Position numbers and translations under genes: made by a program. The notes beneath the pieces were generated by a model. That model did not search any database and was not told where the DNA came from. It saw only the letters and a list, made by a program, of their open reading frames with translations. A stretch of 64,000 bases of DNA from Verrucomicrobiia bacterium. Its GTDB lineage: Bacteria; Verrucomicrobiota; Verrucomicrobiia; Limisphaerales; UBA9464. Location of the stretch: the NCBI GenBank assembly GCA_019634635.1, contig JAHCBB010000006.1, positions 115,211 through 179,210 of the forward strand, given 5' to 3'. The stretch's first letter is position 1; each line of letters begins with the position of its first letter. Shown piece by piece: positions 1 through 64,000 of this stretch.

Positions 1-183
1 GCGGCGTGGTGGCGGGCGTTGAGCCGTCCGCCGTCCGCCGGGGAAGTTGCGGAGGCCCTCGAGTTCGTTGACGCGCAACGGACGCGTCAGGCGGCCGCAG
101 GCGTGGCGGATCCGGACGTCGCAGCGTGGACGGATCTGGCGCAGGTGGTGCTGGGATTGAACGAATTCATTTATGTGGACTGA
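1..183 (+). CDS. DUF1553-type protein, C-terminal fragment (5' part lies outside the window)
   Basis: The frame is open from nt 1 to TGA 181-183 and ends ...AAWTDLAQVVLGLNEFIYVD*. This is a C-terminal pattern I associate with the DUF1553/PSD1 proteins that precede DUF1501 genes in PVC genomes. The stop overlaps the next start (ATGTGGACTGA). Confidence 0.5.
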   Translation, partial: AAWWRALSRPPSAGEVAEALEFVDAQRTRQAAAGVADPDVAAWTDLAQVVLGLNEFIYVD

Positions 184-1624
184 GCCGGCTCCATGGACCC
201 GCAGGGATCTGCTACGACGTGCCGGCGCGGGGGCGGGCCTCTTGGGACTGGCCGCCCTGCTGCGGGAACAGGGGTTGCTGCTTCCGTCTGCCATGGCGGC
301 TCCGGGCGACCCGATGGCCCCGCGTCCTCCCGCGTTTCCTGCGCGCGCGAAGTCGGTCATCTGGCTGTTCATGAACGGCGGCCCGAGCCAGGTGGACACC
401 TGGGATTACAAGCCGGAGCTGGGGCGCCGCGACGGTCAGGCGTTGGAAGGATTTGATGCAAAGACCGGGTTCTTCACCGAGGCGGTGGGACCGCTGATGA
501 AGTCACCGTTCGCATGGGCGCAGCATGGAGAGAGCGCCACCTGGGTCAGCGACCTGTTTCCGCACCTCGCCCGGCACGTGGACCGGATGGCCTTCCTCCA
601 CGGCTGCCACACCGAGTCCAACAACCACAGCCCGGCCCTGTTCATGATCAACACGGGCTCGACGCGCATGGGATTCCCCTGTGTCGGTTCGTGGGCCACT
701 TATGGGCTCGGGAGCGAGAGCCGAAACCTCCCTGCGTTCGTGGTGATGAGCGATCCGCTGGATCGCGGATTGCCGAAGGGCCATGCCAGCAACTGGGGAG
801 CCGGGTTCCTGCCCAGCGTGTACCAGGGAACGTGGCTGCGCCCGAAGGGCGAGCCCATGGACAACCTCCGTCCGCCTCCGGGGCTGAACCCCGGCGCCCA
901 GCGGGCACAACTGGACCTGCTGGCAAATTGGAACCAAAGACACCGGGCCCGCAGCGCCGGGGCGGATCACGAGTTGGGGGCCCGCATCGAGAGCTTCGAG
1001 CTCGCCTTCCGCATGCAGACGGCTGCTCCCGAGGCGTTCGCCGTGGACCGGGAGCCACCGCTGGTCCGACGGCTCTACGGGATGGATCAGCCTCACTGTG
1101 GCCATTTCGCCGCGCAGTGTCTCATGGCCCGGCGACTCGTCGAACGCGGCGTCCGCTTCGTTCAGATTTATTCCGGGGGCATGGAGAACCAGCGCAGCTG
1201 GGACGGCCATGAGGACCTGGTCGGAAACCATCGCGGATTCGCGCTGGAGACCGACCAGCCGATTGCCGGCTTGCTGGCCGATCTCGAACAGCGCGGTCTG
1301 CTGGAGGAGACCCTGGTGATCTGGGGCGGGGAGTTCGGGCGGCTGCCTGTATCGCAGAAGGGCAGCCGGCCCGGACGCGACCACAACCCGCATGCCTTCA
1401 CCTATTGGATGGCAGGGGGCGGCGTGCAGGGGGGAGTGCATCACGGCGCCACCGATGAACTGGGCCATAGGGCCATTGCGGGGCGGGTGAGTGTCAACGA
1501 CCTGCACGCGACCGTCCTGCACCTGATGGGGTTGGATCACGAACGACTCACCTATTTCCATGACGGGCGGCACTTCCGGCTCACCGACGTCGCTGGGGAG
1601 GTCGTGCGTCCGATCATGGCGTAA
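173..1624 (+). CDS. DUF1501 domain protein (sulfatase-fold, Tat-type signal)
   Basis: 483-aa ORF. Twin-arginine-like N-terminus WTRRDLLRRAGAGAGLLGLAAL. Contains FMNGGPSQVDTWDYKPE and GRDHNPHAFTYWMAGGG, typical of DUF1501. Confidence 0.85.
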   Translation: MWTEPAPWTRRDLLRRAGAGAGLLGLAALLREQGLLLPSAMAAPGDPMAPRPPAFPARAKSVIWLFMNGGPSQVDTWDYKPELGRRDGQALEGFDAKTGFFTEAVGPLMKSPFAWAQHGESATWVSDLFPHLARHVDRMAFLHGCHTESNNHSPALFMINTGSTRMGFPCVGSWATYGLGSESRNLPAFVVMSDPLDRGLPKGHASNWGAGFLPSVYQGTWLRPKGEPMDNLRPPPGLNPGAQRAQLDLLANWNQRHRARSAGADHELGARIESFELAFRMQTAAPEAFAVDREPPLVRRLYGMDQPHCGHFAAQCLMARRLVERGVRFVQIYSGGMENQRSWDGHEDLVGNHRGFALETDQPIAGLLADLEQRGLLEETLVIWGGEFGRLPVSQKGSRPGRDHNPHAFTYWMAGGGVQGGVHHGATDELGHRAIAGRVSVNDLHATVLHLMGLDHERLTYFHDGRHFRLTDVAGEVVRPIMA

Positions 1625-1751
1625 GCGAACGCTTCGGTCCCAATGGTGGTGGGGACGGGCTGCCGCACCTGCGATAGTTTTCCGCAGGACGTGTGGAGTT
1701 GTCGGGGGGATCGGGGGAAGTACCTGCAGCTTTGTGCGATCCCTATCCGGG

Positions 1752-2963
1752 CTACTGTCCGGGATCCATCCGAAACACGCCGGGAAGCACCCGGAATCCC
1801 CACCACAACAACGCTGCGGTCCACAGCAGGGCTGCATGAATGTAGTGGCTGGCCTGGATCCGGGGCCAGAGGTCGGCGCTGACACGGGTGACCACCGCGA
1901 GAAGAACCAGGATGGCCACGCTCCAGAACCATCGGTTCGGGCCCTGCAGTCGTGCCATTTGACCGCTGTGACCCAGCACCACACGAGTCGCCACGGTCAG
2001 CGTCAGAAGTCCCAAGCCTCCCATCAGCGTCACATGCAGGAGGGCGACCGGATGGGAAGGCGGGAGGACCCTGAAGAGGAGTCCGGCAGGCACCAGGAAC
2101 AAGGACATTCGCAAGACGCCCGCCATGGGGCCTCGTACCCGGGCCCTGGCCCACGGCACCTCGTGGGCCAGCCAGGCGGCGAGGGTCACCGCCCGGATCA
2201 AGGCGCCGGTCCGCGGCCAGCCCTGGGCCTCCATGGCAAAGGACACGAGAATCAGCAGCCCGACGGCGGCGGCGCGGCCCGCGGCGGCCCACCAGCCGGG
2301 CGGAGGCCGTCGGGATTCGGCGAACTCTTCGCGCTGCAGCTGGTGAAGGAACCGGGGCAGAAGGAACGGGCTGACGCCTGCGACTGGAAGCAGCAGGAAC
2401 CCCTGGTAGGACAGGAGGTGATGCCATCGCACCAGGACAGGGGATGAGTCCACGGGATCCAACCCAAGGGCCAGGAAGCCGCCGCCGACTGCGCAGACCA
2501 ACCCCATCGCCACGAGGAGGAAGCCAGGCGGTGGCAGGTCGCGTCGTGCGGGCATCCGCCTGAGAAGAGGGCCCGCCAGCCCGGCGAGGAAGGCCAGGAA
2601 GAGAACGTCCCCTGCGCGGATCCAGCCCACAAACCAGCAGGCGACCATGGCCGCCTGCAGCAGGACCAGTGGCAGGGTTTCCCAGGGACGCAGCGCGGCA
2701 ACGCCGAGCACCCGGGGCAACGCCGTGGCCAGGAAGCCGGCAATGAACCCCCCGAAGAATCCCTGCGCCATGATTCGCGGGTGGCCTGCGCCGGGATACC
2801 AGTCCAGCCACCCGGCAAAGTGCAGCGGCCACATGAGGACTCCGATTGTGCCCGCCACCGCGGCCGCCGGAAACAACAGTCGGAACGGCTCGGCACACAC
2901 CTCCGACCAGGAGGGGCGGAGCGGACGGTCCCGAACTTCAGGACTGGAAGCGATATCGGCCAT
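1752..2963 (-). CDS. NnrS-like polytopic membrane protein
   Basis: The track ORF is 1752..3074; I set the start at ATG 2963 (MADIASS...). EPFRLLFPAAAVAGTIGVLMWPL and HPRIMAQGFFGGFIAGFLATALPR resemble NnrS N-terminal motifs. Many hydrophobic segments. Family call from memory only. Confidence 0.5.
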   Translation of the reverse strand: MADIASSPEVRDRPLRPSWSEVCAEPFRLLFPAAAVAGTIGVLMWPLHFAGWLDWYPGAGHPRIMAQGFFGGFIAGFLATALPRVLGVAALRPWETLPLVLLQAAMVACWFVGWIRAGDVLFLAFLAGLAGPLLRRMPARRDLPPPGFLLVAMGLVCAVGGGFLALGLDPVDSSPVLVRWHHLLSYQGFLLLPVAGVSPFLLPRFLHQLQREEFAESRRPPPGWWAAAGRAAAVGLLILVSFAMEAQGWPRTGALIRAVTLAAWLAHEVPWARARVRGPMAGVLRMSLFLVPAGLLFRVLPPSHPVALLHVTLMGGLGLLTLTVATRVVLGHSGQMARLQGPNRWFWSVAILVLLAVVTRVSADLWPRIQASHYIHAALLWTAALLWWGFRVLPGVFRMDPGQ

Positions 2964-3209
2964 AATTGTGAGTGTTAATGGGTCAGGGGGACCGGCTGGT
3001 GATCCGCGTATGGTGACCCGATCGCAACCCATAAAGCCATGACCGGTCTCACCGGGCGCGAGTTCCACCGGCAACTTGCGCCGATGCTCCGCAGCCCTCG
3101 AACGCCGAGCGCATGGCCACAGGCCCGTCCGAGGTGGCCGGGGATCCTGCGGTATTCAACCAGGGATGACGACGGGATGCGACGTCAGTCTCCAAAACCG
3201 GCGCGGGCG

Positions 3210-4493
3210 CTATACCGCAAGGGTCCAGGGGGCGCGCATGGGTTGCGTCAAATACCCGTTGGCCTCGGTGTCGCCGACGAACCGCTGGGTCGTCGGATCG
3301 AAGCGCAGCACGCGGCCGGTCTGCATGGCCGTCTTGGCGAGGTTCACCAGCGTGCAGGAGCGGTGCCCGTTGACCTCGTTCAGCGCGAACTTCCGGCGCG
3401 CCTTCACGGACTCGACGAAGTCCGTGACCTGGGGCTCGGGATCCGGCAGTGCGGCAAGCTTTGTCTCGAGATCCGGAATATCCGACGCCAGGCCCTTGGA
3501 GATCCTGCCGTTGGGTCCCTGAAGGAATGCGGCCGATTTATCGCGGTCCTCACCGTCCAGAATGATCTCGCAGCCGTCGCGGTACTTCAGCCGGATCACC
3601 CGGAAAATGCCGACGGCATCCGCATCCTGTGGCGGCGCATCCGCCTCGATCTCGACGGGGCTTTCATCGTCCTTGCCAAGCAGATACTGGACCGGGTCGA
3701 GGTAGTGCTGGCCCATGTCGCCGAGGCCGCCGCCGTCATAGTCCCAGTATCCCCGGAAGGTGCCGTGGACGCGGTGCGGGTGGTAGGGCTTGAACGGGGC
3801 GGGTCCGAGCCAAAAGTCGTAGTCGAGCTGTGGCGGGACGGGCTGCGGGGTGAGGTCGGTGCGGCCGACCCAGCCAAACTTCCAGTCGAATCCCGTGGAA
3901 GCGCTGAGCGTGGCCTTCAGCGGCCAGCCAAGCAGGCCCGCCTGCACCGCCTTCTTGATCGGTTTGGCGGGCACGCCCATGCCATAGAGTCCGTCCTGAA
4001 AGCGGAACCATGTGTTCAGCCGGAACATCCGCCGATGCTGCTGGACGGCGGCGACCACGGCTTCGCCTTCGGCGACCGTGCGGGTCATGGGCTTCTCGCA
4101 CCAGATGTCCTTGCCGGCGCGGGCGGCCTCGACCGCCATCAGGGCGTGCCAGTGGGGCGGGGTGGGGATGTGGACGATATCAATGTCCTTCCGCGCGAGC
4201 ACCTCGCGGTAGTCGCGGTAGCCCTTGCAATCGGAGCCTCCCGCCTTCACGGCCGCGGCCAGATGGTTGGCGTCCACGTCACAGACCGCGAGCAACTTGC
4301 AGGCGGTGTTGATCGAGGTCACGTGGCCCATGCCCATGCCCCCGGTCCCGATCACGGCCCGGGTCAGCATCTCGCTGGGCGGCGTGAATCCCTGGCCGCC
4401 GAGGATGTGTCTTGGAACGAGACTCACCGTGCCCATCGAGGCGATGGAGGTTTTGAGAAAGGCGCGGCGGGTGTGGGGACTGCGGGTGTTCAT
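3210..4493 (-). CDS. Gfo/Idh/MocA family oxidoreductase with Tat signal
   Basis: 427 aa. N-terminus MNTRSPHTRRAFLKTSIASMG is a twin-arginine signal. Rossmann motif IGTGGMGMGH. The C-terminal alpha/beta domain is typical of the family. Confidence 0.85.
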   Translation of the reverse strand: MNTRSPHTRRAFLKTSIASMGTVSLVPRHILGGQGFTPPSEMLTRAVIGTGGMGMGHVTSINTACKLLAVCDVDANHLAAAVKAGGSDCKGYRDYREVLARKDIDIVHIPTPPHWHALMAVEAARAGKDIWCEKPMTRTVAEGEAVVAAVQQHRRMFRLNTWFRFQDGLYGMGVPAKPIKKAVQAGLLGWPLKATLSASTGFDWKFGWVGRTDLTPQPVPPQLDYDFWLGPAPFKPYHPHRVHGTFRGYWDYDGGGLGDMGQHYLDPVQYLLGKDDESPVEIEADAPPQDADAVGIFRVIRLKYRDGCEIILDGEDRDKSAAFLQGPNGRISKGLASDIPDLETKLAALPDPEPQVTDFVESVKARRKFALNEVNGHRSCTLVNLAKTAMQTGRVLRFDPTTQRFVGDTEANGYLTQPMRAPWTLAV

Positions 4494-4690
4494 GGAGTCA
4501 AATGCCGGAGCTGTGACGAGGCGACCTGGGAGCTATTCAGAGGGGATTTTCGCGTGCCGGATCGGGCCCTCGCAGGCGCAAGGCTTCCGGCGCTCCGCGG
4601 GATCGCTTCTCCAAAACGCGCCGGAGAGACTTGTTGCAGGTCTGCGCGGATCCGGCTCGCCAGGAGTGGACGCCTTGCGCTGAATGCCCC

Positions 4691-6457
4691 ATGGCCACGC
4701 GTCAACGAATCGGTTCTTGGAGGGTGATTCTTGCGATGTGGGGCACCGTGATCCTGCATGGCGCCGATCCGATGCCCCCGCCATGGCCGGGGGACGGATG
4801 GCGCGAGGCACGCCGGATCGTGGACCTGCACCAGCACATTGCCGCCGCCGAGCCCCAGATGCGCCGGGCCGTGGGCATTCTCGACCGGTCCGGCATTGGT
4901 GTGGCGGTGAACCTGAGCGGTGGCACGGTCACCGCCGCCGCCGGGCAGCCGTCCGCCTTCGAACGCTGGCGCGACCTTGCCGAAGCGACCGCCCCCGGCC
5001 GCTTCGTCGCCTACTTCAACCTCGACTACACGGGCTGGGACGATCCCGGGTTCCCGGAACAGGCGATCCGCCAGGTCGAGACGGCGCATCGGTTGGGTGC
5101 GGCGGGGCTGAAGGAGTTCAAGCGTCTCGGACTATACCTCCGGGACGGTGCGGGCGAGCTGATCCGGATTGATGATCCGCGCCTGGACGGGGTGTGGCGG
5201 CGGTGTGGCGAGCTGGGGATGCCGGTCAGCATCCATGTGGCGGATCCGCGTGCCTTCTGGCTCCCCTACAACGCGCAGAACGAGCGGTGGGCGGAACTGA
5301 AGGACCATCCGAAATGGTGGTTTGGCGATCCCGCGCAGTTCCCGCCGCGGGAGGCCCTTCTCGCCGCCCTCAGCCGGGTGATTGAGCGCCACCCCGGGAC
5401 GACCTTTGTGGCGGTTCACTTCGCCAACAACGCAGAGGACCTGGACTGGGTGGAGCGCGAACTGGTGCGGCTGCCCAACCTGAACGCCGATCTGGCCGCC
5501 CGGATCCCGGAACTGGGCCGGCACGACCCCGTCCGCCTGCGCCGGCTCTTCACGACCCACGCGGACCGGATCCTCTTCGCGTCCGACTTCCAGGTGTACG
5601 ACCGGCTGATCCTTGGTTCCGCAGGCGATGCGGAACGGCCGACCGATGACGAGGGGGTGGCGTTTTTCCTCAAGGAATGGCGCTGGCTGGAAACGGAGGA
5701 TCGCGACTGGCCGCACATGACGCCGATCCAGGGCGACTGGACGATCTCCAGCATCGGGCTCCCGCCAAGGGTGCTGCGGAAGATCTATTTTGACAACGCC
5801 CGACGGCTGCTCGCCCGATCCATGCCACCGGCCGTTCTGGAAGCGCGCCATATCCTGCGGGATTTCTCGCCCGATGGACGCCTCGACGAACCGGAATGGC
5901 GGAACACCCCGGCGTTTCCGCTCGAGCAGGAATCCCGGGACGGGCGGGCGCGGCCCGAACTGTCCACGGAGGTGAGGTTCCTGTGGTCCGACCGGCATCT
6001 CTATGTCGGCTACGAGTGCCCGTTCACGGAATTGACCGATTTTGGCCCCCCCGTGCCGGGTGAACGGATCCGGTCCCCGGAGGCGCTGTGGGACCGGGAT
6101 GTGGTCGAATTGTTTGTGGCCCCAAGCCTGGAGCACCCGCGGCACTACACGGAATATGAGTGGGCCCCCAACAACGAGGCACTGGATCTGCAAATCCGGG
6201 ACTCGAAACCGGATTTCGACTGGAGCAGCGGGATGGAGTGGGCGGTGACCGTCCATCCCGAACGCCGGGTGTGGATCTGCGAAGCCCGCATTCCGCTCGC
6301 CTCGCTTCATGGGGATGCACCGGTCGAAGGCACGCGCTGGCGGGCCAACGTGTACCGGATAGACCGGGCGAACCGGGCGTTTCTGGCGTCGAACCCGACG
6401 CTATCCGGAACGTTTCACACCCCCGCCCGCTTTGGCTGGCTTGTGTTTCGGCGGTGA
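4691..6457 (+). CDS. amidohydrolase-family domain fused to a CBM9-like C-terminal domain
   Basis: The track ORF starts at 4631; the likelier start is ATG 4691 (MATRQRIGSW, hydrophobic signal-like segment). DLHQHI plus later HVAD/HFAN fit a metal-dependent amidohydrolase. C-terminal DGRLDEPEW...LWSDRHLYVGYEC...RWRANVYRID resembles carbohydrate-binding family 9. Confidence 0.6.
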   Translation: MATRQRIGSWRVILAMWGTVILHGADPMPPPWPGDGWREARRIVDLHQHIAAAEPQMRRAVGILDRSGIGVAVNLSGGTVTAAAGQPSAFERWRDLAEATAPGRFVAYFNLDYTGWDDPGFPEQAIRQVETAHRLGAAGLKEFKRLGLYLRDGAGELIRIDDPRLDGVWRRCGELGMPVSIHVADPRAFWLPYNAQNERWAELKDHPKWWFGDPAQFPPREALLAALSRVIERHPGTTFVAVHFANNAEDLDWVERELVRLPNLNADLAARIPELGRHDPVRLRRLFTTHADRILFASDFQVYDRLILGSAGDAERPTDDEGVAFFLKEWRWLETEDRDWPHMTPIQGDWTISSIGLPPRVLRKIYFDNARRLLARSMPPAVLEARHILRDFSPDGRLDEPEWRNTPAFPLEQESRDGRARPELSTEVRFLWSDRHLYVGYECPFTELTDFGPPVPGERIRSPEALWDRDVVELFVAPSLEHPRHYTEYEWAPNNEALDLQIRDSKPDFDWSSGMEWAVTVHPERRVWICEARIPLASLHGDAPVEGTRWRANVYRIDRANRAFLASNPTLSGTFHTPARFGWLVFRR

Positions 6458-6506
6458 TCGATTGACGGATTCCCCCTGGAGTGTGGAGTGGCCCGGCATT
6501 GGTGGG

Positions 6507-7604
6507 TCAGTTGGCGCTGCCCACGGCATCCTCCCACCGCCCGCCGGCAAGCCGCTCGCGGAGGCCGTCCACGATCGTGCCCGCCAGGTCCGGGCCTTGG
6601 AAAACAAGTGCGGAGTAGAGTTGCAGGAGATTGGCGCCCGCGATGACCTTCTCCCAGGCATCTGCCGGGGACGAGATGCCGCCGACCGCGACCAGCGCGA
6701 GGCGACCCTGTGATTGCCGGTACAGGTGCCGGACCACTTCGGTGCTGCGCTGGCGCAGCGGGCGTCCGCTCAGGCCGCCGGTCTCGCGGTAGCGCGCGGC
6801 CAGGCCGGGATCCGCGGTCGCGGGCCGCTCGGTCGTGGTGTTGGTGGCCACCAGCCCCGCCACTCCACGCGCGAGCGCCACGTCCACGACCTCGTCGAGG
6901 GCATCCGGCGTGAGATCCGGCGCCACCTTGACCAGCACAGGCCGACGGGGGGCCGACGTGTCGGCGACATTGCGGGACTGGAGGGCGGCAAGGATTTCGT
7001 CGAGGGCGGCGCGGTCCTGCAGTCGTCGGAGGTTGGGTGTGTTGGGCGAACTCACGTTGACCACGAAAAAGTCGGCGAGCGTCCGGAGCGCGGCGAAGGA
7101 ATCCGCGTAGTCTGCGGCGGCTGCGTCCAGCGGAGTGATCTTCGATTTGCCGAGATTGATGCCCACCGGATGGGGTGGCCAGAGGTGGCGCCGTCGCCAG
7201 TCCTCAAGCCGCTGCGCGAGGGCGGGGGCTCCGGCGTTGTTGAACCCCATGCGGTTGATCAGCGCCTCCTCGGCGGCAATGCGGAACATGCGGGGCGGGG
7301 GGTTGCCCGGCTGCGCATGCCAGGTGATGCCACCCAGTTCCGAGAATCCGAACCCCAGAGCCTCCCACAGCGGCAGCGCGATCCCCTTTTTGTCCATGCC
7401 GGCGGCGAGTCCAACCGGGTTCGGAAAGGACAGCCCGAGACACCTCACCGGAAGTTCCGCGGGCCGGTACAGGGACCGGGTGAACGACAGCGCCGGACGC
7501 CAGCGGCTGGCGAGGGCGAGGGCGGCAAGGGTCCGGTTGTGAGCCGATTCCGCGTCCTGAAGAAACAGCAGCGGGCGGGCGACGCGGCGATAGAGCCAGC
7601 TCAT
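6507..7604 (-). CDS. pyrD: dihydroorotate dehydrogenase (quinone), class 2
   Basis: 365 aa. MSWLYRRVARPLLFLQDAESAHNRTL..., NPVGLAAGMDK, GFGFSELGGIT, NVSSPNTPNLR and GGLSGRPL are canonical PyrD class 2 motifs. Confidence 0.9.
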   Translation of the reverse strand: MSWLYRRVARPLLFLQDAESAHNRTLAALALASRWRPALSFTRSLYRPAELPVRCLGLSFPNPVGLAAGMDKKGIALPLWEALGFGFSELGGITWHAQPGNPPPRMFRIAAEEALINRMGFNNAGAPALAQRLEDWRRRHLWPPHPVGINLGKSKITPLDAAAADYADSFAALRTLADFFVVNVSSPNTPNLRRLQDRAALDEILAALQSRNVADTSAPRRPVLVKVAPDLTPDALDEVVDVALARGVAGLVATNTTTERPATADPGLAARYRETGGLSGRPLRQRSTEVVRHLYRQSQGRLALVAVGGISSPADAWEKVIAGANLLQLYSALVFQGPDLAGTIVDGLRERLAGGRWEDAVGSAN

Positions 7605-7653
7605 GAACCCGGGAACTCTGGCAAAGGCGGCGGACGCGGGCTAGCGTGAGTCC

Positions 7654-8001
7654 GTGAAAGTCCTCATCGGCCTGCTGTTGATTTCGGGACTCCTCGCCGC
7701 CGGTTGTGGCCGGCGGGATCCCGCCGCGACCTCTCCAGCGGCGGATGCCCATCCGGCCACCGCACCGCTGGACTACCTCGCCGCCCAGGGGCGGGCGAAA
7801 CAGACCGCGATCCGGGTCACTTCGGCGGCGGAGTTGACCGGGGCGATCCAGAAGTTTCACGCGATGGAGGACCGGTATCCGGGTGATCTCAACGAACTGG
7901 TGCAACATCGGTACCTGCAGGCATTGCCCGCGGCGCCAAGGGGCCAGGCGTTTCAGTACAATCCGCAGGACGGAAGCATCCGGGTGATCCCGTCGCCGTG
8001 A
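7654..8001 (+). CDS. small lipoprotein, function unknown
   Basis: GTG start. Signal plus lipobox MKVLIGLLLISGLLAAGCG. 115 aa. No recognisable domain. Confidence 0.5.
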   Translation: MKVLIGLLLISGLLAAGCGRRDPAATSPAADAHPATAPLDYLAAQGRAKQTAIRVTSAAELTGAIQKFHAMEDRYPGDLNELVQHRYLQALPAAPRGQAFQYNPQDGSIRVIPSP

Positions 8002-8094
8002 AGGAAATTGCGCGGGTTTCGGTCCCCCGGGTTCGAGTGGAAGGTCGTGCCGCGGCTTCGCCTTGAAGCCGGCCGGGTGCCCGCAGCCCGGGCG

Positions 8095-9141
8095 CTACGT
8101 CGGGGTCGGGGCTGTGCCATCCCCGGGTGTCGCGCCCCGGCAGCGGCTGGAGCGACCGGCCCACCAGTCGCTGAACGCGGATCCGGCGAGCGCGGCGAGC
8201 AGCACCAGCCCGGTGCACAGCCCGGAGAGCTCGCCGGCAATGCTGAGGGTGGCCGGCAGGCGTCCCAGCCCATTGGTCAGGACCGCGATGATCGCCACGC
8301 CGAGCAGGGTGCCTGCGACAGTCCCGGTGCCACCGAAGATGCTGGCGCCGCCCAGCACCACGGCGGTGATCGCCGCGAGTTCGTATCCAGTGCCGGCGTC
8401 GGCCTTCGCCGTCCCAAGACGCGCCGCATAGGTCAGAGCCGCCACGCCGGCGGCCAAGCCTGCGACCACGTAGGTGGTCACCACCCGACGGGACACCGGC
8501 AGTCCGGCGTGCAGGGCGCCCTCCGGGGAAAACCCGATCGCCCTCCAGGAACGTCCCCAGGTCATGCGGTGCACCGAGAGCCAGAGCAGCATGGCGGCGC
8601 CTCCAAGGATCCAGGCCTGGACGGGAATCCCGCCGACGCGACCGGAACCGAGGAACAGGAAGGACTCCGGAAAGCGGGTGAACGCGTCGGTTCCCCGGGT
8701 CAGGGCCTCGGCAAGACCCCGGAACAACGAATACGTGGCGAGCGTGACGATCAGGGGTGGCAGCCGCAGCCCGGAAATCAGGGAGGCATTGAAGCCGCCT
8801 CCGAGCGCACCCACGACGAGGGCCCCACCTGCCGCCAGTGGCCAGGGCCACCCCCAATCGCGCCAGATCGAGCCGAACACCACGGCGCACAGGCCAAGCA
8901 GCGAACCCACGGACAGGTCAATGCCGCCGGTCAGGATCACCGGCAGCATCACCAGCGCCAGCAGACCGATCTCCGTGGAGTGGCGCACCAGGTTGGCGAT
9001 GTTGTCGGCAGTCAGAAAATTGCGTCCGGCCAGACTGAAAACGAGGACCTCGGCGGCCAGGATGCCCAGGAGCAGCCACTCGTGCCGTCGGGAGGCCCGT
9101 CGAAGGCGGCTTGCGGCCGGGGAGGATTTCGGTCGGCTCAT
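8095..9141 (-). CDS. sugar ABC transporter permease (CUT2/ribose type)
   Basis: Start set at ATG 9141 (MSRPKSS...), overlapping the upstream stop by ATGA. Multi-span protein with LTGGIDLSVGS, the branched-chain/ribose-type permease signature. Confidence 0.85.
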   Translation of the reverse strand: MSRPKSSPAASRLRRASRRHEWLLLGILAAEVLVFSLAGRNFLTADNIANLVRHSTEIGLLALVMLPVILTGGIDLSVGSLLGLCAVVFGSIWRDWGWPWPLAAGGALVVGALGGGFNASLISGLRLPPLIVTLATYSLFRGLAEALTRGTDAFTRFPESFLFLGSGRVGGIPVQAWILGGAAMLLWLSVHRMTWGRSWRAIGFSPEGALHAGLPVSRRVVTTYVVAGLAAGVAALTYAARLGTAKADAGTGYELAAITAVVLGGASIFGGTGTVAGTLLGVAIIAVLTNGLGRLPATLSIAGELSGLCTGLVLLAALAGSAFSDWWAGRSSRCRGATPGDGTAPTPT

Positions 9142-10133
9142 CCTCGCGGCTCCTTTCGACGCCGAATTCCCTCCGCGGCGACGGCAGCGAGGATCAGAAG
9201 GCCCTGGATGGCCTTGTCCCAATATGGCTTCACGCCCAGGTAGGTCAGCGCAGGGGAAATGCAGGTGAGGAGCAGGAAGCCCGAAAAGACTCCCGGAAGC
9301 GACCCCCGGCCCCCTGAGACCGCCACGCCGCCGACAACCGCCGCGGCGATGACTTCAAGCTCCAGCAGACGTCCGGTGGCGGGATCCACCTGCGGCGATT
9401 GAACCAGGTTCAACACCGCCGCCAGGCCGGTGAGTGCGCCGAGCAGCACGAAGGCTCCGAAAGTGACGCGGCGCGGACGCAACCCGGCGAGCCGGGCGGC
9501 CTCCGCGTCGGCACCCACCGCGTACACCTGTCGCCCGATTGCGAGTTGGCGCAGGACCAGGGCGAGTCCGCACAGGACCACCAGGGCGATGGCGCATACG
9601 AGGAGTTGGCCGGTCCTCATCGGAAGGCCGAACCACTGAAGGCCCTCCGGCAGGTTCACGAAGACGCCCTGCCGGTACAGCCGCAGCGCCTCCCGCCAGG
9701 TGACGAGGGTGGCCAGCGTGACCACGATCGCCGGGAGGCGGAGTCCGGCCACCAACGCGCCGTTGATCACACCGCCGGCGGCCCCCAGGGCCACCGCGGC
9801 GGCCAGTGCCAGGGGCGGGGAAGGGCGGGCGCCCGCGAGCAGCCCGGCAACCACGGAGCACCAGGCGAACAGGGAACCGACCGAGATGTCTATCTGACGG
9901 GTGAGCATCACCACCGCCATGCCGCAGGCGACCACGAGGCGCGGCGCAGCCGCCGCGAGGCGGGACAGCAGGGGTTGGGGCTCGAAAAATCCGGGCGCAG
10001 TCACCGCCATGAAAATCAGGAGCAGGAGCAGCACCGCGGTCACCGACGCTTCGCGGGATGCGAAGAGCCGACGCCACGGCGCGGGGGATCCCGTGCCGAT
10101 CGGATGCGCCGTGTTCGGATCGAAAGGCGTCAC
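9138..10133 (-). CDS. sugar ABC transporter permease (CUT2/ribose type)
   Basis: 331 aa. Contains TRQIDISVGSLF. Paralogous to the neighbouring permease. Its start overlaps the stop of the ATPase gene. Confidence 0.85.
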   Translation of the reverse strand: MTPFDPNTAHPIGTGSPAPWRRLFASREASVTAVLLLLLIFMAVTAPGFFEPQPLLSRLAAAAPRLVVACGMAVVMLTRQIDISVGSLFAWCSVVAGLLAGARPSPPLALAAAVALGAAGGVINGALVAGLRLPAIVVTLATLVTWREALRLYRQGVFVNLPEGLQWFGLPMRTGQLLVCAIALVVLCGLALVLRQLAIGRQVYAVGADAEAARLAGLRPRRVTFGAFVLLGALTGLAAVLNLVQSPQVDPATGRLLELEVIAAAVVGGVAVSGGRGSLPGVFSGFLLLTCISPALTYLGVKPYWDKAIQGLLILAAVAAEGIRRRKEPRG

Positions 10134-11725
10134 GGCGCGGGATCCTTGGCAGTGGGGCCCCCCAGGGCCGCGGCCATCACGGCGTCGGGGTCGGACCCGC
10201 CGGGCATTGTTGCGACCATTCTGCCGGCTCGCATCACGCCGATCCGGTCGCTCAAGGTGAGCACCTCCGGAAGATCGCTGGAGATCATCAGCACGGCGAG
10301 ACCGTCGTCCGCAAGTTGGCGGATGCGGCGGTGGATTTCCTCCTTGGCCCCAACGTCCACGCCCTGGGTGGGCTCATCGAGGATGAGGACCTTCGGTGCC
10401 GCTGCGAGCCATCGGGCGAGGGCGACCTTCTGCTGGTTGCCCCCGGAGAGCGCACCTGCCGGTGTCTGCCCGTCCGGTGCCCGAATCCCAAGGTTGCGGA
10501 GAAAACCGGCGGTCAACTCCTGCTCGGCCCGCTCCCGGATCCATCCGCCCGGGAACAACGTGGGGTGCACGGCAAGAGTGACGTTGTGGGCAATGGGCAT
10601 CTCAAGGATCACTCCGTGCCGGCGGCGGTCCTCGGGAAGGCAGGCGATCCCGGCCTGGATGGCGTCGCGAGGGTTTCGAAGGTGCACCCTCCGGTCGTGG
10701 ATCCGGATTTCACCGGAATCGCAGGGATCCAGGCCGAAGAGGATCCGTGCGAGTTCGGTGCGTCCTGAGCCCACCATCCCTGCAAGACCCACGATCTCCC
10801 CCGCGTGGACCTCCAGGGAGACGTCGCGAACGCCAGTGCTGGCGCAGGCCACCCGATGGAGCGTGAGCACGACCGGTCCGCGCCTGCATCCCGGCTGGAG
10901 GCGTCCGGGTCGCACATCGCGCCCGACCATCAGCCGGATCAAGGCCGGTTCATCCAGCCGCTTCCCCTCCATGGGTTCTGGTCCCGGACTGGCGCCATTC
11001 CCCGGCGAAGGCGGATTTCCGAGTGAAGACTCCACTTCGGGACCGCGGACCCGGTGTGTCCCGACGCTCCGGCCATCGCGCAGAACGGTGACCCGGTCGG
11101 CAAGAGCGAACACCTCCTCCAAACGGTGGGTGATATAGAGAATCCCGGTGCCCTGATCACGCAGCCTCCGGAGCAGGGTGTGCAACCGCGCCTGATCGTC
11201 GCGGGTGAGTGACGCGGTGGGCTCGTCCAGGAGCAGCACCCGGGCACCCGTCCCGAGGGCGCAGGCGATTTCGACCAGCTGCTGCGCGGGCATGGAGAGC
11301 GTCTCCACGAGGGACTCGGGTGCGATCCGGGCACCGACCTTCCCGAGGAGTCCCGCCGCGCGGGCCCGGCGAGCCGACCATGAAATCCTCCGGAAGGCTG
11401 AACCCGACTCCAATCGCAGCGCGAGGTTTTCGGCGACGGTGAGCCCGGGGAACAGCGCGGGCTGCTGGTACACGCAGGCAATGCCAAGTCGGCGGGCCGA
11501 ATCGGGAGTGAGATTGCGAACCTGTTCGCCGGCGATGGTGATGGTTCCGGCGTCCGGGGTGTGGGCGCCGGTGATCATCCGGATCAGGGTGGACTTGCCG
11601 GCGCCATTTTCCCCGAGCAGCGCGTGGATTTCCCCAGGCCGCAGTTCGAACGAGACCCCTCCAAGAGCGCGGACGGCACCGAAGGACTTCTCGATGCCGT
11701 GGAGTTGGAGGAGGGGAGCGTTCAC
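10130..11725 (-). CDS. sugar ABC transporter ATP-binding protein with tandem NBDs
   Basis: The track ORF runs to 12151 but that extension overlaps lpxB and looks non-coding. Start set at GTG 11725 (VNAPLLQLHGIEKSF). Two Walker A motifs (GENGAGKST, GMVGSGRT) and two signature motifs (LSMPAQQ, LSGGNQQK). Confidence 0.85.
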   Translation of the reverse strand: MNAPLLQLHGIEKSFGAVRALGGVSFELRPGEIHALLGENGAGKSTLIRMITGAHTPDAGTITIAGEQVRNLTPDSARRLGIACVYQQPALFPGLTVAENLALRLESGSAFRRISWSARRARAAGLLGKVGARIAPESLVETLSMPAQQLVEIACALGTGARVLLLDEPTASLTRDDQARLHTLLRRLRDQGTGILYITHRLEEVFALADRVTVLRDGRSVGTHRVRGPEVESSLGNPPSPGNGASPGPEPMEGKRLDEPALIRLMVGRDVRPGRLQPGCRRGPVVLTLHRVACASTGVRDVSLEVHAGEIVGLAGMVGSGRTELARILFGLDPCDSGEIRIHDRRVHLRNPRDAIQAGIACLPEDRRRHGVILEMPIAHNVTLAVHPTLFPGGWIRERAEQELTAGFLRNLGIRAPDGQTPAGALSGGNQQKVALARWLAAAPKVLILDEPTQGVDVGAKEEIHRRIRQLADDGLAVLMISSDLPEVLTLSDRIGVMRAGRMVATMPGGSDPDAVMAAALGGPTAKDPAP

Positions 11726-11819
11726 GGGACGTTGGACGGTGGCGCGGGATCTGTTGCATCCGGGACGGACCCGCAAGGTTCCATGGGATGGGTCGGGGAC
11801 ATTGGGAGCGATCGCCGGA

Positions 11820-13022
11820 TCAGCGTGTCGTCGCCCCCGACGTCGGGGTCCCGCCACGGAGCAACGCCAGCAGCGCTGCGGCCGCGCGGTCGGAGGCTCC
11901 CGGGGGGCCGAGGGATCGGGCGATCGCGCGAAGCTGCCCGCGCAGGACTTGACGGCGGTGTGGAGCTTCCAGCAGGGACAGCAGCGCCTCCGCGAGCGCG
12001 CCGGGTGTGGCCAAGTGCTGGACGAACTCGGGCATGATGGGCGCGCCCGCCAGCAGGTTGGGCATGGCGAGGTGGGGCACCGTGACGATCCGGCGTCCGA
12101 TCTCAAACGTGAGCCGCGAGGTGCGATACAGCGCGACGGTGGGCACCCCATACCACGCGCACTCGAGGGTCACGGTGCCGGTGGAGGCGAGCGCAACGGT
12201 GGCCTCGCGCAACGTGGCGTCGAGGCCGCCAACCTGGATGATCGCTTCTGCGAAGTCGCGGGTCATCGCCTGGGCGGCCGGGCGGAGTTCCTCGCGCGGC
12301 AGCACCATCCGGAGGCGGCATCCCGTGCGTTGGGCCACCGCGCGTGCCGCCGGGAGCATCACGGGAAGGTGCCGCTGCAGTTCGCCCGGCCGGCTTCCGG
12401 GAAGCAACACCAGCAGCGGGGGGCGGTCCGTGGCAGGTTCCCCATCGTGGGGCGGCGGCGCGGTGGCATGGCGATCCACGATCGGATGGCCCACAAAGGT
12501 CACGGGGAGGCGCGGGGCGTTCTCTGCGAACCACCCTTTTTCGAACGGCAGGATCGAGAGCAGCAGGTCGTGCGTCCGTTCCATCCGGCGGGCGCGTCCA
12601 GGCCGCGACGCCCAGACCTGGGGGGCGATGTACTGGATGATGCGTGGACGCCAGTTCCGAAACGGCCCCTGGGACTGGAGTCGGGCCTCATGGACGGCTG
12701 AGGCCAGGCGCAGGTTGAATCCGGCGTAGTCCACGCCGACCACGGCATCGGCGCCTTCCGTCCGGGCAAGGCGAACGAGGTCGAGAAGCGCGCGTCGGAA
12801 CCAGGAAATCCGGCGCAGGATTTCGACGCCGATCACGGAGTGGCGGGTCATCTCGTGATGGAGGGTCACCCCCGCAGCGGCCATGGCCGGTCCGCCGGCG
12901 CCGAAGCATCGCGGCGGGACCGGACCCGCCGCGCGGCCGAGGGCCCGGACCAGTTCGGCTGCCGCGAGGTCGCCGCTGGGATCGCCGGCGACCAGCAGGA
13001 TCGCAAACGGCTTCATTGCCAC
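11820..13022 (-). CDS. lpxB: lipid-A-disaccharide synthase
   Basis: 400 aa. N-terminus KPFAILLVAGDPSGDLAAAELVRAL and overall GT19 layout. Confidence 0.85.
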   Translation of the reverse strand: MAMKPFAILLVAGDPSGDLAAAELVRALGRAAGPVPPRCFGAGGPAMAAAGVTLHHEMTRHSVIGVEILRRISWFRRALLDLVRLARTEGADAVVGVDYAGFNLRLASAVHEARLQSQGPFRNWRPRIIQYIAPQVWASRPGRARRMERTHDLLLSILPFEKGWFAENAPRLPVTFVGHPIVDRHATAPPPHDGEPATDRPPLLVLLPGSRPGELQRHLPVMLPAARAVAQRTGCRLRMVLPREELRPAAQAMTRDFAEAIIQVGGLDATLREATVALASTGTVTLECAWYGVPTVALYRTSRLTFEIGRRIVTVPHLAMPNLLAGAPIMPEFVQHLATPGALAEALLSLLEAPHRRQVLRGQLRAIARSLGPPGASDRAAAALLALLRGGTPTSGATTR

Positions 13023-13044
13023 GCCGCCGGAACCCGGCCGCCGC

Positions 13045-13698
13045 TCATGACTTCAGCACGGGTTCGTCGGGAAACTCATACATGAAGACGTTGTGAGGTA
13101 CGCTGTTGGCATCCACCTTGGCCAGCTGCTTCAGGTGGCCGGTGCGCATGTCGTAGATCCACCCGTGGATGGAGGGCCGCTTCTCCTCCTTCCATGCCCA
13201 TTGGACGAATGAGAGCTCGGCGAGGTGATGGACCTGCTCGTAGACGTTCAGCTCGGCGAGACGGTCGGCGCGGCGCTCCTCGTCGGGCATCGCGTCGAGT
13301 TCGGTGGCGTGCATGCGGTAGATGTCCTTGAGGTGGCGAAGCCACTTGTTGATCAGGCCCAGGTGTTTCCGGGACATGGCGGCCCGAACGCCGCCGCATC
13401 CGTAGTGGCCGCAAATGATGACGTGCTTCACCTTGAGCACCTCCACCGCGTACTGCACGACGCTGAGCATGTTGAAGTCGGTGTGCACCACGAGATTCGC
13501 GATGTTGCGATGCACGAAGAGTTCGCCGGGGGTGGCACCGGTGACCTCCTCGGCCGGCACCCGGCTGTCGGAGCAGCCAATCCAGAGAAAGGCCGGTTGC
13601 TGGCTCGCGGAGGACGCGGTGAAGAAGTCCGGGCGCAGGCTGAGCTTGTCCTGCACCCAGGCCTGATTGTTGAGAAGCAGACGCTTGTAGTCTTCCAT
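13045..13698 (-). CDS. can: beta-class carbonic anhydrase
   Basis: 217 aa. Zinc-ligand motifs CSDSRVP and HYGCGG. N-terminus LLLNNQAWV. Confidence 0.9.
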
Positions 13699-13704
13699 GG
13701 GGGG

Positions 13705-15273
13705 TCACGCGGTTTTGGTGGCGATCTCTTTGTTGAAGAAGTTGTGGTACTCCAGCCGGATGCCGCGGTACGAGGCGGCCGTCTCGAACTCCTTGAGCGT
13801 GTCGTAAACGTCGCCGTCCACATACAGCGACTTTGTGCCGTCCACGATCACCACCGAATCGTTCGGAATCCGCCGCAGGCGCCGCTTGAGTTCGGATTTG
13901 TTGACGAACGACATGTCCTTGTTGAAGCGCAGGAGCCAGTTTTCCTGCTGGTTGACGAGGGTGATCGCGGCGTGGTGGTTGTTGCGGATCACAAAGAACA
14001 CGCTCGACAGGAGCCCGATGCCGATGCCCTTGAGCAGGTCGGTCAGGACGATGGCGATCACGGTGATGATGAAGGGGATGAACTGGCTCCATCCCCGGGC
14101 CCACATCTCCAGCATGATCTTGCGGGAGGACAGCTTGTAGCCCACCACCAGCAGCACCGACGCCAGCGCGGCGAGGGGGATCCGATTCAGCAGCGGTGCA
14201 AAGGCCGCTGCGGCCAGCAGCAGGACGAGGCCGTGGACGAAGCAGGAAAGGCGGGTCCGGCCACCGGCGTACACGTTGGCGGAGCTGCGCACGATCACCG
14301 AGGTGACCGGCAGGCCGCCCAGAAAGCCGGAAAGCATGTTCCCGATGCCCTGGGCACGCAGTTCCCGGTTGGTGTCGGAAATGCGCCGTTCCGGGTCCAG
14401 CTTGTCGGTGGCTTCGATGCAGAGCAGGGTCTCAATGCTGCCCACGAGCGCGATGGTCAACGCCACCATCCAGGTTTCAGGCCTGAAAACTCTTGTGAAA
14501 TCGGGAACGGTGAACATGCCGAAGAAGTCCTGGACGGATCCCGCGACGGGAAGCTGGACCAGGTGCTGTTTCGAAGCGGTGAGCTGCCAGTCGGGTTTCC
14601 AAAGGCCGAAGGTCTCGTTGAGGACTGTGCCGGCAATGACGGCAACCAGCGGGCCCGGCAGCCAGGTCGTCCACGCGCGGTTCTTGAGGAACGGCCGTTC
14701 CCAGGCAAACAGCAGCAGCAGGGCGACGGCGGTGATTGCGATGGCCCCGGGGCTCGGGGAGACCAGGGACGCGAACATCTCCGAAAAGGTGTTGGATTGT
14801 CCGGACTGCCGGAAGGCCTCATCGCCCAGGAAGTCCTTGTCATCGCCCAGCGCGTGGGGAATCTGCTTCATGATGATGACGATGCCGATCGCGGCCAGCA
14901 TGCCCTTGATCACACTGTTGGGCACGTAGTCGCCGATGATGCCGGCGCGCAGCAGTCCAAACGCGAGCTGGATCAATCCTGAGAGCATCACCGCCACGGT
15001 GAAGGCCTGGAAACCGCCCACCTTGATGATGGCCGCCGACACGATGACGGTCAGGCCGGCGGCGGGACCGCTGACGCTCAATTCCGACCCGGAGAGCAGG
15101 CTGATCACCAGCCCGCCCACCACGCCGCCGATGATGCCGGCAAACAGCGGGGCCCCCGATGCGAGGGCAATGCCGAGGCAGAGGGGCAGGGCGACCAGGA
15201 AGACCACGATTCCGGCGGGGATGTCCCGCCGGGCGGACCCCAGGGTGGGGAGGGTGACGAAATTGTTGGTCAT
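13705..15273 (-). CDS. SulP family anion transporter (bicarbonate/sulfate type) with C-terminal STAS domain
   Basis: 522 aa. SulP core (GIVVFLVALPLCLGIALASGAP...) plus STAS-like tail (LLRFNKDMSFVNKSELKRRL...). Only 6 bp upstream of can. Confidence 0.9.
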   Translation of the reverse strand: MTNNFVTLPTLGSARRDIPAGIVVFLVALPLCLGIALASGAPLFAGIIGGVVGGLVISLLSGSELSVSGPAAGLTVIVSAAIIKVGGFQAFTVAVMLSGLIQLAFGLLRAGIIGDYVPNSVIKGMLAAIGIVIIMKQIPHALGDDKDFLGDEAFRQSGQSNTFSEMFASLVSPSPGAIAITAVALLLLFAWERPFLKNRAWTTWLPGPLVAVIAGTVLNETFGLWKPDWQLTASKQHLVQLPVAGSVQDFFGMFTVPDFTRVFRPETWMVALTIALVGSIETLLCIEATDKLDPERRISDTNRELRAQGIGNMLSGFLGGLPVTSVIVRSSANVYAGGRTRLSCFVHGLVLLLAAAAFAPLLNRIPLAALASVLLVVGYKLSSRKIMLEMWARGWSQFIPFIITVIAIVLTDLLKGIGIGLLSSVFFVIRNNHHAAITLVNQQENWLLRFNKDMSFVNKSELKRRLRRIPNDSVVIVDGTKSLYVDGDVYDTLKEFETAASYRGIRLEYHNFFNKEIATKTA

Positions 15274-15377
15274 CGCGAAAATTGACGGCTCGCCGGGAGG
15301 AAGTGGAAAACTGGGTCCAGCCTCCCAACTGGCATCGTCGGGTCAAGCCCGGGCGGAAAAAACTATTCCGGCGGCAC

Positions 15378-16697
15378 TCAATGCGCCGGCGGCAGGTCCC
15401 GACGCCGGTAGGCTTCGGCGAGCAGCGTGACCGGATGCACCACCCGCAACGAAACACCGCGCTGGTTGCATCCGGTGACGAGTTGCAGCAGGCACCCCGG
15501 ATTGCCGGTGGCCACCACGCCGGCCCGGGTGGCGGCAATGTGTCCCATCTTTCGTTCGAGGAGCTGGCCGGCCATCTCCGGCTGGGTGAGGTTGTAGATG
15601 CCGGCGCTGCCGCAGCACCAGGACGCCTCGGTCAGTTCCACGAGTTCCAGCCCGGGAATTGCCTTGAGCAGCTCCCGCGGCTGGCGGGAGATGCGCTGGC
15701 CGTGGCAGAGATGACACGACTCATGGTACGTCACCCGCTGGGTGGTGGCGGTGGGCGGCGGCGGCTCGATGCCGGTCTCCATCAGCCATTCGTGGATATC
15801 CTTCACCTTCCGGTCCCACTCCCGCGCGGCATCCCGATAGCGCGGATCCTCCGCCAGCAACTGGGTGTAGTGCTTGAGGTGCGAGCCGCAGCCTCCGGCG
15901 TTGGTGATGATGGCGTCAAAGGTTGCCGGGGGGAACTGGTCCAGGTTCCGGCGGGCGAGGACCCGGGCCCGCTCCCATTCCCCGTTGTGGGCGTGCAGGG
16001 ATCCGCAGCAATGCTGCTCGGGCGGCGTGATCACCTCGCACCCATTGCGCGCCAGCACCTCCGCCGTGTCCCGGTTCACCGAGGCGAAGGTGAGGTCCTG
16101 CGCGCAGCCGGTGAGCAGCGCGACCCGATGCCGCCGGGGGCCGGTTGCCGGCAACACCGGCGGAATCAGGTCGGCGGAAAAGGCGCCCTCCACCTGGGGC
16201 GTCATGGCCTCAAGTTCCCGAAGACGCCGTGGCAGCAGGCGCAGGATCCCGCTGGCCCGCACCAGCGCCTGCAGCCCCGTGGACTGCCACCAGCGGAGCA
16301 TGCGTCCCAACAGGTGCAGGCGTCGCAAATCATCGAAAAGCCAGCCCAGCGTGACGTGCCGGATCAGCGACCTGCGTGGCGAATCCAGCACCCCGGAGCG
16401 TTCGGCCTCTGCGCGGGCCTGTTCAAAAAGTTCTGCGTAATTCACCCCGGCCGGGCACGCGGTCATGCAGGCCAGGCATCCCAGGCAGAAATACATCTCC
16501 TCCGCGAACGTCCGCGTCGCCGGCATCCGGTCGTCGGCAATCGCCCGCATCAGGGCAATTCGTCCCCGGGGCGAGTGACGCTCGTTCAACGTGGCGTCAT
16601 AGGTGGGGCAGGTGGGCAGGCACAGGCCGCAATGCATGCACTGCTGCACCACGGAATAATCGAGGTGCTTCAGCGGGGAGGGACGGTCGGACGTCAT
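15378..16697 (-). CDS. glcF: glycolate oxidase iron-sulfur subunit-like (Fe-S)-binding protein
   Basis: Start set at ATG 16697 (MTSDRPSPLKHLDY). Two ferredoxin-type clusters, CMHCGLCLPTCP and CLGCLACMTACP, followed by cysteine-rich CCG-type repeats. Confidence 0.8.
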   Translation of the reverse strand: MTSDRPSPLKHLDYSVVQQCMHCGLCLPTCPTYDATLNERHSPRGRIALMRAIADDRMPATRTFAEEMYFCLGCLACMTACPAGVNYAELFEQARAEAERSGVLDSPRRSLIRHVTLGWLFDDLRRLHLLGRMLRWWQSTGLQALVRASGILRLLPRRLRELEAMTPQVEGAFSADLIPPVLPATGPRRHRVALLTGCAQDLTFASVNRDTAEVLARNGCEVITPPEQHCCGSLHAHNGEWERARVLARRNLDQFPPATFDAIITNAGGCGSHLKHYTQLLAEDPRYRDAAREWDRKVKDIHEWLMETGIEPPPPTATTQRVTYHESCHLCHGQRISRQPRELLKAIPGLELVELTEASWCCGSAGIYNLTQPEMAGQLLERKMGHIAATRAGVVATGNPGCLLQLVTGCNQRGVSLRVVHPVTLLAEAYRRRDLPPAH

Positions 16698-16882
16698 CGG
16701 ACGCGCCCACCATGGCGTGGTCGGGAAGATGCCGGCCAGCAAAACGATCCGTTCGCCCGGGTGGATTCCCGCGCGGCGATCGGACCGGGATGCTGTGTGT
16801 GGGCCATCGCACAGTCGTCCTGCGGGCAGCGACGGTGAGCGTCCGCTTGTCCTGAAAGCGAAAGACTTCTAGGCTTGTTGCA

Positions 16883-17281
16883 ATGAATACGCTGGCGGCG
16901 CCGGTTGAACTTGCGGGACTCCGGGTCTCTCTGGACCGTCTTGTTTATCACCGCCTCGCCCCGGAGAAGAGCAAGGGGCGTCCCCACGCATTCATCTACT
17001 ACCTGACCCTGATCAACCACAGCGATGTGGCGGTGACCATTCGCGGGCGCAAATGGGTGGTCCTGCATGGGGATGGGACACAGTGGGTCGTGGAGGGGAC
17101 CGGGGTGGTGGGCCAGCAACCGGTGATCCCCGCCGGTGGTTCCTTCAGCTACAACAGTTTTCACACCATTCCCACCCGTCATGCGACCGCGGAGGGTTCG
17201 TTTCTGGGTGTGGATGCCCTCGGCCGCGCCGTATTGATGCGGATTGACCCCTTTCGGATGCAGGTCCCCGCCGCGGCCTGA
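16883..17281 (+). CDS. apaG: ApaG (DUF525) protein
   Basis: 132 aa. AFIYYLTLINHSDVAVTIRGRKWVV...GVVGQQPVIPAGGSFSYNS matches the ApaG pattern. Confidence 0.85.
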   Translation: MNTLAAPVELAGLRVSLDRLVYHRLAPEKSKGRPHAFIYYLTLINHSDVAVTIRGRKWVVLHGDGTQWVVEGTGVVGQQPVIPAGGSFSYNSFHTIPTRHATAEGSFLGVDALGRAVLMRIDPFRMQVPAAA

Positions 17282-17321
17282 TGCCGGTGGGTGGGGCAGG
17301 CCGTTGGGTCGGTGGGCCGGC

Positions 17322-17540
17322 TCAGCGTTGCCGGAAGGTGATGCGGGCCTTGCCGAGATCGTAGGGTGACAGGTTGACCTGCACTTGGTCTCCCACATTG
17401 ATCCGGATGAAGTTCTTTCGCATTTTCCCCGAGATGTGGGCGAGGACCACGTGCCCGTTGGGCAGTCGCACGCGGAACATGGTTCCGGGGAGCACCTGCG
17501 TGACCGTGCCCGTCAACTCGATCGGTTCTTCCTTGGGCAT
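17322..17540 (-). CDS. infA: translation initiation factor IF-1
   Basis: 72 aa. [72 protein letters not shown] is canonical IF-1. Confidence 0.95.
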
Positions 17541-17597
17541 GCAACCTGAGGCGCCGGTGACCGCATGGAGCCGGATCCGGCGGACACCGCACAGTGC

Positions 17598-17630
17598 AAA
17601 AAGGGCCGCTCCAGGTGCAAGCGGCGTTTT
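17598..17630 (-). terminator. intrinsic-terminator-like hairpin between the 58-bp repeat copy 1 and infA
   Basis: Stem gccgct (17605-17610) pairs with agcggc (17620-17625) around a 9-nt loop. On the minus strand it is followed by ccc+ttttt (A5 at 17598-17602 on the plus strand). On the plus strand it is followed by gtttt. Confidence 0.4.
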
Positions 17631-17643
17631 GGAAACGGCGGGA

Positions 17644-17701
17644 CGTCGGTTTTGAAAACCGCCATTTTCGGGTGCGCGTCGGTGCGTGACGACAGTCCGA
17701 T
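17644..17701. repeat. 58-bp direct repeat, copy 1
   Basis: cgtcggttttgaaaaccgccattttcgggtgcgcgtcggtgcgtgacgacagtccgat. 50/58 positions are identical to 19028..19085 by hand alignment, same orientation, no gaps. Confidence 0.85.
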
Positions 17702-17756
17702 GTCAGCGGTAAGCGGGGCGCATCTGCCGGAGGGGTTGAGGGTGTGGCAGGCCGGG

Positions 17757-18089
17757 ATGATGAACATGGAAGTCGTTGCACTGAGGGCCTCCGTCCCTCC
17801 GGCGGAGCGGCAGCGGTGGGTGCAGAGGTACCGGGAGGGAGATCTGGGACTCCGTCGGTTTGCCGAGGCGCATGGACTGAGGGCATCGCAGCTTCATTAC
17901 TGGATCTACGGGGGGGCGCGGGGCCAAGCCCCGGAGGGCCACCGGCGTTCTGCGGCCCGCGGAACCAATGTTCCGCGAGGTCCCGTGCAACAGATGTCCT
18001 GTCCCTTGGGAACCCAAAAAAAAGTGAGATGCGCCCCGTCGGGCCGTCCGGTGGAGTCCAGCATGGCTCCAAGCGGTTGGGCGACTTAG
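17757..18089 (+). pseudogene. possible remnant of a transposase-accessory HTH protein (IS66/IS3 OrfA-like)
   Basis: PAERQRWVQRYREGDLGLRRFAEAHGLRASQLHYWIY looks like the HTH N-terminus of IS accessory proteins. The sequence after it is low-quality Gly/Arg/Pro text, and an alternative frame (PMFREVP...) suggests frameshifts. Weak, memory-based call. Confidence 0.25.
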
Positions 18090-18354
18090 CGTGCCGGCGG
18101 TGAACCGGGCGGGCGACTAAAGCGACCGAGCCTGGCGCAAGTCGCGTCTGGCGGCGCGGCTGTTGCTTCTCCGGGAACTGCGACCGCTTCGAGCCCGCGA
18201 GCAGCGACTGGCCCGGCAGCTTTCCCGGGATTCGGAGGTGACCAACCGTCTCATCCAGCAGGCCCTTTACGTTCTCGGCATCGGTCCGCGCAAACATGAG
18301 TTCGACCGCAGACTGGTGGCGCGCGGAGATTGACTGGGCCACGCCCGCCGGCCG

Positions 18355-18966
18355 GTGCTTCAGCGGCTCCAGGCGGCGCTGCCTGCCAACCGTGCGTTTC
18401 GCCTGACCGTGCAGGGCTCCGCACCGCTCCAACTCACGCTGGATCGCGAGCTGCTGAGTGGTGACGTGGACTTGTTTTCGGATGACGACGAGGACCTGAG
18501 CGGCCTGATTGCGGATGCGGGTCTGGACAAGTCCCGCGGCGGGCTTCATTTGGAGTTCGGATTCGAACTGAGCTTTCGAACCAGTCCGCGATGGCGTCAG
18601 CGCGCCAGGACCGTCACGCTGGCCCATGTGACATTCGTGTTTCCGCATCCGATTGATATCCTCATCGGCAAGCTGGACCGATTGGAGCCGAAGGATCTGG
18701 AAGCCTTCCGACGCGTGCGCGAACTCACGGGGCACCCGACTGCCGGGGAACTGCAGCACGAGCTGCAGAACGCGGTTGATCTTTTCCGACCCGGCTTTGG
18801 CGACGATTCGCCCAACCGTTATCCGGAGAACACCCGGCAACGGTGGCGGGAGCTCTTTGGACAGGGCATTGACATCCGGCGCGACATCATCGAGCCGGCC
18901 ATCGCGCGCCGAAGGGTGGGCTACGGGGAAACGCCGCCGGACTACAAGTCCCTCCTCGGCGGCTGA
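18355..18966 (+). CDS. nucleotidyltransferase-fold protein (minimal NTase, DUF6036/AbiEii-like)
   Basis: 203-aa ORF with GTG start. VQGSAPLQL...SGDVDLFSDD fits the GS...DxD minimal nucleotidyltransferase motif. Also has HPIDILIGKLDRLEPKDLEAF. Family assignment from memory. Confidence 0.45.
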   Translation: MLQRLQAALPANRAFRLTVQGSAPLQLTLDRELLSGDVDLFSDDDEDLSGLIADAGLDKSRGGLHLEFGFELSFRTSPRWRQRARTVTLAHVTFVFPHPIDILIGKLDRLEPKDLEAFRRVRELTGHPTAGELQHELQNAVDLFRPGFGDDSPNRYPENTRQRWRELFGQGIDIRRDIIEPAIARRRVGYGETPPDYKSLLGG

Positions 18967-18997
18967 AAACGCCCGGACCACCAGCGGCGTCTTGCAA

Positions 18998-19046
18998 TGG
19001 TACCCCGACCCGGAATTGAACCTGGATCGTCGGTTTAGGAAACCGC
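18998..19046 (-). pseudogene. tRNA-Arg(CCT)-like 3' fragment: anticodon arm, short variable region, T arm, acceptor 3' strand and encoded CCA; no canonical 5' half
   Basis: Minus strand reads gcggt-ttcctaa-accga cgat ccagg-ttcaatt-ccggg tcggggt a cca. The 7-nt anticodon loop has U33 and CCT at positions 34-36. The TTCAATT T-loop stem has one central A/G mismatch. No matching 5' acceptor strand or D arm was found upstream. Confidence 0.5.
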
Positions 19047-19085
19047 CATTTTCGAGGGCGCGACGCTGCGTGACAAAAGTCCGAT
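19028..19085. repeat. 58-bp direct repeat, copy 2 (overlaps the anticodon-arm part of the tRNA-like fragment)
   Basis: cgtcggtttaggaaaccgccattttcgagggcgcgacgctgcgtgacaaaagtccgat. 50/58 identical to 17644..17701. Confidence 0.85.
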
Positions 19086-19479
19086 CTGGCTCGTCAAGAG
19101 GGGGTTGGCGACGCCCAAATTCGCGCCGGTGGTTGACCGATTCCGGTCGTTATCGCGCAGTTTCATCCCTTTCCACTGTCGGAATCTGTCGGAATCCGGT
19201 CAGCGGTTTTGGGAACCGCGGACCGGCAGGTTCCGGCGTGCCGCAGCAGAAACGGAGCAAACCTGCCCGATTGGATACCGGGGTTCCGTTGGCATTGAAC
19301 GGTGGGGGAGGGTGCCGGATGGCTCCCCGTGAACCGTACGCGCCACCGGGAGTTCGGCATGCATGTGGGGACTCCACAGGCGGACCGCTCAGCACGGCTT
19401 CGCTTCACCGGGGTACCGCTGGGAGAGAGAGTGCAGGGAAAGGGCGGCAAGAGAGATTGCCTCCGAATCCGAGACGAGT

Positions 19480-19791
19480 GTGAATGTGCTGACCGCGCAG
19501 TTGGATGACACGACGGGGTTGGATGAACCGGCCTTGTTGGACCGGGCAACTTCGTTAGGCCGTGTCATGTTCTGCCAGGACGAAGATCTGCTGGTGGAAG
19601 CGACTCGGCGGCAGCGCGGCGGGCACTACTTTGGTGGCGTCGTTTACGCCCACCAACTGGGCGTCACGATTGGTCGGGCGGTCAACGATTTGGTGATTCT
19701 CGCACAAGTCCCCAGAACCGGAGGCGACAGGACCTCCGGGAAGGGCGGTCCACAATCGCGCACGTTGACTTCCAGCCTCTGGACACCATGA
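19480..19791 (+). pseudogene. PIN-like (DUF5615-type) toxin remnant, N-terminally truncated
   Basis: LDEPALLDRATSLGRVMFCQDEDLLVEATRRQRGGHYFGGVVYAHQLGVTIGRAVNDLVILAQV resembles the C-terminal two thirds of DUF5615 PIN-like proteins. The N-terminal ~25 aa are missing and the tail looks frame-shifted. Memory-based call. Confidence 0.3.
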
Positions 19792-19798
19792 TGCCTGC

Positions 19799-20044
19799 GT
19801 GAGAACCACGCTGACACTTGACCCCGACATTGCGGCCAGGGCGAGGAAGGGGGCGGTCCGGCTGAACAAGTCCTTCAAGGAGGTGATCAACGCCGCGTTG
19901 CGGGCGGGGCTTGATGACATCCTCGCGCCGCCGGCGGCCAAACCCTACCGGACGAAGCCGCGTCCTCTGGGCCTGCGCCAGGGCTTTTCCTACGACAACA
20001 TCTCCGAACTCATCGCCGCTGCGGAGGGCGAAGACCATTCATGA
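19799..20044 (+). CDS. vapB: type II antitoxin, VapB family
   Basis: 81 aa, GTG start. MRTTLTLDPDIAARARKGAVRLNKSFKEVINAALRAGL is the common VapB N-terminus. The stop overlaps the vapC start (ATGA at 20041-20044). Confidence 0.8.
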   Translation: MRTTLTLDPDIAARARKGAVRLNKSFKEVINAALRAGLDDILAPPAAKPYRTKPRPLGLRQGFSYDNISELIAAAEGEDHS

Positions 20045-20472
20045 CCCTCGTGGATGCCAATCTCCTTCTGTACGCCGAGGACAGCCTGTCGGAACACCAC
20101 GCAGCCGCCCTGACCTGGTGGGACGGCCAGCTCAGCGGCTCCGGGACCGTCGGGTTGTGCTGGCCGGTCCTGAACGCCTTCATCCGCATTGGCACCAATG
20201 CCCGCCTGCACCAGCGTCCGCTCACGCTCAAGGAAGCCATCGAACGTGTGCAGAGCTGGCTCGATCAACCCTGTGTGAGGGTCCTCCAGCCCACCGACCA
20301 GCACTGGACGATTTTCCAGCAGATGCTCCGGAGCGGGAATGCGGTGGGCAACCTGGTTTCCGACGCCCACCTCGCGGCGCTCGCCGTGGAACACAACGCC
20401 GTGCTGCATTCGACCGACGCCGACTTCTCACGCTTCCGAGGCCTCAAATGGAGAAATCCGCTTGCGGGATGA
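20041..20472 (+). CDS. vapC: type II toxin, PIN-domain VapC
   Basis: 143 aa. MTLVDANLLLY carries the first acidic residue; SDAHLAALAVEHNAVLHSTDADFSRF carries the distal PIN acidic residues. Confidence 0.85.
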   Translation: MTLVDANLLLYAEDSLSEHHAAALTWWDGQLSGSGTVGLCWPVLNAFIRIGTNARLHQRPLTLKEAIERVQSWLDQPCVRVLQPTDQHWTIFQQMLRSGNAVGNLVSDAHLAALAVEHNAVLHSTDADFSRFRGLKWRNPLAG

Positions 20473-20560
20473 TCCCGAAATTCTGGAGTGAGGTCGTCCG
20501 CGTTGCTCAGATAGGCGACGAGACGGCCCCCCGGCCCTCACCGAGGATGGGAGCGGCGGA

Positions 20561-21223
20561 ATGGCCTCCGAGGCCTTGGAGGAACTGACCCGTCTCGATC
20601 CGCCGCCATCCGCGGAATGTGTCCGCCAGTTTCGGGCAATGATTGACGCGGTACCCGAGGGAAAAATGACCCAACCAGAGGGGGCGGCCGGCTGGAACAC
20701 GAGGGGGGCAACGCTGATGGAGGTCGGCAAGGTGGACGACGCCCGGGTGTGCTTCGCCCAGGCGCTGGATCTGGACGCTGACTACGAGCCAGCGTGGCTC
20801 AATCTCGCCCTGTCCTTCGGACGCGTCCGCGACTTTGAACCGGCGCTGACCGTGCTGGACCGCTACCTGGGGGACTATCCATCGTCGGAACAGGGCTGGC
20901 ACCTGCGCGGCATGGCGTTGGCGAATCTGGAGCGACACGAAGAGGCCGTCTCCAGTTATGCCCGTGCCCTGAAGATCAACCCGCGGCTCGTCGAGGCGCT
21001 GCGGTGGTCAAGCGCGGCGCTGCTCCGTCTTGGCAGAAACCCGGAGGCCCTCGACGCCTGCCGGCGCGGACTGGAAATCGCCCCGGCCGATCTCGAACTG
21101 CTGTTCTTTCAATCCAAGGCCCTGCACCGGCTGGGACGGGAGGCGGAGGCCCTGCAGTGCACGGCGGAGATGAAGCGTCTCGATCCGGAGAAGGCGAGGG
21201 CGCTCCTGGAGGCAGACCCTTGA
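20561..21223 (+). CDS. TPR repeat protein
   Basis: 220 aa. Repeated 34-residue A/L/Y-rich units (WNTRGATLMEVGKVDDARVCFAQALDLDADYEPAW, GWHLRGMALANLERHEEAVSSYARALKINPRL, ...). Confidence 0.75.
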   Translation: MASEALEELTRLDPPPSAECVRQFRAMIDAVPEGKMTQPEGAAGWNTRGATLMEVGKVDDARVCFAQALDLDADYEPAWLNLALSFGRVRDFEPALTVLDRYLGDYPSSEQGWHLRGMALANLERHEEAVSSYARALKINPRLVEALRWSSAALLRLGRNPEALDACRRGLEIAPADLELLFFQSKALHRLGREAEALQCTAEMKRLDPEKARALLEADP

Positions 21224-21407
21224 AGGCCGACGCTCGGACGGACCTTGTTCACCGTGCCCGGTAACGATGATCCCGATCCGATTCGTGTGCTTCGAGCCCG
21301 TCGAGCCCTGGCATTCCCGAATCACGGAGATCGTCCTCGATTCTGAAGGAGTGGACTGAACCGCATTGAACCTTTGCCTCGAAGAACCAGCGCGGCAATC
21401 TGCCCCC

Positions 21408-22346
21408 ATGTCACGATGGTTGGTGTTGGTGATGATCAGCCTGCTCCCGGCAGCGGTCGGCGCCGAGCCCTCCCTGGCGGAACGTTTGGGCTACGCCGCG
21501 ACCGACCGGTTGCTGATCGTCAATGGCGACGATGTGGGCATGTGCCATGCGGCCAACGTCGCGACCGTGGACGCCCTGGAGAACGGACTCATGCGGTCGG
21601 CGACCATCCTCGTCCCGTGCCCCTGGTTTCCCGAGATTGCCGATCATGCGCGGACCCATCCGGAGAAGGATTTCGGGATCCATCTTTGCCAGACCTCGGA
21701 ATGGCGGCGGTATCGGTGGGGTCCGCTGTCGCCAAAGTCCGAGGTGCCCGGACTGGTGGATCCCGACGGCTACTTCTGGCACGAGACGCCCCAGGTGTAT
21801 GCGAAATCGAATCCGGGGGAGGCCCTGATCGAATCCCGGGCGCAGATCCGGAAGGCCCTGGCGGCGGGCGTGGATGTCACCCATCTGGACTCCCACATGG
21901 GCGTGCTCCAGTACCGTCCGGACTATTTGGAAAGCTATCTGCAGCTCGCCGTCGAGTTCGACCTGCCGGTGCGGATGGCCTCCGAGGAGGCCTTTGCCAG
22001 GGCCGGGCATTCCGGATGGCGCGAACGGTTCGCCGCCCGGGGAATCCTGTTTCCCGACGACCTCATCTTCGACATCCATTATACCAATCCCGGGGAGGTG
22101 AAGGGGTTTTGGATGGAACGTCTGGCGGACCTCAAGCCCGGGGTGACCGAGCTGTTCATCCACGCCGCGCTGCCGACGGACGAGCTGCAAGCGATCACCG
22201 GCACCTGGGCGGTGCGTGCGGCGGAACATGAACTCTTCACGCGGGATGCCGACCTGAGGGCCCTTCTGGAGGCGCAGGGCGTGAAGCTCATTGGCTTCCG
22301 TCCGATACGCGAGCTTCAGCGGCGGCTTCGGAAGTCCGGGCCGTGA
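21408..22346 (+). CDS. YdjC/ChbG-family carbohydrate deacetylase-like protein with signal peptide
   Basis: The track ORF starts at TTG 21366; the likelier start is ATG 21408 (MSRWLVLVMISLLPAAVGA). LIVNGDDVGMCHAANVATVDALENGLMRSATILV and DSHMGV fit the YdjC family. Confidence 0.75.
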   Translation: MSRWLVLVMISLLPAAVGAEPSLAERLGYAATDRLLIVNGDDVGMCHAANVATVDALENGLMRSATILVPCPWFPEIADHARTHPEKDFGIHLCQTSEWRRYRWGPLSPKSEVPGLVDPDGYFWHETPQVYAKSNPGEALIESRAQIRKALAAGVDVTHLDSHMGVLQYRPDYLESYLQLAVEFDLPVRMASEEAFARAGHSGWRERFAARGILFPDDLIFDIHYTNPGEVKGFWMERLADLKPGVTELFIHAALPTDELQAITGTWAVRAAEHELFTRDADLRALLEAQGVKLIGFRPIRELQRRLRKSGP

Positions 22347-22458
22347 CGGAGAATCACGATGGAGTCGCACCGGACCGGTTGACGTCGAAATTCGGTCCGT
22401 GGCTTTGAGACCGTGCAGCCCTGGGACGCGTGCGCCGACGTCCGGTCCCGGGGGGGTG

Positions 22459-23265
22459 CTACAATCCTCGGAAGAATGTCGCAGCCGTGGACGAGGTCGC
22501 CTCGGCGACGGCGTTGAGGTCGAGGCCCATGACCTGGGCGGCGCACTCTGCGATGTTTCGCACATGGGCGGGTTCGCAGCGCCGGCCCCGATGGGGCACA
22601 GGGGCCAGAAATGGGCAGTCGGTCTCCAGCATGTATTCGCCGGGCCGGACTCCGGACAGGGTTTCACGCAGGCCGGCGGCGTTCTTGAAGGTCAGGATCC
22701 CCGTCACGCTGATCAGCGAATCGAGGTGGCGCACGGCTTCCAGTTCGGCGGGGCCGCCGCCAAAGCAGTGGAACACGGCGCGAATCCGGGAAGCGTGCGG
22801 GGCAAACTGGTCGAGGGTGGGCTGCCACGAATCCCGGGTATGGATGACCACGTTGAGTCCGAGTTCCGCGGCCACCTCGAGCTGCTGCTCGAACACCACC
22901 TGCTGGCGGGTGATGATCGCGGCGTCCGCCCCGGGATCACCGCCCGGCTCCCGGGAGGGCAGCCGGTGGAAGTCGAGGCCGCATTCCCCGATGGCGACGA
23001 CCCCGGGTTGCCGCGCCAGTTCGCGCAACTCTGCCCGGAAATCCATTGGGGCCTCCCCGGCGTGGCCCGGATGCCAGCCGACCGCGGCGGACACCCCGGG
23101 CCATCGCCCGGCCAGGTTCACGGCGCGGCGGCTGGAGTCGAGATCGGTGCCGATGGTGACGATGCGGGTCACGCCCGCGTCGTGCGCCCGCCGCAGCACC
23201 GCCTCGAGATCGCCCGCAAACTCCGGGAAATCGAGGTGCGCATGGGTGTCCACGAGGGGCGTCAT
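22459..23265 (-). CDS. TatD family metal-dependent hydrolase
   Basis: Start set at ATG 23265 (MTPLVDTHAHLDF). Contains IGECGLDFHR, VVIHTRDS and ETDCPFLAP. Confidence 0.85.
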   Translation of the reverse strand: MTPLVDTHAHLDFPEFAGDLEAVLRRAHDAGVTRIVTIGTDLDSSRRAVNLAGRWPGVSAAVGWHPGHAGEAPMDFRAELRELARQPGVVAIGECGLDFHRLPSREPGGDPGADAAIITRQQVVFEQQLEVAAELGLNVVIHTRDSWQPTLDQFAPHASRIRAVFHCFGGGPAELEAVRHLDSLISVTGILTFKNAAGLRETLSGVRPGEYMLETDCPFLAPVPHRGRRCEPAHVRNIAECAAQVMGLDLNAVAEATSSTAATFFRGL

Positions 23266-23441
23266 GAATCTGGCGGATCTCCGATGCCCGAACTTCCCGG
23301 CGGAACCAAGCCGGAAGTTGCCGGTGCGCCGGATTTTGAGTGCTTGATTTGGCGGGCGGAGCCGCCGACCGTGACGGCGCAATGGCCGGGGCCGGATCCC
23401 GGGTGCCGGCTGCTTGCGGTACCGTTTCATCGCCCCCATCC

Positions 23442-24353
23442 ATGAAAACGTCCGCCCTCCCCCCTGGACCCCCTGCCCGGATTCATCCGGGTTCACCCGC
23501 GTTCACCCTCATTGAGTTGCTGGTGGTCATTGCGATCATCGCCATCCTCGCCGGCATGCTCCTGCCGGCCCTTGGGCGTGCCAAGGATCGTGCCCAGCTC
23601 ACGGTGGATCTGAACAACGTGAAGCAGATCCTGCTGGCCAACCAGTTGTACGCCGCGGACAACAATGACTACAACGCCCACCCGACGTGGGGTGGGGATC
23701 TGAGCGGGCCGGATGGCTGGGTGTACGCGACGCGGAACAACGGCCGGATCCCGGGAGGTCCGCAGACACCCGGATCCGCGGCCGGCCGGGATGTCAACTC
23801 GCTGCAGTTCAGCAATCAGGTGGCCTTTTTCCGCATCAGCCAGCTCGGACCCTTCTTGGGATCCCACAAGGTGTGCTGGTGTCCGAAGGACGTCGCCACC
23901 CGGGGTTCCGGACGGCTGCGGACGCTCTGGCTGGCGCGTCCGTTGAAGCTGACCTCCTACTGTTGGAACGGCACCATTGGTGGCTACAACAACATCGGCC
24001 GGTCACCGCCGTTTGGTGACGGGCGCACCTACAAGATCAGCGACTTCCTGGCGACCGACTGGCAGCTCTGGGAGCAGAACGAGCTGGACCCCCTCAATTT
24101 CAACGATGCCTCCAACGTGCCGCCGCCCGGAAATGCGGGCAACGGGGTCTCGATCCGGCATGCCGGCTCCTCCGGCTGGGGCAGCTTCAATAATCCCAAC
24201 GGCCAGGGCACCGCCACCCGGTTCCCCGGCGGTGCGGTGGTGGGCACCTTTGGAGGCGCCGCCCAGCTCCAGAAGTGGAATTACTCCTACGACCTGATCA
24301 ATCGGATTCCCTTTCCGAACGACATTTTCAACGGGCCGATCTACCGGCGCTGA
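23442..24353 (+). CDS. prepilin-type N-terminal cleavage/methylation domain protein (DUF1559-like pseudopilin)
   Basis: Start set at ATG 23442 (MKTSALPP...). [33 protein letters not shown]. The C-terminal part is Asn/Gly/Trp-rich with [13 protein letters not shown]. Confidence 0.85.
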
Positions 24354-24423
24354 AGCGTGACCTGGAATCGGGCGCTCCGGACGCCGGCTTGAGTTTCCCC
24401 CGGGTCCTTGGTTTTGTGCGGGC

Positions 24424-25245
24424 ATGTTGCGATCGGGAGCACTCGGAGGTTTTGGCGCCTGCAGTGTGGCATTGGCCGTGGCGGCTGGTGTGGTGCTGGG
24501 GCCGATGGGTTGTTCCACGGTTCCCGAGACGGGACGTCGTCAGTTGAACTTTCTGTCCTCGCAGGAGGAAATGCAGCTGGGGCTGACCGAGTTCAACAAG
24601 ATGAAGCAGGAGGTCCCGGTGTCGAAGGACCCCGATGGCAACGCGATGGTGCAGCGCGTCGGCCACCGGATTGCTGCGGTTGCCACCCTGCCCGATGCCC
24701 AGTGGGAATTCGTGCTCTTCGAGAGCCCTGAAGCCAACGCCTTTTGCCTGCCCGGGGGCAAGGTGGGCATCAACACGGGGATCCTTCCAATTTGTCAGGA
24801 CGACGCGGGGTTGGCGGCCGTGATGGGCCACGAGGTGGCGCATGCGGTTGCGCGGCACGGGGGCGAGCGGATGTCGCAAGCCCAGGCGATGGGGATCGCC
24901 GGACAGGTCGGCGCGGCGCTGATGGGCGGGTCGAAGTACGCCAGCTGGACGCCGGTCGTCACGCAGGCCTACGGAGTCGGCGCGCAATTGGGGGTGGCGC
25001 TTCCCCACAGCCGGTCCCAGGAGGCCGAGGCGGACGAGATCGGCATTCTCTACATGGCGCGGGCCGGTTACGATCCCAAGGCTGCGGTGGCGTTCTGGGA
25101 GCGGTTTGCCGAGTACAACCGAAGCCGCGGCGGCGCGAACACCGCGTGGTTCCTGAGCACGCATCCAACGGACGCCGCCCGCATTCGAAATTTGGAGTCG
25201 TTGCTGCCCCGGGCGGAGGCCGAATACCGGCCGGCGGGACCGTGA
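24424..25245 (+). CDS. M48 family zinc metallopeptidase, probable lipoprotein
   Basis: 273 aa. Signal with Cys (LGPMGCSTV). HEVAHAVARHG provides HExxH. The distal EADEIG motif is present. Confidence 0.85.
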   Translation: MLRSGALGGFGACSVALAVAAGVVLGPMGCSTVPETGRRQLNFLSSQEEMQLGLTEFNKMKQEVPVSKDPDGNAMVQRVGHRIAAVATLPDAQWEFVLFESPEANAFCLPGGKVGINTGILPICQDDAGLAAVMGHEVAHAVARHGGERMSQAQAMGIAGQVGAALMGGSKYASWTPVVTQAYGVGAQLGVALPHSRSQEAEADEIGILYMARAGYDPKAAVAFWERFAEYNRSRGGANTAWFLSTHPTDAARIRNLESLLPRAEAEYRPAGP

Positions 25246-25249
25246 GGGA

Positions 25250-25630
25250 TCGCCGCGCGCGAAGCGTCGTGGAGTGCGGTAGCCCTCTACCGCTTTCCCC
25301 CAGGGTTCAACGAACGCGGGAGGAGAAGGATGCGCCTCCGACGCGGAAGGAAGCCGCGGTGGCAAAGCGCCAGGGGGCTGGCGCAGTCCAAGACCTGGCG
25401 GCGTGCCGATGGCTTGTGGCGGTCGCGAAGCGTCGTGGAGTGCGGTAGCCCTCTACCGCTTTCCCCCAAGGTTCAACGAACGCAGGAGGTGAAGGATGCG
25501 CCCCCGCCGTGGAAGGAAGCCGCGGTGGCAAAGCGCCAGGGGGCTGGCGCAGTCCAAGACCTGGCGGCGTGCCGATGGTTTGTGGCGGTCGCGAAGCGTC
25601 GTGGAGTGCGGTAGCCCTCTACCGCTTTTC
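25250..25630 (+). repeat. 166-bp tandem repeat array, left block (2 full units plus a unit truncated after its first hairpin)
   Basis: The anchor gaagcgtcgtggagtgcggtagcc starts at 25261, 25427 and 25593, with exact 166-bp spacing. The third unit stops after ...ctaccgctttt. Confidence 0.95.
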
Positions 25631-25671
25631 AACGATAGCGGATCAGAGGGCTTGATGGCCATTGTCCCTCC

Positions 25672-26262
25672 ATGGTTGAGCTCAAGATCGCCTGGCCTCA
25701 CTCGCCAACCCATCAGCTTGCGACCGGCGGCACGTTTTTCGTCACGACGAGCACTTACCATAAGGATCACTATTTCTGCGGCGCTCAACGCCTCGGCGTG
25801 CTTCATCGTGGACTCCTCACGGTAGCGCGCGATCACGGCTGGCAACTCGAAGCCTGGGCGGTCTTTTCAAACCACTACCACTTTGTGGCCCATTCCCCGA
25901 TTGGCCAGCCTACTGCCGAAGACCTCAGCCGGATGTTGAAAACATTGCATGTGAGGACTTCGGGATGGTGCAACCGTCTGGATCGCACGCCGGGTCGACA
26001 GGTGTGGTTCAATTTCCGTGAGACACGACTGACCTATCAGAAGTCCTATTTCGCGCGGCTGAACTACACGCACCAAAACCCCGTGAAGCACGGCCTGGTG
26101 CCGGCGGCCGACCAGTATCCGTGGTGTTCCGCCGCATGGTTTGAGCGAACCGCCTCGCCAGCGCAGGTGAAGACGATCTACCGGTTCAGGACGGAAAAGC
26201 TGCAGGTTTACGACGATTTCGAACCATCTCCCGACTGGCGGATCGGCATCCATGCCTCGTGA
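25672..26262 (+). CDS. REP-associated tyrosine transposase (RAYT; IS200/IS605-type Y1 HUH enzyme)
   Basis: 196 aa, ATG start. HUH motif in AVFSNHYHFVAH. Catalytic-Tyr motif LNYTHQNPVKHGLV. The gene is bracketed within a few nt by REP-like hairpins. Confidence 0.8.
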   Translation: MVELKIAWPHSPTHQLATGGTFFVTTSTYHKDHYFCGAQRLGVLHRGLLTVARDHGWQLEAWAVFSNHYHFVAHSPIGQPTAEDLSRMLKTLHVRTSGWCNRLDRTPGRQVWFNFRETRLTYQKSYFARLNYTHQNPVKHGLVPAADQYPWCSAAWFERTASPAQVKTIYRFRTEKLQVYDDFEPSPDWRIGIHAS

Positions 26263-27140
26263 TTCGCGAAGCGTCGTGGAGTGCGGTAGCCCCCTACCGC
26301 TTTCCCCCAGGGTTCAACGAACGCGGGAGGTGAAGGATGCGCCCCCGACGTGGAAGGAAGCCGCGGTGGCAAAGCGCCAGGGGGCTGGCGCAGTCCAAGA
26401 CCTGGCGGCGTGCCGATGGCTTGTGGGGGTCGCGAAGCGTCGTGGAGTGCGGTAGCCCTCTACCGCTTTCCCCCAGGGTTCAACGAACGCGGGAGGTGAA
26501 GGATGCGCCCCCGCCGTGGAAGGAAGCCGCGGTGGCAAAGCGCCAGGGGGCTGGCGCAGTCCAAGACCTGGCGGCGTGCCGATGGCTTGTGGGGGTCGCG
26601 AAGCGTCGTGGAGTGCGGTAGCCCTCTACCGCTTTCCCCCGGGGTTCAACGAACGCGGGAGGTGAAGGATGCGCCCCCGACGCGGAAGGACGCCGCGGTG
26701 GCAAAGCGCCAAGGGGCTGGCGCAGTCCAAGACCTGGCGGCGTGCCGATGGCTTGTGGGGGTCGCGAAGCGTCGTGGAGTGCGGTAGCCCTCTACCGCTT
26801 TCCCCCGGGGTTCAACGAACGGGGGAGGAGAAGGATGCGCCCCCGACGCGGAAGGACGCCGCGGTGGCAAAGCGCCAGGGGGCTGGCGCAGTCCAAGACC
26901 TGGCGGCGTGCCGATGGCTTGTGGGGATCGCGAAGCGTCGTGGAGTGCGGTAGCCCTCTACCGCTTTCCCCCAGGGTTCAACGAACGCAGGAGGAGAAGG
27001 ATGCGCCCCCGACGTGGAAGGACGCCGCGGTGGTAAAGCGCCAGGGGGCTGGCGCAGTCCAAGACCTGGCGGCGTGTCGATGGCTTGTGGGGGTCGCGAA
27101 GCGTCGTGGAGTGCGGTAGCCCTCTACCGCTTTCCCCCCA
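26263..27140 (+). repeat. 166-bp tandem repeat array, right block (5 full units plus a truncated unit)
   Basis: Anchor starts at 26268, 26434, 26600, 26766, 26932 and 27098, all exactly 166 bp apart. The last unit keeps only the first hairpin. Differences between units are a few point changes in the inter-hairpin spacer. Confidence 0.95.
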
Positions 27141-27198
27141 GGCCTTCCCAATCTGCCGCTTGACCCGGCGCTTGCCGGTTCCGTGTCGGTTCGCACCG

Positions 27199-27237
27199 AA
27201 AGCGGTGGAGGGCCGCCGCACTCCACGGCGCTCCGCG
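27199..27237 (-). repeat. solitary inverted REP-like element (variant of hairpin A) at the array edge
   Basis: aaagcggtggagggccgccgcactccacggcgctccgcg closely matches the reverse complement of hairpin-A regions (aaagcggtagagggctaccgcactccacgacgcttcgcg). It lies 17 bp from the tgt stop. Confidence 0.8.
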
Positions 27238-27253
27238 CATTCCCGCCTCCAGT

Positions 27254-28438
<1,185 letters not shown>

Positions 28439-28561
28439 TCAACGCAATGTGCCTCCGTGCCGCCCGAAGGGCGGACCAAAAATCGTGCTGGGACGACAAC
28501 TCGGGGTTGACTTTCCCGCGACACGGGGCTGACTGTATGGCAGTTCACACACAATTACGTC

Positions 28562-29392
28562 ATGATTGCTTCCCTCAGAACTTCGATCCGCCCACGGGTT
28601 CGCTCGGGTTTCACCCTGATCGAGCTCCTCGTGGTCATTGCCATCATCGCGATTCTCGCCGGCATGCTCCTGCCGGCCCTGGCCAAGGCGAAAACCAAGG
28701 CGCAGGGCATCATGTGCATGAACAACGGCAAGCAGTTGATGCTCGCTTGGAAGCTGTATTCGGGGGACCACAATGACGTTCTGGTTTCCTCGCTGACGAT
28801 GAATCCGAATCCATTGCGCCGGGTGATCTGGATTGAAGGCAACCTGGATTTCACAAGCCGGGACAATACCAACAACCGCTTCATCACCAACGGGCCGCTG
28901 TTCAAGTATGCCGGGGGGTCGTTCGCCGTGTACAAGTGTCCGGCCGATCGGGCCGCGAACGGCAAGATCGCCCGGGCCCAGAATGCGACGCCGCGCATTC
29001 GCAGCATCTCGATGAGTCAGGTGTTCGACTTCGGTGGCTGGTTGCCTGCAGCCCGGTATCGGACCTACGAGCGTGACTCCGACATCGTCAATCCAGCGCA
29101 GACCTTCGTCTTTGTGGATGAACATCCCGACAGCATCAATGACGCGGCTTTCGCGGTTCAAATGGTGGAGGATGACGCCCGCACTGGAAACATCATTGAC
29201 ATGCCCGCTGCCTACCACAACGGCGCCGCCGGATTCGCCTTCGCCGACGGCCACTCGGAGGTCCACCGCTGGGTGGGAAGTGTGATCAAGCCTCCCGTCC
29301 GGTACAACGGACAGGTGGCGTTGAACATTCCCGCGGGGAATTCGCTGAATGATGCGAAGTGGATGTCGCGAAACACGACGGTACGCCGGTGA
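28562..29392 (+). CDS. prepilin-type N-terminal cleavage/methylation domain protein (DUF1559-like, H-X9-DG motif)
   Basis: 276 aa. [34 protein letters not shown]-terminal [21 protein letters not shown]. Confidence 0.85.
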
Positions 29393-29451
29393 TTCCCTCC
29401 TCCTCCCCGCCCTCTGGCCGGGGAGAGGCGCCTGGGAGGTGAACGAATTCA

Positions 29452-29484
29452 CTGCCGCCCCTGTGGGCGGCAGTTTCGTTTTTT
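29452..29484 (+). terminator. rho-independent terminator
   Basis: ctgccgccc-ctgt-gggcggcag forms a perfect 9-bp stem, followed by tttcgtttttt. It lies 60 bp after the stop at 29392. Confidence 0.7.
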
Positions 29485-29487
29485 GCC

Positions 29488-30450
29488 GTGGTCCCATCCC
29501 ATCCCTATCGGCGACGGGCCGCACAGATCCTCGTGCTTTGTTGCGCGGTCTGGGCGGTCAGCTTTCCCGCGATGAAGTCGCTCGAGATGATCGGGCGCCT
29601 CCGCGCCCCGGGGAACGACAGTCACTTCTTCGCCGCGTGGTGCGTCTGCCTTAGGTTTGCCGCCGCGGCCGTCCTGCTGCTGCTGGTGGCCGGCCGTTCC
29701 CTCAGCGGGTTGACCCGCAGCGAGGTGACCCAGGGGGTGGGCCTGGGCATCCTGGGAAGCCTCGGACTGCTCCTCCAGATGGATGGAATGGCCTACACCC
29801 GGGCCTCCACGTCGGCGTTCCTCACGCAGGGTTATTGCGTGTGGCTGCCGTTGTGGGTGACGCTGCGCCACCGTCGCCGACCCTCCCTCGCCGTGCTCGC
29901 CGCCTGCGGCATGGTGCTGGGCGGCGGCGCCATCCTCGCCGGGGTGGACTGGGGCCATCCGCGGCTGGGCCGCGGTGAATGGGAAACGTTGGCCGCGTCG
30001 GTCGCGTTTGCGGGGCAAATTCTGTGGCTGGAGCAACCCCGGTTTCGTGGCAACCGGGTGTTGCGCTTCAGCCTCGTGATGTTTGCCACGGTTGCGCTGA
30101 GCGTTTTGCCGGTCGCCCTCTGGAGCGTCCGCCAGGCATCGGACCTCGCCGTCGTGTACTCCAGCGGACCGGCCCTCGTGCTGATGGCGGTGCTGGTCGG
30201 GCCCTGCACCCTCCTGACCTTCCTGCTGGCCAACCGTTGGCAGCCGGAAGTGCCGGCGACCGAGGCCGGCCTGCTCTACGCTTCCGAGCCTGTCTTTGCC
30301 GCCGTCCTGGTCCTCTTTCTTCCGGGGCTGATCTCCCGGATGTCGGGCATTGAATACCCCAATGAACGCCTGACCTGGAATCTGGCGGTCGGCGGCGGAC
30401 TGATCCTCGCGGCCAATCTCTGGCTGCAACTTGGACGGAAGGGTGGATGA
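29488..30450 (+). CDS. DMT superfamily (EamA-like) transporter
   Basis: 320 aa, about 10 hydrophobic spans in two similar halves. GTG start as in the track; the start is uncertain. Confidence 0.7.
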   Translation: MVPSHPYRRRAAQILVLCCAVWAVSFPAMKSLEMIGRLRAPGNDSHFFAAWCVCLRFAAAAVLLLLVAGRSLSGLTRSEVTQGVGLGILGSLGLLLQMDGMAYTRASTSAFLTQGYCVWLPLWVTLRHRRRPSLAVLAACGMVLGGGAILAGVDWGHPRLGRGEWETLAASVAFAGQILWLEQPRFRGNRVLRFSLVMFATVALSVLPVALWSVRQASDLAVVYSSGPALVLMAVLVGPCTLLTFLLANRWQPEVPATEAGLLYASEPVFAAVLVLFLPGLISRMSGIEYPNERLTWNLAVGGGLILAANLWLQLGRKGG

Positions 30451-30636
30451 GACCGGGGTCCGGCTCCGCCGCGACCCCTCCGGTTTCGCTGTTCCCGGGA
30501 AGAACGACCGGGCTGCGATCCAACCGGACCGTCATGTCTGTGACGGGAGGGGGTTGAGCGATGCGCCCGGGGCCACGTCAAGAAAATGCCTTCCCATCCG
30601 GGCGAGACTTCCCTGACGCTGGGCCCCGTTTCGCGT

Positions 30637-31524
30637 ATGTTTTCCGGTACGTTCACGGCCATCGTCACCCCGTTCCGTCGCGGCCTCCTCGATGAGGAGG
30701 CCCTCGGACGGTTGATCGAAGCCCAGGTCCGCGGTGGCGTGGATGGGATCGTTCCGGTGGGCACGACCGGGGAGTCCCCCACGCTGGATTGCGAGGAGCA
30801 CATCCGGGTGGTGGAGCTGTCGGTGCGGCATGCCGCGGGCCGGATCCGGGTCATTGCAGGCACTGGCGGCAATTCCACGCGCGAGGCCATTGATCTCACG
30901 CGGCGCGCGGAGGCCGTGGGTGCGGATGCCACGCTCCAGGTGGCGCCGTATTACAACAAGCCCACGCAGGAAGGGTTGTTCCAGCATTTCAAGGCGGTCG
31001 CCGGGAGCACGGGCCTGCCGGTGATGCTGTACAGCATCCCCGGGCGGTGTGGCGTGGAGATCGCCGTGGACACCGTGGTCCGCCTCGCCGGGGCGTGCCG
31101 AAACGTGGTGTCCCTGAAGGAGGCCGGAGGGTCGTGTGACCGGATCAGTCTGCTGAAGGCCGCGTTGCCGGACCGTTTCTCGCTGCTGAGTGGCGATGAC
31201 TCGCTGACCCTCCCGTTCATGGCCGTTGGCGCGAGGGGCGTGGTGAGCGTGGCGTCCAATGTCGCCCCCCGACAGGTGTCGGCGATGGTGCGCCGGTTCC
31301 TGGAGGGCGACGCCCGGGGGGCCGCCCGGATTCATGCCCGGCTGTTTCCGCTGTTCCGCAATCTGTTCGTCGAGACCAATCCCGCCCCGGTGAAGTCCGC
31401 CCTGGAGACGCTCGGATTCCTCCGCGATGGATTGCGCCTGCCGCTCGTGCCGGTCAGCGCCGAGAACCGGCGGTTGATTCGCAGGACCCTCCGTGAGACG
31501 GGCGTCCTTCGCGGCGCGCGCTGA
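30637..31524 (+). CDS. dapA: 4-hydroxy-tetrahydrodipicolinate synthase
   Basis: Start set at ATG 30637 (MFSGTFTAIVTPF). Contains GIVPVGTTGESPTL, APYYNKPTQEGL and KEAGGS. Confidence 0.9.
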   Translation: MFSGTFTAIVTPFRRGLLDEEALGRLIEAQVRGGVDGIVPVGTTGESPTLDCEEHIRVVELSVRHAAGRIRVIAGTGGNSTREAIDLTRRAEAVGADATLQVAPYYNKPTQEGLFQHFKAVAGSTGLPVMLYSIPGRCGVEIAVDTVVRLAGACRNVVSLKEAGGSCDRISLLKAALPDRFSLLSGDDSLTLPFMAVGARGVVSVASNVAPRQVSAMVRRFLEGDARGAARIHARLFPLFRNLFVETNPAPVKSALETLGFLRDGLRLPLVPVSAENRRLIRRTLRETGVLRGAR

Positions 31525-31554
31525 TCCGCACGCCCCGTCGCGGGTCGCGCCAAG

Positions 31555-31582
31555 AAAACACCCCGCCTCGGCGGGGTGTTTC
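31555..31582. terminator. bidirectional intrinsic terminator between convergent dapA and a lipoprotein gene
   Basis: aaaaca-ccccgcc-tc-ggcgggg-tgttt. A GC-rich stem flanked by an A-run and a T-run. Confidence 0.6.
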
Positions 31583-31639
31583 GACGGCTCGTCAGGGGAG
31601 GGGCCCCCGGACCGTGGATCAGTCAGCCCTGGAATCCCG

Positions 31640-31996
31640 TCAGCGAACGCGGGAGCTTGCGGCTCCGATGAGCTGCTGGACCGAATCGGCTTGAGGTGCC
31701 GTCAATCCCGGGATCCTTGAAAGCTTCTGCAGGGACGCGAGGGCCCCCGAGTAGTCCCTGGAAGACAGCGCTGAAACCACGCTCTGGACGAGCTGGTTGG
31801 AGGGAATGTCCGCATTCCTGAACGCCGCGACCAGGGCCGCAGTGTCCAATCCGGCGGCGGGTGCTGCGGGTGCTGCGGGTGCCGGAGCCGTGGTGGAATC
31901 GGCGGTGGCCGGGGCATCCTTGTGGGAGCCGGAATGCTGGCAGCCAGCCACGAGGACGACAGCCGCCAGCAGGGAGGGGATCAAGACAAGCTTCAT
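31640..31996 (-). CDS. small lipoprotein, function unknown
   Basis: Start set at ATG 31996 (MKLVLIPSLLAAVVLVAGCQ, lipobox). A Pro/Ala-rich linker precedes a ~70-aa helical domain. Confidence 0.55.
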   Translation of the reverse strand: MKLVLIPSLLAAVVLVAGCQHSGSHKDAPATADSTTAPAPAAPAAPAAGLDTAALVAAFRNADIPSNQLVQSVVSALSSRDYSGALASLQKLSRIPGLTAPQADSVQQLIGAASSRVR

Positions 31997-32127
31997 GGTG
32001 CGCGAATGGGTGGAACTGCGTGTCACTGAGTAGGATTGAACCACATTTGACAGAACGTCAACAACGGTTGCTCCGCCCCGAAATTGGCATTGGTGGCGCG
32101 GTGTGCCGTCGGTAGGCTGTCGCGGAC

Positions 32128-32949
32128 ATGAGTTCCATTGCTGCCGACGCGACCATGGCGGTCTTCCTGGATCTGGAGAACATCGCCCTGGGTGCCCGCG
32201 ACGCCCGGTACCCCCGGTTCAGCATCCAGAGGGTGTTGGAGCGCCTGCTGCTCAAGGGACACATCGTCGTCAAGAAGGCGTACTGCGACTTCGATCGCTA
32301 CAAGGAATTCAAACGCGACCTGCACGAGGCGGCCTTCGAGCTCATCGAAATCCCCCATCTGCGCATGTCCGGCAAGAACTCGGCGGACATCCGGATGGTC
32401 GTGGACGCCCTGGACCTTTGTTACACCAAGGGCCATGTGGACACCTTCGCCATCATCAGCGGCGACTCCGATTTCTCCCCGCTGGTGAGCAAGCTGCGGG
32501 AGAACGCCAAGAAGGTGATTGGCATCGGGGTGAAGCAGTCCTCGTCCGACCTCTTCATCAACAACTGTGACGAGTTCCTGTACTATGACGATCTGGTGCG
32601 GAAGGACACGGTGCGTGCGCGCCAACGGACCGTGGGTGCGCCCCCGGTGCCGGGCGAACCGGCACCCGCGCGGATCGTTCCCGAGGAACCCAAGGGACCG
32701 CCGTTGATTGATGCGCTCGAGCAGGTGGTGGTGACCCTGGAGGCGTTGACGGAGGAGCGGGAGGGGGATGACCCGATCTGGGGCTCGATGGTCAAGCAGG
32801 CCATCAAGCGGCGGAACCCGGGATTCAACGAACGCGCGTACGGCTTCAAGTCGTTCAACGACCTCCTGCTGGATGCCCAAAAGCGCAATCTGGTCGTGCT
32901 GGAGTCCGACGAGAAGTCGGGCGGTTACACGGTGCGACTGGCGGAGTGA
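32128..32949 (+). CDS. NYN (LabA-like) nuclease domain protein with C-terminal OST-HTH/LOTUS domain
   Basis: 273 aa. AVFLDLENI, KNSADIRMVVDALD and IISGDSDFSPLVSKLRE form the NYN core. The C-terminal WGSMVKQAIKRRNPGFNERAYGFKSFNDLLLDAQ is OST-HTH-like. Confidence 0.8.
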   Translation: MSSIAADATMAVFLDLENIALGARDARYPRFSIQRVLERLLLKGHIVVKKAYCDFDRYKEFKRDLHEAAFELIEIPHLRMSGKNSADIRMVVDALDLCYTKGHVDTFAIISGDSDFSPLVSKLRENAKKVIGIGVKQSSSDLFINNCDEFLYYDDLVRKDTVRARQRTVGAPPVPGEPAPARIVPEEPKGPPLIDALEQVVVTLEALTEEREGDDPIWGSMVKQAIKRRNPGFNERAYGFKSFNDLLLDAQKRNLVVLESDEKSGGYTVRLAE

Positions 32950-33039
32950 TTCCGCGGAATGGGGGACGCCGGACCCGATGCCATCGGCCCGTCGGCCTTA
33001 CAGCCAACCGCACCGCACCGCACCGCACCGGACTTGGCC

Positions 33040-35538
33040 TCAGGCGAGGATGCGTCGGCGGTCCGGATCGTACCAGGGGCGGAGCGCCACCCGGGCCGGA
33101 ATTCTGGACCCGTTGAGCAACACCTCGTAACGCCCGGCCAGCACCCAGTCCGCGGATGCGGCATCGCCGTCGGGATGCTTCACATACCCCATGGCCACCG
33201 ACGCGCCCACGGTGTGCCCGTAGGCGCCGCTGGTCGTGTAGCCCACCGTGCGGCCCTCGCGGAGAATGGGTTCGCTGCCCCAGAGCACCGGCTCCGGATC
33301 CTCCAGCGCGAAAAGGGCGAGGCGCCTCGAAACTCCGGACCGGCGCTGCGCCTCGAGGGCGTCCCGTCCCATGAATCCTCCCGGCTTGTCCCAGGCCACC
33401 GCGAATCCCAATCCGGCCTCCAACGGTGTCTCGTCGGGCGACAGCTCGGCCCCAAAAGCCCGATACCCCTTCTCGATCCGAAGCGACTGGATGGCGAAAT
33501 GACCGGCATCCGCGATCCCCAGGTCCTGCCCGGCCGCCCACAGGACGTCGTAGGCCGGCAGGGTCTGCTCCACGGGCAGGTGCAGTTCCCAGCCCAGTTC
33601 GCCCACGTAGGTCACCCGCAGGGCGTGAGCGGTGGCGGAACCCACCCCGATCACCCGGGCGGTGCCAAACGGAAACGCGCCCGGGGAAAGGTCGGCATCG
33701 GTGACCCGCGCCAGAAGGGTTCGCGCGGCCGGACCCATCACCCCGATCACTCCAGACGCCGCCGTGACGTCGAGAATCTCGACCCGCTCCCCGGGAAGTC
33801 GGTGCCGCAGCAACCAGTCCTGATCCCGTCGCGCCTGGGTCGTGCCGGTGACCCATTGGAACGTCTCGGATGCCAGCCGCACCACGGTCAGGTCGCTTTC
33901 AAACCCTCCGCGGTCGTTGAGCATGGCCGTGTACACCAGGCACCCGACGGGAACGTCCACCCGGTTGGCGCAGAGGCGGTTCAGGAAGGCGGCGGCATCC
34001 GGACCGGAGACGCGCAGCTTGCCGAATCCGCTCTGGTCGAACAGGGCGACGCCCTCGCGGGCCGCACGATGTTCCGCCGCGTGGTTGCCAAACCAGTTCT
34101 GGCGGCCCCAACCGTATTCGGTGCGGGGCAGGGCGGCCCCGGTGTCCGCACGGGCAAACCAGTTGGGACGCTCCCAGCCCGCCTTCACCCCGAAGCAGGC
34201 GCCGTGGGCGGCGAGGCGTTCATGGAGCGGACTCAAACGCACGTGGCGCGCGGTCTCCGGCTCCCGGTTGGGCCAGGCCATCTGGTAATGTAACCCGAGG
34301 ACCTCGACGACCCGGGCGCGCAGGTAATTGCGGTTGTTCGCCCAGGGGCCGAAGCGGCGGACGTCCACGCTCCACAAGTCCATGCCGGGCTGGCCTTCGA
34401 GCATCCATTCCGCAAGGCATTTGCCGGCGCCGCCGGCACTGGCGATGCCGACGGAATTGAACCCGCAGGCGACGAACAGACCGCGCAATTCGGGGGTTTC
34501 ACCGAGCAGGAACTGGTTGTCCGGGGTGAAGCTTTCCGGCCCGTTGACGAAGCGCTCGAAGCCCGAGGTCGCGAGTGCCGGAATGCGGTGCCTCCCGTTG
34601 GCGAGGGGGACGGAGAATTTTTCCCAGTCCGGCTCCAGGAGCTGGAAGGAGAAGCCGGGCGGCACGGCGTCCACAGCCCATGGTTTTGATTCGGCCTGGA
34701 AGGCCCCCAGCATCACCGAACCGCCCTCGCCCCGAAAATACAGGCAGAGGTCCGGGTCGCGTCCCACGGGCAGCTCATCGAAGGCCCCCGGAATCGGATG
34801 GCTGACGACATAATGATGTTCCACCGGATGCAGGGGCAGGCTCACGCCGCAGCGCAGCCCGAGTTCGCGTGCCCACATTCCGCCGGTGAGCACGACCCAT
34901 TCGGCGGTGAGGGTGCGGACCTCCGTGGCGCCATTTGGGTCACTGGAAGCCGGCACCTGCACTCGGACGCCTTCCGCCCGGCCGTTGCGGTGGAGGATGT
35001 CGAGGACGCGGACGCCCTCGAACACCCGGGCCCCGCGGGAACGGGCCCCAAGGGCCAGGGCCGTCACCACCTCCCTCGGGATCACCTTGCCGTCATGGGG
35101 AAGCCAGGCGGCGCCCAGGAGATCCTCGTGGCGGATGAGGGGCCATTTTTCGAAAGCCTCTGCGGGGCTGATCAGATGGGATTCGACCCCAAAGTACGCC
35201 GCCATGGCGCAGGTGCGGTGCAATTGCACCATGCGATCCCGGGATTTTCCGAGGATCAGGCTCCCCACCTGCTTCCAGCCCACCGGGTGGCCGGTCTCCC
35301 GTTCGAGGCGTGCGTAGAGTTCGGCGCTGTACTTGTTGATGGCGGTCAGGCTGGTCGAGGTGCGCAGGCGGCCCACGAGGCCGGCGGCGTGCCAGGTGGT
35401 GCCGCCGGCGAGCGCGCCCTGTTCGAGCAGGACCACCTCGCGCACCCCAAGGGCGGTCAGATGGTAGGCGACGCTGGCCCCGGCGATGCCGCCGCCGATG
35501 ATGATGACGCGTGTGGAGGACGGAAGTTCCGAAGCCAT
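33040..35538 (-). CDS. FAD-dependent oxidoreductase fused to a GcvT-type aminomethyltransferase domain (dimethylglycine/sarcosine dehydrogenase-like)
   Basis: Start set at ATG 35538 (MASELPSSTRVIIIGGGIAGASVAYHL). The C-terminal half has the GcvT folate-binding layout (FDQSGFGKLRVSGPDA..., LRIEKGY). Confidence 0.85.
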   Translation of the reverse strand: MASELPSSTRVIIIGGGIAGASVAYHLTALGVREVVLLEQGALAGGTTWHAAGLVGRLRTSTSLTAINKYSAELYARLERETGHPVGWKQVGSLILGKSRDRMVQLHRTCAMAAYFGVESHLISPAEAFEKWPLIRHEDLLGAAWLPHDGKVIPREVVTALALGARSRGARVFEGVRVLDILHRNGRAEGVRVQVPASSDPNGATEVRTLTAEWVVLTGGMWARELGLRCGVSLPLHPVEHHYVVSHPIPGAFDELPVGRDPDLCLYFRGEGGSVMLGAFQAESKPWAVDAVPPGFSFQLLEPDWEKFSVPLANGRHRIPALATSGFERFVNGPESFTPDNQFLLGETPELRGLFVACGFNSVGIASAGGAGKCLAEWMLEGQPGMDLWSVDVRRFGPWANNRNYLRARVVEVLGLHYQMAWPNREPETARHVRLSPLHERLAAHGACFGVKAGWERPNWFARADTGAALPRTEYGWGRQNWFGNHAAEHRAAREGVALFDQSGFGKLRVSGPDAAAFLNRLCANRVDVPVGCLVYTAMLNDRGGFESDLTVVRLASETFQWVTGTTQARRDQDWLLRHRLPGERVEILDVTAASGVIGVMGPAARTLLARVTDADLSPGAFPFGTARVIGVGSATAHALRVTYVGELGWELHLPVEQTLPAYDVLWAAGQDLGIADAGHFAIQSLRIEKGYRAFGAELSPDETPLEAGLGFAVAWDKPGGFMGRDALEAQRRSGVSRRLALFALEDPEPVLWGSEPILREGRTVGYTTSGAYGHTVGASVAMGYVKHPDGDAASADWVLAGRYEVLLNGSRIPARVALRPWYDPDRRRILA

Positions 35539-35630
35539 CGGCGGCCGGCAATACCGGACCGCGGGAGTTCCGGCCATCCCGAATTCAGGGCACCGGTCCT
35601 CCGTGGCCGCTGCTCCGAACGTCGGCCCGG

Positions 35631-36638
35631 CTACTTTTCGAGAAATTTCACCACCGCCTCGGTGCGGGTGTGGACGCCGAGCTTGTTGAAGACGTGCTTC
35701 AGGTGGGTGTGAACGGTCAGCGGACTGATCTGGAGGGTGGCGGCAATCTCCTTGTCACGCAGCCCGCGCTGAATGCAGGTGAGGATTTGACGTTCCCGCC
35801 GGGTGAGACCCCCAAAGTCCGAGTCCTCCGCGGCATGCGGTGCGAACAGATTCTGGAAGTAGCGCCGCACGCCGCGGATCCCCGTCGCCGGTTCGGTGCG
35901 GTCCTCACTGCGGCCACCATCGAGAGGTTCGAAGAGCGACGGCAGCATCCGTCGTCGGAGGAAGTATCCGGATTCCACACCGGACACGGCGGCAAAAATG
36001 TCGTCGCTGGTCGGGAAAATTCCGTGACCGAGGACGAGGGGCAGGTCTGCGCCGCCCCGCTGCCGCCGCAACGGGTCGGCCACGACCGAGGCCTCCATCC
36101 GGGGCACCAGCAGCAGGTCGGCATCGGGCCGATTCCGGGAATGCCGGAGCCAGGCCGTGGTGGACTGCCAACCGACGCACGTGCAGCCCGGAATCCCGCC
36201 CAGCCAGTGGATGAGCGCCCCGCGGAGGATGTCGTCGGCCTCAATCACGACGATGCGGCGCCGGGCGGCAGCGGTCGGTTCCAGGTCGGCCGTTCCGGAG
36301 CGCGTCCGGGGCAGTGTGAACAGGGTCACGTAGGTCACCGCCAGGGGTGCCTCGAGCCAGTACACCGCGAACACGAACTCCCTGGGGATCCGGGTGGCCA
36401 GGCGGGACCATCCCTGGGCGGCAACGTCGGCCTTGATTTCGTGGGCGTTGCGTTCAGCTTGCTTCAGTTCGGTGGTCCCGAGAGGCACATACCAGCGCCG
36501 GGGTGACTCCCCGACGGCGGCAAACCACTCACGGTCCCCGAGATCCCGCAGGGTTCCGGCGTACTTCCTGCGGGTCAGCCCCTCCGCGGATTCACTGCCC
36601 GACATGGGGTATTGCTGTTTGGAGCGGTGATTCTGCAT
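35631..36638 (-). CDS. LuxR-family transcriptional regulator with degenerate receiver-like domain
   Basis: C-terminal [45 protein letters not shown]. The central REC-like segment [12 protein letters not shown]...[12 protein letters not shown] has Pro where the phospho-acceptor Asp is expected. The start (36638 or 36605) is uncertain. Confidence 0.75.
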
Positions 36639-36749
36639 GGTCCGAAGTCGGCGGGCACGCCGTGTGTCTGCCGCCTCCGGACGTTACCGAAATGTGACCT
36701 TGATGTCTCCCAATACCCACCGAACGGATGCATTCCATCCACCGCATTG

Positions 36750-37579
<830 letters not shown>

Positions 37580-37583
<4 letters not shown>

Positions 37584-37963
37584 ACCGATCCAGAGGTCCG
37601 CTCCTGTCGGCGACATTCGCCACCCTGGTCGTCACCGTCGGCTTGGGCTGCTCCCGTGAAGGCACCGCACCCCCGGCTGTCCTGACGGCCGGGGAGGTTC
37701 CTGAGCGGATTGAGTCCGTCTTCGCGACCGCTCCCACTGAGGCCCGGCAGGCCGCCGTGGAATTGAGTGGCAGTCTGGAGGCCCAGCCAGCCGGGGCCTT
37801 TTTCGGGTTTCAGGAACTTTCCTATCGTCCGGACCTCACCCCCGAGCAACGCACGGCCGTTGCCCAGGCGATGATGGCTGCACGGGCGAAGCTTGAGGCG
37901 GCGGCGGCTGGCGGCGACGCCGCCGCGCGCGAGGCCCTCGAACAACAGGCCGCTCGAAAGTGA
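37580..37963 (+). CDS. small lipoprotein, function unknown (translationally coupled to the pseudopilin gene)
   Basis: The ATG overlaps the upstream stop (ATGA at 37580-37583). Lipobox TVGLGCS. 127 aa. Confidence 0.55.
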
Positions 37964-38059
37964 GCGGTCACACCCCTTTCGCCTCTGAGTGGAGGTGAGA
38001 ACGGCGGGCGCCGGCGGTGAAGATCCGTGTGTCACCCCGGCGCCCGCCACCATTTTCAG

Positions 38060-39199
38060 ATGCACCCGACCGAACCACGCTCCCTCCCCGCTTCCCGGGA
38101 CCCCCTGCTGTACACTCCGGGCCCCCTGACCACCTCCCTTTCCGTCAAGCAGGCCATGCTCCATGACGCCGGCTCGTGGCATTGGGACTTCAACGAAAGG
38201 GTCCGGTGGATCCGGGAGCGTCTGCTGGCCCTCGGCGGCGTCCGCCGGGAGGACGGCTGGGAGGCCGTCCTGCTCCAGGGCAGCGGCACGTTCGGCGTCG
38301 AGTCGGTTTTCCAGACCTGCGTGCCTCCGCAGGGACGGGTCGCGGTGGTGTCCAATGGCGCCTATGGCGAGCGGATGGTCCTCATGCTTCAGCACGCGCG
38401 CATCGCTCACGACGTGCTCCGCACGCCGGAGGACACCCCCGGGGACCCCGGGGCACTGGACGCCCTGCTGGCGGCCAATCCCGGCATCACCCATGTCGCC
38501 GTGGTCCATTGCGAGACCACGACGGGGCTGCTCAACGACCTTGCGGCGCTCGGCGCGGTGACCCGGCGCCATGGCCGGGTCTTTGTGGTGGACGCCATGA
38601 GCAGCTTCGGCGCCTACCCCATCGCGCTGGACGCGTCCGGCCCCGACTTCCTGGTTTCGTCCGCCAACAAATGCATCGAGGGGGTGCCGGGATTCAGCTT
38701 CATCCTGTGCCGGCGCGCCCGGCTCCTGGAATGCGAGGGGCACGCCCGTTCATTGAGCATGAACCTGCTGGATCAGCTTCGGGGGTTCGAGAAGAACGGC
38801 CAGTTCCGCTACACGCCCCCGACGCATGCGCTGCTCGCGTTCGAGCAGGCGCTTCATGAGCTGGATCAGGAGGGGGGCGTTGCCGCGCGGTCGGCGCGTT
38901 ACTGCCGCAACCACGAGGTGTTGCTGGCGGGCATGACCCGGCTCGGGTTCCGCAGCTACCTGCCGGCGGCGGTGCAAAGCCACATCATCACCAGCTTCCT
39001 GTACCCGGCGGATTCCCGCTTCAACTTCCCGGAGTTCTACCGGCGCGTGGCCTTGAAGGGATTCATCCTGTACCCCGGAAAAATCAGCCAGGCGGACACC
39101 TTTCGCATCGGAAACATCGGACGCCTGTTCGAGTCCGACATGAGGGCGGTGGTGTACGCCATCGGAGAGGCTCTCGAAGAAATGGGCCTCCGGCCCTGA
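38060..39199 (+). CDS. phnW: 2-aminoethylphosphonate--pyruvate transaminase-like class V aminotransferase
   Basis: Start set at ATG 38060. LLYTPGPLTTSLSVKQAMLHDAGSWHWDF...LLQGSGTFGVESV...VVSNGAYGERM matches my recollection of the PhnW N-terminal region. SANKCIEG carries the PLP lysine. Confidence 0.6.
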   Translation: MHPTEPRSLPASRDPLLYTPGPLTTSLSVKQAMLHDAGSWHWDFNERVRWIRERLLALGGVRREDGWEAVLLQGSGTFGVESVFQTCVPPQGRVAVVSNGAYGERMVLMLQHARIAHDVLRTPEDTPGDPGALDALLAANPGITHVAVVHCETTTGLLNDLAALGAVTRRHGRVFVVDAMSSFGAYPIALDASGPDFLVSSANKCIEGVPGFSFILCRRARLLECEGHARSLSMNLLDQLRGFEKNGQFRYTPPTHALLAFEQALHELDQEGGVAARSARYCRNHEVLLAGMTRLGFRSYLPAAVQSHIITSFLYPADSRFNFPEFYRRVALKGFILYPGKISQADTFRIGNIGRLFESDMRAVVYAIGEALEEMGLRP

Positions 39200-39226
39200 C
39201 CCCGGATCCGAACAGGAGCGGGCCGG

Positions 39227-42859
<3,633 letters not shown>

Positions 42860-42868
42860 GGCCGGGGG

Positions 42869-44080
42869 TTATTGCAGCTGGTTCAACGCCGCCTTCAGGT
42901 GCTCCACCACAACGGCACGATCCTGAGGTTCCACCTGGGCCGGATCCAGGACCAGCGAGAAGCCCGTGCGGGAAGCATCTATCCGCTGGCTGATGGCCGC
43001 ATCACCCCTTGGGGCGATGACCGCGTAGGTCTGAATCGGGTGCTCGAAGCCCTTCACGAAGATCGGCTCTTTCGGCACGCACTCAAACTTGTCCTTCACG
43101 AGCAGCCACGTCTCATGGACCAGCAGGATCTCCCCGGGCTGTGCCGCCGACTGGAGACGGCTGGCCAGGTTCACCTGGTTGCCGATGATGGTGTAGGACA
43201 TGCGTTCCTCGCTGCCGAAATTGCCCACCGTGCAGAAGCCGGTGGTCAGGCCCATGCGAACCTCAAATCGCCGGGGGATCCCCCGGTCCGCCCATTCGGT
43301 GCCGAGGGTCGTCAGCGCCTCCCGCATTTCCAGCGCCATGCGGACCGCCGCCCGGGCATCCTCCGCCAGTCCCTGCGTCTCCGGATCCCCGAAAAACACG
43401 AGGACCGCGTCGCCCATGAACTTGTCAAAAGTACCCCCATGCCGCTGGACGATCTGCCACATGCGGTTGAGGTACCCGTTCAGGATGAACGCCAGATCCT
43501 CGGGCTCCATGCCCTCGGTCTGCTTCGTGAAGCCGACGATGTCGGAAAAGAACACGGTCAGCTTCTTCCGGCTGCTCCCGATCCGGGCGTCCTGCCGTCC
43601 CTCAAAGATGGACTGGTACACCTGGGGGGAGAGGTAGCGGGAGAGTTTTTCGGACAGTTGCTCCAGGTTCTTCCGGGACTGGCGGAGTGCGAGGTGGGTT
43701 CTGACCCGGGCCAGCACGATTGGCGGGCTGACGGGCTTGGTGAGGTAGTCCACGGCGCCGAGCTCGAATCCGCGCGCCTCGTCGTCCACCTCCGTCTTTG
43801 CAGTCGCAAAGATCACCGGAATGTCGCGGGTCCGTGGGGTGGCCGCCAGCTGCCGGCACACTTCGTAGCCGTCCATTTCCGGCATCATCACATCCAGGAG
43901 GATCAGGTCCGGCGGGGTGTCACTCTGGGCAATCTTCAGCGCCCGCGCCCCGTTCAGCGCCACCTTCACCTGGTAGTGACCCCGGAGGATGGCCGCCAGC
44001 ACGTCCACGTTTTCCGGGGCGTCGTCCACGATGAGGATCTGGGGCTGGGGACGTTCGGCAATCGGTTCGGAGGCATTCAT
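42869..44080 (-). CDS. response regulator receiver fused to a class III adenylate/guanylate cyclase domain
   Basis: Start set at ATG 44080 (MNASEP...). REC motifs ILIVDDAPENV and DLILLDVMMPEMDG. Cyclase motifs LTVFFSDIVGFT and FMGDAVLVFFG. 9 bp upstream of the hybrid kinase gene. Confidence 0.85.
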   Translation of the reverse strand: MNASEPIAERPQPQILIVDDAPENVDVLAAILRGHYQVKVALNGARALKIAQSDTPPDLILLDVMMPEMDGYEVCRQLAATPRTRDIPVIFATAKTEVDDEARGFELGAVDYLTKPVSPPIVLARVRTHLALRQSRKNLEQLSEKLSRYLSPQVYQSIFEGRQDARIGSSRKKLTVFFSDIVGFTKQTEGMEPEDLAFILNGYLNRMWQIVQRHGGTFDKFMGDAVLVFFGDPETQGLAEDARAAVRMALEMREALTTLGTEWADRGIPRRFEVRMGLTTGFCTVGNFGSEERMSYTIIGNQVNLASRLQSAAQPGEILLVHETWLLVKDKFECVPKEPIFVKGFEHPIQTYAVIAPRGDAAISQRIDASRTGFSLVLDPAQVEPQDRAVVVEHLKAALNQLQ

Positions 44081-44403
44081 GGAGACGTCCGCACCCACCG
44101 GGACCCGGCGCGGATGCGGGCCATTCTGGGGCAGGGTGGGGCGATTCGTCCACTACGGCCGCGCGCCCGGAGCGTCTGGCAATCCGGAGGCGGCGGAACG
44201 GGGAATGGATCGCACGTGGATCTGGACGGTCGGCTCATGGAAGCCTTTGGGGTGGAATGGCCTGGCAACTGAGCAGCCTCCGGCGCGGCCGAGGGATCCT
44301 CCGGTGGCTCGCGCCGGGTGCGGACGGGTCTTTGCGAGGTGGGACATGTGTCTTGACCGGATCTGCCCAGGTCCCTAGCGTCGCCGCATTCGTGACCGGA
44401 CAT

Positions 44404-44441
44404 GAGCAGAGCCACCTGCTGGTGCTGCTCTTTTTGTTTTT
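44404..44441 (+). terminator. terminator-like hairpin plus T-run in the accB upstream region
   Basis: gagcag..cacc-tgct-ggtg-ctgctc forms about 10 bp with a 3-nt bulge, followed by tttttgttttt. No plus-strand gene lies upstream of it, so its role is unclear. Confidence 0.3.
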
Positions 44442-44495
44442 CCGAGGGCACGACAACCGCCCAGCCACTTCGGCTGGCCCAACCCGGGTTTTGCC

Positions 44496-44969
44496 GTGGA
44501 TCTCAAAGAGATCAAAGCGATCATAGATTTGATGAAAAAGAACTCCCTGGCGGAGTTCGAACTGGAGGAGAAGGACTTCAAGATCAAGCTCAAGCGGCCG
44601 ACGGCGGCCGCTTCCGGGCCGTCCGTCACCCCTTTGGATGATCCCGAGTTGACGGCGTTCGCCCAAACCTTGCGTCCGCCGTCGTCGCCGTCGCCGCCGT
44701 CGGCGTCCACCGCTCCGGTGGCCTCCGGTGATCTTGAAATCAAGTCCCCGATGATCGGCACGCTGTACCGGTCGCCGTCGCCGGAGGCCGGTCCCTACGT
44801 GGAGGTGGGTTCCGAGGTCGGGCCGGAAACCGTGGTCTGCATCATCGAGGCCATGAAGGTGATGAACGAAATCAAGGCGGAGACGCGCGGCGTCATCACC
44901 GCGGCGGTCGCCGAAAACGCCAAGCCGGTGGAATTCGGGCAGCCCCTATTCCGCCTGCGTCCGCTTTAG
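44496..44969 (+). CDS. accB: acetyl-CoA carboxylase biotin carboxyl carrier protein
   Basis: 157 aa, GTG start. A Pro/Ala/Ser linker is followed by the biotinyl domain with EAMKVMNEI. Confidence 0.9.
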
Positions 44970-45054
44970 CCCGCGGGCCCCATCGGTCCACCGTGTCAAC
45001 GCCCTCCGGTGCCGCCCACGCCCCCGCCCCCGCAACCGATTCCGACCCGTCCGT

Positions 45055-46440
45055 ATGTTCGAAAAAGTCCTCGTGGCCAACCGTGGCGAGATCGCCATCC
45101 GCATCATCCGCGCCTGCCGCGAGCTGAACATCAAGACCGTCGCCGTCTATTCCAAGGCCGACGCCAGTTCCATGCATGTCCAGGTCGCGGACGAGGCAAT
45201 TTGCATCGGGGACGGCCCGAGTTCCGACAGTTACCTGAGGATTGACCGGGTGATTTCGGCGGCGGAGATCGCGGATGTGGACGCCATCCATCCGGGCTAC
45301 GGTTTCCTGAGCGAAAACGCGCATTTCGCCGATGTCTGCGAGAGCTGCAACATCCGGTTCATCGGGCCCCGCTCCGCCGCGATGAACGCGTTGCACGACA
45401 AGGCGTCCAGCCGCAACCTCGCGCGCCGTGCCAACGTGCCGACCCCTCCGGGATCCGAGGGCCTGGTGGAGACCGAGCAGGACGCGGTGAACATCGCACG
45501 AAAGATCGGCTACCCGGTCCTGGTGAAGGCGGTTGCGGGGGGCGGTGGACGGGGCATGCGCGTCGCGCACAACGACGTGGCCATGGTCAAGGCGTACTAC
45601 ACGGCCCGGACCGAGGCGGAAAAGGCCTTTGGCAACAGCGGGGTGTACATCGAGAAGTTCATCGAGAATCCCCACCACATCGAGTTCCAGATCCTGGGGG
45701 ACACCAAGGGCAACCTCATCCACCTCGGCGAGCGCGACTGCTCCATCCAGCGGCGGAACCAGAAGCTGATCGAGGAGACGCCGTCGCCCTATTTCGACCG
45801 CAAGGAGTTCCGAAGTCTGCGCGCCAAGATGGGCCGGGCGGCGCTCAAGATCGCCGAGCTGGCGGGGTACACGAGTGCGGGCACCGTGGAGTTCATCGCC
45901 GACGATCAGGGGCAGTTCTACTTCCTGGAGGTCAACAAGCGCATCCAGGTCGAGCATCCGGTCACCGAGGAGGTGACGGGTGTGGACCTCGTGAAGCAGC
46001 AGATCCTGATCGCCCTTGGGGAGAAACTCGGGATGTCCCAGGGCGACGTGCAGATGAAGGGCCATGCGATCGAGTGCCGGATCAATGCCGAGAATCCGTT
46101 TGACGATTTCCGTCCGAGCCCGGGGCGGATCGAGATGTACTACGCCCCCGGCGGCCCCGGGGTCCGCGTGGACTCCCATGCCTACGCCGGGTACACCATC
46201 CCTCCGTACTACGACTCGATGATTGCCAAGCTGATCACGCGCGGGAAGGACCGCGCGGAGGCCATGAGCAAGATGAGCCGCGCGCTGGGCGAATACATGG
46301 TGACCGGGATCAAGTCCACCATCCCCTTCGAGCAGGCCGTCCTCCAGGACCCGGATTTCAGGCGGGGCCAGTACAACACCGGCTTTGTCGAGCGACTGAT
46401 GACCGGCGCCAAGGTGGAGTTGATCCAGGACAACGCCTGA
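45055..46440 (+). CDS. accC: acetyl-CoA carboxylase biotin carboxylase subunit
   Basis: 461 aa. [42 protein letters not shown] and EMNTR-type segment [14 protein letters not shown]. Confidence 0.95.
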
Positions 46441-46534
46441 CGCCGGGCCGCGCGGCGCCGGTCCGGTGGGGAGGTGCGGAGGGTCCCGATGGTTCCGGCT
46501 TCCGTTCGGCGGCGGTCCCGGTACGATCTGCGTC

Positions 46535-47407
46535 GTGAGCGCGACCTCGCGACCTGCCGGCTCCGGCCCGTTCACGGAATCCCAGTTCCAGGCGATGCTG
46601 ATCCTGCTTGGCGATGAGGATCCGCAGGTTCATCGGTTGATCCGGGCGCGGCTGGTTGCCGCGGGCGAGCCGGCGTTCACGTTTCTTGAACGACACCGGC
46701 TCCACGACGACCCGGCCATCCGGCGGCGGGTCCGGGAGCTGCTTCATGAGCGATTGGCGGCCCGCAATGACGCGGAGTTCCTCCAGTTCATCCTCTCGCA
46801 GGGCGAGCACTTCGACCTGGAGGAGGGCCTCTGGCGGTTCGTCCTCACGAGTCATCCGGAAATCAATGTGGCGGCGTACCAGGCGCAACTGGATGAATGG
46901 GCCGCCCGCGTGGGCGGGATGCTGCCGGCTGGTTTTGGCCCCGGAGTGGCGCTGGACGCGATGAACGAGGTGCTGTTCGAACAGCTCCGCTTCCGCGGGA
47001 ACGAGGAGCACTTTTTCGATCCGGCCAACAGCTACCTCAACCGTGTCATGGACCGCCGCCTGGGCATCCCGATCACGCTCAGCGCGGTGTACCTCCTGGT
47101 GGCGCGCCGGGTGCGGATCCCGGTGACCGGGATCGGGATGCCGTCCCATTTCCTCTGCCGGTACCAGACCCCCATGGCCGAGGTGTACATTGACCCGTTC
47201 CACGGCGGCCAGCTGCTCACCCGCCTGGACTGCAGGAAGCGCCTCCTGGAGTCCGCCGTCGGCTTTGACGAGAGCCATCTGGCCCCGTTGAGCAGCCGCC
47301 GGACCTTGCAGCGCATGATCGCCAACGTGCACCTCATCCACAAGGAGCGCCGCAACCGGCCCGAGTCCGACCGGCTGCAGCGGTACCTCGTGGCGTTGTC
47401 GCGCTGA
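46535..47407 (+). CDS. transglutaminase-like (SirB1/Transglut_core2-type) family protein
   Basis: FFDPANSYLNRVMDRRLGIPITLSAVYLLVARRVRIPVTGIGMPSHFLCRY...VYIDPFHGG. The start is uncertain (GTG 46535, or elsewhere within the track ORF that starts at 46466). Confidence 0.6.
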   Translation: MSATSRPAGSGPFTESQFQAMLILLGDEDPQVHRLIRARLVAAGEPAFTFLERHRLHDDPAIRRRVRELLHERLAARNDAEFLQFILSQGEHFDLEEGLWRFVLTSHPEINVAAYQAQLDEWAARVGGMLPAGFGPGVALDAMNEVLFEQLRFRGNEEHFFDPANSYLNRVMDRRLGIPITLSAVYLLVARRVRIPVTGIGMPSHFLCRYQTPMAEVYIDPFHGGQLLTRLDCRKRLLESAVGFDESHLAPLSSRRTLQRMIANVHLIHKERRNRPESDRLQRYLVALSR

Positions 47408-47481
47408 AGTCTCCGGCCTGACGAAGTCGGAACGCGTGCTTGTGGGAACCCGGTGGGCACGGCTCACTTCGCCGGTCGTAC

Positions 47482-49257
47482 ATGCGCTGGTCACAAACGC
47501 TGATTCCCACCCTCAAGGAGGTCCCGGCCGATGCCGAGATCCCGTCCCATCAACTGCTGCTTCGTGCCGGGCTCGTTCGAAAGCTCACCGGAGGGCTCTA
47601 CACCTTCCTCCCCATGGGCCTGCGCGTGCTGCGAAAGATCGAGGGGATCGTCCGCAGCGAAATGGACCGTGCCGGGGCGATCGAGGTGCTGATGCCTGCG
47701 CTGCAGCCGCCGGAAATCTGGCATGCTTCGGGGCGCTACCAGACGGCCCGTGAGGTGCTGTTCCGCGTGCGAGACCGGGCGGCAAAGGAATGGGTCCTGG
47801 GTCCGACCCATGAGGAGGTGGTCACGACGCTCGCCGCCGGGGAGATCAGCTCCTACAAGCAGCTCCCGCTGAACTTCTACCAGATTGGCGTGAAATTCCG
47901 CGACGAAATCCGCCCGCGCTTTGGCCTGATGCGGGCGAAGGAGTTCGTGATGAAGGACGCCTATTCGTTCGACACCAGCGACGAGGCGGCCATGGAGAGC
48001 TATCAGCGCATGTACGACGCCTACACCCGGATTTTTGCCCGGTGCGGTCTGCGGGCGGTGGCGGTCGAGGCCGACACGGGGGTGATCGGCGGCAGCCATT
48101 CCCACGAGTTCATGGTGCCCGCGGATACCGGGGAGAACGAGGTGGTGTCGTGTGATTCGGGCACCTACGCCGCGAACATCGAGAAGGCCACCAGCCGCGG
48201 GGCGCTGACGCCGACGCCCTCCGCCTCCACCGGTGCCGCGCCCGAGCGGTTCGCCACCCCGGGTGTGCTGACGATCGAGGCCCTGGCCGCCCCGCCTCAC
48301 GGCGTGCCCGCCCACGCCCAGATCAAGACCCTCCTGTACGTGCTCGATTCCCAGCCCGTGGTGCTGCTCCTGCGCGGCGACGACCAGTTGAGCGAGACCA
48401 AGCTGCTGGCCCGCACCGGTGCCGTCGGGGCGCGTCCCGCAACCCCCGCGGAATGCCTCGCCACGCTCGGGGCGCATCCGGGGTCCCTTGGGGCCGTGGT
48501 CGGACGCGACACCCTCGCCTCCCGGGGCATCCGCGTGATTGCCGACCGGCAATTGCACGGAGCGGCAGGGATGACCACCGGGGCCAATGAAGATGGATTC
48601 CACCTGCGCCACGTCGAGATGGACCGTGACGTCCGCCCCGACACCTGGGAGGACCTGCGCACCGTCGTCGCCGGCGAGTTGTCCGTGGCCACGGGAGAGC
48701 CCCTGAAGATCGGCCGTGCCATCGAGGTCGGTCACGTGTTCAAGCTCGGCACCACGTACAGTGAGAAACTCAATGCGTATTTTTTGCCCGAGGACGGGCG
48801 GCGCCGCCCGTGCGTGATGGGCTGCTACGGCATCGGCGTCACCCGCACGCTGCAGGCGGTGATCGAACAGTGTCACGACCGGGACGGCATCGTTTGGCCC
48901 CTGTCCGTGGCGCCCTACCAGGTTTGCCTGACGCCGCTTTCCGTGGCGCCGGACAGCGCACCCATGCGGGCCGCGGAAGCCCTGTATTGCGAGCTGATGG
49001 AAGCCGGCATCGAGGTGATCCTGGACGACCGCGACGAGCGGCCGGGGGTCAAGTTCAAGGACAGCGAACTCGTGGGCTTCCCGCTTCGGGTCAACCTGGG
49101 TGAAAAATCCCTGGCGCGCGGCGAGGTGGAGCTCAAGCCCCGCGGCGGCACCCTGGAGGCTGTGCCGCTGGCAGAGGCCACGGCGCGGGTGCGGGCCTGG
49201 GTGCGCACCGCGGCGGCCGCCCTCGAACCGGGCGGGGCATCGTCTGTCAGGTCCTGA
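47482..49257 (+). CDS. proS: proline--tRNA ligase (bacterial type with editing insertion)
   Basis: Start set at ATG 47482 ([35 protein letters not shown]). Class II motifs [17 protein letters not shown] and CYGIGVTR. Confidence 0.95.
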
Positions 49258-49286
49258 CCCACGTCGCTGGACTTCCTTGATCGTGA

Positions 49287-50428
49287 TGATGAACACCACC
49301 CATCCCCGCGAACGGATCCTGATGGGGCCCGGTCCGAGTCCGGTACCCGCCCGTGTGCTCCGGGCCCTCGCTGCTCCCACCCTGGGGCATCTGGATCCCC
49401 AGTACCTCGCCATCATGGACGAGACCTGCGAACGGCTGCGCCAGGTCTTCAGGACCCGCAACCGGCTCACATTTCCCGTCAGCGGCACCGGCATGGCGGG
49501 CATGGAGTGCCTTGCAGTGAACCTGATCGAGCCCGGCGACGAGGTGATTGTGGGCGTGAATGGCGTGTTCGGTGGCCGCATGAAGGACGTGATGGAGCGG
49601 TGCGGGGCCGTCGTCCATTCGCTCGATGCCGCCTGGGGCGACGTTTTCACCCGCGATCAGGTGTCGGCGGCCCTCGCGGAGCACCCAAAATCGCGGCTGG
49701 TGGCACTGGTCCATGCCGAAACCAGCACCGGCGCCCTGCAACCGCTTGAGGGCATCGCCGAACGGGTCCACGACCACGGGGCCTTGTTTCTCGTGGATGC
49801 CGTCACCAGCCTGGGCGGCCACGAGCTGCGCGTGGATGAGTGGGGCATTGATGCGATCTACAGCGGCACGCAAAAGTGCCTGAGCTGTCCGCCGGGGTTG
49901 TCGCCGGTCAGCTTTGGGGAGCGGGCGCTGGCCCGGATGGACGCCCGCACGTCGAAGCCGCAGTCGTGGTATCTCGACGTCTCCATGCTCCGGAAGTATT
50001 ACCTCGCCGGAGCCGGGGCCGGGGGCGGACGCGTGTATCATCACACGGCGCCGATCAACATGACCTATGCGCTCAACGAGGCGCTGGCGATCGTCCTGGA
50101 GGAAGGGCTCGATGCCCGGATTGCCCGGCATGCCCAGGCGCACCGCCGGTTGCGCGCCGGGCTCGAAGGCATGGGCCTCTCCTACATCCCCAGGCACTCC
50201 CTGCACACCCTGAACTGCGTTGGGATTCCGGCGGGAGCCGACGACGTCCTGGTGCGGCGACGACTCCTGGAGGACTACGACATTGAGATCGGGGCCGGCC
50301 TGGGCGTCATGGCCGGAAAGGCGTGGCGCATCGGGCTCATGGGACATGGAGCGACGACGCGAAACGTGGACCTCGTCCTCGCGGCACTTCGCGAAGTGTG
50401 GCGGCATCCCGGGAGCGTTGCCGGGTGA
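49287..50428 (+). CDS. class V aminotransferase (alanine-glyoxylate/serine-pyruvate aminotransferase family)
   Basis: Start set at ATG 49287 ([28 protein letters not shown]). Contains [10 protein letters not shown] and [12 protein letters not shown] (PLP lysine). Confidence 0.85.
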
Positions 50429-50434
50429 TGGCCC

Positions 50435-51874
50435 ATGGACCCGCTCTCCCGGATCGCCGCCATCCTGCCCTCGGATTGCTGGCTGACCGCTCCGGCGGAG
50501 CTGGCCACCTATGAGAGTGACGGGTTGACCGCGTTCCGGACGCGTCCGCTGGCGGTCGCGGTGCCCGGGACCACGGATGAGGTGATCGCGCTGGTACGGG
50601 CCTGCCGCGGGGCGGGCATCCCGTTTGTCGCCAGGGGCAGCGGCACGAGCCTGTCCGGGGGCTCCCTGCCGGTTGCCGGCGGGATCGTCATCGCCCTGAA
50701 CCGGTTGAACCGCATTCTGCGGCTGGATCCGGAAGACCGCACCGCGGTGGTTGAACCCGGGGTCATCAACAGCCAGGTCACCGCGGCCGCATCGCCCCAC
50801 GGGCTGCATTACGCCCCGGATCCATCGAGCCAATCCATCTGCACCATTGGCGGGAACGTCGCCTTCAACTCCGGCGGTGCGCACTGCCTCAAGTACGGCA
50901 TGACCGCCAATCATGTGCTGGGTCTGAAGGCGGTGCTGGGTTCGGGCGAGGTGGTCACCTGGGGCGGGAACGGCCGGGAGCGGATCGGCCCCGACTGGTG
51001 CGGGCTGTTTACCGGGCACGAGGGCCTGTTCGGTGTTGCCCTGGAGATCACCCTGCAGCTGCTGCCGCGCGCGGAGTGCTTTCACACGGTGCTGGCGGGC
51101 TACCGGACCTTGGAGCAGGCCGGCGACGCCGTCACCGCCGTGATTGCGGCCGGGCTGCTTCCCGGAGCGCTGGAGATCATGGATGCGCTGGCCTTGGAAG
51201 CCGCCCGGGCCGCGGTGCACTCGGAGTACCCGGCGGGTTGTGAGGCGGTGCTGATCGTGGAGCTGGAGGGCCCGCGGGAGACGGTCGCCGTGGAGCGGGA
51301 ACGTCTGGGGGAGATCCTGGCGGCGGGCGATCCGGTGGCGGTGCGGCCGGCCCGCGATGCCGCCGAGCGGCAGGCGATCTGGAGGGGACGCAAGAGCGCC
51401 TTCAGCGCGGTCGGGCGGTTGTCCCCGGATTTCATTGTGCAGGACGGGGTGGTCCCGCGCCGGCGACTGGGCGAGGCCCTGCGGCAGATTGCGGCCCTGT
51501 CGCGCGAATCCGGGCTGCGCATTGCCAATGTCTTCCACGCGGGTGACGGCAATCTGCATCCGCTGATTCTGTTCGATGGCCGGCAGCCCGGTGCGCTGGA
51601 GCGTGCGGAGGCGGTGGCGGGTCGGATCCTGAAGCTGTGTGTCGCCATGGGAGGCTCGATCACCGGAGAGCATGGCATTGGCGTCGAGAAGCGGGATTTT
51701 TTGAAGGACCTGTTCACGCCCGACGCGGTCGAGCTCCAAGAGCGGATCCGTGCCGCGTTTGATCCGGACGGTCTTTCCAACCCGGGCAAGATGTTCCCGG
51801 GCACAGGCCCGCCCGCCCTGGCCCATCGCGGACTGCATCCGCTGGAGGCCGCTGGCGTTGTCTCGCGGGAGTGA
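50435..51874 (+). CDS. glcD: FAD-linked oxidase, glycolate oxidase GlcD-like subunit
   Basis: 479 aa. The FAD-binding PCMH region has [15 protein letters not shown]-terminal [14 protein letters not shown]. Confidence 0.85.
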
Positions 51875-51992
51875 CGCCGGACTCCCGTCCGGGCGCAACA
51901 CGGTCTGCGGTCTGCGGATGCTGGGGCGACTGCGATCCTCGGGGCCTCCTGGGCAACGCCATTGCCTTCGGGTTCGACGTCGCTCTCCGGGA

Positions 51993-53537
51993 TCAGGTGC
52001 CTCCGGGCCCCTGGGATCCGCATGGGGCGGTGACCGGTTGCTCCGGATGGTCCACCAGATCTTCGACGAGGGCCTCCCAACGCTCGAGCCACCGGTCCAC
52101 GCGCTCCGCGTCGAACAGGTCCGTGCTGTAATCGGCCGTCACCCGCCACGCCCCGGGTGCCTGGGACCGCTCCACCGTCAGGGACAGGTCGAACTTGCTG
52201 GTGCCCGTGGTCACCGGCCACTCGGTGGCCTCCACGCCGGGAAGGCGCAGCACGGGCGCCAGCGGATCCCGGACGGAGAAGGTCTGGGTCACCAGGGGTT
52301 GGCGCGAGGTGTCGCGGGGAATCCGGAGCCGTTCCACGAGGCGCTCGAAGCGGAGGTCTTGATGTTCGTAGGCGTCGAGGGCGATGTCCCGGACCTGTTC
52401 GAGCAGGCCGCGTCCGGTCAGCCCGGCCGGGAACGGGATGCGCAGCGGGAGCGTATTGGCAAAGAATCCCACCGAAGGCTCGAATTCGACGCGCGAACGG
52501 CCCGCGATGGGAATCCCGATGATGACCTGTCGCAGGCCGGTCTCCCGATGGAGGAATAATGCGTGGGCCGCCAGCAGGTGCATGAACACGGTCGCGCCCT
52601 GCTCGCGAGCCCGGCCTTCGAGTGGAACCCGCCAGCGGGGGTTCAGGACCCGGACCCGGCGGTCGCCACGAAAGGAAGGCACGTCGGGGCGGGGTCGGTC
52701 CGCCGGCAGATCCAATGCCGGCAGGTCACCGGAAAGCTTCCCGGCCCACCACGACTCCTGGGCCTCGAGAACTGCGGCTCCCGGACCCTGTTCCTGCCAT
52801 GCCGCGACATCCGCCGGCTGCAGCGGCGGATCCGGCAGTTGGGCCGCACGACCGGCGGCCAGCGCGCCATAGCTGGTTGAGAGGTCCTGGAGAACATTCA
52901 ACAGCGAAGCGGCATCGGAGATGATGTGATGCAGCACCAGCAGCAGGGCGTGATCCTCCGGGCCCATTCGCACCAGCAGGACCCGGACGGGCGGCCCGGT
53001 TTCCAAGTCCATCGGCTGACGGACCGCGGCCTCGATCCATGCCCGGGCCACCGAAGGACGTTCTTCCGGCGGTCCGCTCTCCGCGACCGCCGTCTCGAGG
53101 ATCACCGTGGCATCCTGCGCGACGCGCTGAACGATGCCGGCGTCCTCCAGTCCGAACGTGGTCCGGAGGGCGTCGTGACGCCGGACGACTGCGGCCAGGG
53201 ATGCCTCCAGCCAGCGGACGTTCAAGGGCCCCCGCAGGCGGAACGCCGTGGGCACGAGGTAAACCGGGGATTCCGGAGCGAACTGATGAATGAACCACAT
53301 CCGCTGCTGGCCGCTGGTGGCGGGATGGACGCGGAGCGGCGGATCGTTTTCGACCCGGAGCGGATGAGCGCAGGGAATGGAGCGGAAGGGCGCCTCCGGA
53401 GTTTGATCGGTGCCGGACGATGCCACCGGGGCCCCCAGCCGCTGTCGCAGCAGGGCCGCCGCCGCGGGATCGAGTTGTGCGAGGCGCGACCGGACTTCGT
53501 CGGTCACGGATCGGGGGGGATCGGGGGGCGGGTTCAT
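51993..53537 (-). CDS. free-standing NRPS condensation (C) domain protein
   Basis: 514 aa. C1-like SGQQRMWFIHQ, C2-like RHDALRTTF, and catalytic HHIISDAASL (HHxxxD). Confidence 0.85.
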   Translation of the reverse strand: MNPPPDPPRSVTDEVRSRLAQLDPAAAALLRQRLGAPVASSGTDQTPEAPFRSIPCAHPLRVENDPPLRVHPATSGQQRMWFIHQFAPESPVYLVPTAFRLRGPLNVRWLEASLAAVVRRHDALRTTFGLEDAGIVQRVAQDATVILETAVAESGPPEERPSVARAWIEAAVRQPMDLETGPPVRVLLVRMGPEDHALLLVLHHIISDAASLLNVLQDLSTSYGALAAGRAAQLPDPPLQPADVAAWQEQGPGAAVLEAQESWWAGKLSGDLPALDLPADRPRPDVPSFRGDRRVRVLNPRWRVPLEGRAREQGATVFMHLLAAHALFLHRETGLRQVIIGIPIAGRSRVEFEPSVGFFANTLPLRIPFPAGLTGRGLLEQVRDIALDAYEHQDLRFERLVERLRIPRDTSRQPLVTQTFSVRDPLAPVLRLPGVEATEWPVTTGTSKFDLSLTVERSQAPGAWRVTADYSTDLFDAERVDRWLERWEALVEDLVDHPEQPVTAPCGSQGPGGT

Positions 53538-53555
53538 TGGCCGGTACTCGGGGCG

Positions 53556-55283
53556 TCACCACGACGCCGTCGGGGCGGCGTGCGGGTCCACCGGGACATG
53601 GATGCACGCGGGCCTTCCGGATTCGAGGGCGCGTTGCATTGCGGGGCGGAATTGGCGGGGCTCCGTGACGAATTCGGCATGGCCGCCAAACAGCGCCACC
53701 AACTGTTCATATCGCAGCCCGGGAACATAGCGGGTCACCCGTTCCGGGTGGTCCGGTGGGAACAACGCGTCATCCCGCAGGGCTCCGGTGTTGCCGTCGT
53801 TATTGGCCACCACAATCACCACCGGAAGGCGGTGACGCACGGCGGACTCAAGGTCCATGGCGCTCATCGCGAAGCCGGTGTCCCCGCACAATGCCACGAC
53901 GCGGCGTCCCGGCGATGCGACCTGCGCGCCGATGGCGAAGGGGATGCCGCCGCCGATGATCCCGTTCATCCCCGGATCCAGCCAGGTCAGGGGCTCGCGG
54001 ATCTTGAACAACCGCTGTGCGGCGCCAAGGCAGACGTTCCCTTCGGCGACCAGGAAGACGCCCGGTGGCAGGGCATCGCGAAGCGCCAGCACCAGTTCCC
54101 GGGGTGCCATGGGAGTGGATTGCCGCGACGCCTCGGAAGTTTCGGTCCGATCCCGCGCCTGACGGATGGCTTCGTGCCACCCGGAATGTGGATGAGGGGA
54201 TCTTGAAGCACCGTCCGCGGCGAGGGCGCGGGTCAGCGACCGGAGGAACACTCCGGGCTGCCCGACCCAGCCGATCGTCGCGGGCACGTTGAGCCCGATG
54301 GCCGGCCCGTCGAGATCGGCGTGGATGACGCAGGCACCGGCAGCCACGCCGCTGCCGAAACGGAAGCGCCAGTCCAGGGACGCGCCAGCGAGGAGCACCA
54401 CATCGGCTTCACCCTGGATCCATCGGCGGGCGGCCCCGGCGGCCAGCGGATGGTCGTCCGGGAGGTAGCCCCGGGCCAGCGATGTGGAGATGAATGGGAT
54501 TCCGTTGGCCTCGACGAACTCCCGGACGTCGGAGGCGTCCAGGGACCATCGCAGGCCGTCGCCCACGACGAGCAGGGGACGCCTGGACTCGCGAATCCGC
54601 CGACAGGCGGCATCCAGCAGGGATTCCTCCGGAGCGGCGGGGTGGGGCGGCGACGGAACCTCCGGCATTGCGCACGCTGCCGTCGCCGTCAGCACATCCT
54701 CCGCGAGGTCGAGATACACGGGGCCTGGACGGCCATCCATGGCCCTTGAACAGGCCTCGATCACGGTCTTCGGGATGTCTTCGCACCGTTGCGGCGTGGC
54801 GGTCCAGCGGGTCAATGAGCCGGTGATCGGCCGCGCATCCAACTCCTGAAATTGTCCCGTGCCGGCCCCGGACAGGGCGCGGCGTCCTCCGAGGACCACC
54901 ACGGGCCATCCGTTGTCCCGGGCGACGAGCAATCCGGTGAGCGTGTTGGTCACCGCGGGTCCCGCGGACACCACAACCACGGATTCCAGCCGCCCCGCCA
55001 CATAGTTGCCCGCAGCCGCCGCCAGCACCGCCGTCTGTTGATGGCGCATGCCCAGCACGCGGATTCCACGGGCGGCGCATTCGGCGAGGACGGCGTCCAC
55101 GGGCGTGCCGGCGACGGTGTACACCTGGCGGATGCCACAGCGTTGCAGCGCCGCCGCCGTCCAGCCACTGCCGGACAGGGCGCCTGGATACAGCCGTTGG
55201 CGGAGACGGGCGAGTGCCGTGGATGTCAGGCTGGCGAGACGCCCGGTCAGCGGGGGTACGGACGGGTTCATCGGCAGGGGCAT
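53556..55283 (-). CDS. thiamine-diphosphate-dependent enzyme (acetolactate synthase / oxalyl-CoA decarboxylase family)
   Basis: 575 aa. TPP-binding motif GDTGFAMSAMDLESAVRHRLPVVIVVANNDGN. The N-terminal PYR domain has VSAGPAVTN and GQFQELD. Confidence 0.85.
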   Translation of the reverse strand: MPLPMNPSVPPLTGRLASLTSTALARLRQRLYPGALSGSGWTAAALQRCGIRQVYTVAGTPVDAVLAECAARGIRVLGMRHQQTAVLAAAAGNYVAGRLESVVVVSAGPAVTNTLTGLLVARDNGWPVVVLGGRRALSGAGTGQFQELDARPITGSLTRWTATPQRCEDIPKTVIEACSRAMDGRPGPVYLDLAEDVLTATAACAMPEVPSPPHPAAPEESLLDAACRRIRESRRPLLVVGDGLRWSLDASDVREFVEANGIPFISTSLARGYLPDDHPLAAGAARRWIQGEADVVLLAGASLDWRFRFGSGVAAGACVIHADLDGPAIGLNVPATIGWVGQPGVFLRSLTRALAADGASRSPHPHSGWHEAIRQARDRTETSEASRQSTPMAPRELVLALRDALPPGVFLVAEGNVCLGAAQRLFKIREPLTWLDPGMNGIIGGGIPFAIGAQVASPGRRVVALCGDTGFAMSAMDLESAVRHRLPVVIVVANNDGNTGALRDDALFPPDHPERVTRYVPGLRYEQLVALFGGHAEFVTEPRQFRPAMQRALESGRPACIHVPVDPHAAPTASW

Positions 55284-55324
55284 GTACCGCAGGCGGGTTC
55301 CGAGGGGGCCAATCCGCAGCCGGA

Positions 55325-57319
55325 TCAGGTGTGATGTCCGGGCGCGGCGCCTGGAGCCTCGTCGCCCAGACCCCGCAGCAGGGCCTCTTGTTCGGCAGGG
55401 GGCCGGCGGGCGATTTCCGCCGCAAGGCCATCAATCAACGCCTCACGCATCTGATCGAGTGCGACCGCGAACCGGGCGACCACGGGATTTCGAAACAGCG
55501 TTGCGGGCGGTATGTCGAACCCGAGGTGGGGTTGCAGCCGGTTGAGCACCCGGGTCGCGCGCAGCGAGTCGCCACCCAGTGCGAAGAAGTTGTCCATCCG
55601 CCCGACGCGCGGTTGTTCCAGCACCGCGGCAAATGCCCCGGCCACCTGTTGTTCCATCGGGGTCGCGGGTTCGGCGAAGGGCGCGGACAGCGCCGCGGCG
55701 AAGCGGTCGGCAAGGCCCGTCCGCTGGAGCTTTCCCGTCGCCCCCTTGGGCAGGGCTTCAACGAGGAGGATCCGGCCGGGCACCTTGAACGCCGGCAATC
55801 GGCCGAACGCGTGGAGGCGCAGGGCCTCCTCGGTGAGGCGCGCTCCCGGTTGCGGAACGACGGCGGCTGCCACGTCCTCACCCAGCGTGGGGTGCGGCAC
55901 CGCAAACGCGACCGCCTCGGCCACCCCGTCAACGGCGAGCAGCACCTCGTCCACTTCGCGTGGTGCGATCTTTTCGCCCCCGCGGTTGATGAGGTCCTTC
56001 AACCGGCCGGTGAGGAACAGGTAGCCGTCGGCGTCGAGACGCCCCTGGTCCCCGGTTCGAAACCATCCGCCAACCCATGCCGTTGCGTTGTCTGTGGCCT
56101 CCTCGTAGCCGCGGGTGACGGACGGACCACGAATGACGACCTCACCCACGACCTCGGGCGGCAGGAGGTCCCCGGCGGGGCCCAGGATCGCCACTTCCGG
56201 GCCGGCGGCGGGTCCGACCGATCCGGGTTTGCGCGGGCGGGGAGGCAGGGGATTGCTCGCCATCTGGTGCGCGGCCTCCGTCATGCCGTACGACTCAATG
56301 ACCGGCACACCGAACGTCTCCTCCAATCCCATCATCAGGCTTGGGGGCAGCGCGGCCGAGGAGGAGCGGATGAGACGGAGCGTGTGGCGTCCGCCGGGCC
56401 CCCCGGCGGCCCGTACCCGGGACAGGATCGTTTGATGAAGGGTGGGTACTGCCGAGTACCAGGTGGGTTCCCATTGCTTCAGGGCGTCGAGAAATGCGTC
56501 GGCATCCGGCCGATCCGGGCAGACCACGCTGCCCGCCGATACGATCGGGGCGAGCAGGCCCGCGACCAGGCCGTGAATGTGGAAAAGCGGCATCAGGTTG
56601 AGGCATCGGTCGTCGGGTCCGAGCCGGAGGGTTTCGCCAATGGCCCGGGCCGACGCCAGCAGGTTGGCCTGCGTGAGCGGAACTCGCTTGGGTCGCGACG
56701 TGGTGCCCGAAGTGTGCAGCACCAGGGCCACATCCTCCGCCGATCCGGGCGTCCCCGACACGACCGGGGTCGGTGGCGCTTCCGGCAGGGAAAGCGAGGG
56801 GAACCGGGCGGGGTCCGATCGAAGCCGGAGGACCTCGATGCCCAGCCGGATCGCGAGGTCCCGGGCGGTGTCCGACTCCGCAAAAGCATCCGAGGCGATC
56901 AGACGGCGCGCCCCGAGGCTTTGCAGTTGAAACTCGAGGTCGGCGGGCGGCGCCTGGGAGTTGACGGGGGCGGCCACGGACCAGGAGGCCACGGCGAGAA
57001 AGGCCAGCGCCAGCTCCGGACCTTGCGGAATTGCCAGCGCCACCCGGTCCTGCGGTCCGATGCCCAGGCGACGCAATGTGGCGCCGAACTCCGCAACGAA
57101 ATCCCAGAGGCGATCGTACGACAGCGGCTCCCGGTGGGGGCCCAGCACTGCGGAACGGCCGGGGTGTTGAAGGGCGGTGCTGGACAGCACCGCTGCCAGG
57201 GAGGTCTCCGGGTTGAGGCCGGTGATGGGATCCCGCGCCGGGGGAACCTGCGAGGTGGGTGATGCCGAAGGCGTGCGGTCCACCCGGAGGAGCCTATGGG
57301 GTTTCCGATTCCGGCGCAT
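55325..57319 (-). CDS. adenylation (AMP-binding) domain fused to a peptidyl/acyl carrier protein domain (A-T didomain)
   Basis: Contains LHTSGTTSRPKRV and TGDQGRLDADGYLFLTGRLKDLINRGGEKI. The carrier site is FFALGGDSLRATRV. The start is uncertain: ATG candidates at 57415, 57379, 57355 and 57319, of which I list 57319. Confidence 0.85.
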   Translation of the reverse strand: MRRNRKPHRLLRVDRTPSASPTSQVPPARDPITGLNPETSLAAVLSSTALQHPGRSAVLGPHREPLSYDRLWDFVAEFGATLRRLGIGPQDRVALAIPQGPELALAFLAVASWSVAAPVNSQAPPADLEFQLQSLGARRLIASDAFAESDTARDLAIRLGIEVLRLRSDPARFPSLSLPEAPPTPVVSGTPGSAEDVALVLHTSGTTSRPKRVPLTQANLLASARAIGETLRLGPDDRCLNLMPLFHIHGLVAGLLAPIVSAGSVVCPDRPDADAFLDALKQWEPTWYSAVPTLHQTILSRVRAAGGPGGRHTLRLIRSSSAALPPSLMMGLEETFGVPVIESYGMTEAAHQMASNPLPPRPRKPGSVGPAAGPEVAILGPAGDLLPPEVVGEVVIRGPSVTRGYEEATDNATAWVGGWFRTGDQGRLDADGYLFLTGRLKDLINRGGEKIAPREVDEVLLAVDGVAEAVAFAVPHPTLGEDVAAAVVPQPGARLTEEALRLHAFGRLPAFKVPGRILLVEALPKGATGKLQRTGLADRFAAALSAPFAEPATPMEQQVAGAFAAVLEQPRVGRMDNFFALGGDSLRATRVLNRLQPHLGFDIPPATLFRNPVVARFAVALDQMREALIDGLAAEIARRPPAEQEALLRGLGDEAPGAAPGHHT

Positions 57320-57548
57320 CCACGGAATGCCCTTCGCCACGCGCGCGCTTGCCATCGGGGACTTGAGCCATGGAACCATCACGCGCTTCGCGGCGATGAA
57401 CGATCTCAGCGGCAAGGTGCTTCAATTCCAGAAGAGGCGGCACCGGCATCAGGAATGGATCCGGTTTCTGGGAGGCAAGGATCCTGCTTGACTTTCCTTC
57501 GCGGATGGCAGCAACTCGTTTCGACAACCTCAAACCGAACGTGAACTT

Positions 57549-57623
57549 CCCCGGCCCGACCTCTCCCCGGCCCGACCTCTCCCCGGCCCGACCTCTCCCC
57601 GGCCCGACCTCTCCCCGGCCCGA
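57549..57623. repeat. perfect 16-bp tandem repeat, 4 full copies plus an 11-nt partial copy
   Basis: ccccggcccgacctct occurs at 57549, 57565, 57581 and 57597, then ccccggcccga at 57613-57623. No mismatches. Confidence 0.97.
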
Positions 57624-57755
57624 GGAACCATCCTTCTGTTAGCAGCACTCCTGGCAGGAGTTGCTCTCCAGGCTCAACAAGAACGCTGGACTTCGCCAAA
57701 CGGCACTGGTGACGGAACAAGCACCAACGCGCCGAAGAAGTTCACCAACCTTGCG

Positions 57756-60700
57756 GTGAACGAGTGGCTCGATCAGACGAATGCGCTTCCGAATCTGACG
57801 ATCTACTTCCTCCCTGGAGACTACATGGTGGGTGGCACCAACAAGGGCCATACTAGCACCTCGGACGCGATCTGGATCAAGGGAAACACCAACCGAATCG
57901 TGCGCCTTGTGGGCATTCCCGACGCCAACGGCATTCGTCCACGGCTGGTGTTGGGGCCGCGGTCAGACACCAATAGCTGGCCCAATGAAAATTCCGCCCA
58001 CCAGTGGTTGATTCGCGTTGGTGCCTCAGGGACTCCCCTTAAGAACTTCTACCTCGACACCATCCAGGTCGAGAACCTCGTCCTGGATGGCAACTTTGGG
58101 GGCTTGGGAGCGTGGACCTCAGAGGCCAACGCCGGCGGCTATAAATCCTTTGCCCTCGATCTGGCGGCTTTCCGAGGCAGGGTTCGCAACGTCCTCATCC
58201 AGAACTTCGGTTCCGTCGGAAAGGTTCCCCTATCCCATCTCGACGGATTCGGGGGTGTGGAGGGATTCCCGGTTTTCATCCATACCTTTGATGACGGACA
58301 GGCCAATTTTCCGGGTGCCCCCGCGCCCTGGATCATCGAGGACGTCGAGGTTTCGAATTTCGGGGCACTCCATGCGGGATACTCGACAATCCTCATGCCC
58401 CACGTGTACCGAAATTCCAATGCACCCAGCACCACCCCGGTGGCCATCGTAAGACGATGCCAGGTGCGGGGCAATCCACGAACCATCGGGTCGGGCACCG
58501 GAGGTCGCTCGAGCGAATACCCCACGATCGCCAACTGGACCAATCACGCGGCCTTTACCGCCTCGGGCCGGATTCTCTTTGAGGACAATGTCTTCCTCAA
58601 CGTGGGCAGCGGGTTCAATTTGGACACCGGGACCCTCGGACCGCTGGTTTGGAACAACAACGCGTTTCTGGATGCAACGGTGCTTGGCTTTTTGGGAATT
58701 CCGGACAATTGGGGAGACCCCACCCAGAGGGGCCTCTTCGTCACCAACAACCTCATCCGGCTCGCGGGAAGAAATTTTCACCAGAATTACAGCGACATCT
58801 GCATAAACGATCCCGAAACCGCCCAGACCAACCCGAACTTGGGGCTGGGCCGGATCGAGACCAACGACTGCCATGGTCTCATCATCCGCGGTCGTGCGGG
58901 CGATGTGCATTTTCAGCACAACGACCTGACCACCTGGCCCCTGGCCAGCTTTTTCCGCCCAGATCCGGGTAACAGCGGGCAGTCCGTTTTCCGCCCCATC
59001 TGGAAGATTCCGACACTGTCGAACATCAACTGTTCCATTTATTCGCGGACCCGGGAGCCGGTGACCAACATGGTGCTCACCGCCAACCGGCTCTCGACGG
59101 TTGGCTATGACGTCACCAGTCCGACCCTTCTGCCCACCGCGACGTACGCATCCTTCACCCCCACATCGGCACCCCTGTACAACGACCTCCGAACCGCTGT
59201 ATCGCCCTCACCGGGCGGCTTCCAGCCTGCCGGCCGCCTGGAGCGGGTCGGCATGATCACCAATGGCTCCGGCCGCCTGACGGCCGTCCGGGAAGTGCAG
59301 ATCGGCCAGACCTCGTACTCAACCACCAACAACGGCACCCTCACGGTCGTCGTCCGAGTCGCCGATCAGCGCCTGGCTGCCGGTGGGGTGACCGGAACGC
59401 TGCCGGTTTCCGGGGTCTCGTTGAGACTGACCAACGCCATCATTCACCCCAATGGGAGCGTCACCAGCCATCTCATCGCGCAGACCAGCACCAACAATGG
59501 AACGGCAACGTTCACCCTCTCCAATCTGGCCGGGATCCACGGGATGTGCCGCCTGGCGGCCTTTGCGGATCTGGGAGCCGCCAACGGGCTGCTGGATCCC
59601 GATCGCGATGCCTGGTCCAGCCACAGTTTTCCCCTGGGAACAACGGTTGAACTGACCGCAAGTCCGGACGTGGGCGATGACAAGAATACGGCCTCCGCAA
59701 AGCGGGCCCGCATCCGCGTGCGTCGCAGCGGTCCCACCAGCAGCTCCCTTTCGGTCAACCTCTCCCTCCATTCGGGCGTGTTCGTTCGTCCCAACAATTT
59801 GAGCGATCTTGCGGCGACCTACGGGACTTCGGGCACCGCCGATTACTACATTTCCAACGGCACCGGCACCTGGTCCACCAGCAGCCCGTTCACCAACGGC
59901 ACCATCACCATCCCGGCGGGCAGCGACACCGCGGACGTGCAGATCGTCACCCGTGAGGACAACCTGACCGAGCAGAACATCATCGTGGCCCGCCTGGCCC
60001 TCTCTGCAAACTACGCGCCCGGGCTGTCCACCAACGTGCATGTCCTGATCTTTGACGGGCCGATGTGGACCCTCAAAGAGCTTTCCACTGATAACTCCGG
60101 ATACTATACAATTAATTCCCAAGCATACGCTCTGAATGACCTCAACGGGAGCACCCAACCCCGGGCGGCTGGTTTCGGTGATTTCGGCACCCTCAGCGGT
60201 ACCAACCTGATCTATGTTGCCTCGCGAGGAGGCCACTGGCAGCTTCCAAACGTGGCGTTCAACCCCATTGAGGATATGCAGTACTATGGGATCAGCACCG
60301 CCCCAATTCACCTGGTAGGGGGGGTGGGAAGCAATGCGCGCGTCCGGGTGCTTGGAGGTTCCGCAACTAATCTGCCCCACCTCTCCAGCGGTCCGAGCAC
60401 CGCATGGGGCATTGTCTCCAATGCAGCCTTGATCGTCGGGAGGAGCCGCAATGCGAACTCCACAAGTCGTCCAACCACCTGGGTGTGGGCCTCAACAAAC
60501 ACGGGCTATACACCGTTTGATGTCGGAGGCAATCTTAACAGTAGTTGGCCCGGGGAGGCATATGGCGCAAATTTAAACAACCAGGTAATCGGAGAACTTC
60601 GTGTGACCTACCAGAGCGGCCTGTCGAACTACGTGGCATTTCGCAGCCAAGCAGGCACGAGCGTCAAGGGCCTTGAGTTTAATCCGTCCGACGGTGCCGG

Positions 60701-61184
60701 CGATATTTTAAGAGCCCCCGGAACGAGTGGGGGTCAGAATCTCAAATCCAGAGGCACAGCGGTCAATAGTTCGGGTCACGCAGTGGGGTGGTATGAAACC
60801 GACTCGGCAGTAAGACGGGCGGTCTATTGGCCGAGTTCTGGATTGGGATCCCAGTCCAGTTCATTGGATCTTAATGCTTGGAAAGCTCGTATTGGTACAT
60901 CTGAAGACTCCCGAAGTTCTGCAAACGCCATCTCCAGTTCTGGTTGGATTGCAGGCTGGTCAAATACAAATAATTCACCTGGAAGAGCAGTGCTCAAAAG
61001 AAGTCCAAACGCCAGTGCGACCGACTGGGTTGATTTGAATGACCCGCACTTCACTCATGCCCCAAGTGGATGGATTCTGAAGGACGCGTCAGGCATAAAT
61101 GCCTCGGGCCAAATTGTCGGGAATGGGTTGTTTAATGGAAGCCAGCGCGCGTTTGTATTAATTCCAAGGACCTCTGGAAATTAG
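57756..61184 (+). CDS. large secreted/surface protein: N-terminal right-handed beta-helix-like region, central Calx-beta-like segment, C-terminal HAF-type repeats; 5' end unresolved
   Basis: 1142-aa track ORF from GTG 57756. The frame stays open upstream to 57492 and encodes a signal-peptide core at 57621-57689, but there is no in-frame start there. C-terminal repeats (AYALNDLNG, AYGANLNNQVIGE, GTAVNSSGHAVGW, ASGINASGQIVGNG...RAFVL) resemble the HAF extracellular repeat. Confidence 0.75.
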   Translation: MNEWLDQTNALPNLTIYFLPGDYMVGGTNKGHTSTSDAIWIKGNTNRIVRLVGIPDANGIRPRLVLGPRSDTNSWPNENSAHQWLIRVGASGTPLKNFYLDTIQVENLVLDGNFGGLGAWTSEANAGGYKSFALDLAAFRGRVRNVLIQNFGSVGKVPLSHLDGFGGVEGFPVFIHTFDDGQANFPGAPAPWIIEDVEVSNFGALHAGYSTILMPHVYRNSNAPSTTPVAIVRRCQVRGNPRTIGSGTGGRSSEYPTIANWTNHAAFTASGRILFEDNVFLNVGSGFNLDTGTLGPLVWNNNAFLDATVLGFLGIPDNWGDPTQRGLFVTNNLIRLAGRNFHQNYSDICINDPETAQTNPNLGLGRIETNDCHGLIIRGRAGDVHFQHNDLTTWPLASFFRPDPGNSGQSVFRPIWKIPTLSNINCSIYSRTREPVTNMVLTANRLSTVGYDVTSPTLLPTATYASFTPTSAPLYNDLRTAVSPSPGGFQPAGRLERVGMITNGSGRLTAVREVQIGQTSYSTTNNGTLTVVVRVADQRLAAGGVTGTLPVSGVSLRLTNAIIHPNGSVTSHLIAQTSTNNGTATFTLSNLAGIHGMCRLAAFADLGAANGLLDPDRDAWSSHSFPLGTTVELTASPDVGDDKNTASAKRARIRVRRSGPTSSSLSVNLSLHSGVFVRPNNLSDLAATYGTSGTADYYISNGTGTWSTSSPFTNGTITIPAGSDTADVQIVTREDNLTEQNIIVARLALSANYAPGLSTNVHVLIFDGPMWTLKELSTDNSGYYTINSQAYALNDLNGSTQPRAAGFGDFGTLSGTNLIYVASRGGHWQLPNVAFNPIEDMQYYGISTAPIHLVGGVGSNARVRVLGGSATNLPHLSSGPSTAWGIVSNAALIVGRSRNANSTSRPTTWVWASTNTGYTPFDVGGNLNSSWPGEAYGANLNNQVIGELRVTYQSGLSNYVAFRSQAGTSVKGLEFNPSDGAGDILRAPGTSGGQNLKSRGTAVNSSGHAVGWYETDSAVRRAVYWPSSGLGSQSSSLDLNAWKARIGTSEDSRSSANAISSSGWIAGWSNTNNSPGRAVLKRSPNASATDWVDLNDPHFTHAPSGWILKDASGINASGQIVGNGLFNGSQRAFVLIPRTSGN

Positions 61185-61200
61185 TAGGTCCACCACGAAG

Positions 61201-61977
61201 ATGAAACGTACATATGTCAGCGCTCTTCTGAGCTGCACGGTGTTTGCCTCCGCACAGCCGATCCCGAATCTAGGGTTGATTGAAGCCATTGACTTCGACG
61301 AGAATGGCACGACCGACATCGGGTACGTATCGGATGGAATAAAATCTGCTGACACCCCGGAAACGTGGCGAGTGAGCTATGGCATCGCACCTTGGAACGC
61401 TTCACGGTTCGTTCGTGCGACCAGCAGGCGCCTGCCGTTTCTTGCTGGAGAGATTGTGGACGTCAGGAAGCAATCTCTCACCAATTACTTTCCCGATCCG
61501 CCACGTCCTCCATCAGAGAACTATGGTATTCGCCTTCTTGAGTATCGGGCCATCATGAAGAACGACTGGGAATTTGCGACGATCGGTGAATCCGCGTTTG
61601 AACGCGAGAAGGATCTTCTTCTCGGCCTGCGGCTCGCCCTTGTGACGGGTTTCCACCACGGCTGGCTCCGGCTCAGCCGTCCGGTGGTGGACAGCCACAC
61701 GCCGTTTGAGGTGACGGGGGTCGCCTTCCACCCGGTACCCGGGGAACCGATCGTTGCCGGTGAGGCACCCCCGCTGCCTCCGATCCAGCACCGCCTGGAT
61801 TCTGAAGGCCTCGCGCTTTGGTGGGACGTGCGCTGGGGCAACCTGCTGCTGGAAACCGCCGATCACCTCGACCCTCCCGTGGAGTGGGAACCGGTGGCGG
61901 TCGCAGCCGGCGGTCCGATCACCGTGGCCGGCGGGGAGGAATCCCGGCGGTTCTATCGTTTGCGTGTTCCTCCATGA
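61201..61977 (+). CDS. secreted protein of unknown function
   Basis: 258 aa. Signal peptide [20 protein letters not shown]. 16 bp after the upstream stop. Its own stop overlaps the next start (ATGA). Confidence 0.6.
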
Positions 61978-62885
61978 ACCTTGCAAAGCCCAGCGATCGG
62001 GCAAGCTTCAGCCGCGCGAGGTCCTGGTGTATGGGGCGGGAATCGCGCGGAAGGCGGAGGGGGTTCACGCTGGTGGAACTTCTGGTGGTCGTCGCGGTGA
62101 TCGCCCTGCTGGCCGGCCTGCTGTTGCCCGCACTGATCGGTGCGCGGCAGAAGGCCGGTGCGGTGGCGTGCGTCAACAACCTGCGCCAGCTCACGCTGGC
62201 GTGGTTGTTGTATGCACCGGATTGCCGGGACTGGATGTCCCCGTCGGAGACGAGCACCGGCGAACCCCATCTGCCGCGATGGGTGGAGGGCTACTACCTG
62301 GGCATCATGAGCGATGCCGACGCCGCGAATACGGACCAGCTCCTGGCGCCCGGCCCCGGTCACCTCGGGCCGTATTTGCGCGAAGCCCGCGTGTTTCGTT
62401 GTCCGGATGACCACAGCCGGGCCAACTTGGTCAAGAACCGGGGTGCGCGTCGTTCGCGCAGTTACTCGATGAACAATTTCATCGTCTTCGGTGGCAGCGG
62501 CGTGGGACGCCTGCCCGATGGGGAACTCGCGTACGATCCGGTGGCGTTGGTGCGCATGGACGACTTTCGGGCCGTGTCGCCCTCGGGATTCTACGTGTTC
62601 ATTGACTCCCATCCGTGGACCCTCACCCACGGGATGTTTCTCATCCAGCCTGGCCTTCCGCCGGAGGAGTACGCCTGGGTTGGCAAGTGGCCGGCCGGAC
62701 GGCGCGCGCGGCGGTGTCCCGTGAGCTTTGCCGATGGTCACGTGGAGCTTCGTAAATGGGTGGATTCCCGCACTGCCCCGGTGATCCGAACCCTTGAGGA
62801 GGCTTCCGCAGCTGCGGACATCAACCGCCGGAACAACCCCGACTTCCTCTGGCTCTGGGAGCGTGCCTGGGATCCGGGGAGGTGA
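61974..62885 (+). CDS. prepilin-type N-terminal cleavage/methylation domain protein (DUF1559-like)
   Basis: Start set at ATG 61974 (MNLAKPSD...[35 protein letters not shown]). C-terminal [12 protein letters not shown]. Confidence 0.8.
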
Positions 62886-63044
62886 CGGGTGGACTGGGGA
62901 CGGAACCCGCAGCGACCGGAGGGGATCTCAAACGGTTCCGGAGGTCCCGACCGGAATTTGGACGAATTTGATGTCGCCCATTCCAGGTGTCGGCAGTCTT
63001 CCGTCGGCGAATGGGCGTCGTTCAAACCTGAGCAGGTCTTTCGT

Positions 63045-64000
63045 ATGTTTCGCGTCTGGATTGCAGCACTGCTCCTGATGGGAGCTTCCGTCGGGACGAC
63101 GGCGGGCGGACTCGTCCGGCAGCCCAACCATTCCCTGAGGCTTCCCCAGAATCCGGGGCGTTTCGGATTCCGGTTGGTGGATGCCCTGAACCTGCAGTTC
63201 GACGTCCCCGTCCGGGTGGTGTTCCCACCCGGGGAAACCAACCGGGTGTTCGTCGTGGAAAAGGGCGGCGTCGTGGCCGTGGTCACCAACATCGCCGCGC
63301 CCAGCCGGACTGTCTTTCTCGATGTCACCGGGTCCACCTTCGTGGGGCCCGAAGAAGGCCTGCTTTCGATGGCGTTTCATCCGCAATACGCGAGCAACGG
63401 GCGGTTTTTCGTTCATCGGGTGGCTCGCGAGGACACCGACGACGAGCCCCTGCGCTTCAATCAGATCTCCGAATTCCGTGTGTCGGTGGAGGATCCGTCC
63501 CGCGCGGATCCGCAGGAGCGCGTCCTGATCCGCCAGAAGTATACCCGCCGCAACCATTACGGAGGCGACCTGCATTTCGGACGGGATGGGTACCTCTACG
63601 GTTCCTGTGGGGACGGATATGCCCCGAAGACCAACAGCCAGCAGATTGACGGCGGATTCTTTTCGGCCATCTGGAGGATTGATGTGGATGAGCGCCCGGA
63701 TTCGCTCGCGCCCAATCCGCATCCGTCGGTGATTGGCGGTTACCGCATTCCACCAGACAACCCGTTCGTGGGCGCCACATCGTTTCTGGGACGCCCGGTG
63801 GATCCCGCCCGCGTGCGAACCGAGTTCTGGTCGGTGGGCCTCCGGAATCCCTTCCGATTTTCGCTGGATCCGGAGACGGGGGATCCTTGGGTGGGTGATG
63901 TGGGATTCGAGTCGTCCGAGGCGGTTTACGTGAGTCGCAAGGGGGCGAACCACGGCTGGCCTGCCCGCGAAGGGGGGGTCCCGGGAATTCTGCCCGAGAG
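63045..64000 (+). CDS. PQQ-dependent sugar dehydrogenase (glucose/sorbosone dehydrogenase family), 3' end outside the window
   Basis: Not in the track because it has no stop within the window. ATG 63045 gives MFRVWIAALLLMGASVG (signal). Contains HYGGDLHFGRDGYLYGSCGDG and GLRNPFRFSLDPETGDPWVGDVG. It replaces the antisense track ORF 62928..63953. Confidence 0.75.
   Translation, partial: MFRVWIAALLLMGASVGTTAGGLVRQPNHSLRLPQNPGRFGFRLVDALNLQFDVPVRVVFPPGETNRVFVVEKGGVVAVVTNIAAPSRTVFLDVTGSTFVGPEEGLLSMAFHPQYASNGRFFVHRVAREDTDDEPLRFNQISEFRVSVEDPSRADPQERVLIRQKYTRRNHYGGDLHFGRDGYLYGSCGDGYAPKTNSQQIDGGFFSAIWRIDVDERPDSLAPNPHPSVIGGYRIPPDNPFVGATSFLGRPVDPARVRTEFWSVGLRNPFRFSLDPETGDPWVGDVGFESSEAVYVSRKGANHGWPAREGGVPGILPE

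What the first reader, a model, noticed from the sequence alone, without database searches (positions are those of the whole stretch)
25250..27237. RAYT-type HUH transposase gene embedded in a strictly 166-bp-periodic tandem array of REP-like hairpin doublets
**Array.** A repeat unit begins right after the M48 peptidase stop (25245). Its anchor (gaagcgtcgtggagtgcgg) starts at 25261, 25427 and 25593, then at 26268, 26434, 26600, 26766, 26932 and 27098. Within each block every spacing is exactly 166 bp. That gives 7 full units, plus 2 units truncated after their first ~40 bp.

**Interruption.** The only break is 25631-26262, which carries ORF 25672..26262 (196 aa). It has NHYHFVAH (an HUH motif) and YTHQNPVKHGLV (catalytic Tyr followed by NPV). 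Together these are the signature of IS200/IS605 Y1 transposases of the REP-associated (RAYT) kind. The gene replaces the distal ~126 bp of one unit, and a hairpin-A element sits within ~40 bp upstream and ~5 bp downstream of it.

**Non-coding.** 166 is not divisible by 3. The 74-125-aa ORFs in the track on both strands simply run through ~1.7 units, so the array is non-coding.

**Why it stands out.** Known REP/BIME-RAYT loci, as I recall them from Enterobacteria and Pseudomonas, have a RAYT flanked by a few inverted REPs. A long head-to-tail array in fixed register with the RAYT inside one unit is not an arrangement I know to be described, especially in a PVC-type genome.
Basis: partly seen in the sequence, partly recalled or inferred. 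Interest (0 to 1): 0.75.

Follow-up and report, generated by a model that had tools for sequence, protein, structure and literature searches.

The report
RAYT transposase inside a REP/BIME array
A domesticated-type hairpin-cutting transposase gene (RAYT) sits in a 166-bp tandem array of its own paired hairpin repeats in a Verrucomicrobia genome; the same layout is already described around E. coli rayT, so this is a real, long, but ordinary example.

Summary
Seven full 166-bp units and two truncated ones flank a 196-aa ORF.

The ORF is a RAYT/TnpA(REP)-type Y1 HUH enzyme:
- NCBIfam REP_Tyr_transpos gives E 4.8e-22, 1.6 bits under its cutoff.
- A profile hit to E. coli TnpA(REP), PDB 4ER8, gives 1e-13.
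- 4ER8 is also the best fold match of the AlphaFold2 model.
- All RAYT signature residues are present.
- Pfam Y1_Tnp itself is missed (14 bits).

Each 166-bp unit is a doublet of two REP subtypes in opposite orientation: A on the + strand and B on the - strand, with compensatory stem changes between them. That is a BIME-2-like module.

The novelty claim fails:
- Nunvar et al. 2010 report E. coli rayT flanked by BIME-2 on both sides, and one third of RAYTs sitting in BIMEs.
- I confirmed a 101-bp tandem unit starting the base after the E. coli K-12 rayT stop.
- Seven homologous Verrucomicrobiota loci show the same A/B layout. One has 8.6 units of 163 bp.

Verdict: a new member of a known kind, with low to moderate interest.

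The parts
25258..25630 (+). Left array block. It has two full 166-bp units (starting 25258 and 25424) and a truncated unit (25590-25630) that consists of REP A only. It begins 13 nt after the M48 peptidase stop.
   Evidence: TRF period 166, 2.2 copies, 96% matches. Unit listing.
25672..26262 (+). RAYT / TnpA(REP)-type Y1 HUH transposase gene, 196 aa. Signature residues are T25, H68-Y69-H70, Y132 and N136-P-V-K-H-G. It is annotated at NCBI as hypothetical protein KF791_06155.
   Evidence: ORF and translation. NF047646: E 4.8e-22, 78.4 bits against a cutoff of 80. 4ER8: E 4.9e-7 with the single sequence and 1.1e-13 with the profile. AF2 model pLDDT 89, best PDB fold match 4ER8_A at E 1.4e-8. Conserved columns. 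Database identity.
26265..27138 (+). Right array block. It has five full 166-bp units (starting 26265, 26431, 26597, 26763 and 26929) and a truncated unit (27095-27138). It starts 2 nt after the RAYT stop codon.
   Evidence: TRF period 166, 5.3 copies, 97% matches. Unit listing and variable-site table.
25258..27138 (+). Nine REP A copies on the + strand, at 25258-25301, 25424-25467, 25590-25633, 26265-26308, 26431-26474, 26597-26640, 26763-26806, 26929-26972 and 27095-27138. The core is CGTC-GTGG-AGT, then stem GCGGTAG, loop CCCT, stem CTACCGC, then TTT.
   Evidence: nhmmer with the REP profile, E about 1e-10 each. Exact-pattern hits.
25360..27071 (-). Seven REP B copies on the - strand, at 25360-25400, 25526-25566, 26367-26407, 26533-26573, 26699-26739, 26865-26905 and 27031-27071. 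The core on the - strand is GTC-TTGG-ACT, then stem GCGCCAG, loop CCCC, stem CTGGCGC, then TTT. Relative to A, two stem pairs carry compensatory changes.
   Evidence: nhmmer E about 1e-7. 79% complementary to A, 61 nt apart. Aligned sequences.
27197..27237 (-). Terminal inverted REP A'. With the last REP A (27095-27134) it forms a REPIN-like hairpin with 40-nt arms and a 63-nt spacer. It ends 16 nt before the stop codon of the convergent tgt gene.
   Evidence: Inverted repeat I1, 88% complementary. Folds as ssDNA at -51.6 kcal/mol, z = -6.8. nhmmer E 2.5e-8.
24424..25245 (+). Left boundary gene: an M48 family metallopeptidase. This is context, not part of the element. The array lies in its 3' flank.
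   Evidence: PF01435, E 1.2e-41.
27254..28432 (-). Right boundary gene: queuine tRNA-ribosyltransferase (tgt), convergent with the RAYT gene. This is context, not part of the element.
   Evidence: PF01702, E 9e-154.

Best explanation
This is a REPtron, meaning a RAYT gene together with its cognate REPs, in a Verrucomicrobiota genome. The REPs around the gene are amplified into a BIME-2-like array.

**What the sequence shows.**
- The 196-aa protein has the fold and catalytic residues of a Y1 HUH single-strand DNA transposase of the TnpA(REP) kind.
- The repeats are 7-bp-stem, 4-nt-loop hairpins with a conserved 5' head and a TTT tail.
- Two stem subtypes, A and B, alternate in orientation.
- One A plus one B with their two spacers make the 166-bp module. 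It is repeated head to tail on both sides of the gene.

**What is inferred, by analogy with the E. coli, Stenotrophomonas and Marinomonas enzymes.**
- The protein binds the folded REP on single-stranded DNA.
- It uses the head as a guide and cleaves and rejoins nearby through a 5'-phosphotyrosine link.
- This activity seeds and mobilises REP doublets.
- It acts preferentially in cis, next to its own gene.

**How the array grew (also inferred).** The module copy number then grew by local duplication, through unequal exchange or slippage, possibly started by RAYT nicks. Conversion keeps the two sides of the gene alike.

**Possible side effect.** Because the array lies after M48 and between convergent genes, it may also act as a 3'-UTR stabiliser or terminator, as shown for E. 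coli REP325.
For: **Protein.**
- NF047646 REP_Tyr_transpos gives E 4.8e-22. All 25 diverse family members hit it, and 19 of 25 hit PF01797.
- A profile search of the PDB gives 4ER8 TnpA(REP) at 1.1e-13, then ISDra2 TnpA at about 5e-3.
- The AF2 model has pLDDT 89. Its best fold hit is 4ER8_A (E 1.4e-8), followed by IS608, ISDra2 and IS200 transposases.
- T25, HYH, Y132 and the NPVKHG motif are conserved across the family. These are the RAYT signatures listed by Nunvar 2010.

**REPs.**
- The window holds 17 copies in strict A(+)/B(-) alternation.
- In 193 distinct REPs from 85 species-level genomes, the three stem pairs left free in the search pattern are 95-97% paired. They switch GC/CG, CG/TA and AT/GC.
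- Variable sites number 3 in 91 nt of REP cores against 13 in 75 nt of spacers, Fisher p = 0.003.

**Same layout elsewhere.**
- L121, L122, L123, L135, L136 and L137 all have the RAYT flanked by A/B REPs, with periods of 153-172 bp.
- L137 has 163 bp x 4.7 copies upstream and x 3.9 downstream.
- L135 has 169 bp x 3.1 copies.

**Dispersal.**
- RAYT-less doublets and clusters occur in relatives (L121 3025-3461, L123 793-883, L133, L001-L120).
- A relative at 94% nucleotide identity has an exact REP A 27 nt after the M48 stop.

**Known precedent.** See (literature; E. coli rayT locus; REP325).
Against: - The Pfam Y1_Tnp model does not reach threshold (14.4 bits against 23). The NCBIfam score is 1.6 bits under its curated cutoff.
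- No REP lies outside the locus in the 64-kb window. Abundance and dispersal in the source genome itself are therefore unproven, and the source assembly could not be reached.
- The REPs nearest the gene on each side are both A(+). They are direct repeats, not the inverted pair Nunvar's definition stresses. The nearest inverted partners are about 65 nt upstream and about 105 nt downstream.
- The head is GTGG in A but TTGG in B and in most relatives, and it is separated from the stem by 3 nt. It is not the canonical GTAG.
- No biochemical evidence exists for this clade.
- Homologues lie in different gene neighbourhoods in each genome. Vertical, housekeeping-like inheritance is therefore not shown.
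Confidence: 0.85

Rival explanations
1. The array is kept mainly for a host function. Candidates are an mRNA 3'-end stabiliser or partial terminator for M48, for the RAYT gene and for the convergent tgt, or a binding array for nucleoid proteins or gyrase. On this view the RAYT is only the historical source of the hairpins. This overlaps with the best explanation rather than excluding it.
For: - The array lies directly after the M48 stop and between convergent genes. That is the position typical of E. coli REPs.
- E. coli REP325, a 12-hairpin BIME, stabilises the upstream mRNA and attenuates read-through.
- REP cores are more conserved than spacers.
- Module length stays at 153-172 bp in different genomes although spacer sequences differ.
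Against: - The simple terminator scan does not pick up the REP hairpins, whose tail is only TTT.
- Relatives at 79% M48 identity have no REP after M48 at all, so the gene does not need it.
- Conservation of REP cores is equally expected if the RAYT selects them.
- No expression data are available.
Confidence: 0.25
2. The ORF is an ordinary autonomous IS200/IS605-type insertion sequence that happened to land in a pre-existing satellite array. The repeats would then not be its substrates.
For: - The gene interrupts an otherwise periodic array.
- Homologues sit in different neighbourhoods in different genomes.
- 8 of 25 family members also hit the IS200 NCBIfam model weakly.
Against: - The same two REP subtypes flank the gene in seven independent loci, with lineage-specific spacers. 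Chance landing would not reproduce that.
- There is only one copy in the window and no tnpB.
- The best sequence and fold matches are TnpA(REP), not IS200 or IS608.
- The RAYT-specific Thr and NPVKHG motifs are present.
Confidence: 0.04
3. The number of units is an assembly artefact. A real REP cluster of one to three units would have been inflated by the assembler.
For: - Short-read assemblies of relatives show only 1-3 units or break at the REPs. L127 ends inside the first B, 152 nt after M48.
- No reads were available to me.
Against: - Units differ at 16 sites, with neighbour-shared variants.
- Contigs with names typical of long-read assemblers show arrays of comparable or larger size around orthologous genes. 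L137 has 8.6 units and L135 has 3.1 units upstream plus further REPs downstream.
- The source contig is 209 kb long.
Confidence: 0.07
4. The 166-bp units encode a repeated peptide or a structured RNA gene.
For: ORFs of 74-125 aa run through the units on both strands.
Against: - 166 is not a multiple of 3, so every frame changes from unit to unit and the ORFs stop after about 1.7 units.
- No Rfam family matches, apart from a chance miRNA hit at E 0.49.
- The A-B doublet fold scores only z = -1.9.
- Spacers are not conserved between genomes.
Confidence: 0.02

Closest known systems
E. coli REPtron: rayT (yafM, TnpA(REP)) flanked by BIME-2 arrays of Y and Z2 REPs
   Same: - The transposase has the same fold and the same catalytic and RAYT-specific residues.
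- The gene is bounded on both sides by its REPs.
- Two REP subtypes alternate in orientation.
- The modules are repeated head to tail. In K-12 a 101-bp unit repeated twice starts the base after the rayT stop, and a diverged copy lies upstream.
- The association is stated in PMC2817692.
   Different: - The period is 166 bp rather than 101 bp.
- There are 7 full units (17 REPs) rather than about 3.
- Units on the two sides of the gene are 93-98% alike, against 61% in E. coli.
- The stem is a perfect 7-bp stem, whereas the E. coli REP stem is bulged.
- The head is (G/T)TGG plus 3 nt rather than GTAG abutting the stem.
- The protein shares only about 22% identity with the E. coli enzyme.
- The host is a verrucomicrobium rather than an enterobacterium.
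E. coli REP325 (a BIME-2 cluster without a RAYT)
   Same: It is a long tandem array of two-hairpin modules: 12 hairpins in six units over 577 bp, lying in a 3' intergenic position.
   Different: It has no transposase gene inside and a shorter module. Its function has been tested experimentally (mRNA stabilisation and partial Rho-dependent termination). Nothing has been tested here.
REPIN-RAYT systems of Pseudomonas (Group 3 RAYTs) and Stenotrophomonas BIMEs
   Same: - Inverted REP doublets form long hairpins. The terminal A/A' pair here has z = -6.8.
- Doublets are dispersed in relatives.
- BIMEs have lineage-specific inter-REP segments.
- Modified REPs keep their palindromic character.
- One S. 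maltophilia rayT sits directly in a BIME.
   Different: - Pseudomonas REPINs are mostly isolated doublets of one REP type rather than arrays.
- REP families there are species-specific. Here, the degenerate pattern built on the REP core, with 7 positions left free, matches exactly in at least 85 species-level genomes.
IS200/IS605 family insertion sequences (IS608, ISDra2)
   Same: The fold is the Y1 HUH fold, and the substrate logic of a hairpin plus a guide sequence on single-stranded DNA is shared.
   Different: Those are multi-copy autonomous elements with distinct left and right ends, often carrying tnpB. Here there is a single gene, no tnpB, and hairpins that far outnumber the gene.

Membership tests
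RAYT / TnpA(REP) (REP-associated tyrosine transposase) | HUH motif and nucleophilic tyrosine of Y1 transposases | tested here: met
   H68-Y69-H70 and Y132 are present. Y69 and H70 are invariant, and H68 and Y132 are conserved in at least 90% of 25 diverse homologues.
RAYT / TnpA(REP) (REP-associated tyrosine transposase) | RAYT-specific residues: a conserved Thr near the N-terminus and an NP(L/V)(R/K)xG motif next to the tyrosine (Nunvar 2010) | tested here: met
   T25 is invariant. The sequence Y132-T-H-Q-N136-P-V-K-H140-G is present, with N136 and H140 invariant.
RAYT / TnpA(REP) (REP-associated tyrosine transposase) | Scores above the curated cutoff of the family HMM (NCBIfam NF047646, equivalog) | tested here: inconclusive
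   The score is 78.4 bits against a cutoff of 80, with E 4.8e-22 and 140 of 146 profile positions covered. All 25 homologues match, with a best E of 4.8e-28.
RAYT / TnpA(REP) (REP-associated tyrosine transposase) | Pfam Y1_Tnp (PF01797) domain.
   The score is 14.4 bits, E 0.043, against a gathering cutoff of 23. 19 of 25 homologues do hit at E <= 0.01, with a best E of 8e-9, so the miss reflects divergence of this sequence.
RAYT / TnpA(REP) (REP-associated tyrosine transposase) | Fold of the solved TnpA(REP) structure | tested here: met
   The AF2 model has pLDDT 89.1 and pTM 0.85. The top Foldseek PDB hit is 4ER8_A, with E 1.4e-8 and a TM-score of 0.68 normalised to the target. The sequence profile hits 4ER8 at 1.1e-13.
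RAYT / TnpA(REP) (REP-associated tyrosine transposase) | Gene delimited by REPs, including a pair in inverted orientation | tested here: met
   REP A(+) ends 41 nt before the ATG, and another REP A(+) starts 2 nt after the stop. Inverted B(-) copies lie at 25526-25566 and 26367-26407. One caveat applies: the two nearest REPs are direct repeats, not inverted.
RAYT / TnpA(REP) (REP-associated tyrosine transposase) | Cognate REPs over-represented and dispersed in the host genome | not testable with these tools
   In the 64-kb window, all 17 REPs lie at the locus. In related genomes the REPs are dispersed, with up to 6 separate contigs per genome in a truncated scan and RAYT-less clusters.
RAYT / TnpA(REP) (REP-associated tyrosine transposase) | Single or low copy number per genome, with vertical inheritance | not testable with these tools
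   The window holds one copy. Homologues lie in non-syntenic contexts, but those genomes are distant, at 70-83% protein identity.
RAYT / TnpA(REP) (REP-associated tyrosine transposase) | Binds and cleaves single-stranded REP in vitro | not testable with these tools
   This needs purified protein. The precedent is in PMC8266576.
REP (repetitive extragenic palindrome) | Short GC-rich palindrome able to form a stem-loop, maintained by compensatory change | tested here: met
   The stem is 7 bp and the loop 4 nt. A and B differ by two compensatory pairs. Across 193 distinct REPs, the three unconstrained pairs are 95-97% paired and each takes two or more pair types.
REP (repetitive extragenic palindrome) | GT(A/G)G head immediately 5' of the palindrome | tested here: inconclusive
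   A and A' carry GTGG, while B and most relatives carry TTGG. In all of them, 3 nt (AGT or ACT) separate the head from the stem. Spacers of 2 nt between head and stem are known in Pseudomonas, Xanthomonas and Marinomonas.
REP (repetitive extragenic palindrome) | Extragenic location | tested here: met
   All copies lie between the M48 stop (25245) and the tgt stop (27254), outside the RAYT ORF.
BIME (bacterial interspersed mosaic element, BIME-2 type) | Regularly spaced REPs in alternating orientation, with basic modules joined head to tail | tested here: met
   Alternation is strictly A(+)/B(-). The gaps are 61 nt from A to B and about 23 nt from B to A. The period is exactly 166 bp with no indels.
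BIME (bacterial interspersed mosaic element, BIME-2 type) | Two REP subtypes alternate, as Y and Z2 do in E. coli | tested here: met
   The A stem is GCGGTAG/CTACCGC and the B stem is GCGCCAG/CTGGCGC. The same two types occur in the homologous loci.
BIME (bacterial interspersed mosaic element, BIME-2 type) | Binding of gyrase, IHF or Pol I | not testable with these tools
   This is a biochemical property.
IS200/IS605 autonomous insertion sequence | Multi-copy element with distinct left and right end hairpins, often with tnpB | tested here: not met
   The window holds one copy. The same REP type lies on both sides. No neighbouring tnpB-like ORF was seen.
CRISPR array | Short repeats separated by unique spacers | tested here: not met
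   The whole 166-bp unit, spacers included, is repeated at 96-97% identity.

The most novel reading that the evidence does not exclude
The RAYT-centred arrays of this Verrucomicrobiota clade would be produced by the enzyme itself acting in cis. That corresponds to Nunvar's rolling-circle BIME model or a related copy mechanism, rather than to passive recombination. The clade would also be a distinct RAYT group whose dimorphic REP pair, with a non-GTAG head, has stayed almost unchanged across a large part of a phylum. The facts behind this reading:
- In each lineage the array has its own spacer sequences, yet the units on both sides of the gene are nearly identical.
- The largest clusters seen are always at the RAYT.
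- The degenerate REP pattern, with 7 positions left free, matches exactly in at least 85 species-level genomes. REPs of Proteobacteria are described as species-specific.
Probability: 0.2. Interest if true: 0.45.

Novelty: new member of a known kind. Interest (0 to 1): 0.22.

Why it matters
**Annotation.** NCBI calls the gene a hypothetical protein, and Pfam misses it. It should be labelled a RAYT. The 94-125-aa ORFs that run through the array are spurious. The array also explains contig breaks in short-read MAGs of relatives.

**Biology.** It adds a clear REPtron/BIME example outside Proteobacteria. The arrays are long and on both sides of the gene, and their units are near-identical. Together with L137 and L135, this would be good material for testing how BIMEs are amplified and whether the RAYT acts in cis.

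It does not reveal a new kind of system.

Tried and rejected
- **RAYT ends captured into the unit.** I looked for homology between the RAYT 5' leader or 3' end and the unit spacers, since Nunvar reported rayt 3' ends captured into BIMEs. Local alignments were no better than shuffles (523 of 2000 and 1285 of 2000 shuffles scored as high). Rejected.
- **Rfam.** A scan of 25000-27500 at E <= 1 gave only a chance plant miRNA hit at E 0.49.
- **Promoters and terminators.** No sigma-70-like promoter was found. The two terminator-like sites match the shuffle expectation and are not the REP hairpins.
- **Source contig.** The exact RAYT protein is not on record in the assembly index, so the genome-wide REP count in the source organism could not be obtained.
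- **Exact 28-nt REP A.** It does not occur in the 126 loci held at that point. L127, fetched later, carries it.
- **Exact 32-nt REP A in JGI metagenomes.** Only one contig matched (L133). It carries a RAYT-less A/B doublet.
- **Empty-site test.** Relatives at 79% M48 identity have a different downstream gene (an RND membrane-fusion protein), so no clean empty site could be defined. An 84% relative has no REP within 290 nt after M48.
- **Strict structural period.** Periods in relatives range from 153 to 172 bp, so no exact length constraint exists.
- **CGTC-tagged REP superfamily (Di Nocera 2013).** REP A does contain CGTC, but it lies 7 nt from the stem, and the stem and tail features of CGTC families are absent.
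Full report
**1.

Tandem Repeats Finder reports a 166-bp period at 25258-25628 (2.2 copies, 96% matches, no indels) and at 26264-27138 (5.3 copies, 97%). A tenth copy lies on the minus strand at 27199-27226. Shuffled sequence gives none.

Seven full units start at 25258, 25424, 26265, 26431, 26597, 26763 and 26929. Truncated units start at 25590 and 27095. The gap between the two blocks holds ORF 25672..26262 (196 aa), which contains NHYHFVAH and YTHQNPVKHGLV.

The locus lies between an M48 peptidase gene (stop at 25245) and a convergent tgt gene (stop at 27254). Because 166 is not a multiple of 3, the ORFs that cross the units stop after about 1.7 units.

**2. Anatomy of the unit**

Each unit contains two related hairpin elements in opposite orientation.
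- REP A lies on the + strand: CGTC-GTGG-AGT, stem GCGGTAG, loop CCCT, stem CTACCGC, then TTT.
- REP B lies on the - strand, 61 nt further on: GTC-TTGG-ACT, stem GCGCCAG, loop CCCC, stem CTGGCGC, then TTT.
- B keeps the 7-bp stem through two compensatory pair changes relative to A.

A profile built from A, B and A' finds 17 copies in the window: 9 A, 7 B and 1 A'. All lie between 25258 and 27237, and the rest of the 64 kb has none.

The array does not simply stop at 27138. After a 63-nt spacer, an inverted REP A' (27197-27237) pairs with the last A. Together they form a hairpin with 40-nt arms (88% complementary; -51.6 kcal/mol as ssDNA; z = -6.8). This is a REPIN-like doublet. The A-B doublet inside a unit also pairs, but imperfectly (z = -1.9).

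The seven full units differ at 16 sites. Only 3 of those fall in the 91 nt of REP cores, against 13 in the 75 nt of spacers (Fisher p = 0.003). Adjacent units are the most alike: 2 differences between 26265 and 26431, and 4 between 26597 and 26763. This pattern fits stepwise local duplication with constraint or homogenisation on the hairpins. It is not what a collapsed or looped assembly would give.

**3. The protein**

| Test | Result |
|---|---|
| Pfam Y1_Tnp (PF01797) | 14.4 bits, E 0.043, cutoff 23: below threshold |
| NCBIfam NF047646 REP_Tyr_transpos | 78.4 bits, E 4.8e-22, 140 of 146 positions, cutoff 80 |
| Single sequence against the PDB | E. coli TnpA(REP) 4ER8, E 4.9e-7 |
| Profile of 25 diverse homologues against the PDB | 4ER8 at 1.1e-13; ISDra2 TnpA at about 5e-3 |
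| The same 25 homologues against family models | 25 of 25 match NF047646; 19 of 25 match PF01797 |
| AlphaFold2 model (pLDDT 89, pTM 0.85) against the PDB | best match 4ER8_A, E 1.4e-8; then IS608, ISDra2 and IS200 transposases |

The residues that Nunvar et al. give as RAYT signatures are all present: the N-terminal Thr, the HUH motif, the Tyr, and NP(L/V)(R/K)xG. Here they are T25, H68-Y69-H70, Y132 and N136-P-V-K-H-G, and they are conserved in the family.

The family is large. There are more than 5400 close homologues, mostly 189 aa, from Verrucomicrobiota MAGs. Some are already labelled "REP-associated tyrosine transposase" by JGI. At the 50% identity level, 1863 clusters match at E <= 1e-3. 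The window protein itself is NCBI [quoted passage not shown], on a 209-kb contig. Only one copy lies in the window.

**4. Related loci**

I examined seven homologous RAYT loci (70-83% protein identity). None is syntenic with the window, and none with each other. In every one, the gene is flanked by the same two REP subtypes in alternation, with a period of 153-172 bp.

Two contigs with names typical of long-read assemblers have strictly periodic arrays:
- L137 has a 163-bp unit, 4.7 copies upstream and 3.9 downstream of the gene. That totals 18 REPs, more than in the window.
- L135 has a 169-bp unit, 3.1 copies upstream, with further REPs downstream.

Aligning units from the different genomes shows conserved REP A and REP B cores but unrelated spacers. 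Each array was therefore amplified or homogenised within its own lineage, yet on both sides of the gene.

The REPs also occur away from any RAYT:
- a six-REP cluster in L121;
- a doublet in L123;
- a doublet in a JGI metagenome contig;
- at least 120 loci from 85 species-representative genomes that match a degenerate core pattern in a truncated scan. Nearly all are labelled Verrucomicrobiota, and up to six contigs come from one genome.

In those 120 loci, REPs are mostly singletons (46) and doublets (81). All clusters of five or more seen in any fetched locus sit in the RAYT-bearing loci, at the RAYT or within about 2.5 kb of it.

Among 193 distinct REPs, the three stem pairs that the search pattern left free are 95-97% paired. 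They switch between GC/CG, CG/TA and AT/GC. This is strong covariation support for the hairpin.

A relative with 94% nucleotide identity to the window across M48 has an exact REP A 27 nt after the M48 stop and then a REP B. Its short-read contig ends there. A REP cluster therefore exists at this site in an independent assembly.

**5. Comparison with what is known**

Nunvar et al. 2010 (PMC2817692) defined RAYTs and reported several points that bear directly on the finding:
- E. coli rayT is delimited by Y and Z2 REPs and is "flanked by BIME-2 on both sides".
- One third of RAYTs are directly associated with BIMEs.
- Modified REPs in BIMEs keep their palindromes by complementary mutation.
- REPs accumulate near rayt genes.

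I checked the E. coli K-12 locus directly. A 101-bp unit is repeated twice (93% identity), starting at the base after the rayT stop. A 61% copy lies upstream. E. coli REP325 is a 12-hairpin, six-unit array. REPs in the verrucomicrobium Opitutus terrae were reported by Di Nocera et al. 2013.

Only details differ here:
- a longer module (166 bp against 101 bp);
- more copies;
- units almost equally similar on both sides of the gene;
- a perfect 7-bp stem;
- a head that is (G/T)TGG, set 3 nt from the stem, rather than GTAG abutting it;
- the host phylum.

**6. Mechanism**

*Shown:*
- The fold and catalytic residues are those of a Y1 HUH enzyme of the TnpA(REP) kind.
- Hairpin repeats with covarying stems flank the gene.
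- The modules are BIME-like.
- The same REPs are dispersed in relatives.

*Inferred from the E. coli, S. maltophilia and Marinomonas enzymes (PMC8266576):*
- The protein binds the folded REP on single-stranded DNA.
- It uses the 5' head as a guide and cleaves and rejoins nearby through a phosphotyrosine intermediate.
- This activity creates and mobilises REP doublets, preferentially near its own gene.

*Array growth.* Local duplication is supported by the neighbour-similarity pattern. Whether the RAYT catalyses it, as in Nunvar's rolling-circle model, or recombination and slippage do, cannot be decided here.

*Possible role in transcription.* A secondary 3'-UTR role is plausible from the array's position and from the REP325 work. 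It is untested.

**7. Limits**

- The source genome beyond the 64-kb window could not be reached, so REP abundance and RAYT copy number in that organism are unknown.
- The array copy number rests on the assembly alone.
- Placement among Bertels' RAYT groups was not possible without reference sequences.

**Verdict**

This is a new, well-developed member of a known kind.

Noticed in passing
window 57548-57623: A perfect 16-bp tandem repeat, TCCCCGGCCCGACCTC x 4.8 at 100% identity. It lies in the 340-bp gap between divergent genes 55325..57415 (-) and 57756..61184 (+). The period is not a multiple of 3. It could be a slippage-prone promoter spacer.
   Followed up: partly
L001-L120 (genome-contig scan): The degenerate pattern built on the REP core (KTGGASTGCG-N3-GCCC-N-C-N3-CGCTTT, 7 positions left free) matches exactly in at least 85 species-level genomes, nearly all Verrucomicrobiota. 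REP families in Proteobacteria are described as species-specific, so this breadth of conservation is notable.
   Followed up: partly
L020, L022, L030, L040, L055, L061, L077, L096, L097, L112, L116 and others: Some REP-bearing contigs belong to MAGs labelled Klebsiella sp., Bifidobacterium sp., Bifidobacteriaceae, Proteobacteria, Haliangiales, Limnocylindrales, Chthonomonas or Acidoferrum. These labels are probably wrong, or the contigs mis-binned, rather than true hosts.
   Followed up: no
L137 9843-10266: A 12-bp unit, GGTTCCGACAAA, is repeated 35 times at 95% identity inside a called 178-aa gene, about 4 kb downstream of the RAYT array in a related genome.
   Followed up: no
L137 4270-5004, and window ORFs at 25330-25614, 26337-26621 and others: Gene callers place ORFs through the REP arrays. 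In L137 a 244-aa gene was called across the upstream array and overlaps the RAYT start. Such repeat-derived ORFs are likely to be spurious proteins in public databases.
   Followed up: no
L127 (1540 bp) and L128 (6229 bp): The short-read contig of the closest relative (L127) ends 152 nt after the M48 stop, inside the first REP B. L128 ends 290 nt after its M48 stop, with no REP detected in that stretch. The L127 break shows how these arrays fragment short-read MAG assemblies.
   Followed up: partly
window 23340-24353 and 28562-29392: Both neighbours beyond M48 and tgt encode proteins with a prepilin-type N-terminal methylation motif ([24 protein letters not shown]). This is typical of PVC genomes and fits the Verrucomicrobiota assignment.
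   Followed up: no

What the first reader, a model, noticed from the sequence alone, without database searches (positions are those of the whole stretch)
51993..57415. Orphan minimal NRPS-like operon: A-PCP didomain, TPP-dependent enzyme, free-standing condensation domain
**Three co-directional minus-strand genes with short gaps (41 and 18 bp).**
- **Adenylation domain fused to a carrier domain.** It has LHTSGTTSRPKRV and GRLKDLINRGGEKI. Its A-domain text resembles the short acyl/oxalate-CoA ligase type more than amino-acid-activating A domains. The carrier site is GGDSL.
- **A 575-aa ThDP enzyme** of the acetolactate synthase/oxalyl-CoA decarboxylase family, with GDTGF...NNDGN.
- **A stand-alone C domain** with an intact HHIISDA catalytic motif.

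**What is missing.** No thioesterase, PPTase, second carrier or further modules are in the window. The flanks are housekeeping or unrelated: glcD convergent on one side, the surface-protein locus divergent on the other.

**Possible role.** Pairing a carrier-tethered acyl or keto-acid substrate with a ThDP carboligase/decarboxylase and a C domain for release onto an amine or alcohol would make a small, unusual metabolite. I cannot match this trio to a characterised pathway from memory.
Basis: partly seen in the sequence, partly recalled or inferred. Interest (0 to 1): 0.6.

Follow-up and report, generated by a model that had tools for sequence, protein, structure and literature searches.

The report
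Oxalate-primed minimal NRPS with thiamine enzyme
Three adjacent genes in a Verrucomicrobiae genome look like a tiny peptide-synthetase-type starter unit that loads oxalate onto a carrier protein, reworks it with a thiamine enzyme related to oxalyl-CoA decarboxylase, and hands the product to an amine; the same trio also starts many large uncharacterised peptide-synthetase clusters, and I found no paper describing it.

Summary
**Observation: confirmed.** Three co-directional minus-strand genes, separated by 41 and 18 bp, encode:
- an adenylation–carrier didomain
- a 575-aa ThDP enzyme
- a free-standing condensation (C) domain

**Adenylation domain.** Its best solved relatives are oxalate–CoA ligases. 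The oxalate-specific Ser/His/Lys are kept in 118–121 of 121 family members.

**ThDP enzyme.** It belongs to the oxalyl-CoA decarboxylase (OXC)/2-hydroxyacyl-CoA lyase (HACL) family, in a distinct clade.
- In metagenome loci with enough flank, 36 of 36 have the oxalate-type A-PCP directly upstream.
- 39 of 42 have a C domain directly downstream, usually the first domain of a multi-module NRPS.
- Several related clusters add an oxaloacetate-hydrolase-like lyase, a plausible oxalate source. Some have the lyase but no ThDP enzyme.
- The clade has an N-terminal two-helix motif also found on the C protein and on the A-PCP tail.
- It also has a truncated lid and an invariant Gln replacing the cofactor-activating Glu.

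**Proposed mechanism (inferred).** Oxalate is loaded as oxalyl-S-PCP. A ThDP-dependent decarboxylation gives a formyl or 2-hydroxyacyl thioester. The C domain transfers this to an amine. The acceptor is unknown here.

**Status.** The Verrucomicrobial stand-alone-C version forms an old clade and is under purifying selection. No chemistry has been tested. I rate it a new variant of a known kind.

The parts
55325..57415 (-). Gene 1: oxalate-type adenylation domain fused to a peptidyl carrier domain (A-PCP). This is the longest ORF, 696 codons from TTG. The probable real start is ATG 57355 (M21) or later.
   Evidence: Pfam finds AMP-binding at residues 80-437, AMP-binding_C at 487-562 and PP-binding at 590-650. 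The best PDB hits are oxalate--CoA ligases: 5ie0 at 376 bits, 6qjz at 374 and 8aff at 312, with the next hit at 193. Homolog N-termini align to residue 21 or to residues 62-76. Synteny with L008 starts at about 57367.
56261..56371 (-). Acyl-pocket residues of the A domain: IRS-S-S-AAL (Ser353, equivalent to AtAAE3 Ser289) and YGMTEAAH (His383, equivalent to His319).
   Evidence: PMC8905533 names Ser289, His319 and Lys500 as the oxalate contacts, with Ser289 and His319 specific to oxalyl-CoA synthetases. Family conservation is Ser 121/121, His 118/121 and Lys 121/121.
55562..55576 (-). Phosphopantetheine attachment site GGDSL (Ser617).
   Evidence: The Ser is invariant in 121/121 homologs.
55367..55444 (-). 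Conserved C-terminal tail of the A-PCP protein (EALIDGLAAEIARRPPAEQEALLRGL), a putative docking helix.
   Evidence: The tail is conserved across the family, e.g. EIDALAAELEKLPPEERARLLNDL. It scores with the HMM built from the ThDP-enzyme N-terminal motif: median 9.5 bits and top 17.0, against a maximum of 12.1 in 2740 shuffles.
53556..55283 (-). Gene 2: 575-aa ThDP enzyme of the oxalyl-CoA decarboxylase / 2-hydroxyacyl-CoA lyase family, in an NRPS-associated clade.
   Evidence: Pfam finds TPP_enzyme_N, M and C. PDB sequence search gives HACL/S at 270-281 bits, OXC at 204-235 and ALS at 162 or less. The AF2 model has pLDDT 84.9, and the best Foldseek matches are ApbHACS 8vza (TM 0.87), then 6xn8, then OXCs. 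P0079, from a Verrucomicrobiae MAG, is 100% identical.
55191..55250 (-). N-terminal extension of the ThDP enzyme (LTGRLASLTSTALARLRQRL), absent from E. coli OXC and outside the aligned region of the HACL/OXC structures. Putative docking element.
   Evidence: Alignment A1. Family N-termini. Predicted helices at residues 12-17 and 21-31. The motif is shared with the C protein.
55035..55046 (-). RHQQ: Gln82 at the position of the canonical ThDP-activating glutamate (E. coli OXC E54, FRHEQ).
   Evidence: Gln is present in 119/119 clade members. Glu is found at this position in 94% of the ThDP decarboxylase superfamily (PMC3534367).
53790..53885 (-). ThDP-Mg binding motif GDTGF...NNDGN. A 3-residue deletion relative to OXC NNGGIYRG removes the OXC Tyr483 position.
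   Evidence: D468, N494, N495 and G497 are each present in 121/121 members.
53559..53591 (-). Short C-terminus (VDPHAAPTASW-stop). It ends where the OXC/HACL active-site lid begins.
   Evidence: In alignment A1, E. coli OXC continues with GTESGHITKLNPKQVAGN. 72 of 121 clade members end in Trp.
51993..53537 (-). Gene 3: free-standing condensation (C) domain protein, 514 aa.
   Evidence: Pfam Condensation at 299 bits, residues 71-503. The best PDB matches are LCL-type C domains: TycC 2jgp, Txo1 and Txo2. Stand-alone homologs at 45-52% identity occur in Verrucomicrobiota.
53436..53495 (-). N-terminal motif of the C protein (VRSRLAQLDPAAAALLRQRL), of the same kind as the ThDP-enzyme N-terminus.
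   Evidence: It scores 16.4 bits with the ThDP N-terminal motif HMM, above all 2740 shuffles. Predicted helices at residues 11-20 and 24-35 are followed by a disordered linker.
52911..52931 (-). C-domain catalytic motif HHIISDA.
   Evidence: The family consensus is HHIxSDGWS. The window and L008 lineage has DAAS.

Best explanation
The three genes form a minimal, trans-acting NRPS-type initiation unit that uses oxalate as its building block.

**Step 1 (inferred from sequence).** The A domain adenylates oxalate and loads it on its own phosphopantetheine arm, giving oxalyl-S-PCP.

**Step 2 (inferred from family, gene order and clade-specific features).** The OXC/HACL-type ThDP enzyme docks on the A-PCP protein through its N-terminal helices. 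It adds ThDP to the thioester carbonyl and decarboxylates the oxalyl group. The resulting ThDP-bound formyl-thioester carbanion is then protonated to formyl-S-PCP. This is my first choice. Alternatively it is trapped by an aldehyde or ketone to give a 2-hydroxyacyl-S-PCP.

**Step 3 (inferred).** The C domain carries the same docking-type N-terminus. It transfers the acyl group to an amine and releases an N-acyl product.

**Acceptor.** In most related clusters it is the aminoacyl-S-PCP of the next NRPS module. In this Verrucomicrobial version the C domain stands alone and the acceptor is unknown. It could be a free amine or a carrier encoded elsewhere.

**Related variants.** Relatives that lack the ThDP gene would make N-oxalyl products directly.
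For: **A domain looks like an oxalate ligase.**
- Its best solved relatives are oxalate--CoA ligases: 376, 374 and 312 bits, against 193 for the next hit.
- The oxalate contacts named in PMC8905533 are conserved in the family: Ser 121/121, His 118/121 and Lys 121/121. The carrier Ser is 121/121.
- JGI names several homologs 'oxalate---CoA ligase'.

**ThDP enzyme family.** Best sequence and fold matches are HACL/S and OXC. Their only known substrates are oxalyl-, formyl- and 2-hydroxyacyl-thioesters.

**Tight linkage.**
- 36 of 36 distinct metagenome loci with enough upstream flank have the oxalate-type A(-PCP) directly upstream on the same strand. It is at least 40% identical, whereas generic A domains score about 25%.
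- 39 of 42 loci with enough downstream flank have a C domain directly downstream.
- The order is always A-PCP, then ThDP enzyme, then C.

**Plausible oxalate source.**
- A lyase whose best PDB matches are petal death protein, oxaloacetate acetylhydrolase and dimethylmalate lyase sits beside the unit in L093, L095, L101, L103, L106, L109 and L118.
- The same lyase is present in L178 and L179, which have the A-PCP and an NRPS but no ThDP enzyme. The lyase therefore goes with the A-PCP, not with the ThDP enzyme.

**Clade-specific features that fit a carrier-bound rather than a CoA substrate.**
- An N-terminal two-helix extension is shared with the C protein and the A-PCP tail.
- The lid is truncated.
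- The Arg that matches the acyl-CoA-binding R400 of ApbHACS is Gln in 119/121 members.

**The genes are maintained by selection.**
- dN/dS against the 94%-identical relative is 0.20 for A-PCP, 0.33 for the ThDP enzyme and 0.21 for C, compared with 0.14 for glcD.
- The true stand-alone C proteins form one deep clade.

**Precedent.** A formyl group on a carrier protein can be used by an assembly line, as in lactacystin (PMC11730586).
Against: - No biochemistry exists. Every step is inferred.
- The ThDP enzyme has Gln in place of the cofactor-activating Glu in all 119 clade members. This could mean slow, altered or no catalysis.
- It lacks the OXC residues that hold the oxalyl carboxylate (Tyr483, Ser553) and has the HACL/ALS-type Phe-Gln instead of OXC Tyr-Glu. 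Simple OXC-like decarboxylation with protonation is therefore not assured.
- Formyl and 2-hydroxyacyl products cannot be told apart from sequence.
- No acceptor, thioesterase or PPTase is in the window.
- The C motif in this lineage is HHIISDAAS rather than HHxxxDGWS.
- The ThDP gene has been lost in related loci (L001, L004), so it is not essential to the A-PCP/C pair.
- All NCBIfam equivalog cut-offs (FadD7, OXC, HACL) are missed.
Confidence: 0.55

Rival explanations
1. The loading is the same, but the ThDP enzyme works as a decarboxylative carboligase. The carbanion formed from oxalyl-S-PCP attacks an aldehyde, ketone or 2-oxo acid and makes a 2-hydroxyacyl-S-PCP starter. The C domain then transfers that group. 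This is a rival only on the chemical outcome.
For: - The active site is HACL/S-like (Phe145-Gln146 in 121/121 members) rather than OXC-like.
- It lacks the Tyr and Ser that in OXC bind the oxalyl carboxylate. In engineered MeOXC, changing these two residues (Y497F, S568G) improved condensation.
- The best fold matches are HACL/synthases.
- FkbM-type methyltransferase genes (Pfam PF05050) lie near the unit in L093, L095 and L099. If they are O-methyltransferases, as the FkbM name suggests, they could cap a new hydroxyl. That reading is from my own knowledge and was not tested.
Against: - No gene for a carbonyl co-substrate is conserved with the unit.
- The three-gene cassette has nothing else attached.
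- The C domains of ThDP-containing and ThDP-less clusters intermix in the tree. A large change of donor structure is therefore not obviously required.
Confidence: 0.25
2. The ThDP-like protein is catalytically inactive or has a non-OXC role such as scaffold or gatekeeper. The product here is simply an N-oxalyl compound, as in the ThDP-less relatives.
For: - Gln replaces the cofactor-activating Glu in 119/119 members. That Glu is found in 94% of the superfamily.
- ThDP-less clusters exist and keep the same A-PCP and C.
Against: - The ThDP-Mg motif residues D468, N494, N495 and G497 are invariant in 121/121 members.
- dN/dS is 0.33.
- Glyoxylate carboligase is active without that Glu (PMC3534367).
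- An invariant Gln, rather than drift, points to a functional residue.
Confidence: 0.1
3. The A domain loads some other small acid, such as glyoxylate, glycolate, malonate or a 2-hydroxy acid. The ThDP enzyme then acts as a lyase on a 2-hydroxyacyl-S-PCP, or as an ALS-like carboligase.
For: - The FadD7 equivalog cut-off is not reached: 425 bits against 650.
- Three pocket positions differ from plant enzymes in a family-wide way: Val to Ile, Cys to Ser and Ala to Gly.
- The ThDP active site is HACL-like.
Against: - The two residues said to be specific for oxalyl-CoA synthetases are kept in 118-121 of 121 members.
- The plant enzyme discriminates by four orders of magnitude against malonate and succinate, with no activity on glycolate or lactate.
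- Oxaloacetate-hydrolase-like lyases accompany the A-PCP.
Confidence: 0.1
4. The cassette is a decaying remnant of a larger NRPS cluster that has lost its downstream modules. It makes nothing.
For: - There is no acceptor module, thioesterase or PPTase nearby.
- The C motif is partly degenerate in this lineage.
- The ThDP gene is a 61-aa remnant in L004-L006 and is deleted in L001.
- The closest relative, L008, has a 1-nt deletion in the A domain, though on a 3.9x-coverage contig.
Against: - All three ORFs are intact.
- dN/dS is 0.20-0.33.
- True stand-alone C proteins form one clade. Its members are only 45-52% identical to the window protein yet remain full length and keep the docking motif.
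Confidence: 0.07
5. This is a carrier-protein-based route of primary oxalate catabolism (oxalate to formate and CO2), not secondary metabolism.
For: The same two enzyme families, in the same order, perform oxalate degradation through CoA thioesters in plants, yeast and bacteria.
Against: - The unit is embedded at the start of multi-module NRPS genes in at least 21 loci.
- A C domain has no role in catabolism.
- No formyl-CoA transferase or formate dehydrogenase is linked.
Confidence: 0.03

Closest known systems
CoA-dependent oxalate degradation: oxalyl-CoA synthetase (AAE3 / LsOCS / Pcs60) followed by oxalyl-CoA decarboxylase (OXC)
   Same: The same two enzyme families act in the same order. 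The oxalate-binding Ser, His and Lys of the ligase are kept. The decarboxylase has the same three-domain ThDP fold and GDG...NN motif.
   Different: - The thiol is a fused carrier domain, not free CoA.
- The ThDP enzyme has an N-terminal docking-type extension and a truncated lid.
- It has Gln for the catalytic Glu and lacks Tyr120/Glu121, Tyr483 and Ser553.
- The Arg matching an acyl-CoA-binding Arg of ApbHACS (R400) is Gln.
- A C domain follows, so the output is an amide rather than formate.
[quoted passage not shown]
   Same: These are the best sequence and fold matches: 270-281 bits and TM 0.87. The Phe-Gln active-site pair and the R260-equivalent Arg are shared.
   Different: - Identity is only about 30%.
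- The canonical Glu is missing and the R400-equivalent is Gln.
- The ADP-site Arg is variable and the lid is short.
- The enzyme is always encoded between an A-PCP and a C domain.
beta-ODAP biosynthesis in grass pea (LsAAE3 plus an oxalyl-CoA-dependent BAHD acyltransferase)
   Same: Oxalate is activated by an AAE3-type ligase and then N-acylates an amine (PMC8905533). This is the best analogy for the ThDP-less relatives.
   Different: It is a plant pathway with a CoA-bound intermediate and a BAHD transferase. There is no carrier protein and no ThDP step. The BAHD step is from my own knowledge, not from a tool result.
Vibriobactin VibE/VibB/VibH type systems (a free-standing C domain that acylates a soluble amine)
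   Same: A stand-alone C domain takes an acyl group from a separate carrier protein. No acceptor carrier is needed. This rests on my own knowledge of the system.
   Different: - The donor there is 2,3-dihydroxybenzoyl and there is no ThDP step.
- The window C domain is closest to LCL-type domains of multi-module NRPS.
- Its closest non-stand-alone relatives are fused to A-PCP modules.
Lactacystin starter (LctF / LctA AT1-ACP1), a formyl group carried on a carrier protein
   Same: A one-carbon formyl thioester on a carrier protein is used as an assembly-line starter (PMC11730586).
   Different: There the formyl comes from 10-formyl-THF via formyl-CoA and an acyltransferase domain, and is used by a ketosynthase. 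Here the proposed source is oxalate, via an A domain and a ThDP enzyme, and the user is a C domain.
Acyl-ligase-type NRPS loading modules with a first C domain (e.g. PvdL module 1)
   Same: An acyl-CoA-ligase-like A domain plus a carrier feeds the first C domain. The window C domain's best NCBIfam stretch is PRK05691 residues 677-1104, which I read from my own knowledge as a PvdL-like first C domain. Solved PvdL chains are also matched over their first C region, 561-989.
   Different: The starter there is a fatty acid and there is no tailoring enzyme between loading and condensation. The window C domain scores higher with LCL-type domains (218 bits) than with PvdL (143 bits).

Membership tests
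NRPS (minimal, trans-acting initiation unit) | Adenylation domain with core motifs, including the A10 lysine | tested here: met
   Pfam AMP-binding at 245 bits and AMP-binding_C at 57 bits. LHTSGTTSRPK, GRLKDLINRGGEKI and PKGATGKLQR are present.
NRPS (minimal, trans-acting initiation unit) | Carrier domain with the phosphopantetheinyl serine | tested here: met
   PP-binding at 45 bits. The Ser of GGDSL is invariant in 121/121 homologs.
NRPS (minimal, trans-acting initiation unit) | Condensation domain with HHxxxDG | tested here: met
   Condensation at 299 bits. Both His and the Asp are present. Gly is replaced by Ala, and the following Trp by Ala, in the window and L008 lineage only.
NRPS (minimal, trans-acting initiation unit) | Acceptor carrier/module, release domain and PPTase encoded with it | tested here: not met
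   None is found in the 64-kb window by tblastn. Related clusters do have them: L177 has PCP-TE, and L179 has C-A-T-C-A-T plus a PPTase.
Oxalate--CoA ligase (AAE3 / OCS / Pcs60; NCBIfam FadD7 family) | Closest similarity to characterised oxalyl-CoA synthetases | tested here: met
   5ie0 at 376 bits, 6qjz at 374 and 8aff at 312. The next non-oxalate hit is at 193.
Oxalate--CoA ligase (AAE3 / OCS / Pcs60; NCBIfam FadD7 family) | Oxalate-contacting Ser289, His319 and Lys500 (AtAAE3 numbering) | tested here: met
   Ser353, His383 and Lys562 in the window ORF. Family conservation is 121/121, 118/121 and 121/121.
Oxalate--CoA ligase (AAE3 / OCS / Pcs60; NCBIfam FadD7 family) | Reaches the curated equivalog score | tested here: not met
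   NF004511 scores 425.6 bits against a cut-off of 650.
Oxalate--CoA ligase (AAE3 / OCS / Pcs60; NCBIfam FadD7 family) | Free CoA as the thiol acceptor | not testable with these tools
   A carrier domain is fused in all 120 listed homologs. This argues for self-loading, but it needs an assay.
Oxalyl-CoA decarboxylase (OXC) | Three-domain ThDP fold with GDG...NN | tested here: met
Oxalyl-CoA decarboxylase (OXC) | Cofactor-activating Glu (OfOXC E56 / EcOXC E54) | tested here: not met
   Gln82 in the window, and Gln in 119/119 clade members.
Oxalyl-CoA decarboxylase (OXC) | Tyr120/Glu121, Tyr483 and Ser553 with the C-terminal lid that bind the oxalyl group | tested here: not met
   Phe-Gln replaces Tyr-Glu. 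A 3-residue deletion removes the Tyr483 position. The protein ends before the lid.
Oxalyl-CoA decarboxylase (OXC) | Reaches the curated equivalog scores | tested here: not met
   NF006721 scores 311 against 557. TIGR03254 scores 288 against 739.
[quoted passage not shown] | Best overall sequence and fold similarity, and the Phe-Gln active-site pair | tested here: met
   270-281 bits. TM 0.87 to 8vza. F145 and Q146 are present in 121/121 members.
[quoted passage not shown] | Canonical Glu, both acyl-CoA-binding Arg residues (R260, R400), and the ordered C-terminal covering peptide | tested here: not met
   Glu is replaced by Gln. The R260-equivalent is kept in 117/121 members, but the R400-equivalent is Gln in 119/121. 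The C-terminus is truncated. NF058623 scores 246 against 600.
Acetolactate synthase (ALS/AHAS) | Closest similarity to ALS | tested here: not met
   ALS and AHAS chains score 162 bits or less, against 270-281 for HACL/S. The NCBIfam 'acetolactate synthase' PRK05858 hit (323 bits) is below its cut-off of 587.
Free-standing C domains that acylate soluble amines (VibH-like) | C domain encoded alone, with no fused carrier or A domain | tested here: met
   The protein is 514 aa and the stop codon lies a few residues after the domain ends. The same holds in L007, L008, L010 and L013.
Free-standing C domains that acylate soluble amines (VibH-like) | Acceptor is a free small-molecule amine | not testable with these tools
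   No conserved neighbour suggests an acceptor. The flanks differ in every locus.

The most novel reading that the evidence does not exclude
Oxalyl-S-carrier protein is used as a decarboxylative acyl-anion (formyl-anion) donor. A dedicated clade of carrier-protein-dependent ThDP enzymes activates its cofactor with Gln instead of the near-universal Glu. These enzymes decarboxylate the tethered oxalyl group and join the carbanion to a carbonyl compound, building 2-hydroxyacyl starter units on the assembly line. That would be an umpolung counterpart of the malonyl-based decarboxylative Claisen condensation of polyketide and fatty acid synthases.
Probability: 0.25. Interest if true: 0.85.

Novelty: new variant of a known kind. 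Interest (0 to 1): 0.72.

Why it matters
**If the proposal holds, it adds three things.**
1. **Oxalate as an NRPS starter unit.** N-oxalyl, N-formyl or 2-hydroxyacyl caps would be made from a central metabolite.
2. **OXC/HACL-family ThDP enzymes that work on a carrier-protein-bound thioester.** I found none described. These enzymes are of current interest for one-carbon bioconversion, and this would be a natural, docking-equipped, carrier-dependent version.
3. **A second natural group of ThDP enzymes lacking the canonical activating glutamate.** Glyoxylate carboligase is the known one. The new group would have an invariant Gln.

**Scope.** The unit heads many uncharacterised NRPS clusters. The named relatives come from Verrucomicrobiota, Planctomycetota and Thermodesulfovibrionales MAGs, and the other loci come from unclassified metagenome contigs.

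**Practical advantage.** The three-gene Verrucomicrobial form is the smallest system in which the chemistry could be reconstituted.

Tried and rejected
**Searches that gave nothing useful.**
- The genome-contig scan with the C protein returned only generic NRPS C domains at 42% identity or less.
- An Rfam scan of 51700-57900 found nothing at E ≤ 1.
- The sigma-70 promoter scan found no sites. Terminator-like sites were no more frequent than in shuffles. Operon boundaries therefore rest on spacing only.
- Ten literature searches found no paper on oxalyl-carrier proteins, oxalate-primed NRPS or OXC/HACL-like enzymes in NRPS clusters. Subscription-only papers are not covered.

**Analyses that stayed inconclusive.**
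- I tried to use CoA- and ADP-contact residues of HACS to decide between a CoA-bound and a carrier-bound substrate. The result is only partly informative:
  - The R260-equivalent is kept.
  - The R400-equivalent is Gln.
  - The R276-equivalent is variable.
  - The paper's 'E50' does not map with the +6 offset that fits the four Arg residues. For the catalytic Glu I relied on E. coli OXC E54 and on the HMMER alignments instead.
- I could not decide between formyl and 2-hydroxyacyl products from sequence.

**Readings considered and rejected.**
- The PEP-mutase-family neighbour plus the ThDP enzyme might have marked a phosphonate pathway (PepM/Ppd). Rejected for two reasons:
  - The lyases score 117-131 bits with petal death protein and with OAH or DMML, against about 60-77 with PEP mutases.
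  - The ThDP enzyme is a full three-domain OXC/HACL type.
- glcD might have been a functional partner. Rejected because it is convergent and is linked only in the 94%-identical relative.

Full report
**1. What is in the window**

Three minus-strand ORFs lie at 55325-57415, 53556-55283 and 51993-53537, separated by 41 and 18 bp.

Pfam gives:
- AMP-binding, AMP-binding_C and PP-binding for the first gene
- TPP_enzyme_N, M and C for the second
- Condensation (299 bits) for the third

The flanks are as described. glcD, a class-V aminotransferase and prolyl-tRNA synthetase lie on the + strand on one side. A 1142-aa ORF with no family hit lies on the other.

tblastn of the whole window found nothing else. 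The queries were A, PCP, C, ThDP-enzyme, lyase, PPTase and PCP-TE.

A protein 100% identical to the ThDP enzyme is recorded from a Verrucomicrobiae MAG (P0079).

The long ORF of gene 1 probably overshoots the real start:
- DNA homology with the 94%-identical relative L008 starts at about 57367.
- Homolog N-termini align to residue 21 or to residues 62-76.
- ATG 57355 or a later codon is therefore the likely start.

**2. The adenylation domain is of the oxalate type**

Against all PDB sequences the three best hits are oxalate--CoA ligases:

| Chain | Enzyme | Bits |
|---|---|---|
| 5ie0 | Arabidopsis AAE3 | 376 |
| 6qjz | grass-pea LsOCS | 374 |
| 8aff | oxalate--CoA ligase (yeast Pcs60, by my own identification) | 312 |
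| 6mfz | next hit, linear gramicidin synthase | 193 |

The grass-pea paper lists the oxalate pocket of AtAAE3. [quoted passage not shown]

In the HMMER alignment these map to Ser353, His383 and Lys562 of the window ORF. In a 121-sequence alignment of the A-PCP family they are present in 121, 118 and 121 sequences. The carrier serine is present in all 121.

Three neighbouring pocket positions differ from the plant enzymes in a family-wide way: Val to Ile, Cys to Ser and Ala to Gly.

The NCBIfam FadD7-family equivalog is the best hit but stays below its cut-off, 425 against 650. I therefore call this 'oxalate-ligase-like', not a member of that equivalog.

All 120 listed homologs carry the fused carrier domain. 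JGI names several of them oxalate---CoA ligase.

**3. The ThDP enzyme is an OXC/HACL relative of a special clade**

Sequence search of the PDB gives:

| Group | Bits |
|---|---|
| 2-hydroxyacyl-CoA lyase/synthases | 270-281 |
| oxalyl-CoA decarboxylases | 204-235 |
| the actinobacterial 2-hydroxyisobutyryl-CoA lyase | about 180 |
| acetolactate synthases | 162 or less |

An AlphaFold model (pLDDT 84.9) matches ApbHACS 8vza best (TM 0.87). RuHACL follows, then the OXCs, then benzaldehyde lyase and AHAS.

The clade differs from E. coli OXC (fetched) and from the HACL structures in six ways:

- (a) **N-terminal extension.** It is about 30 residues long with the motif L..RL..L(S/P)....A.L..R. It is predicted as two short helices.
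- (b) **Short C-terminus.** The protein ends just where the OXC/HACL active-site lid begins. 72 of 121 members end in Trp.
- (c) **Phe-Gln** in place of OXC Tyr120-Glu121, in 121/121 members.
- (d) **A three-residue deletion** removes the OXC Tyr483 position. According to PMC8760513, Tyr483 and Ser553 hydrogen-bond the oxalyl carboxylate.
- (e) **Arg to Gln at an acyl-CoA contact.** The Arg that corresponds to the acyl-CoA-binding R400 of ApbHACS (PMC11271303) is Gln in 119/121 members. The R260-equivalent is kept. An ADP-site Arg is variable.
- (f) **Glu to Gln at the cofactor-activating position.** The canonical glutamate (FRHEQ in E. coli OXC, MRHEM and MRNEQ in two HACS structures) is Gln in all 119 clade sequences with a residue there.

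That Glu is present in 94% of the ThDP decarboxylase superfamily. The known exception is glyoxylate carboligase, which has Val (PMC3534367).

The ThDP-Mg motif is fully conserved.

I cannot explain the Gln. It is the main reason for caution about the chemistry.

**4. The trio is a conserved unit**

*C-domain relatives.* The closest relatives of the C protein (45-52% identity) are free-standing C proteins from Verrucomicrobiota MAGs.
- Their loci show the same trio in L007, L008, L010-L012 and L013, with unrelated flanks.
- The A-PCP/C pair without the ThDP gene occurs in L001-L003 and L004-L006.

*ThDP-enzyme relatives.* Relatives at 40-59% identity are numerous. Three look-ups put them inside large NRPS clusters, always in the order A-PCP, ThDP enzyme, C.

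*Metagenome scan.* I scanned the metagenome collection with an alignment of the ThDP clade, which gave 80 loci. I mapped the neighbours by tblastn.
- Among distinct loci with more than 2.2 kb upstream, 36 of 36 have an A domain at least 40% identical to the window's directly upstream on the same strand. Ordinary A domains in the same loci are about 25% identical.
- Among loci with more than 1.5 kb downstream, 39 of 42 have a C domain directly downstream.
- In at least 21 loci that C domain is followed by an A domain, so it opens a normal NRPS module.

*Further architectures.*
- L177 (Planctomycetota): A-PCP, ThDP enzyme, fragmented C, PCP-TE.
- L178 and L179: A-PCP, a lyase, then a multi-module NRPS. 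There is no ThDP enzyme. L179 also has a PPTase.
- L099: A-PCP and ThDP enzyme but no C domain nearby.

**5. A plausible oxalate source travels with the unit**

A PEP-mutase/isocitrate-lyase-family gene lies next to the unit in L093, L095/L100, L101, L103, L106, L109, L118, L178 and L179.

For the two copies I searched (L093, L095), the best solved matches are these:

| Match | Bits |
|---|---|
| petal death protein | 120-131 |
| oxaloacetate acetylhydrolase | 104-117 |
| 2,3-dimethylmalate lyase | 117-122 |
| PEP mutases | about 60-77 |

From established knowledge of that lyase branch, its members cleave oxaloacetate to oxalate and acetate.

The lyase also occurs in clusters without the ThDP enzyme. 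This links it to the A-PCP substrate rather than to a co-substrate of the ThDP enzyme. The window itself has no such gene.

**6. Docking-type motifs tie the three proteins together**

An HMM built from the N-terminal motif of 71 ThDP-clade proteins gives these scores:

| Target | Score |
|---|---|
| N-terminus of the window C protein | 16.4 bits |
| the 13 full-length C N-termini | 9 score above 12.1 bits |
| conserved C-terminal tails of the A-PCP proteins | median 9.5, top 17.0 bits |
| 2740 shuffled controls | maximum 12.1 bits |

The C protein's N-terminus is also predicted as two short helices followed by a disordered linker.

A natural experiment supports the homology of the motifs:
- L001 is syntenic with L010 (aconitase, HNH, A-PCP) but lacks the ThDP gene.
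- In L001 the C protein starts with 28 residues that match the first 28 residues of the L010 ThDP enzyme (14/28 identical, E 1e-6). It then continues with its own motif.
- This looks like an in-frame deletion between the two repeated motif-coding segments.
- In L004-L006 a 61-aa remnant of the ThDP gene survives between A-PCP and C.

Loss of the ThDP step is therefore derived, and it has happened more than once.

**7. Is the window's cassette alive?**

For:
- dN/dS against L008 is 0.20 (A-PCP), 0.33 (ThDP enzyme) and 0.21 (C), compared with 0.14 for the neighbouring glcD.
- In a neighbour-joining tree, the true free-standing C proteins (window, L008, L007, L013, L010, L001) form one deep clade. 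This is the set whose reading frame stops just after the domain, apart from L001, whose count is anomalous. The clade is sister to a group that contains C-A fusions.

The stand-alone state is therefore old and maintained.

Against:
- The window and L008 lineage has HHIISDAAS where the family has HHIxSDGWS.
- L008 has a 1-nt deletion in a C-run of the A domain, on a 3.9x-coverage contig.
- No acceptor, thioesterase or PPTase is near.

**8. Mechanism**

*Shown.* Domain identities, residue conservation, gene order, linkage statistics, shared motifs and purifying selection.

*Inferred.*
- Oxalate is adenylated and loaded on the fused carrier.
- The ThDP enzyme docks and attacks the thioester carbonyl, as OXC and HACL do with CoA thioesters, and decarboxylates.
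- The carbanion is protonated to a formyl thioester, or it adds to a carbonyl compound to give a 2-hydroxyacyl thioester.
- The C domain transfers the acyl group to an amine.

I lean slightly towards formyl, because the three-gene cassette needs no further substrate. However, the HACL-like active site and the absence of the OXC proton-relay residues keep carboligation a serious alternative.

A formyl group on a carrier protein has a precedent in lactacystin biosynthesis (PMC11730586).

For this window the acceptor is unknown. The flanks of the stand-alone cassettes share nothing except an HNH-endonuclease gene in one sub-group.

**9. Comparison with what is known, and novelty**

The closest known process is CoA-dependent oxalate degradation (AAE3/OCS followed by OXC). 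The closest structural relatives of the ThDP enzyme are the HACL/HACS enzymes.

The membership tests show that the proteins resemble these families but fail several of their defining features:
- curated score cut-offs
- the canonical Glu
- the oxalyl-binding residues
- the lid
- one CoA-binding Arg

As an assembly-line design it is an NRPS initiation unit with an acyl-ligase-type A domain, which is a known kind.

Two features were not found in any accessible paper: the starter unit, and an OXC/HACL-type enzyme placed between loading and condensation. Ten searches returned nothing, and subscription-only literature is not covered.

I rate it a new variant of a known kind, with interest 0.72.

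Noticed in passing
window 57548-57623: A perfect 16-bp tandem repeat (TCCCCGGCCCGACCTC, 4.8 copies, 100% matches). It lies in the divergent intergenic region upstream of the A-PCP gene, just outside the point (about 57367) where homology with the 94%-identical relative L008 stops.
   Followed up: partly
window 57756-62000: GC content drops to 57-62%, against 65-70% elsewhere in the window. The region holds a 1142-aa Ser/Thr/Asn/Gly-rich ORF and a 258-aa ORF with no Pfam hit; the 1142-aa ORF also has no NCBIfam hit. The close relative L008 has a xanthine/uracil permease and a glyoxalase at this side instead. It looks like a strain-specific insertion.
   Followed up: partly
window 55038-55040 (Gln82 of the ThDP enzyme) and the whole clade: The cofactor-activating glutamate of ThDP enzymes is replaced by glutamine in all 119 clade members examined, while the ThDP-Mg motif stays invariant. 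No explanation so far.
   Followed up: partly
L001 10001-10090 versus L010 8271-8354: In the ThDP-less locus L001, the C protein begins with the first 28 residues of the ThDP enzyme of the syntenic locus L010 (14/28 identical). It then continues with its own N-terminal motif. This suggests an in-frame deletion between two repeated docking-motif segments.
   Followed up: yes
L004 9746-9928 (also L005, L006): A 61-aa remnant of the ThDP enzyme gene (48% identity) lies in the 459-bp gap between the A-PCP and C genes.
   Followed up: partly
L093 14782-17262; L095 3037-3696; L099 3877-5931: FkbM-type methyltransferase genes or domains (PF05050) recur near the A-PCP/ThDP unit in three otherwise different clusters. 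They may modify the starter unit.
   Followed up: no
L001 7427-8050, L002, L003, L010 5694-6317, L011: An HNH endonuclease-family gene (197-207 aa) lies about 48 bp upstream of the A-PCP gene and is co-directional with it, in one sub-group of the Verrucomicrobial cassettes. It is not present in the window.
   Followed up: no
L008 about 6720-6746: The closest relative has a 1-nt deletion in a C-run inside the A domain, which splits the gene call to 478 aa. The contig has only 3.9x coverage, so this may be an assembly error or a real frameshift.
   Followed up: partly
P0303 (869 aa): One homolog of the oxalate-type A-PCP carries a fused thioesterase domain (A-PCP-TE). This is another architecture of the family that I did not examine.
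   Followed up: no
L099 5995-9704: A locus with the oxalate-type A-PCP and the ThDP enzyme but no C domain within 8 kb downstream. The neighbours are two FkbM-type methyltransferases and a polysaccharide-biosynthesis (flippase-like) protein.
   Followed up: partly

What the first reader, a model, noticed from the sequence alone, without database searches (positions are those of the whole stretch)
57505..57756. A perfect 16-bp tandem repeat separates the only ATG from the signal peptide of a 1142-aa surface protein, out of frame by one unit: candidate slipped-strand phase switch
**The repeat.** ccccggcccgacctct occurs 4 times, followed by an 11-nt partial copy, at 57549-57623 with no mismatch.

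**The large ORF has no usable start upstream.** Reading upstream from the track start (GTG 57756), the frame stays open to 57492. It encodes RGTILLLAALLAGVALQAQQERW at 57621-57689, a typical signal-peptide hydrophobic core. That frame has no ATG, GTG or TTG before 57756. As written, the big protein would therefore start after its own signal peptide.

**The upstream ATG is in another frame.** The only upstream ATG is at 57505 (MAATRFDNLKPNVNFPG...). It is 116 nt from codon 57621, and 116 mod 3 = 2. It reads through the repeat and stops at TAG 57640-57642 after 45 codons.

**One unit restores the frame.** 16 mod 3 = 1. Gaining one unit (132 nt) or losing two units (84 nt) fuses ATG 57505 in frame to the signal peptide and the whole 1142-aa ORF.

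**Interpretation.** Perfect unit identity plus this frame arithmetic is the classic layout of a contingency locus in the OFF state. The alternative is a collapsed repeat in the assembly.
Basis: partly seen in the sequence, partly recalled or inferred. Interest (0 to 1): 0.8.

Follow-up and report, generated by a model that had tools for sequence, protein, structure and literature searches.

The report
Frame-shifting repeat switch in secreted-protein leader
A perfect 16-base repeat sits between the start codon and the export signal of a large secreted protein gene in an uncultured Verrucomicrobium and currently knocks it out of frame; relatives of the same gene carry different frame-breaking repeats at the same spot, with copy numbers that differ between samples, so this is most likely a reversible on/off switch of the kind known from pathogens.

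Summary
The 16-nt unit occurs 4 times plus an 11-nt partial copy at 57549-57623, with no mismatch. ATG 57505 reads through the array and stops at TAG 57640. The big ORF is open from 57492 but has no ATG, GTG or TTG before GTG 57756. That annotated start cuts off a signal peptide and an N-terminal motif that homologues conserve. Copy numbers of 2.7, 5.7 or 8.7 fuse ATG 57505 to the whole gene.

The interpretation gains strong comparative support. In 195 kb of window plus homologous loci, every strong short-period array lies in the 5' leader of this gene family. The units are unrelated and none is a multiple of three: 16, 19 and 8 nt. The 19-nt array occurs at 1, 2, 3 and 6 full units in different samples. 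Two alleles with identical 3.6-kb coding sequence differ by one unit. In-frame alleles exist (L011, L023), and the coding sequence is under purifying selection (dN/dS 0.14-0.30).

No second allele or read set for the window's own locus could be obtained, so switching at this locus is inferred and not shown. This is a new member of a known kind (Opa-type slipped-strand phase variation), unusual for its long units, its phylum and its recurrence across the family.

The parts
57505..57548 (+). Start codon ATG 57505 and the pre-array leader codons (MAATRFDNLKPNVN, then F across the boundary). This frame is 57505 mod 3.
   Evidence: Translation. Codon-usage log-likelihood is +3.2 in this frame against -5.7 and -4.9 in the other two. 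In-frame windows of the big gene average +5.1 and out-of-frame windows -6.6 and -8.4. Chance P is 0.02-0.10 depending on the null.
57549..57623 (+). Perfect tandem array of CCCCGGCCCGACCTCT x4 plus an 11-nt partial unit. It has no stop codon in any forward frame and encodes the 16-aa periodic peptide PRPDLSPARPLPGPTS.
   Evidence: TRF score 152.
57505..57642 (+). The 45-codon dead-end ORF produced in the present 4.7-copy (OFF) state. It ends at TAG 57640-57642.
57621..57674 (+). Signal peptide remnant in the big-ORF frame: RGT, hydrophobic core ILLLAALLAGVAL (57630-57668), then QA (57669-57674). The cleavage site LQA|QQERW is inferred from homologues.
   Evidence: Homologues have a hydrophobic core followed by x-x-x-W/Y-x-S-P-x-G-x-G.
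57675..61184 (+). Mature part of the large all-beta secreted protein, including the stop codon at 61182-61184. The frame is open from 57492.
   Evidence: Homologues align over the full length at 34-54% identity. The family has 109 cluster representatives at E<=1e-10. The structure model is all-beta, mean pLDDT 65.8.
57756..57758 (+). GTG used as start in the public annotation (P0001, KF791_06275, 1142 aa). It truncates the signal peptide and the conserved W-x-S-P-x-G-x-G motif.
57622..57638 (+). Elements relevant to the rival reading: Shine-Dalgarno-like GAGGA (57622-57626), ATC 57630 and CTG 57636 in the big-ORF frame.
   Evidence: Read directly. No canonical start is present here.
61201..61977 (+). 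Conserved downstream partner gene, 258 aa, with its own signal-peptide-like N-terminus.
   Evidence: A 253-273 aa gene follows the big gene in L001, L002-L004, L007, L008 and L023. The identical protein is found in Logan assemblies of SRR12908307 and SRR12908314.
61974..62885 (+). Third gene of the cassette, pseudopilin-like, with a prepilin-type N-terminal cleavage/methylation domain. Its ATG overlaps the preceding stop (ATGA).
   Evidence: NCBIfam TIGR02532 at 28.7 bits (cutoff 16.3) and GspG-like N-terminus. N_methyl genes sit at the same position in L001-L004.
55325..57415 (-). Divergent upstream neighbour, not part of the switch: an AMP-binding / PP-binding enzyme. It bounds the intergenic region; its likely ATG starts are at about 57379 or 57355.
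   Evidence: Pfam PF00501 at 1e-72, plus PF13193 and PF00550. N-terminal translation.

Best explanation
The 16-nt array is a hypermutable, frame-shifting module inside the N-terminal leader (the signal-peptide n-region) of a large secreted all-beta protein.

**Mechanism.**
- Translation starts at ATG 57505.
- The array is translated as a Pro/Arg/Ser-rich spacer.
- The hydrophobic core ILLLAALLAGVAL follows immediately after the array.
- Because 16 = 1 mod 3, each gain or loss of a unit moves the export signal and the 1164-codon mature region into or out of the ATG frame. Such changes arise by slipped-strand mispairing at replication or by unequal exchange between units.

**States.**
- With 2, 5 or 8 full units, a full-length precursor is made with a 46-, 62- or 78-aa leader (ON).
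- With 4 units, as assembled, ribosomes stop at TAG 57640 after 45 codons and no export-competent protein is made (OFF).
- In the third frame they stop at 57710 (OFF).

The gene therefore behaves as a stochastic, heritable and reversible ON/OFF switch. The assembled consensus shows the OFF state.

**Shown:** the array, the frames, homology of the signal peptide, copy-number polymorphism and ON/OFF alleles in homologous loci, and purifying selection.

**Inferred:** that ATG 57505 is the start used, that the copy number changes in this lineage, and that the switch is selected for and not merely tolerated.
For: 1. The anatomy and frame arithmetic were verified.
2. The signal peptide and the following W-x-S-P-x-G-x-G motif are homologous to those of family members, so the annotated GTG start is a truncation.
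3. In 195,412 bases (the window plus 23 loci), all 8 arrays with period <=40 and TRF score >=70 lie in the 5' leader of this gene family. They are 16 nt x4.8 (window), 19 nt x2.6/3.6/6.6 (L008, L019, L016, L020, L018) and 8 nt x9.1 (L011; L009 starts inside it).
4. Copy number is polymorphic.
   - The 19-mer has 1 full unit in L023, 2 in L008 and L019, 3 in L016 and L020, and 6 in L018.
   - L019 and L020 have 100% identical 3582-nt CDS but 2 versus 3 units.
   - The 6 units of L018 all share one variant base, which points to recent in-situ expansion.
5. ON alleles exist.
   - In L011, the ATG is in frame through 9 units.
   - In L023, the ATG is in frame with 1 unit.
   - L007 has an unexpanded, diverged homologue of the 19-mer, in frame.
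6. In all three 19-mer backgrounds, exactly n=1 restores a 1245-1247-aa ORF, despite a 6-nt frame-preserving indel in the leader.
7. dN/dS is 0.14-0.30 for the diverged allele pairs, those involving L008 or L016, although every assembled allele of that group is OFF.
8. ON-state leaders in relatives are 53-78 aa long. This matches the 46-62 aa predicted for the window.
9. Pre-array codon usage fits the ATG frame, but the support is weak.
10. Several contigs end at or near the arrays (L009, L017, L018, L021, L022), as expected for heterogeneous or cyclic graph regions.
Against: - No second allele and no reads were available for the window's own locus, so variation there is inferred from relatives at 46-58% protein identity.
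- All five assembled alleles of the 19-mer P0004 group whose array is complete are OFF. The only n=1 allele is in a 57%-identical relative. Expansions could therefore be largely one-way inactivations.
- The 19-nt unit has a stop codon in one frame, so that array can be ON only at n=1. That is a duplication/excision switch and not a true multi-state SSR.
- There is no Shine-Dalgarno sequence upstream of ATG 57505, and no promoter-like site was found.
- A TTGACT hexamer lies 11 nt upstream of the ATG.
- The codon-usage signal rests on 14 codons, and the same frame also scores positive upstream of the ATG.
- Slippage rates for 16-nt units at about 5 copies are unknown and probably far lower than for homopolymers.
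Confidence: 0.7

Rival explanations
1. Irreversible or neutral decay. The array is a recent accidental tandem expansion that has simply inactivated the gene, making it a young pseudogene. Family-wide expansions would reflect a mutational hotspot in a dispensable gene and not a selected switch.
For: All five assembled 19-mer alleles of the P0004 group are OFF. No ON allele of the window lineage exists in 5.8 billion clustered proteins. Many family representatives are called with truncated N-termini. The gene has atypical G+C (52-64% against about 70% upstream), and one homologue lies in a mobile-element context, which is typical of accessory genes.
Against: The 1187-codon frame is otherwise intact and aligns end to end with homologues. 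dN/dS is 0.14-0.30 among OFF alleles. The n=1 state restores the ORF in three diverged backgrounds, and the leader indel preserves the frame. ON alleles exist in relatives. A perfect array is intrinsically reversible.
Confidence: 0.12
2. Assembly or consensus miscount. The true, fixed copy number is in frame (5.7 or 2.7), and the gene is constitutively ON.
For: The sequence is a metagenome-assembled genome. Arrays with a 16-nt period form cycles in de Bruijn graphs when k is smaller than the array. Contigs of relatives often break at the arrays.
Against: The array is only 75 nt long, shorter than normal reads. The same contig carries intact 875-bp and 370-bp arrays of a 166-bp unit and many long intact ORFs, so repeat handling and indel quality look good. 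Out-of-frame copy numbers occur independently in five other assemblies of a homologous locus, so no artefact is needed.
Confidence: 0.08
3. The array is not in the main coding path. The big ORF starts just after the array at a non-canonical codon (ATC 57630 or CTG 57636), served by the GAGGA at 57622-57626. The ATG 57505 ORF is a 45-codon upstream ORF whose stop at 57640 overlaps that start. Copy number would then tune translational coupling or mRNA structure instead of fusing frames.
For: GAGGA lies 3 nt before ATC and 9 nt before CTG. ILLLAALLAG lines up with the N-terminus MLLAATVLYL of the paralogue P0008, and some homologues have short signal peptides, for example MKVNWLMILFLTYTGSSLVAFG in L002. 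In the present state the uORF stop lies 10 nt past ATC 57630.
Against: ATC and CTG starts are very rare in bacteria (general knowledge). The resulting 13-15-aa signal peptide has no n-region and is shorter than any verified family leader. Relatives with arrays clearly use an ATG upstream of the array (L011, L023). No terminator-like or notably stable RNA structure is present (z = +0.59). The P0008 start is itself an unverified annotation.
Confidence: 0.08

Closest known systems
Neisseria opa genes: CTCTT pentamer repeats in the leader-peptide coding region (PMC5354566)
   Same: A perfect tandem repeat with a unit that is not a multiple of three lies inside the signal/leader-peptide coding region of a surface protein gene. 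It is readable in all frames. Gain or loss of units puts the mature protein in or out of frame with the ATG, giving translational ON/OFF phase variation.
   Different: The unit is 16 nt (19 and 8 nt in relatives) instead of 5 nt, with about 5 copies instead of 7-28. The array encodes a Pro-rich n-region spacer and not the hydrophobic core. The host is an uncultured, apparently free-living Verrucomicrobium. Switching has not been measured.
Pneumococcal capsule phase variation by spontaneous tandem duplication in cap3A (Waite et al. 2001, recalled from memory and not checked here)
   Same: ON is the unduplicated sequence. A tandem duplication of a unit that is not a multiple of three inside the ORF switches the gene OFF, and precise loss restores it. 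This matches the 19-mer relatives, where only n=1 is ON and n=2, 3 and 6 are OFF.
   Different: In the window the array has no stop in any frame and is ON at 2, 5 and 8 units, so it behaves as a multi-state SSR. Here the duplication site is fixed and recurrent, and not variable within the gene.
Haemophilus / Campylobacter simple-sequence contingency loci (tetranucleotide or poly-G tracts in 5' coding regions; PMC2651432, PMC6321876)
   Same: Hypermutable repeats in the 5' coding regions of surface-related genes, with copy number differing between otherwise near-identical strains.
   Different: Those units are 1-7 nt with many copies, and they occur as genome-wide 'phasomes' in host-adapted pathogens. 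Here only one such array occurs in 64 kb, and the units are of minisatellite size.
Streptococcus gallolyticus pil1 leader-peptide GCAGA repeats with attenuation (PMC3894217)
   Same: A repeat that shifts the frame of an upstream leader ORF controls a downstream surface-structure operon.
   Different: That system needs a separate leader ORF, a downstream gene with its own start, and a transcription terminator. Here the main ORF has no start of its own, and no terminator-like hairpin is found.

Membership tests
Slipped-strand (SSR) translational phase-variation locus, Opa type | Perfect tandem repeat with a unit length not divisible by 3, located within the 5' coding region | tested here: met
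   16 nt x4.7, 100% identity, 44 nt downstream of ATG 57505 and abutting the signal-peptide core.
Slipped-strand (SSR) translational phase-variation locus, Opa type | The repeat is translatable (no stop codon), so some copy numbers give an intact ORF from the start codon | tested here: met
   No stop in any forward frame. Copy numbers of 2, 5 and 8 full units give 1215-, 1231- and 1247-aa ORFs.
Slipped-strand (SSR) translational phase-variation locus, Opa type | Copy number differs among cells or strains of the same lineage | not testable with these tools
   No reads were available. The two-unit probe is absent from genome, metagenome and viral collections. Logan contigs of the same population do not reach the array. 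In the homologous 19-mer locus the feature is met, with 1, 2, 3 and 6 units, and with 2 versus 3 units on an identical CDS.
Slipped-strand (SSR) translational phase-variation locus, Opa type | High-frequency, reversible ON/OFF switching of the product | not testable with these tools
   This needs cultures, reporters or deep reads. Indirect support comes from purifying selection on OFF alleles (dN/dS 0.14-0.30) and the existence of ON alleles.
Slipped-strand (SSR) translational phase-variation locus, Opa type | Short unit (1-9 nt), as in catalogued SSR contingency loci | tested here: not met
   The unit is 16 nt here, and 19 and 8 nt in relatives. This is a difference of degree and does not affect the mechanism.
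Reversible tandem-duplication switch (pneumococcal cap3A type) | ON is the single-copy sequence, and any duplication is OFF | tested here: not met
   In the window, 0 and 1 full units are OFF and 2, 5 and 8 are ON. The feature is met for the 19-mer relatives, where only n=1 is ON.
Leader-peptide / attenuation phase variation (S. gallolyticus pil1 type) | A separate leader ORF, an intrinsic terminator, and a downstream gene with its own start | tested here: not met
   No terminator-like site in 57000-58000. The RNA fold is not more stable than shuffles. The main ORF has no canonical start before 57756.
Promoter-spacer or upstream-repeat transcriptional phase variation | The repeat lies between or just upstream of the -35/-10 elements | tested here: inconclusive
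   No sigma-70-like site was found, and Verrucomicrobial promoters are not covered by the scan. The array is 75 nt long, too long for a promoter spacer.
Sec-type signal peptide on the product | n-region with positive charge, hydrophobic core, small-residue cleavage site | tested here: met
   In ON states the sequence is ...SPARGT-ILLLAALLAGVAL-QA|QQERW, aligned with the cores and cleavage regions of homologues. No dedicated signal-peptide predictor was available, so this was judged by eye.

The most novel reading that the evidence does not exclude
The switch is an evolved, family-level trait. Free-living Verrucomicrobiota have repeatedly built minisatellite-size arrays with units not divisible by three (8, 16 and 19 nt, unrelated sequences) at the same position of the same secreted-protein gene. 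They also preserve the slippage-prone seed: the 30-nt proto-repeat CCGGCGGCCTTGGCTTAAGCCGGCGGCCTT is 100% identical between loci whose proteins are only 57% identical. This would imply second-order selection for switchable expression of this surface or secreted protein, for example to escape phages or grazers that use it as a receptor. Natural populations would sit mostly in the OFF state.
Probability: 0.35. Interest if true: 0.75.

Novelty: new member of a known kind. Interest (0 to 1): 0.58.

Why it matters
Repeat-driven phase variation is documented almost entirely in host-adapted pathogens and with units of 1-7 nt. This case differs in three ways. The same logic operates in uncultured environmental Verrucomicrobiota. 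The units are 8-19 nt. It recurs independently across a conserved gene family, and copy-number polymorphism is visible directly in public metagenomes.

There are practical consequences.
- Annotation pipelines mis-start or truncate these genes. P0001, P0004 and P0005 are all called inside or after the signal peptide.
- Assemblies break at the arrays.

If selection for switching is confirmed, the family would be a tractable marker for studying bet-hedging against phages or grazers in natural freshwater, soil or wastewater communities. It would also point to the unknown function of the conserved three-gene cassette (big all-beta protein, 255-aa protein, pseudopilin-like protein).

Tried and rejected
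- **Exact look-ups in this MAG.** Neither the annotated protein P0001 nor the paralogue P0008 is on record.
- **Two-unit 32-mer probe.** It gave 0 hits in genome contigs, metagenome contigs and viral contigs.
- **The search for related loci with the protein in genome contigs.** It found no relative, so the species representative does not carry a close orthologue.
- **Homology search with a reconstructed ON-allele N-terminus (160 aa).** It returned nothing, not even P0001, which shares 70 identical residues with the query. It therefore failed its own positive control and I treat it as uninformative.
- **Logan contigs L005 and L006.** They come from the same population (0-2 SNPs) but cover only the 3' end and the next gene.
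- **Annotation of the big protein.** Pfam found no family and the only NCBIfam match (HAF repeat, 19.5 bits) is below its cutoff; PDB sequence search found no hit. Foldseek against PDB gave only weak beta-propeller and Ig-stack matches, with TM <=0.16 on the query. The function stays unknown.
- **Promoter/terminator scan and RNA folding of the leader.** Nothing was found.
- **Rfam at the gathering threshold on the whole window.** No hit.
- **Programmed ribosomal frameshifting.** I considered and rejected it, because inspection shows no X XXY YYZ slippery heptamer in the array.
- **A Tat signal.** I considered and rejected it, because TRFDNLK has a single Arg and is separated from the hydrophobic core by the array.
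- **Nanopore homopolymer error.** This would mean a systematic error in every unit turning an 18-nt unit into 16 nt. I rejected it as numerology, given the long intact ORFs elsewhere in the window.
- **Absence of stop codons in the unit.** This is not significant by itself. I estimate about 65% of random units of this composition would also lack stops.
Full report
**1. Observation**

- Tandem Repeats Finder reports one array at 57548-57623 with period 16, 4.8 copies, 100% matches and score 152. This is the strongest short-period array in the 64-kb window.
- The 16-mer CCCCGGCCCGACCTCT occurs four times head to tail at 57549-57612. It occurs nowhere else in the window, even with two mismatches allowed. 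None of 100 shuffles reached four matches.
- A script confirmed that 57549-57623 equals four units plus the first 11 nt of a fifth.
- ATG 57505 opens a 45-codon ORF that reads through the array and stops at TAG 57640-57642.
- The large ORF is in a different frame. It is open from 57492, after a TGA stop, to 61184. It encodes ...ARGTILLLAALLAGVALQAQQERWTSPNGTGDG... and has no ATG, GTG or TTG before GTG 57756.
- I rebuilt the locus with 0-10 full units. Only 2, 5 or 8 full units join ATG 57505 to the whole ORF. The other two frame classes stop at 57640 or 57710.

**2. What the gene is**

- The window comes from a Verrucomicrobiae MAG. The public annotation (P0001, KF791_06275) starts the protein at GTG 57756, giving 1142 aa.
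- Homologues at 34-54% identity align over the whole length. An exhaustive HMMER scan finds 109 cluster representatives at E<=1e-10.
- All well-formed family members begin with a hydrophobic signal-peptide core followed by a conserved W/Y-x-S/A-P-x-G-x-G motif. In the window both features lie upstream of the annotated GTG, so that start is a truncation.
- Pfam finds no family and PDB sequence search no hit; NCBIfam gives only a sub-threshold HAF-repeat match at the C-terminus (19.5 bits, cutoff 22.65).
- An AlphaFold model (mean pLDDT 65.8) is all-beta. Foldseek gives only weak matches to beta-propellers and Ig-domain stacks.
- The gene heads a conserved cassette: the big protein, a protein of about 255 aa, and a pseudopilin-like protein of about 300 aa with a prepilin-type N-terminal methylation domain.
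- Its G+C content (52-64%) is lower than that of the upstream DNA (about 70%). One homologue lies beside TraG/TrwB, MazE and integrase genes. The cassette therefore looks accessory.

**3. Comparative evidence**

This evidence decided the case. I fetched DNA around homologues and found that the same position of the gene carries other perfect tandem arrays with unrelated units. That position lies between the start codon and the signal-peptide core.

*The 19-mer locus in L008.*
- L008 is a JGI metagenome locus encoding P0004, which is 46% identical to the window protein.
- The unit CCGGCGGCCTTGGCTTAAG is present at 2.6 copies, between an upstream ATG (MKNPIRLPLVAP...) and the core ...FSACLVWALAMILQFHAHA|TDIYFSP.
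- The ATG frame and the gene frame differ by one unit.
- The annotated start sits inside the hydrophobic core.

*The 8-mer locus.*
- L011 is 58% identical to the window protein.
- It has CCTTACGT x9.1 beginning 9 nt after its ATG, and here the ATG is in frame with the whole gene. This is an ON allele. Its leader is MQHPYVLTSLRPYVLTSLRPYVLTSLR....
- L009 is 98.4% identical to L011 at the nucleotide level, and its contig begins inside the same array.

There are 8 such arrays of three unit types.

**4. Copy-number polymorphism**

Alleles of the 19-mer locus from different samples carry different numbers of full units.

| Locus | JGI sample | Full units |
|---|---|---|
| L008 | 3300044636 | 2 |
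| L019 | 3300034020 | 2 |
| L016 | 3300043773 | 3 |
| L020 | 3300042945 | 3 |
| L018 | 3300042468 | 6 (all share one variant base) |

- L019 and L020 have 100% identical 3582-nt coding sequences but differ by exactly one unit. The array therefore changes faster than any point substitution in 3.6 kb.
- The 19-nt unit has a stop codon in one frame, so only n=1 gives an intact ORF. In all three sequence backgrounds n=1 does restore a 1245-1247-aa ORF from the upstream ATG. This holds even though the L018 leader has a 6-nt indel, which preserves the frame.
- That n=1 state exists in nature. L023 (NCBI GCA_043755815.1, protein P0005) has exactly one full unit plus the 11-nt partial. Its ATG is in frame through MSILHCSPAPALSGGLGLSRRPSSS...WLLFLSLLFCGLPRLGA|TDRYLSPTGTGDG, although the annotation again picks a downstream ATG.
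- L007 carries a diverged, single-copy, in-frame version (GLGLSR) of the same leader.
- Among the P0004-group alleles, dN/dS is 0.14-0.30 for the diverged pairs, those involving L008 or L016 (dS up to 0.12). The gene is therefore maintained by selection, even though every assembled allele whose array is complete is OFF.
- Five contigs end in or next to the arrays: L009, L017, L018, L021 and L022. This is what heterogeneous or cyclic graph regions produce.

**5. Mechanism proposed for the window**

- Translation begins at ATG 57505.
- The array is translated as a Pro/Arg/Ser-rich spacer (period PRPDLSPARPLPGPTS) in the n-region of a long signal peptide.
- The core ILLLAALLAGVAL and the cleavage region QA|QQERW follow directly.
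- Slipped-strand mispairing, or unequal exchange between the perfect units, changes the copy number. Each step shifts the frame because 16 = 1 mod 3.
- The assembled 4.7-copy state is OFF. A gain of one unit or a loss of two gives ON, with a leader of 62 or 46 aa. That is within the 53-78 aa seen in ON relatives (L007, L023, L011 and P0030).
- Weak extra support comes from codon usage. The 14 codons before the array fit the big gene's codon usage in the ATG frame (+3.2) and not in the other frames (-5.7, -4.9). Chance P is 0.02-0.10.
- The steps that remain inferred are use of ATG 57505, actual switching in this lineage, and adaptive value.

**6. Rivals**

- **(a) Young pseudogene or neutral hotspot (0.12).** This is favoured by the all-OFF consensus in the 19-mer group and by the absence of any ON allele of the window lineage. 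It is disfavoured by the intact 1187-codon frame, purifying selection, frame-preserving leader evolution and the ON relatives.
- **(b) Assembly miscount (0.08).**
  - It is possible in principle.
  - The array is only 75 nt long.
  - The contig resolves 875-bp arrays of a 166-bp unit and long ORFs.
  - OFF copy numbers recur in five independent assemblies of the homologous locus.
- **(c) Array in a 5' UTR or uORF, with a non-canonical start after it (0.08).**
  - GAGGA at 57622-57626 precedes ATC 57630 and CTG 57636.
  - ILLLAALLAG resembles the annotated N-terminus of paralogue P0008.
  - The resulting 13-15-aa signal peptide would have no n-region.
  - Such start codons are very rare.
  - No terminator or unusually stable RNA structure is present.
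  - Relatives demonstrably start upstream of their arrays.

**7. Comparison with known systems**

The closest known system is Neisseria opa, where CTCTT repeats in the leader-peptide coding region put the gene in or out of frame (PMC5354566). The logic is the same. The differences are:
- the unit length (16 nt, or 19 and 8 nt in relatives, against 5 nt);
- the low copy number;
- the part of the leader that is encoded;
- the organism, an uncultured and apparently non-pathogenic Verrucomicrobium;
- the recurrence at one gene position with unrelated units.

The 19-mer relatives work more like the pneumococcal cap3A duplication switch, in which a single copy is ON and any duplication is OFF. I recall that system from memory and did not check it here. 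The S. gallolyticus pil1 leader/attenuator model (PMC3894217) does not fit, because there is no terminator and the main ORF has no start of its own. Literature searches found no report of repeat-mediated phase variation in Verrucomicrobia.

**8. Verdict**

- The mechanism is a known one, so I file this as a new member of a known kind. The notable extensions are the minisatellite-size units, an environmental phylum, convergent recurrence, and polymorphism visible in public metagenomes.
- Interest is 0.58.
- The most novel reading still open is second-order selection for a mutable leader module across the family. The hint is a 30-nt proto-repeat that is 100% identical between loci whose proteins are 57% identical. 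I give it a probability of about 0.35.

Noticed in passing
window 25258-25628 and 26264-27138: There are two arrays of a 166-bp G+C-rich tandem repeat, with 2.2 and 5.3 copies at 96-97% identity, about 640 bp apart. Each unit contains an inverted segment (GTGGAGTGCGGTAGCCC.CTACCGC). No Rfam family matches anywhere in the window. Their nature is unknown.
   Followed up: partly
L023:1273-1500 and L008:1357-1405: The 30-nt proto-repeat CCGGCGGCCTTGGCTTAAGCCGGCGGCCTT is 100% identical between two loci whose big proteins are only 57% identical. It contains the palindrome GGCTTAAGCC. L007 has a diverged version. This suggests conservation at the DNA level, or transfer of the leader module between lineages.
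   Followed up: partly
P0031, P0040, P0044, P0062, P0063, P0072, P0105 (family representatives): Many family members are annotated with N-termini that begin inside or after the signal peptide, for example MIIQSHAHATDIYFSP, MSATLTRWYSVNG and MDYYVAP. They may be further OFF alleles or mis-called starts. Their DNA could not be fetched because the look-ups were exhausted.
   Followed up: no
L019 vs L020 (whole 6585-nt loci): The two loci differ by 29 substitutions and one 19-nt unit, yet none of the substitutions falls in the 3582-nt big-protein CDS. This distribution looks mosaic or recombinational.
   Followed up: no
L018:170-250 vs L008:1406-1500: The leader segment between array and signal-peptide core is far more diverged between these two alleles than the CDS. 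The leader has many substitutions and a 6-nt indel in about 90 nt, against 43 differences in 3.6 kb of CDS.
   Followed up: no
L002:1-1342 and 11338-13549: The homologous cassette of P0003 lies between a TraG/TrwB-type coupling protein gene and HTH, MazE antitoxin and phage-integrase genes. This suggests the cassette can ride on an integrative mobile element.
   Followed up: no
window 33007-33030: A perfect ACCGC x4.8 repeat lies in the short spacer between two convergent ORF ends. It has no evident consequence for any reading frame.
   Followed up: partly
window 61170-61184 and C-termini of all homologues: The family ends in a conserved C-terminal motif, (F/V)(V/L)L(I/V)PR-x-x-G(N/Q), at the very end of the protein. 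It could be a sorting or processing signal. It is not a PEP-CTERM motif.
   Followed up: no
window 57457-57484: Two GGATCC palindromes 22 nt apart lie in the divergent intergenic region, just upstream of TTGACT (57488-57493) and ATG 57505. They could be an operator or part of the promoter. This was not tested.
   Followed up: no
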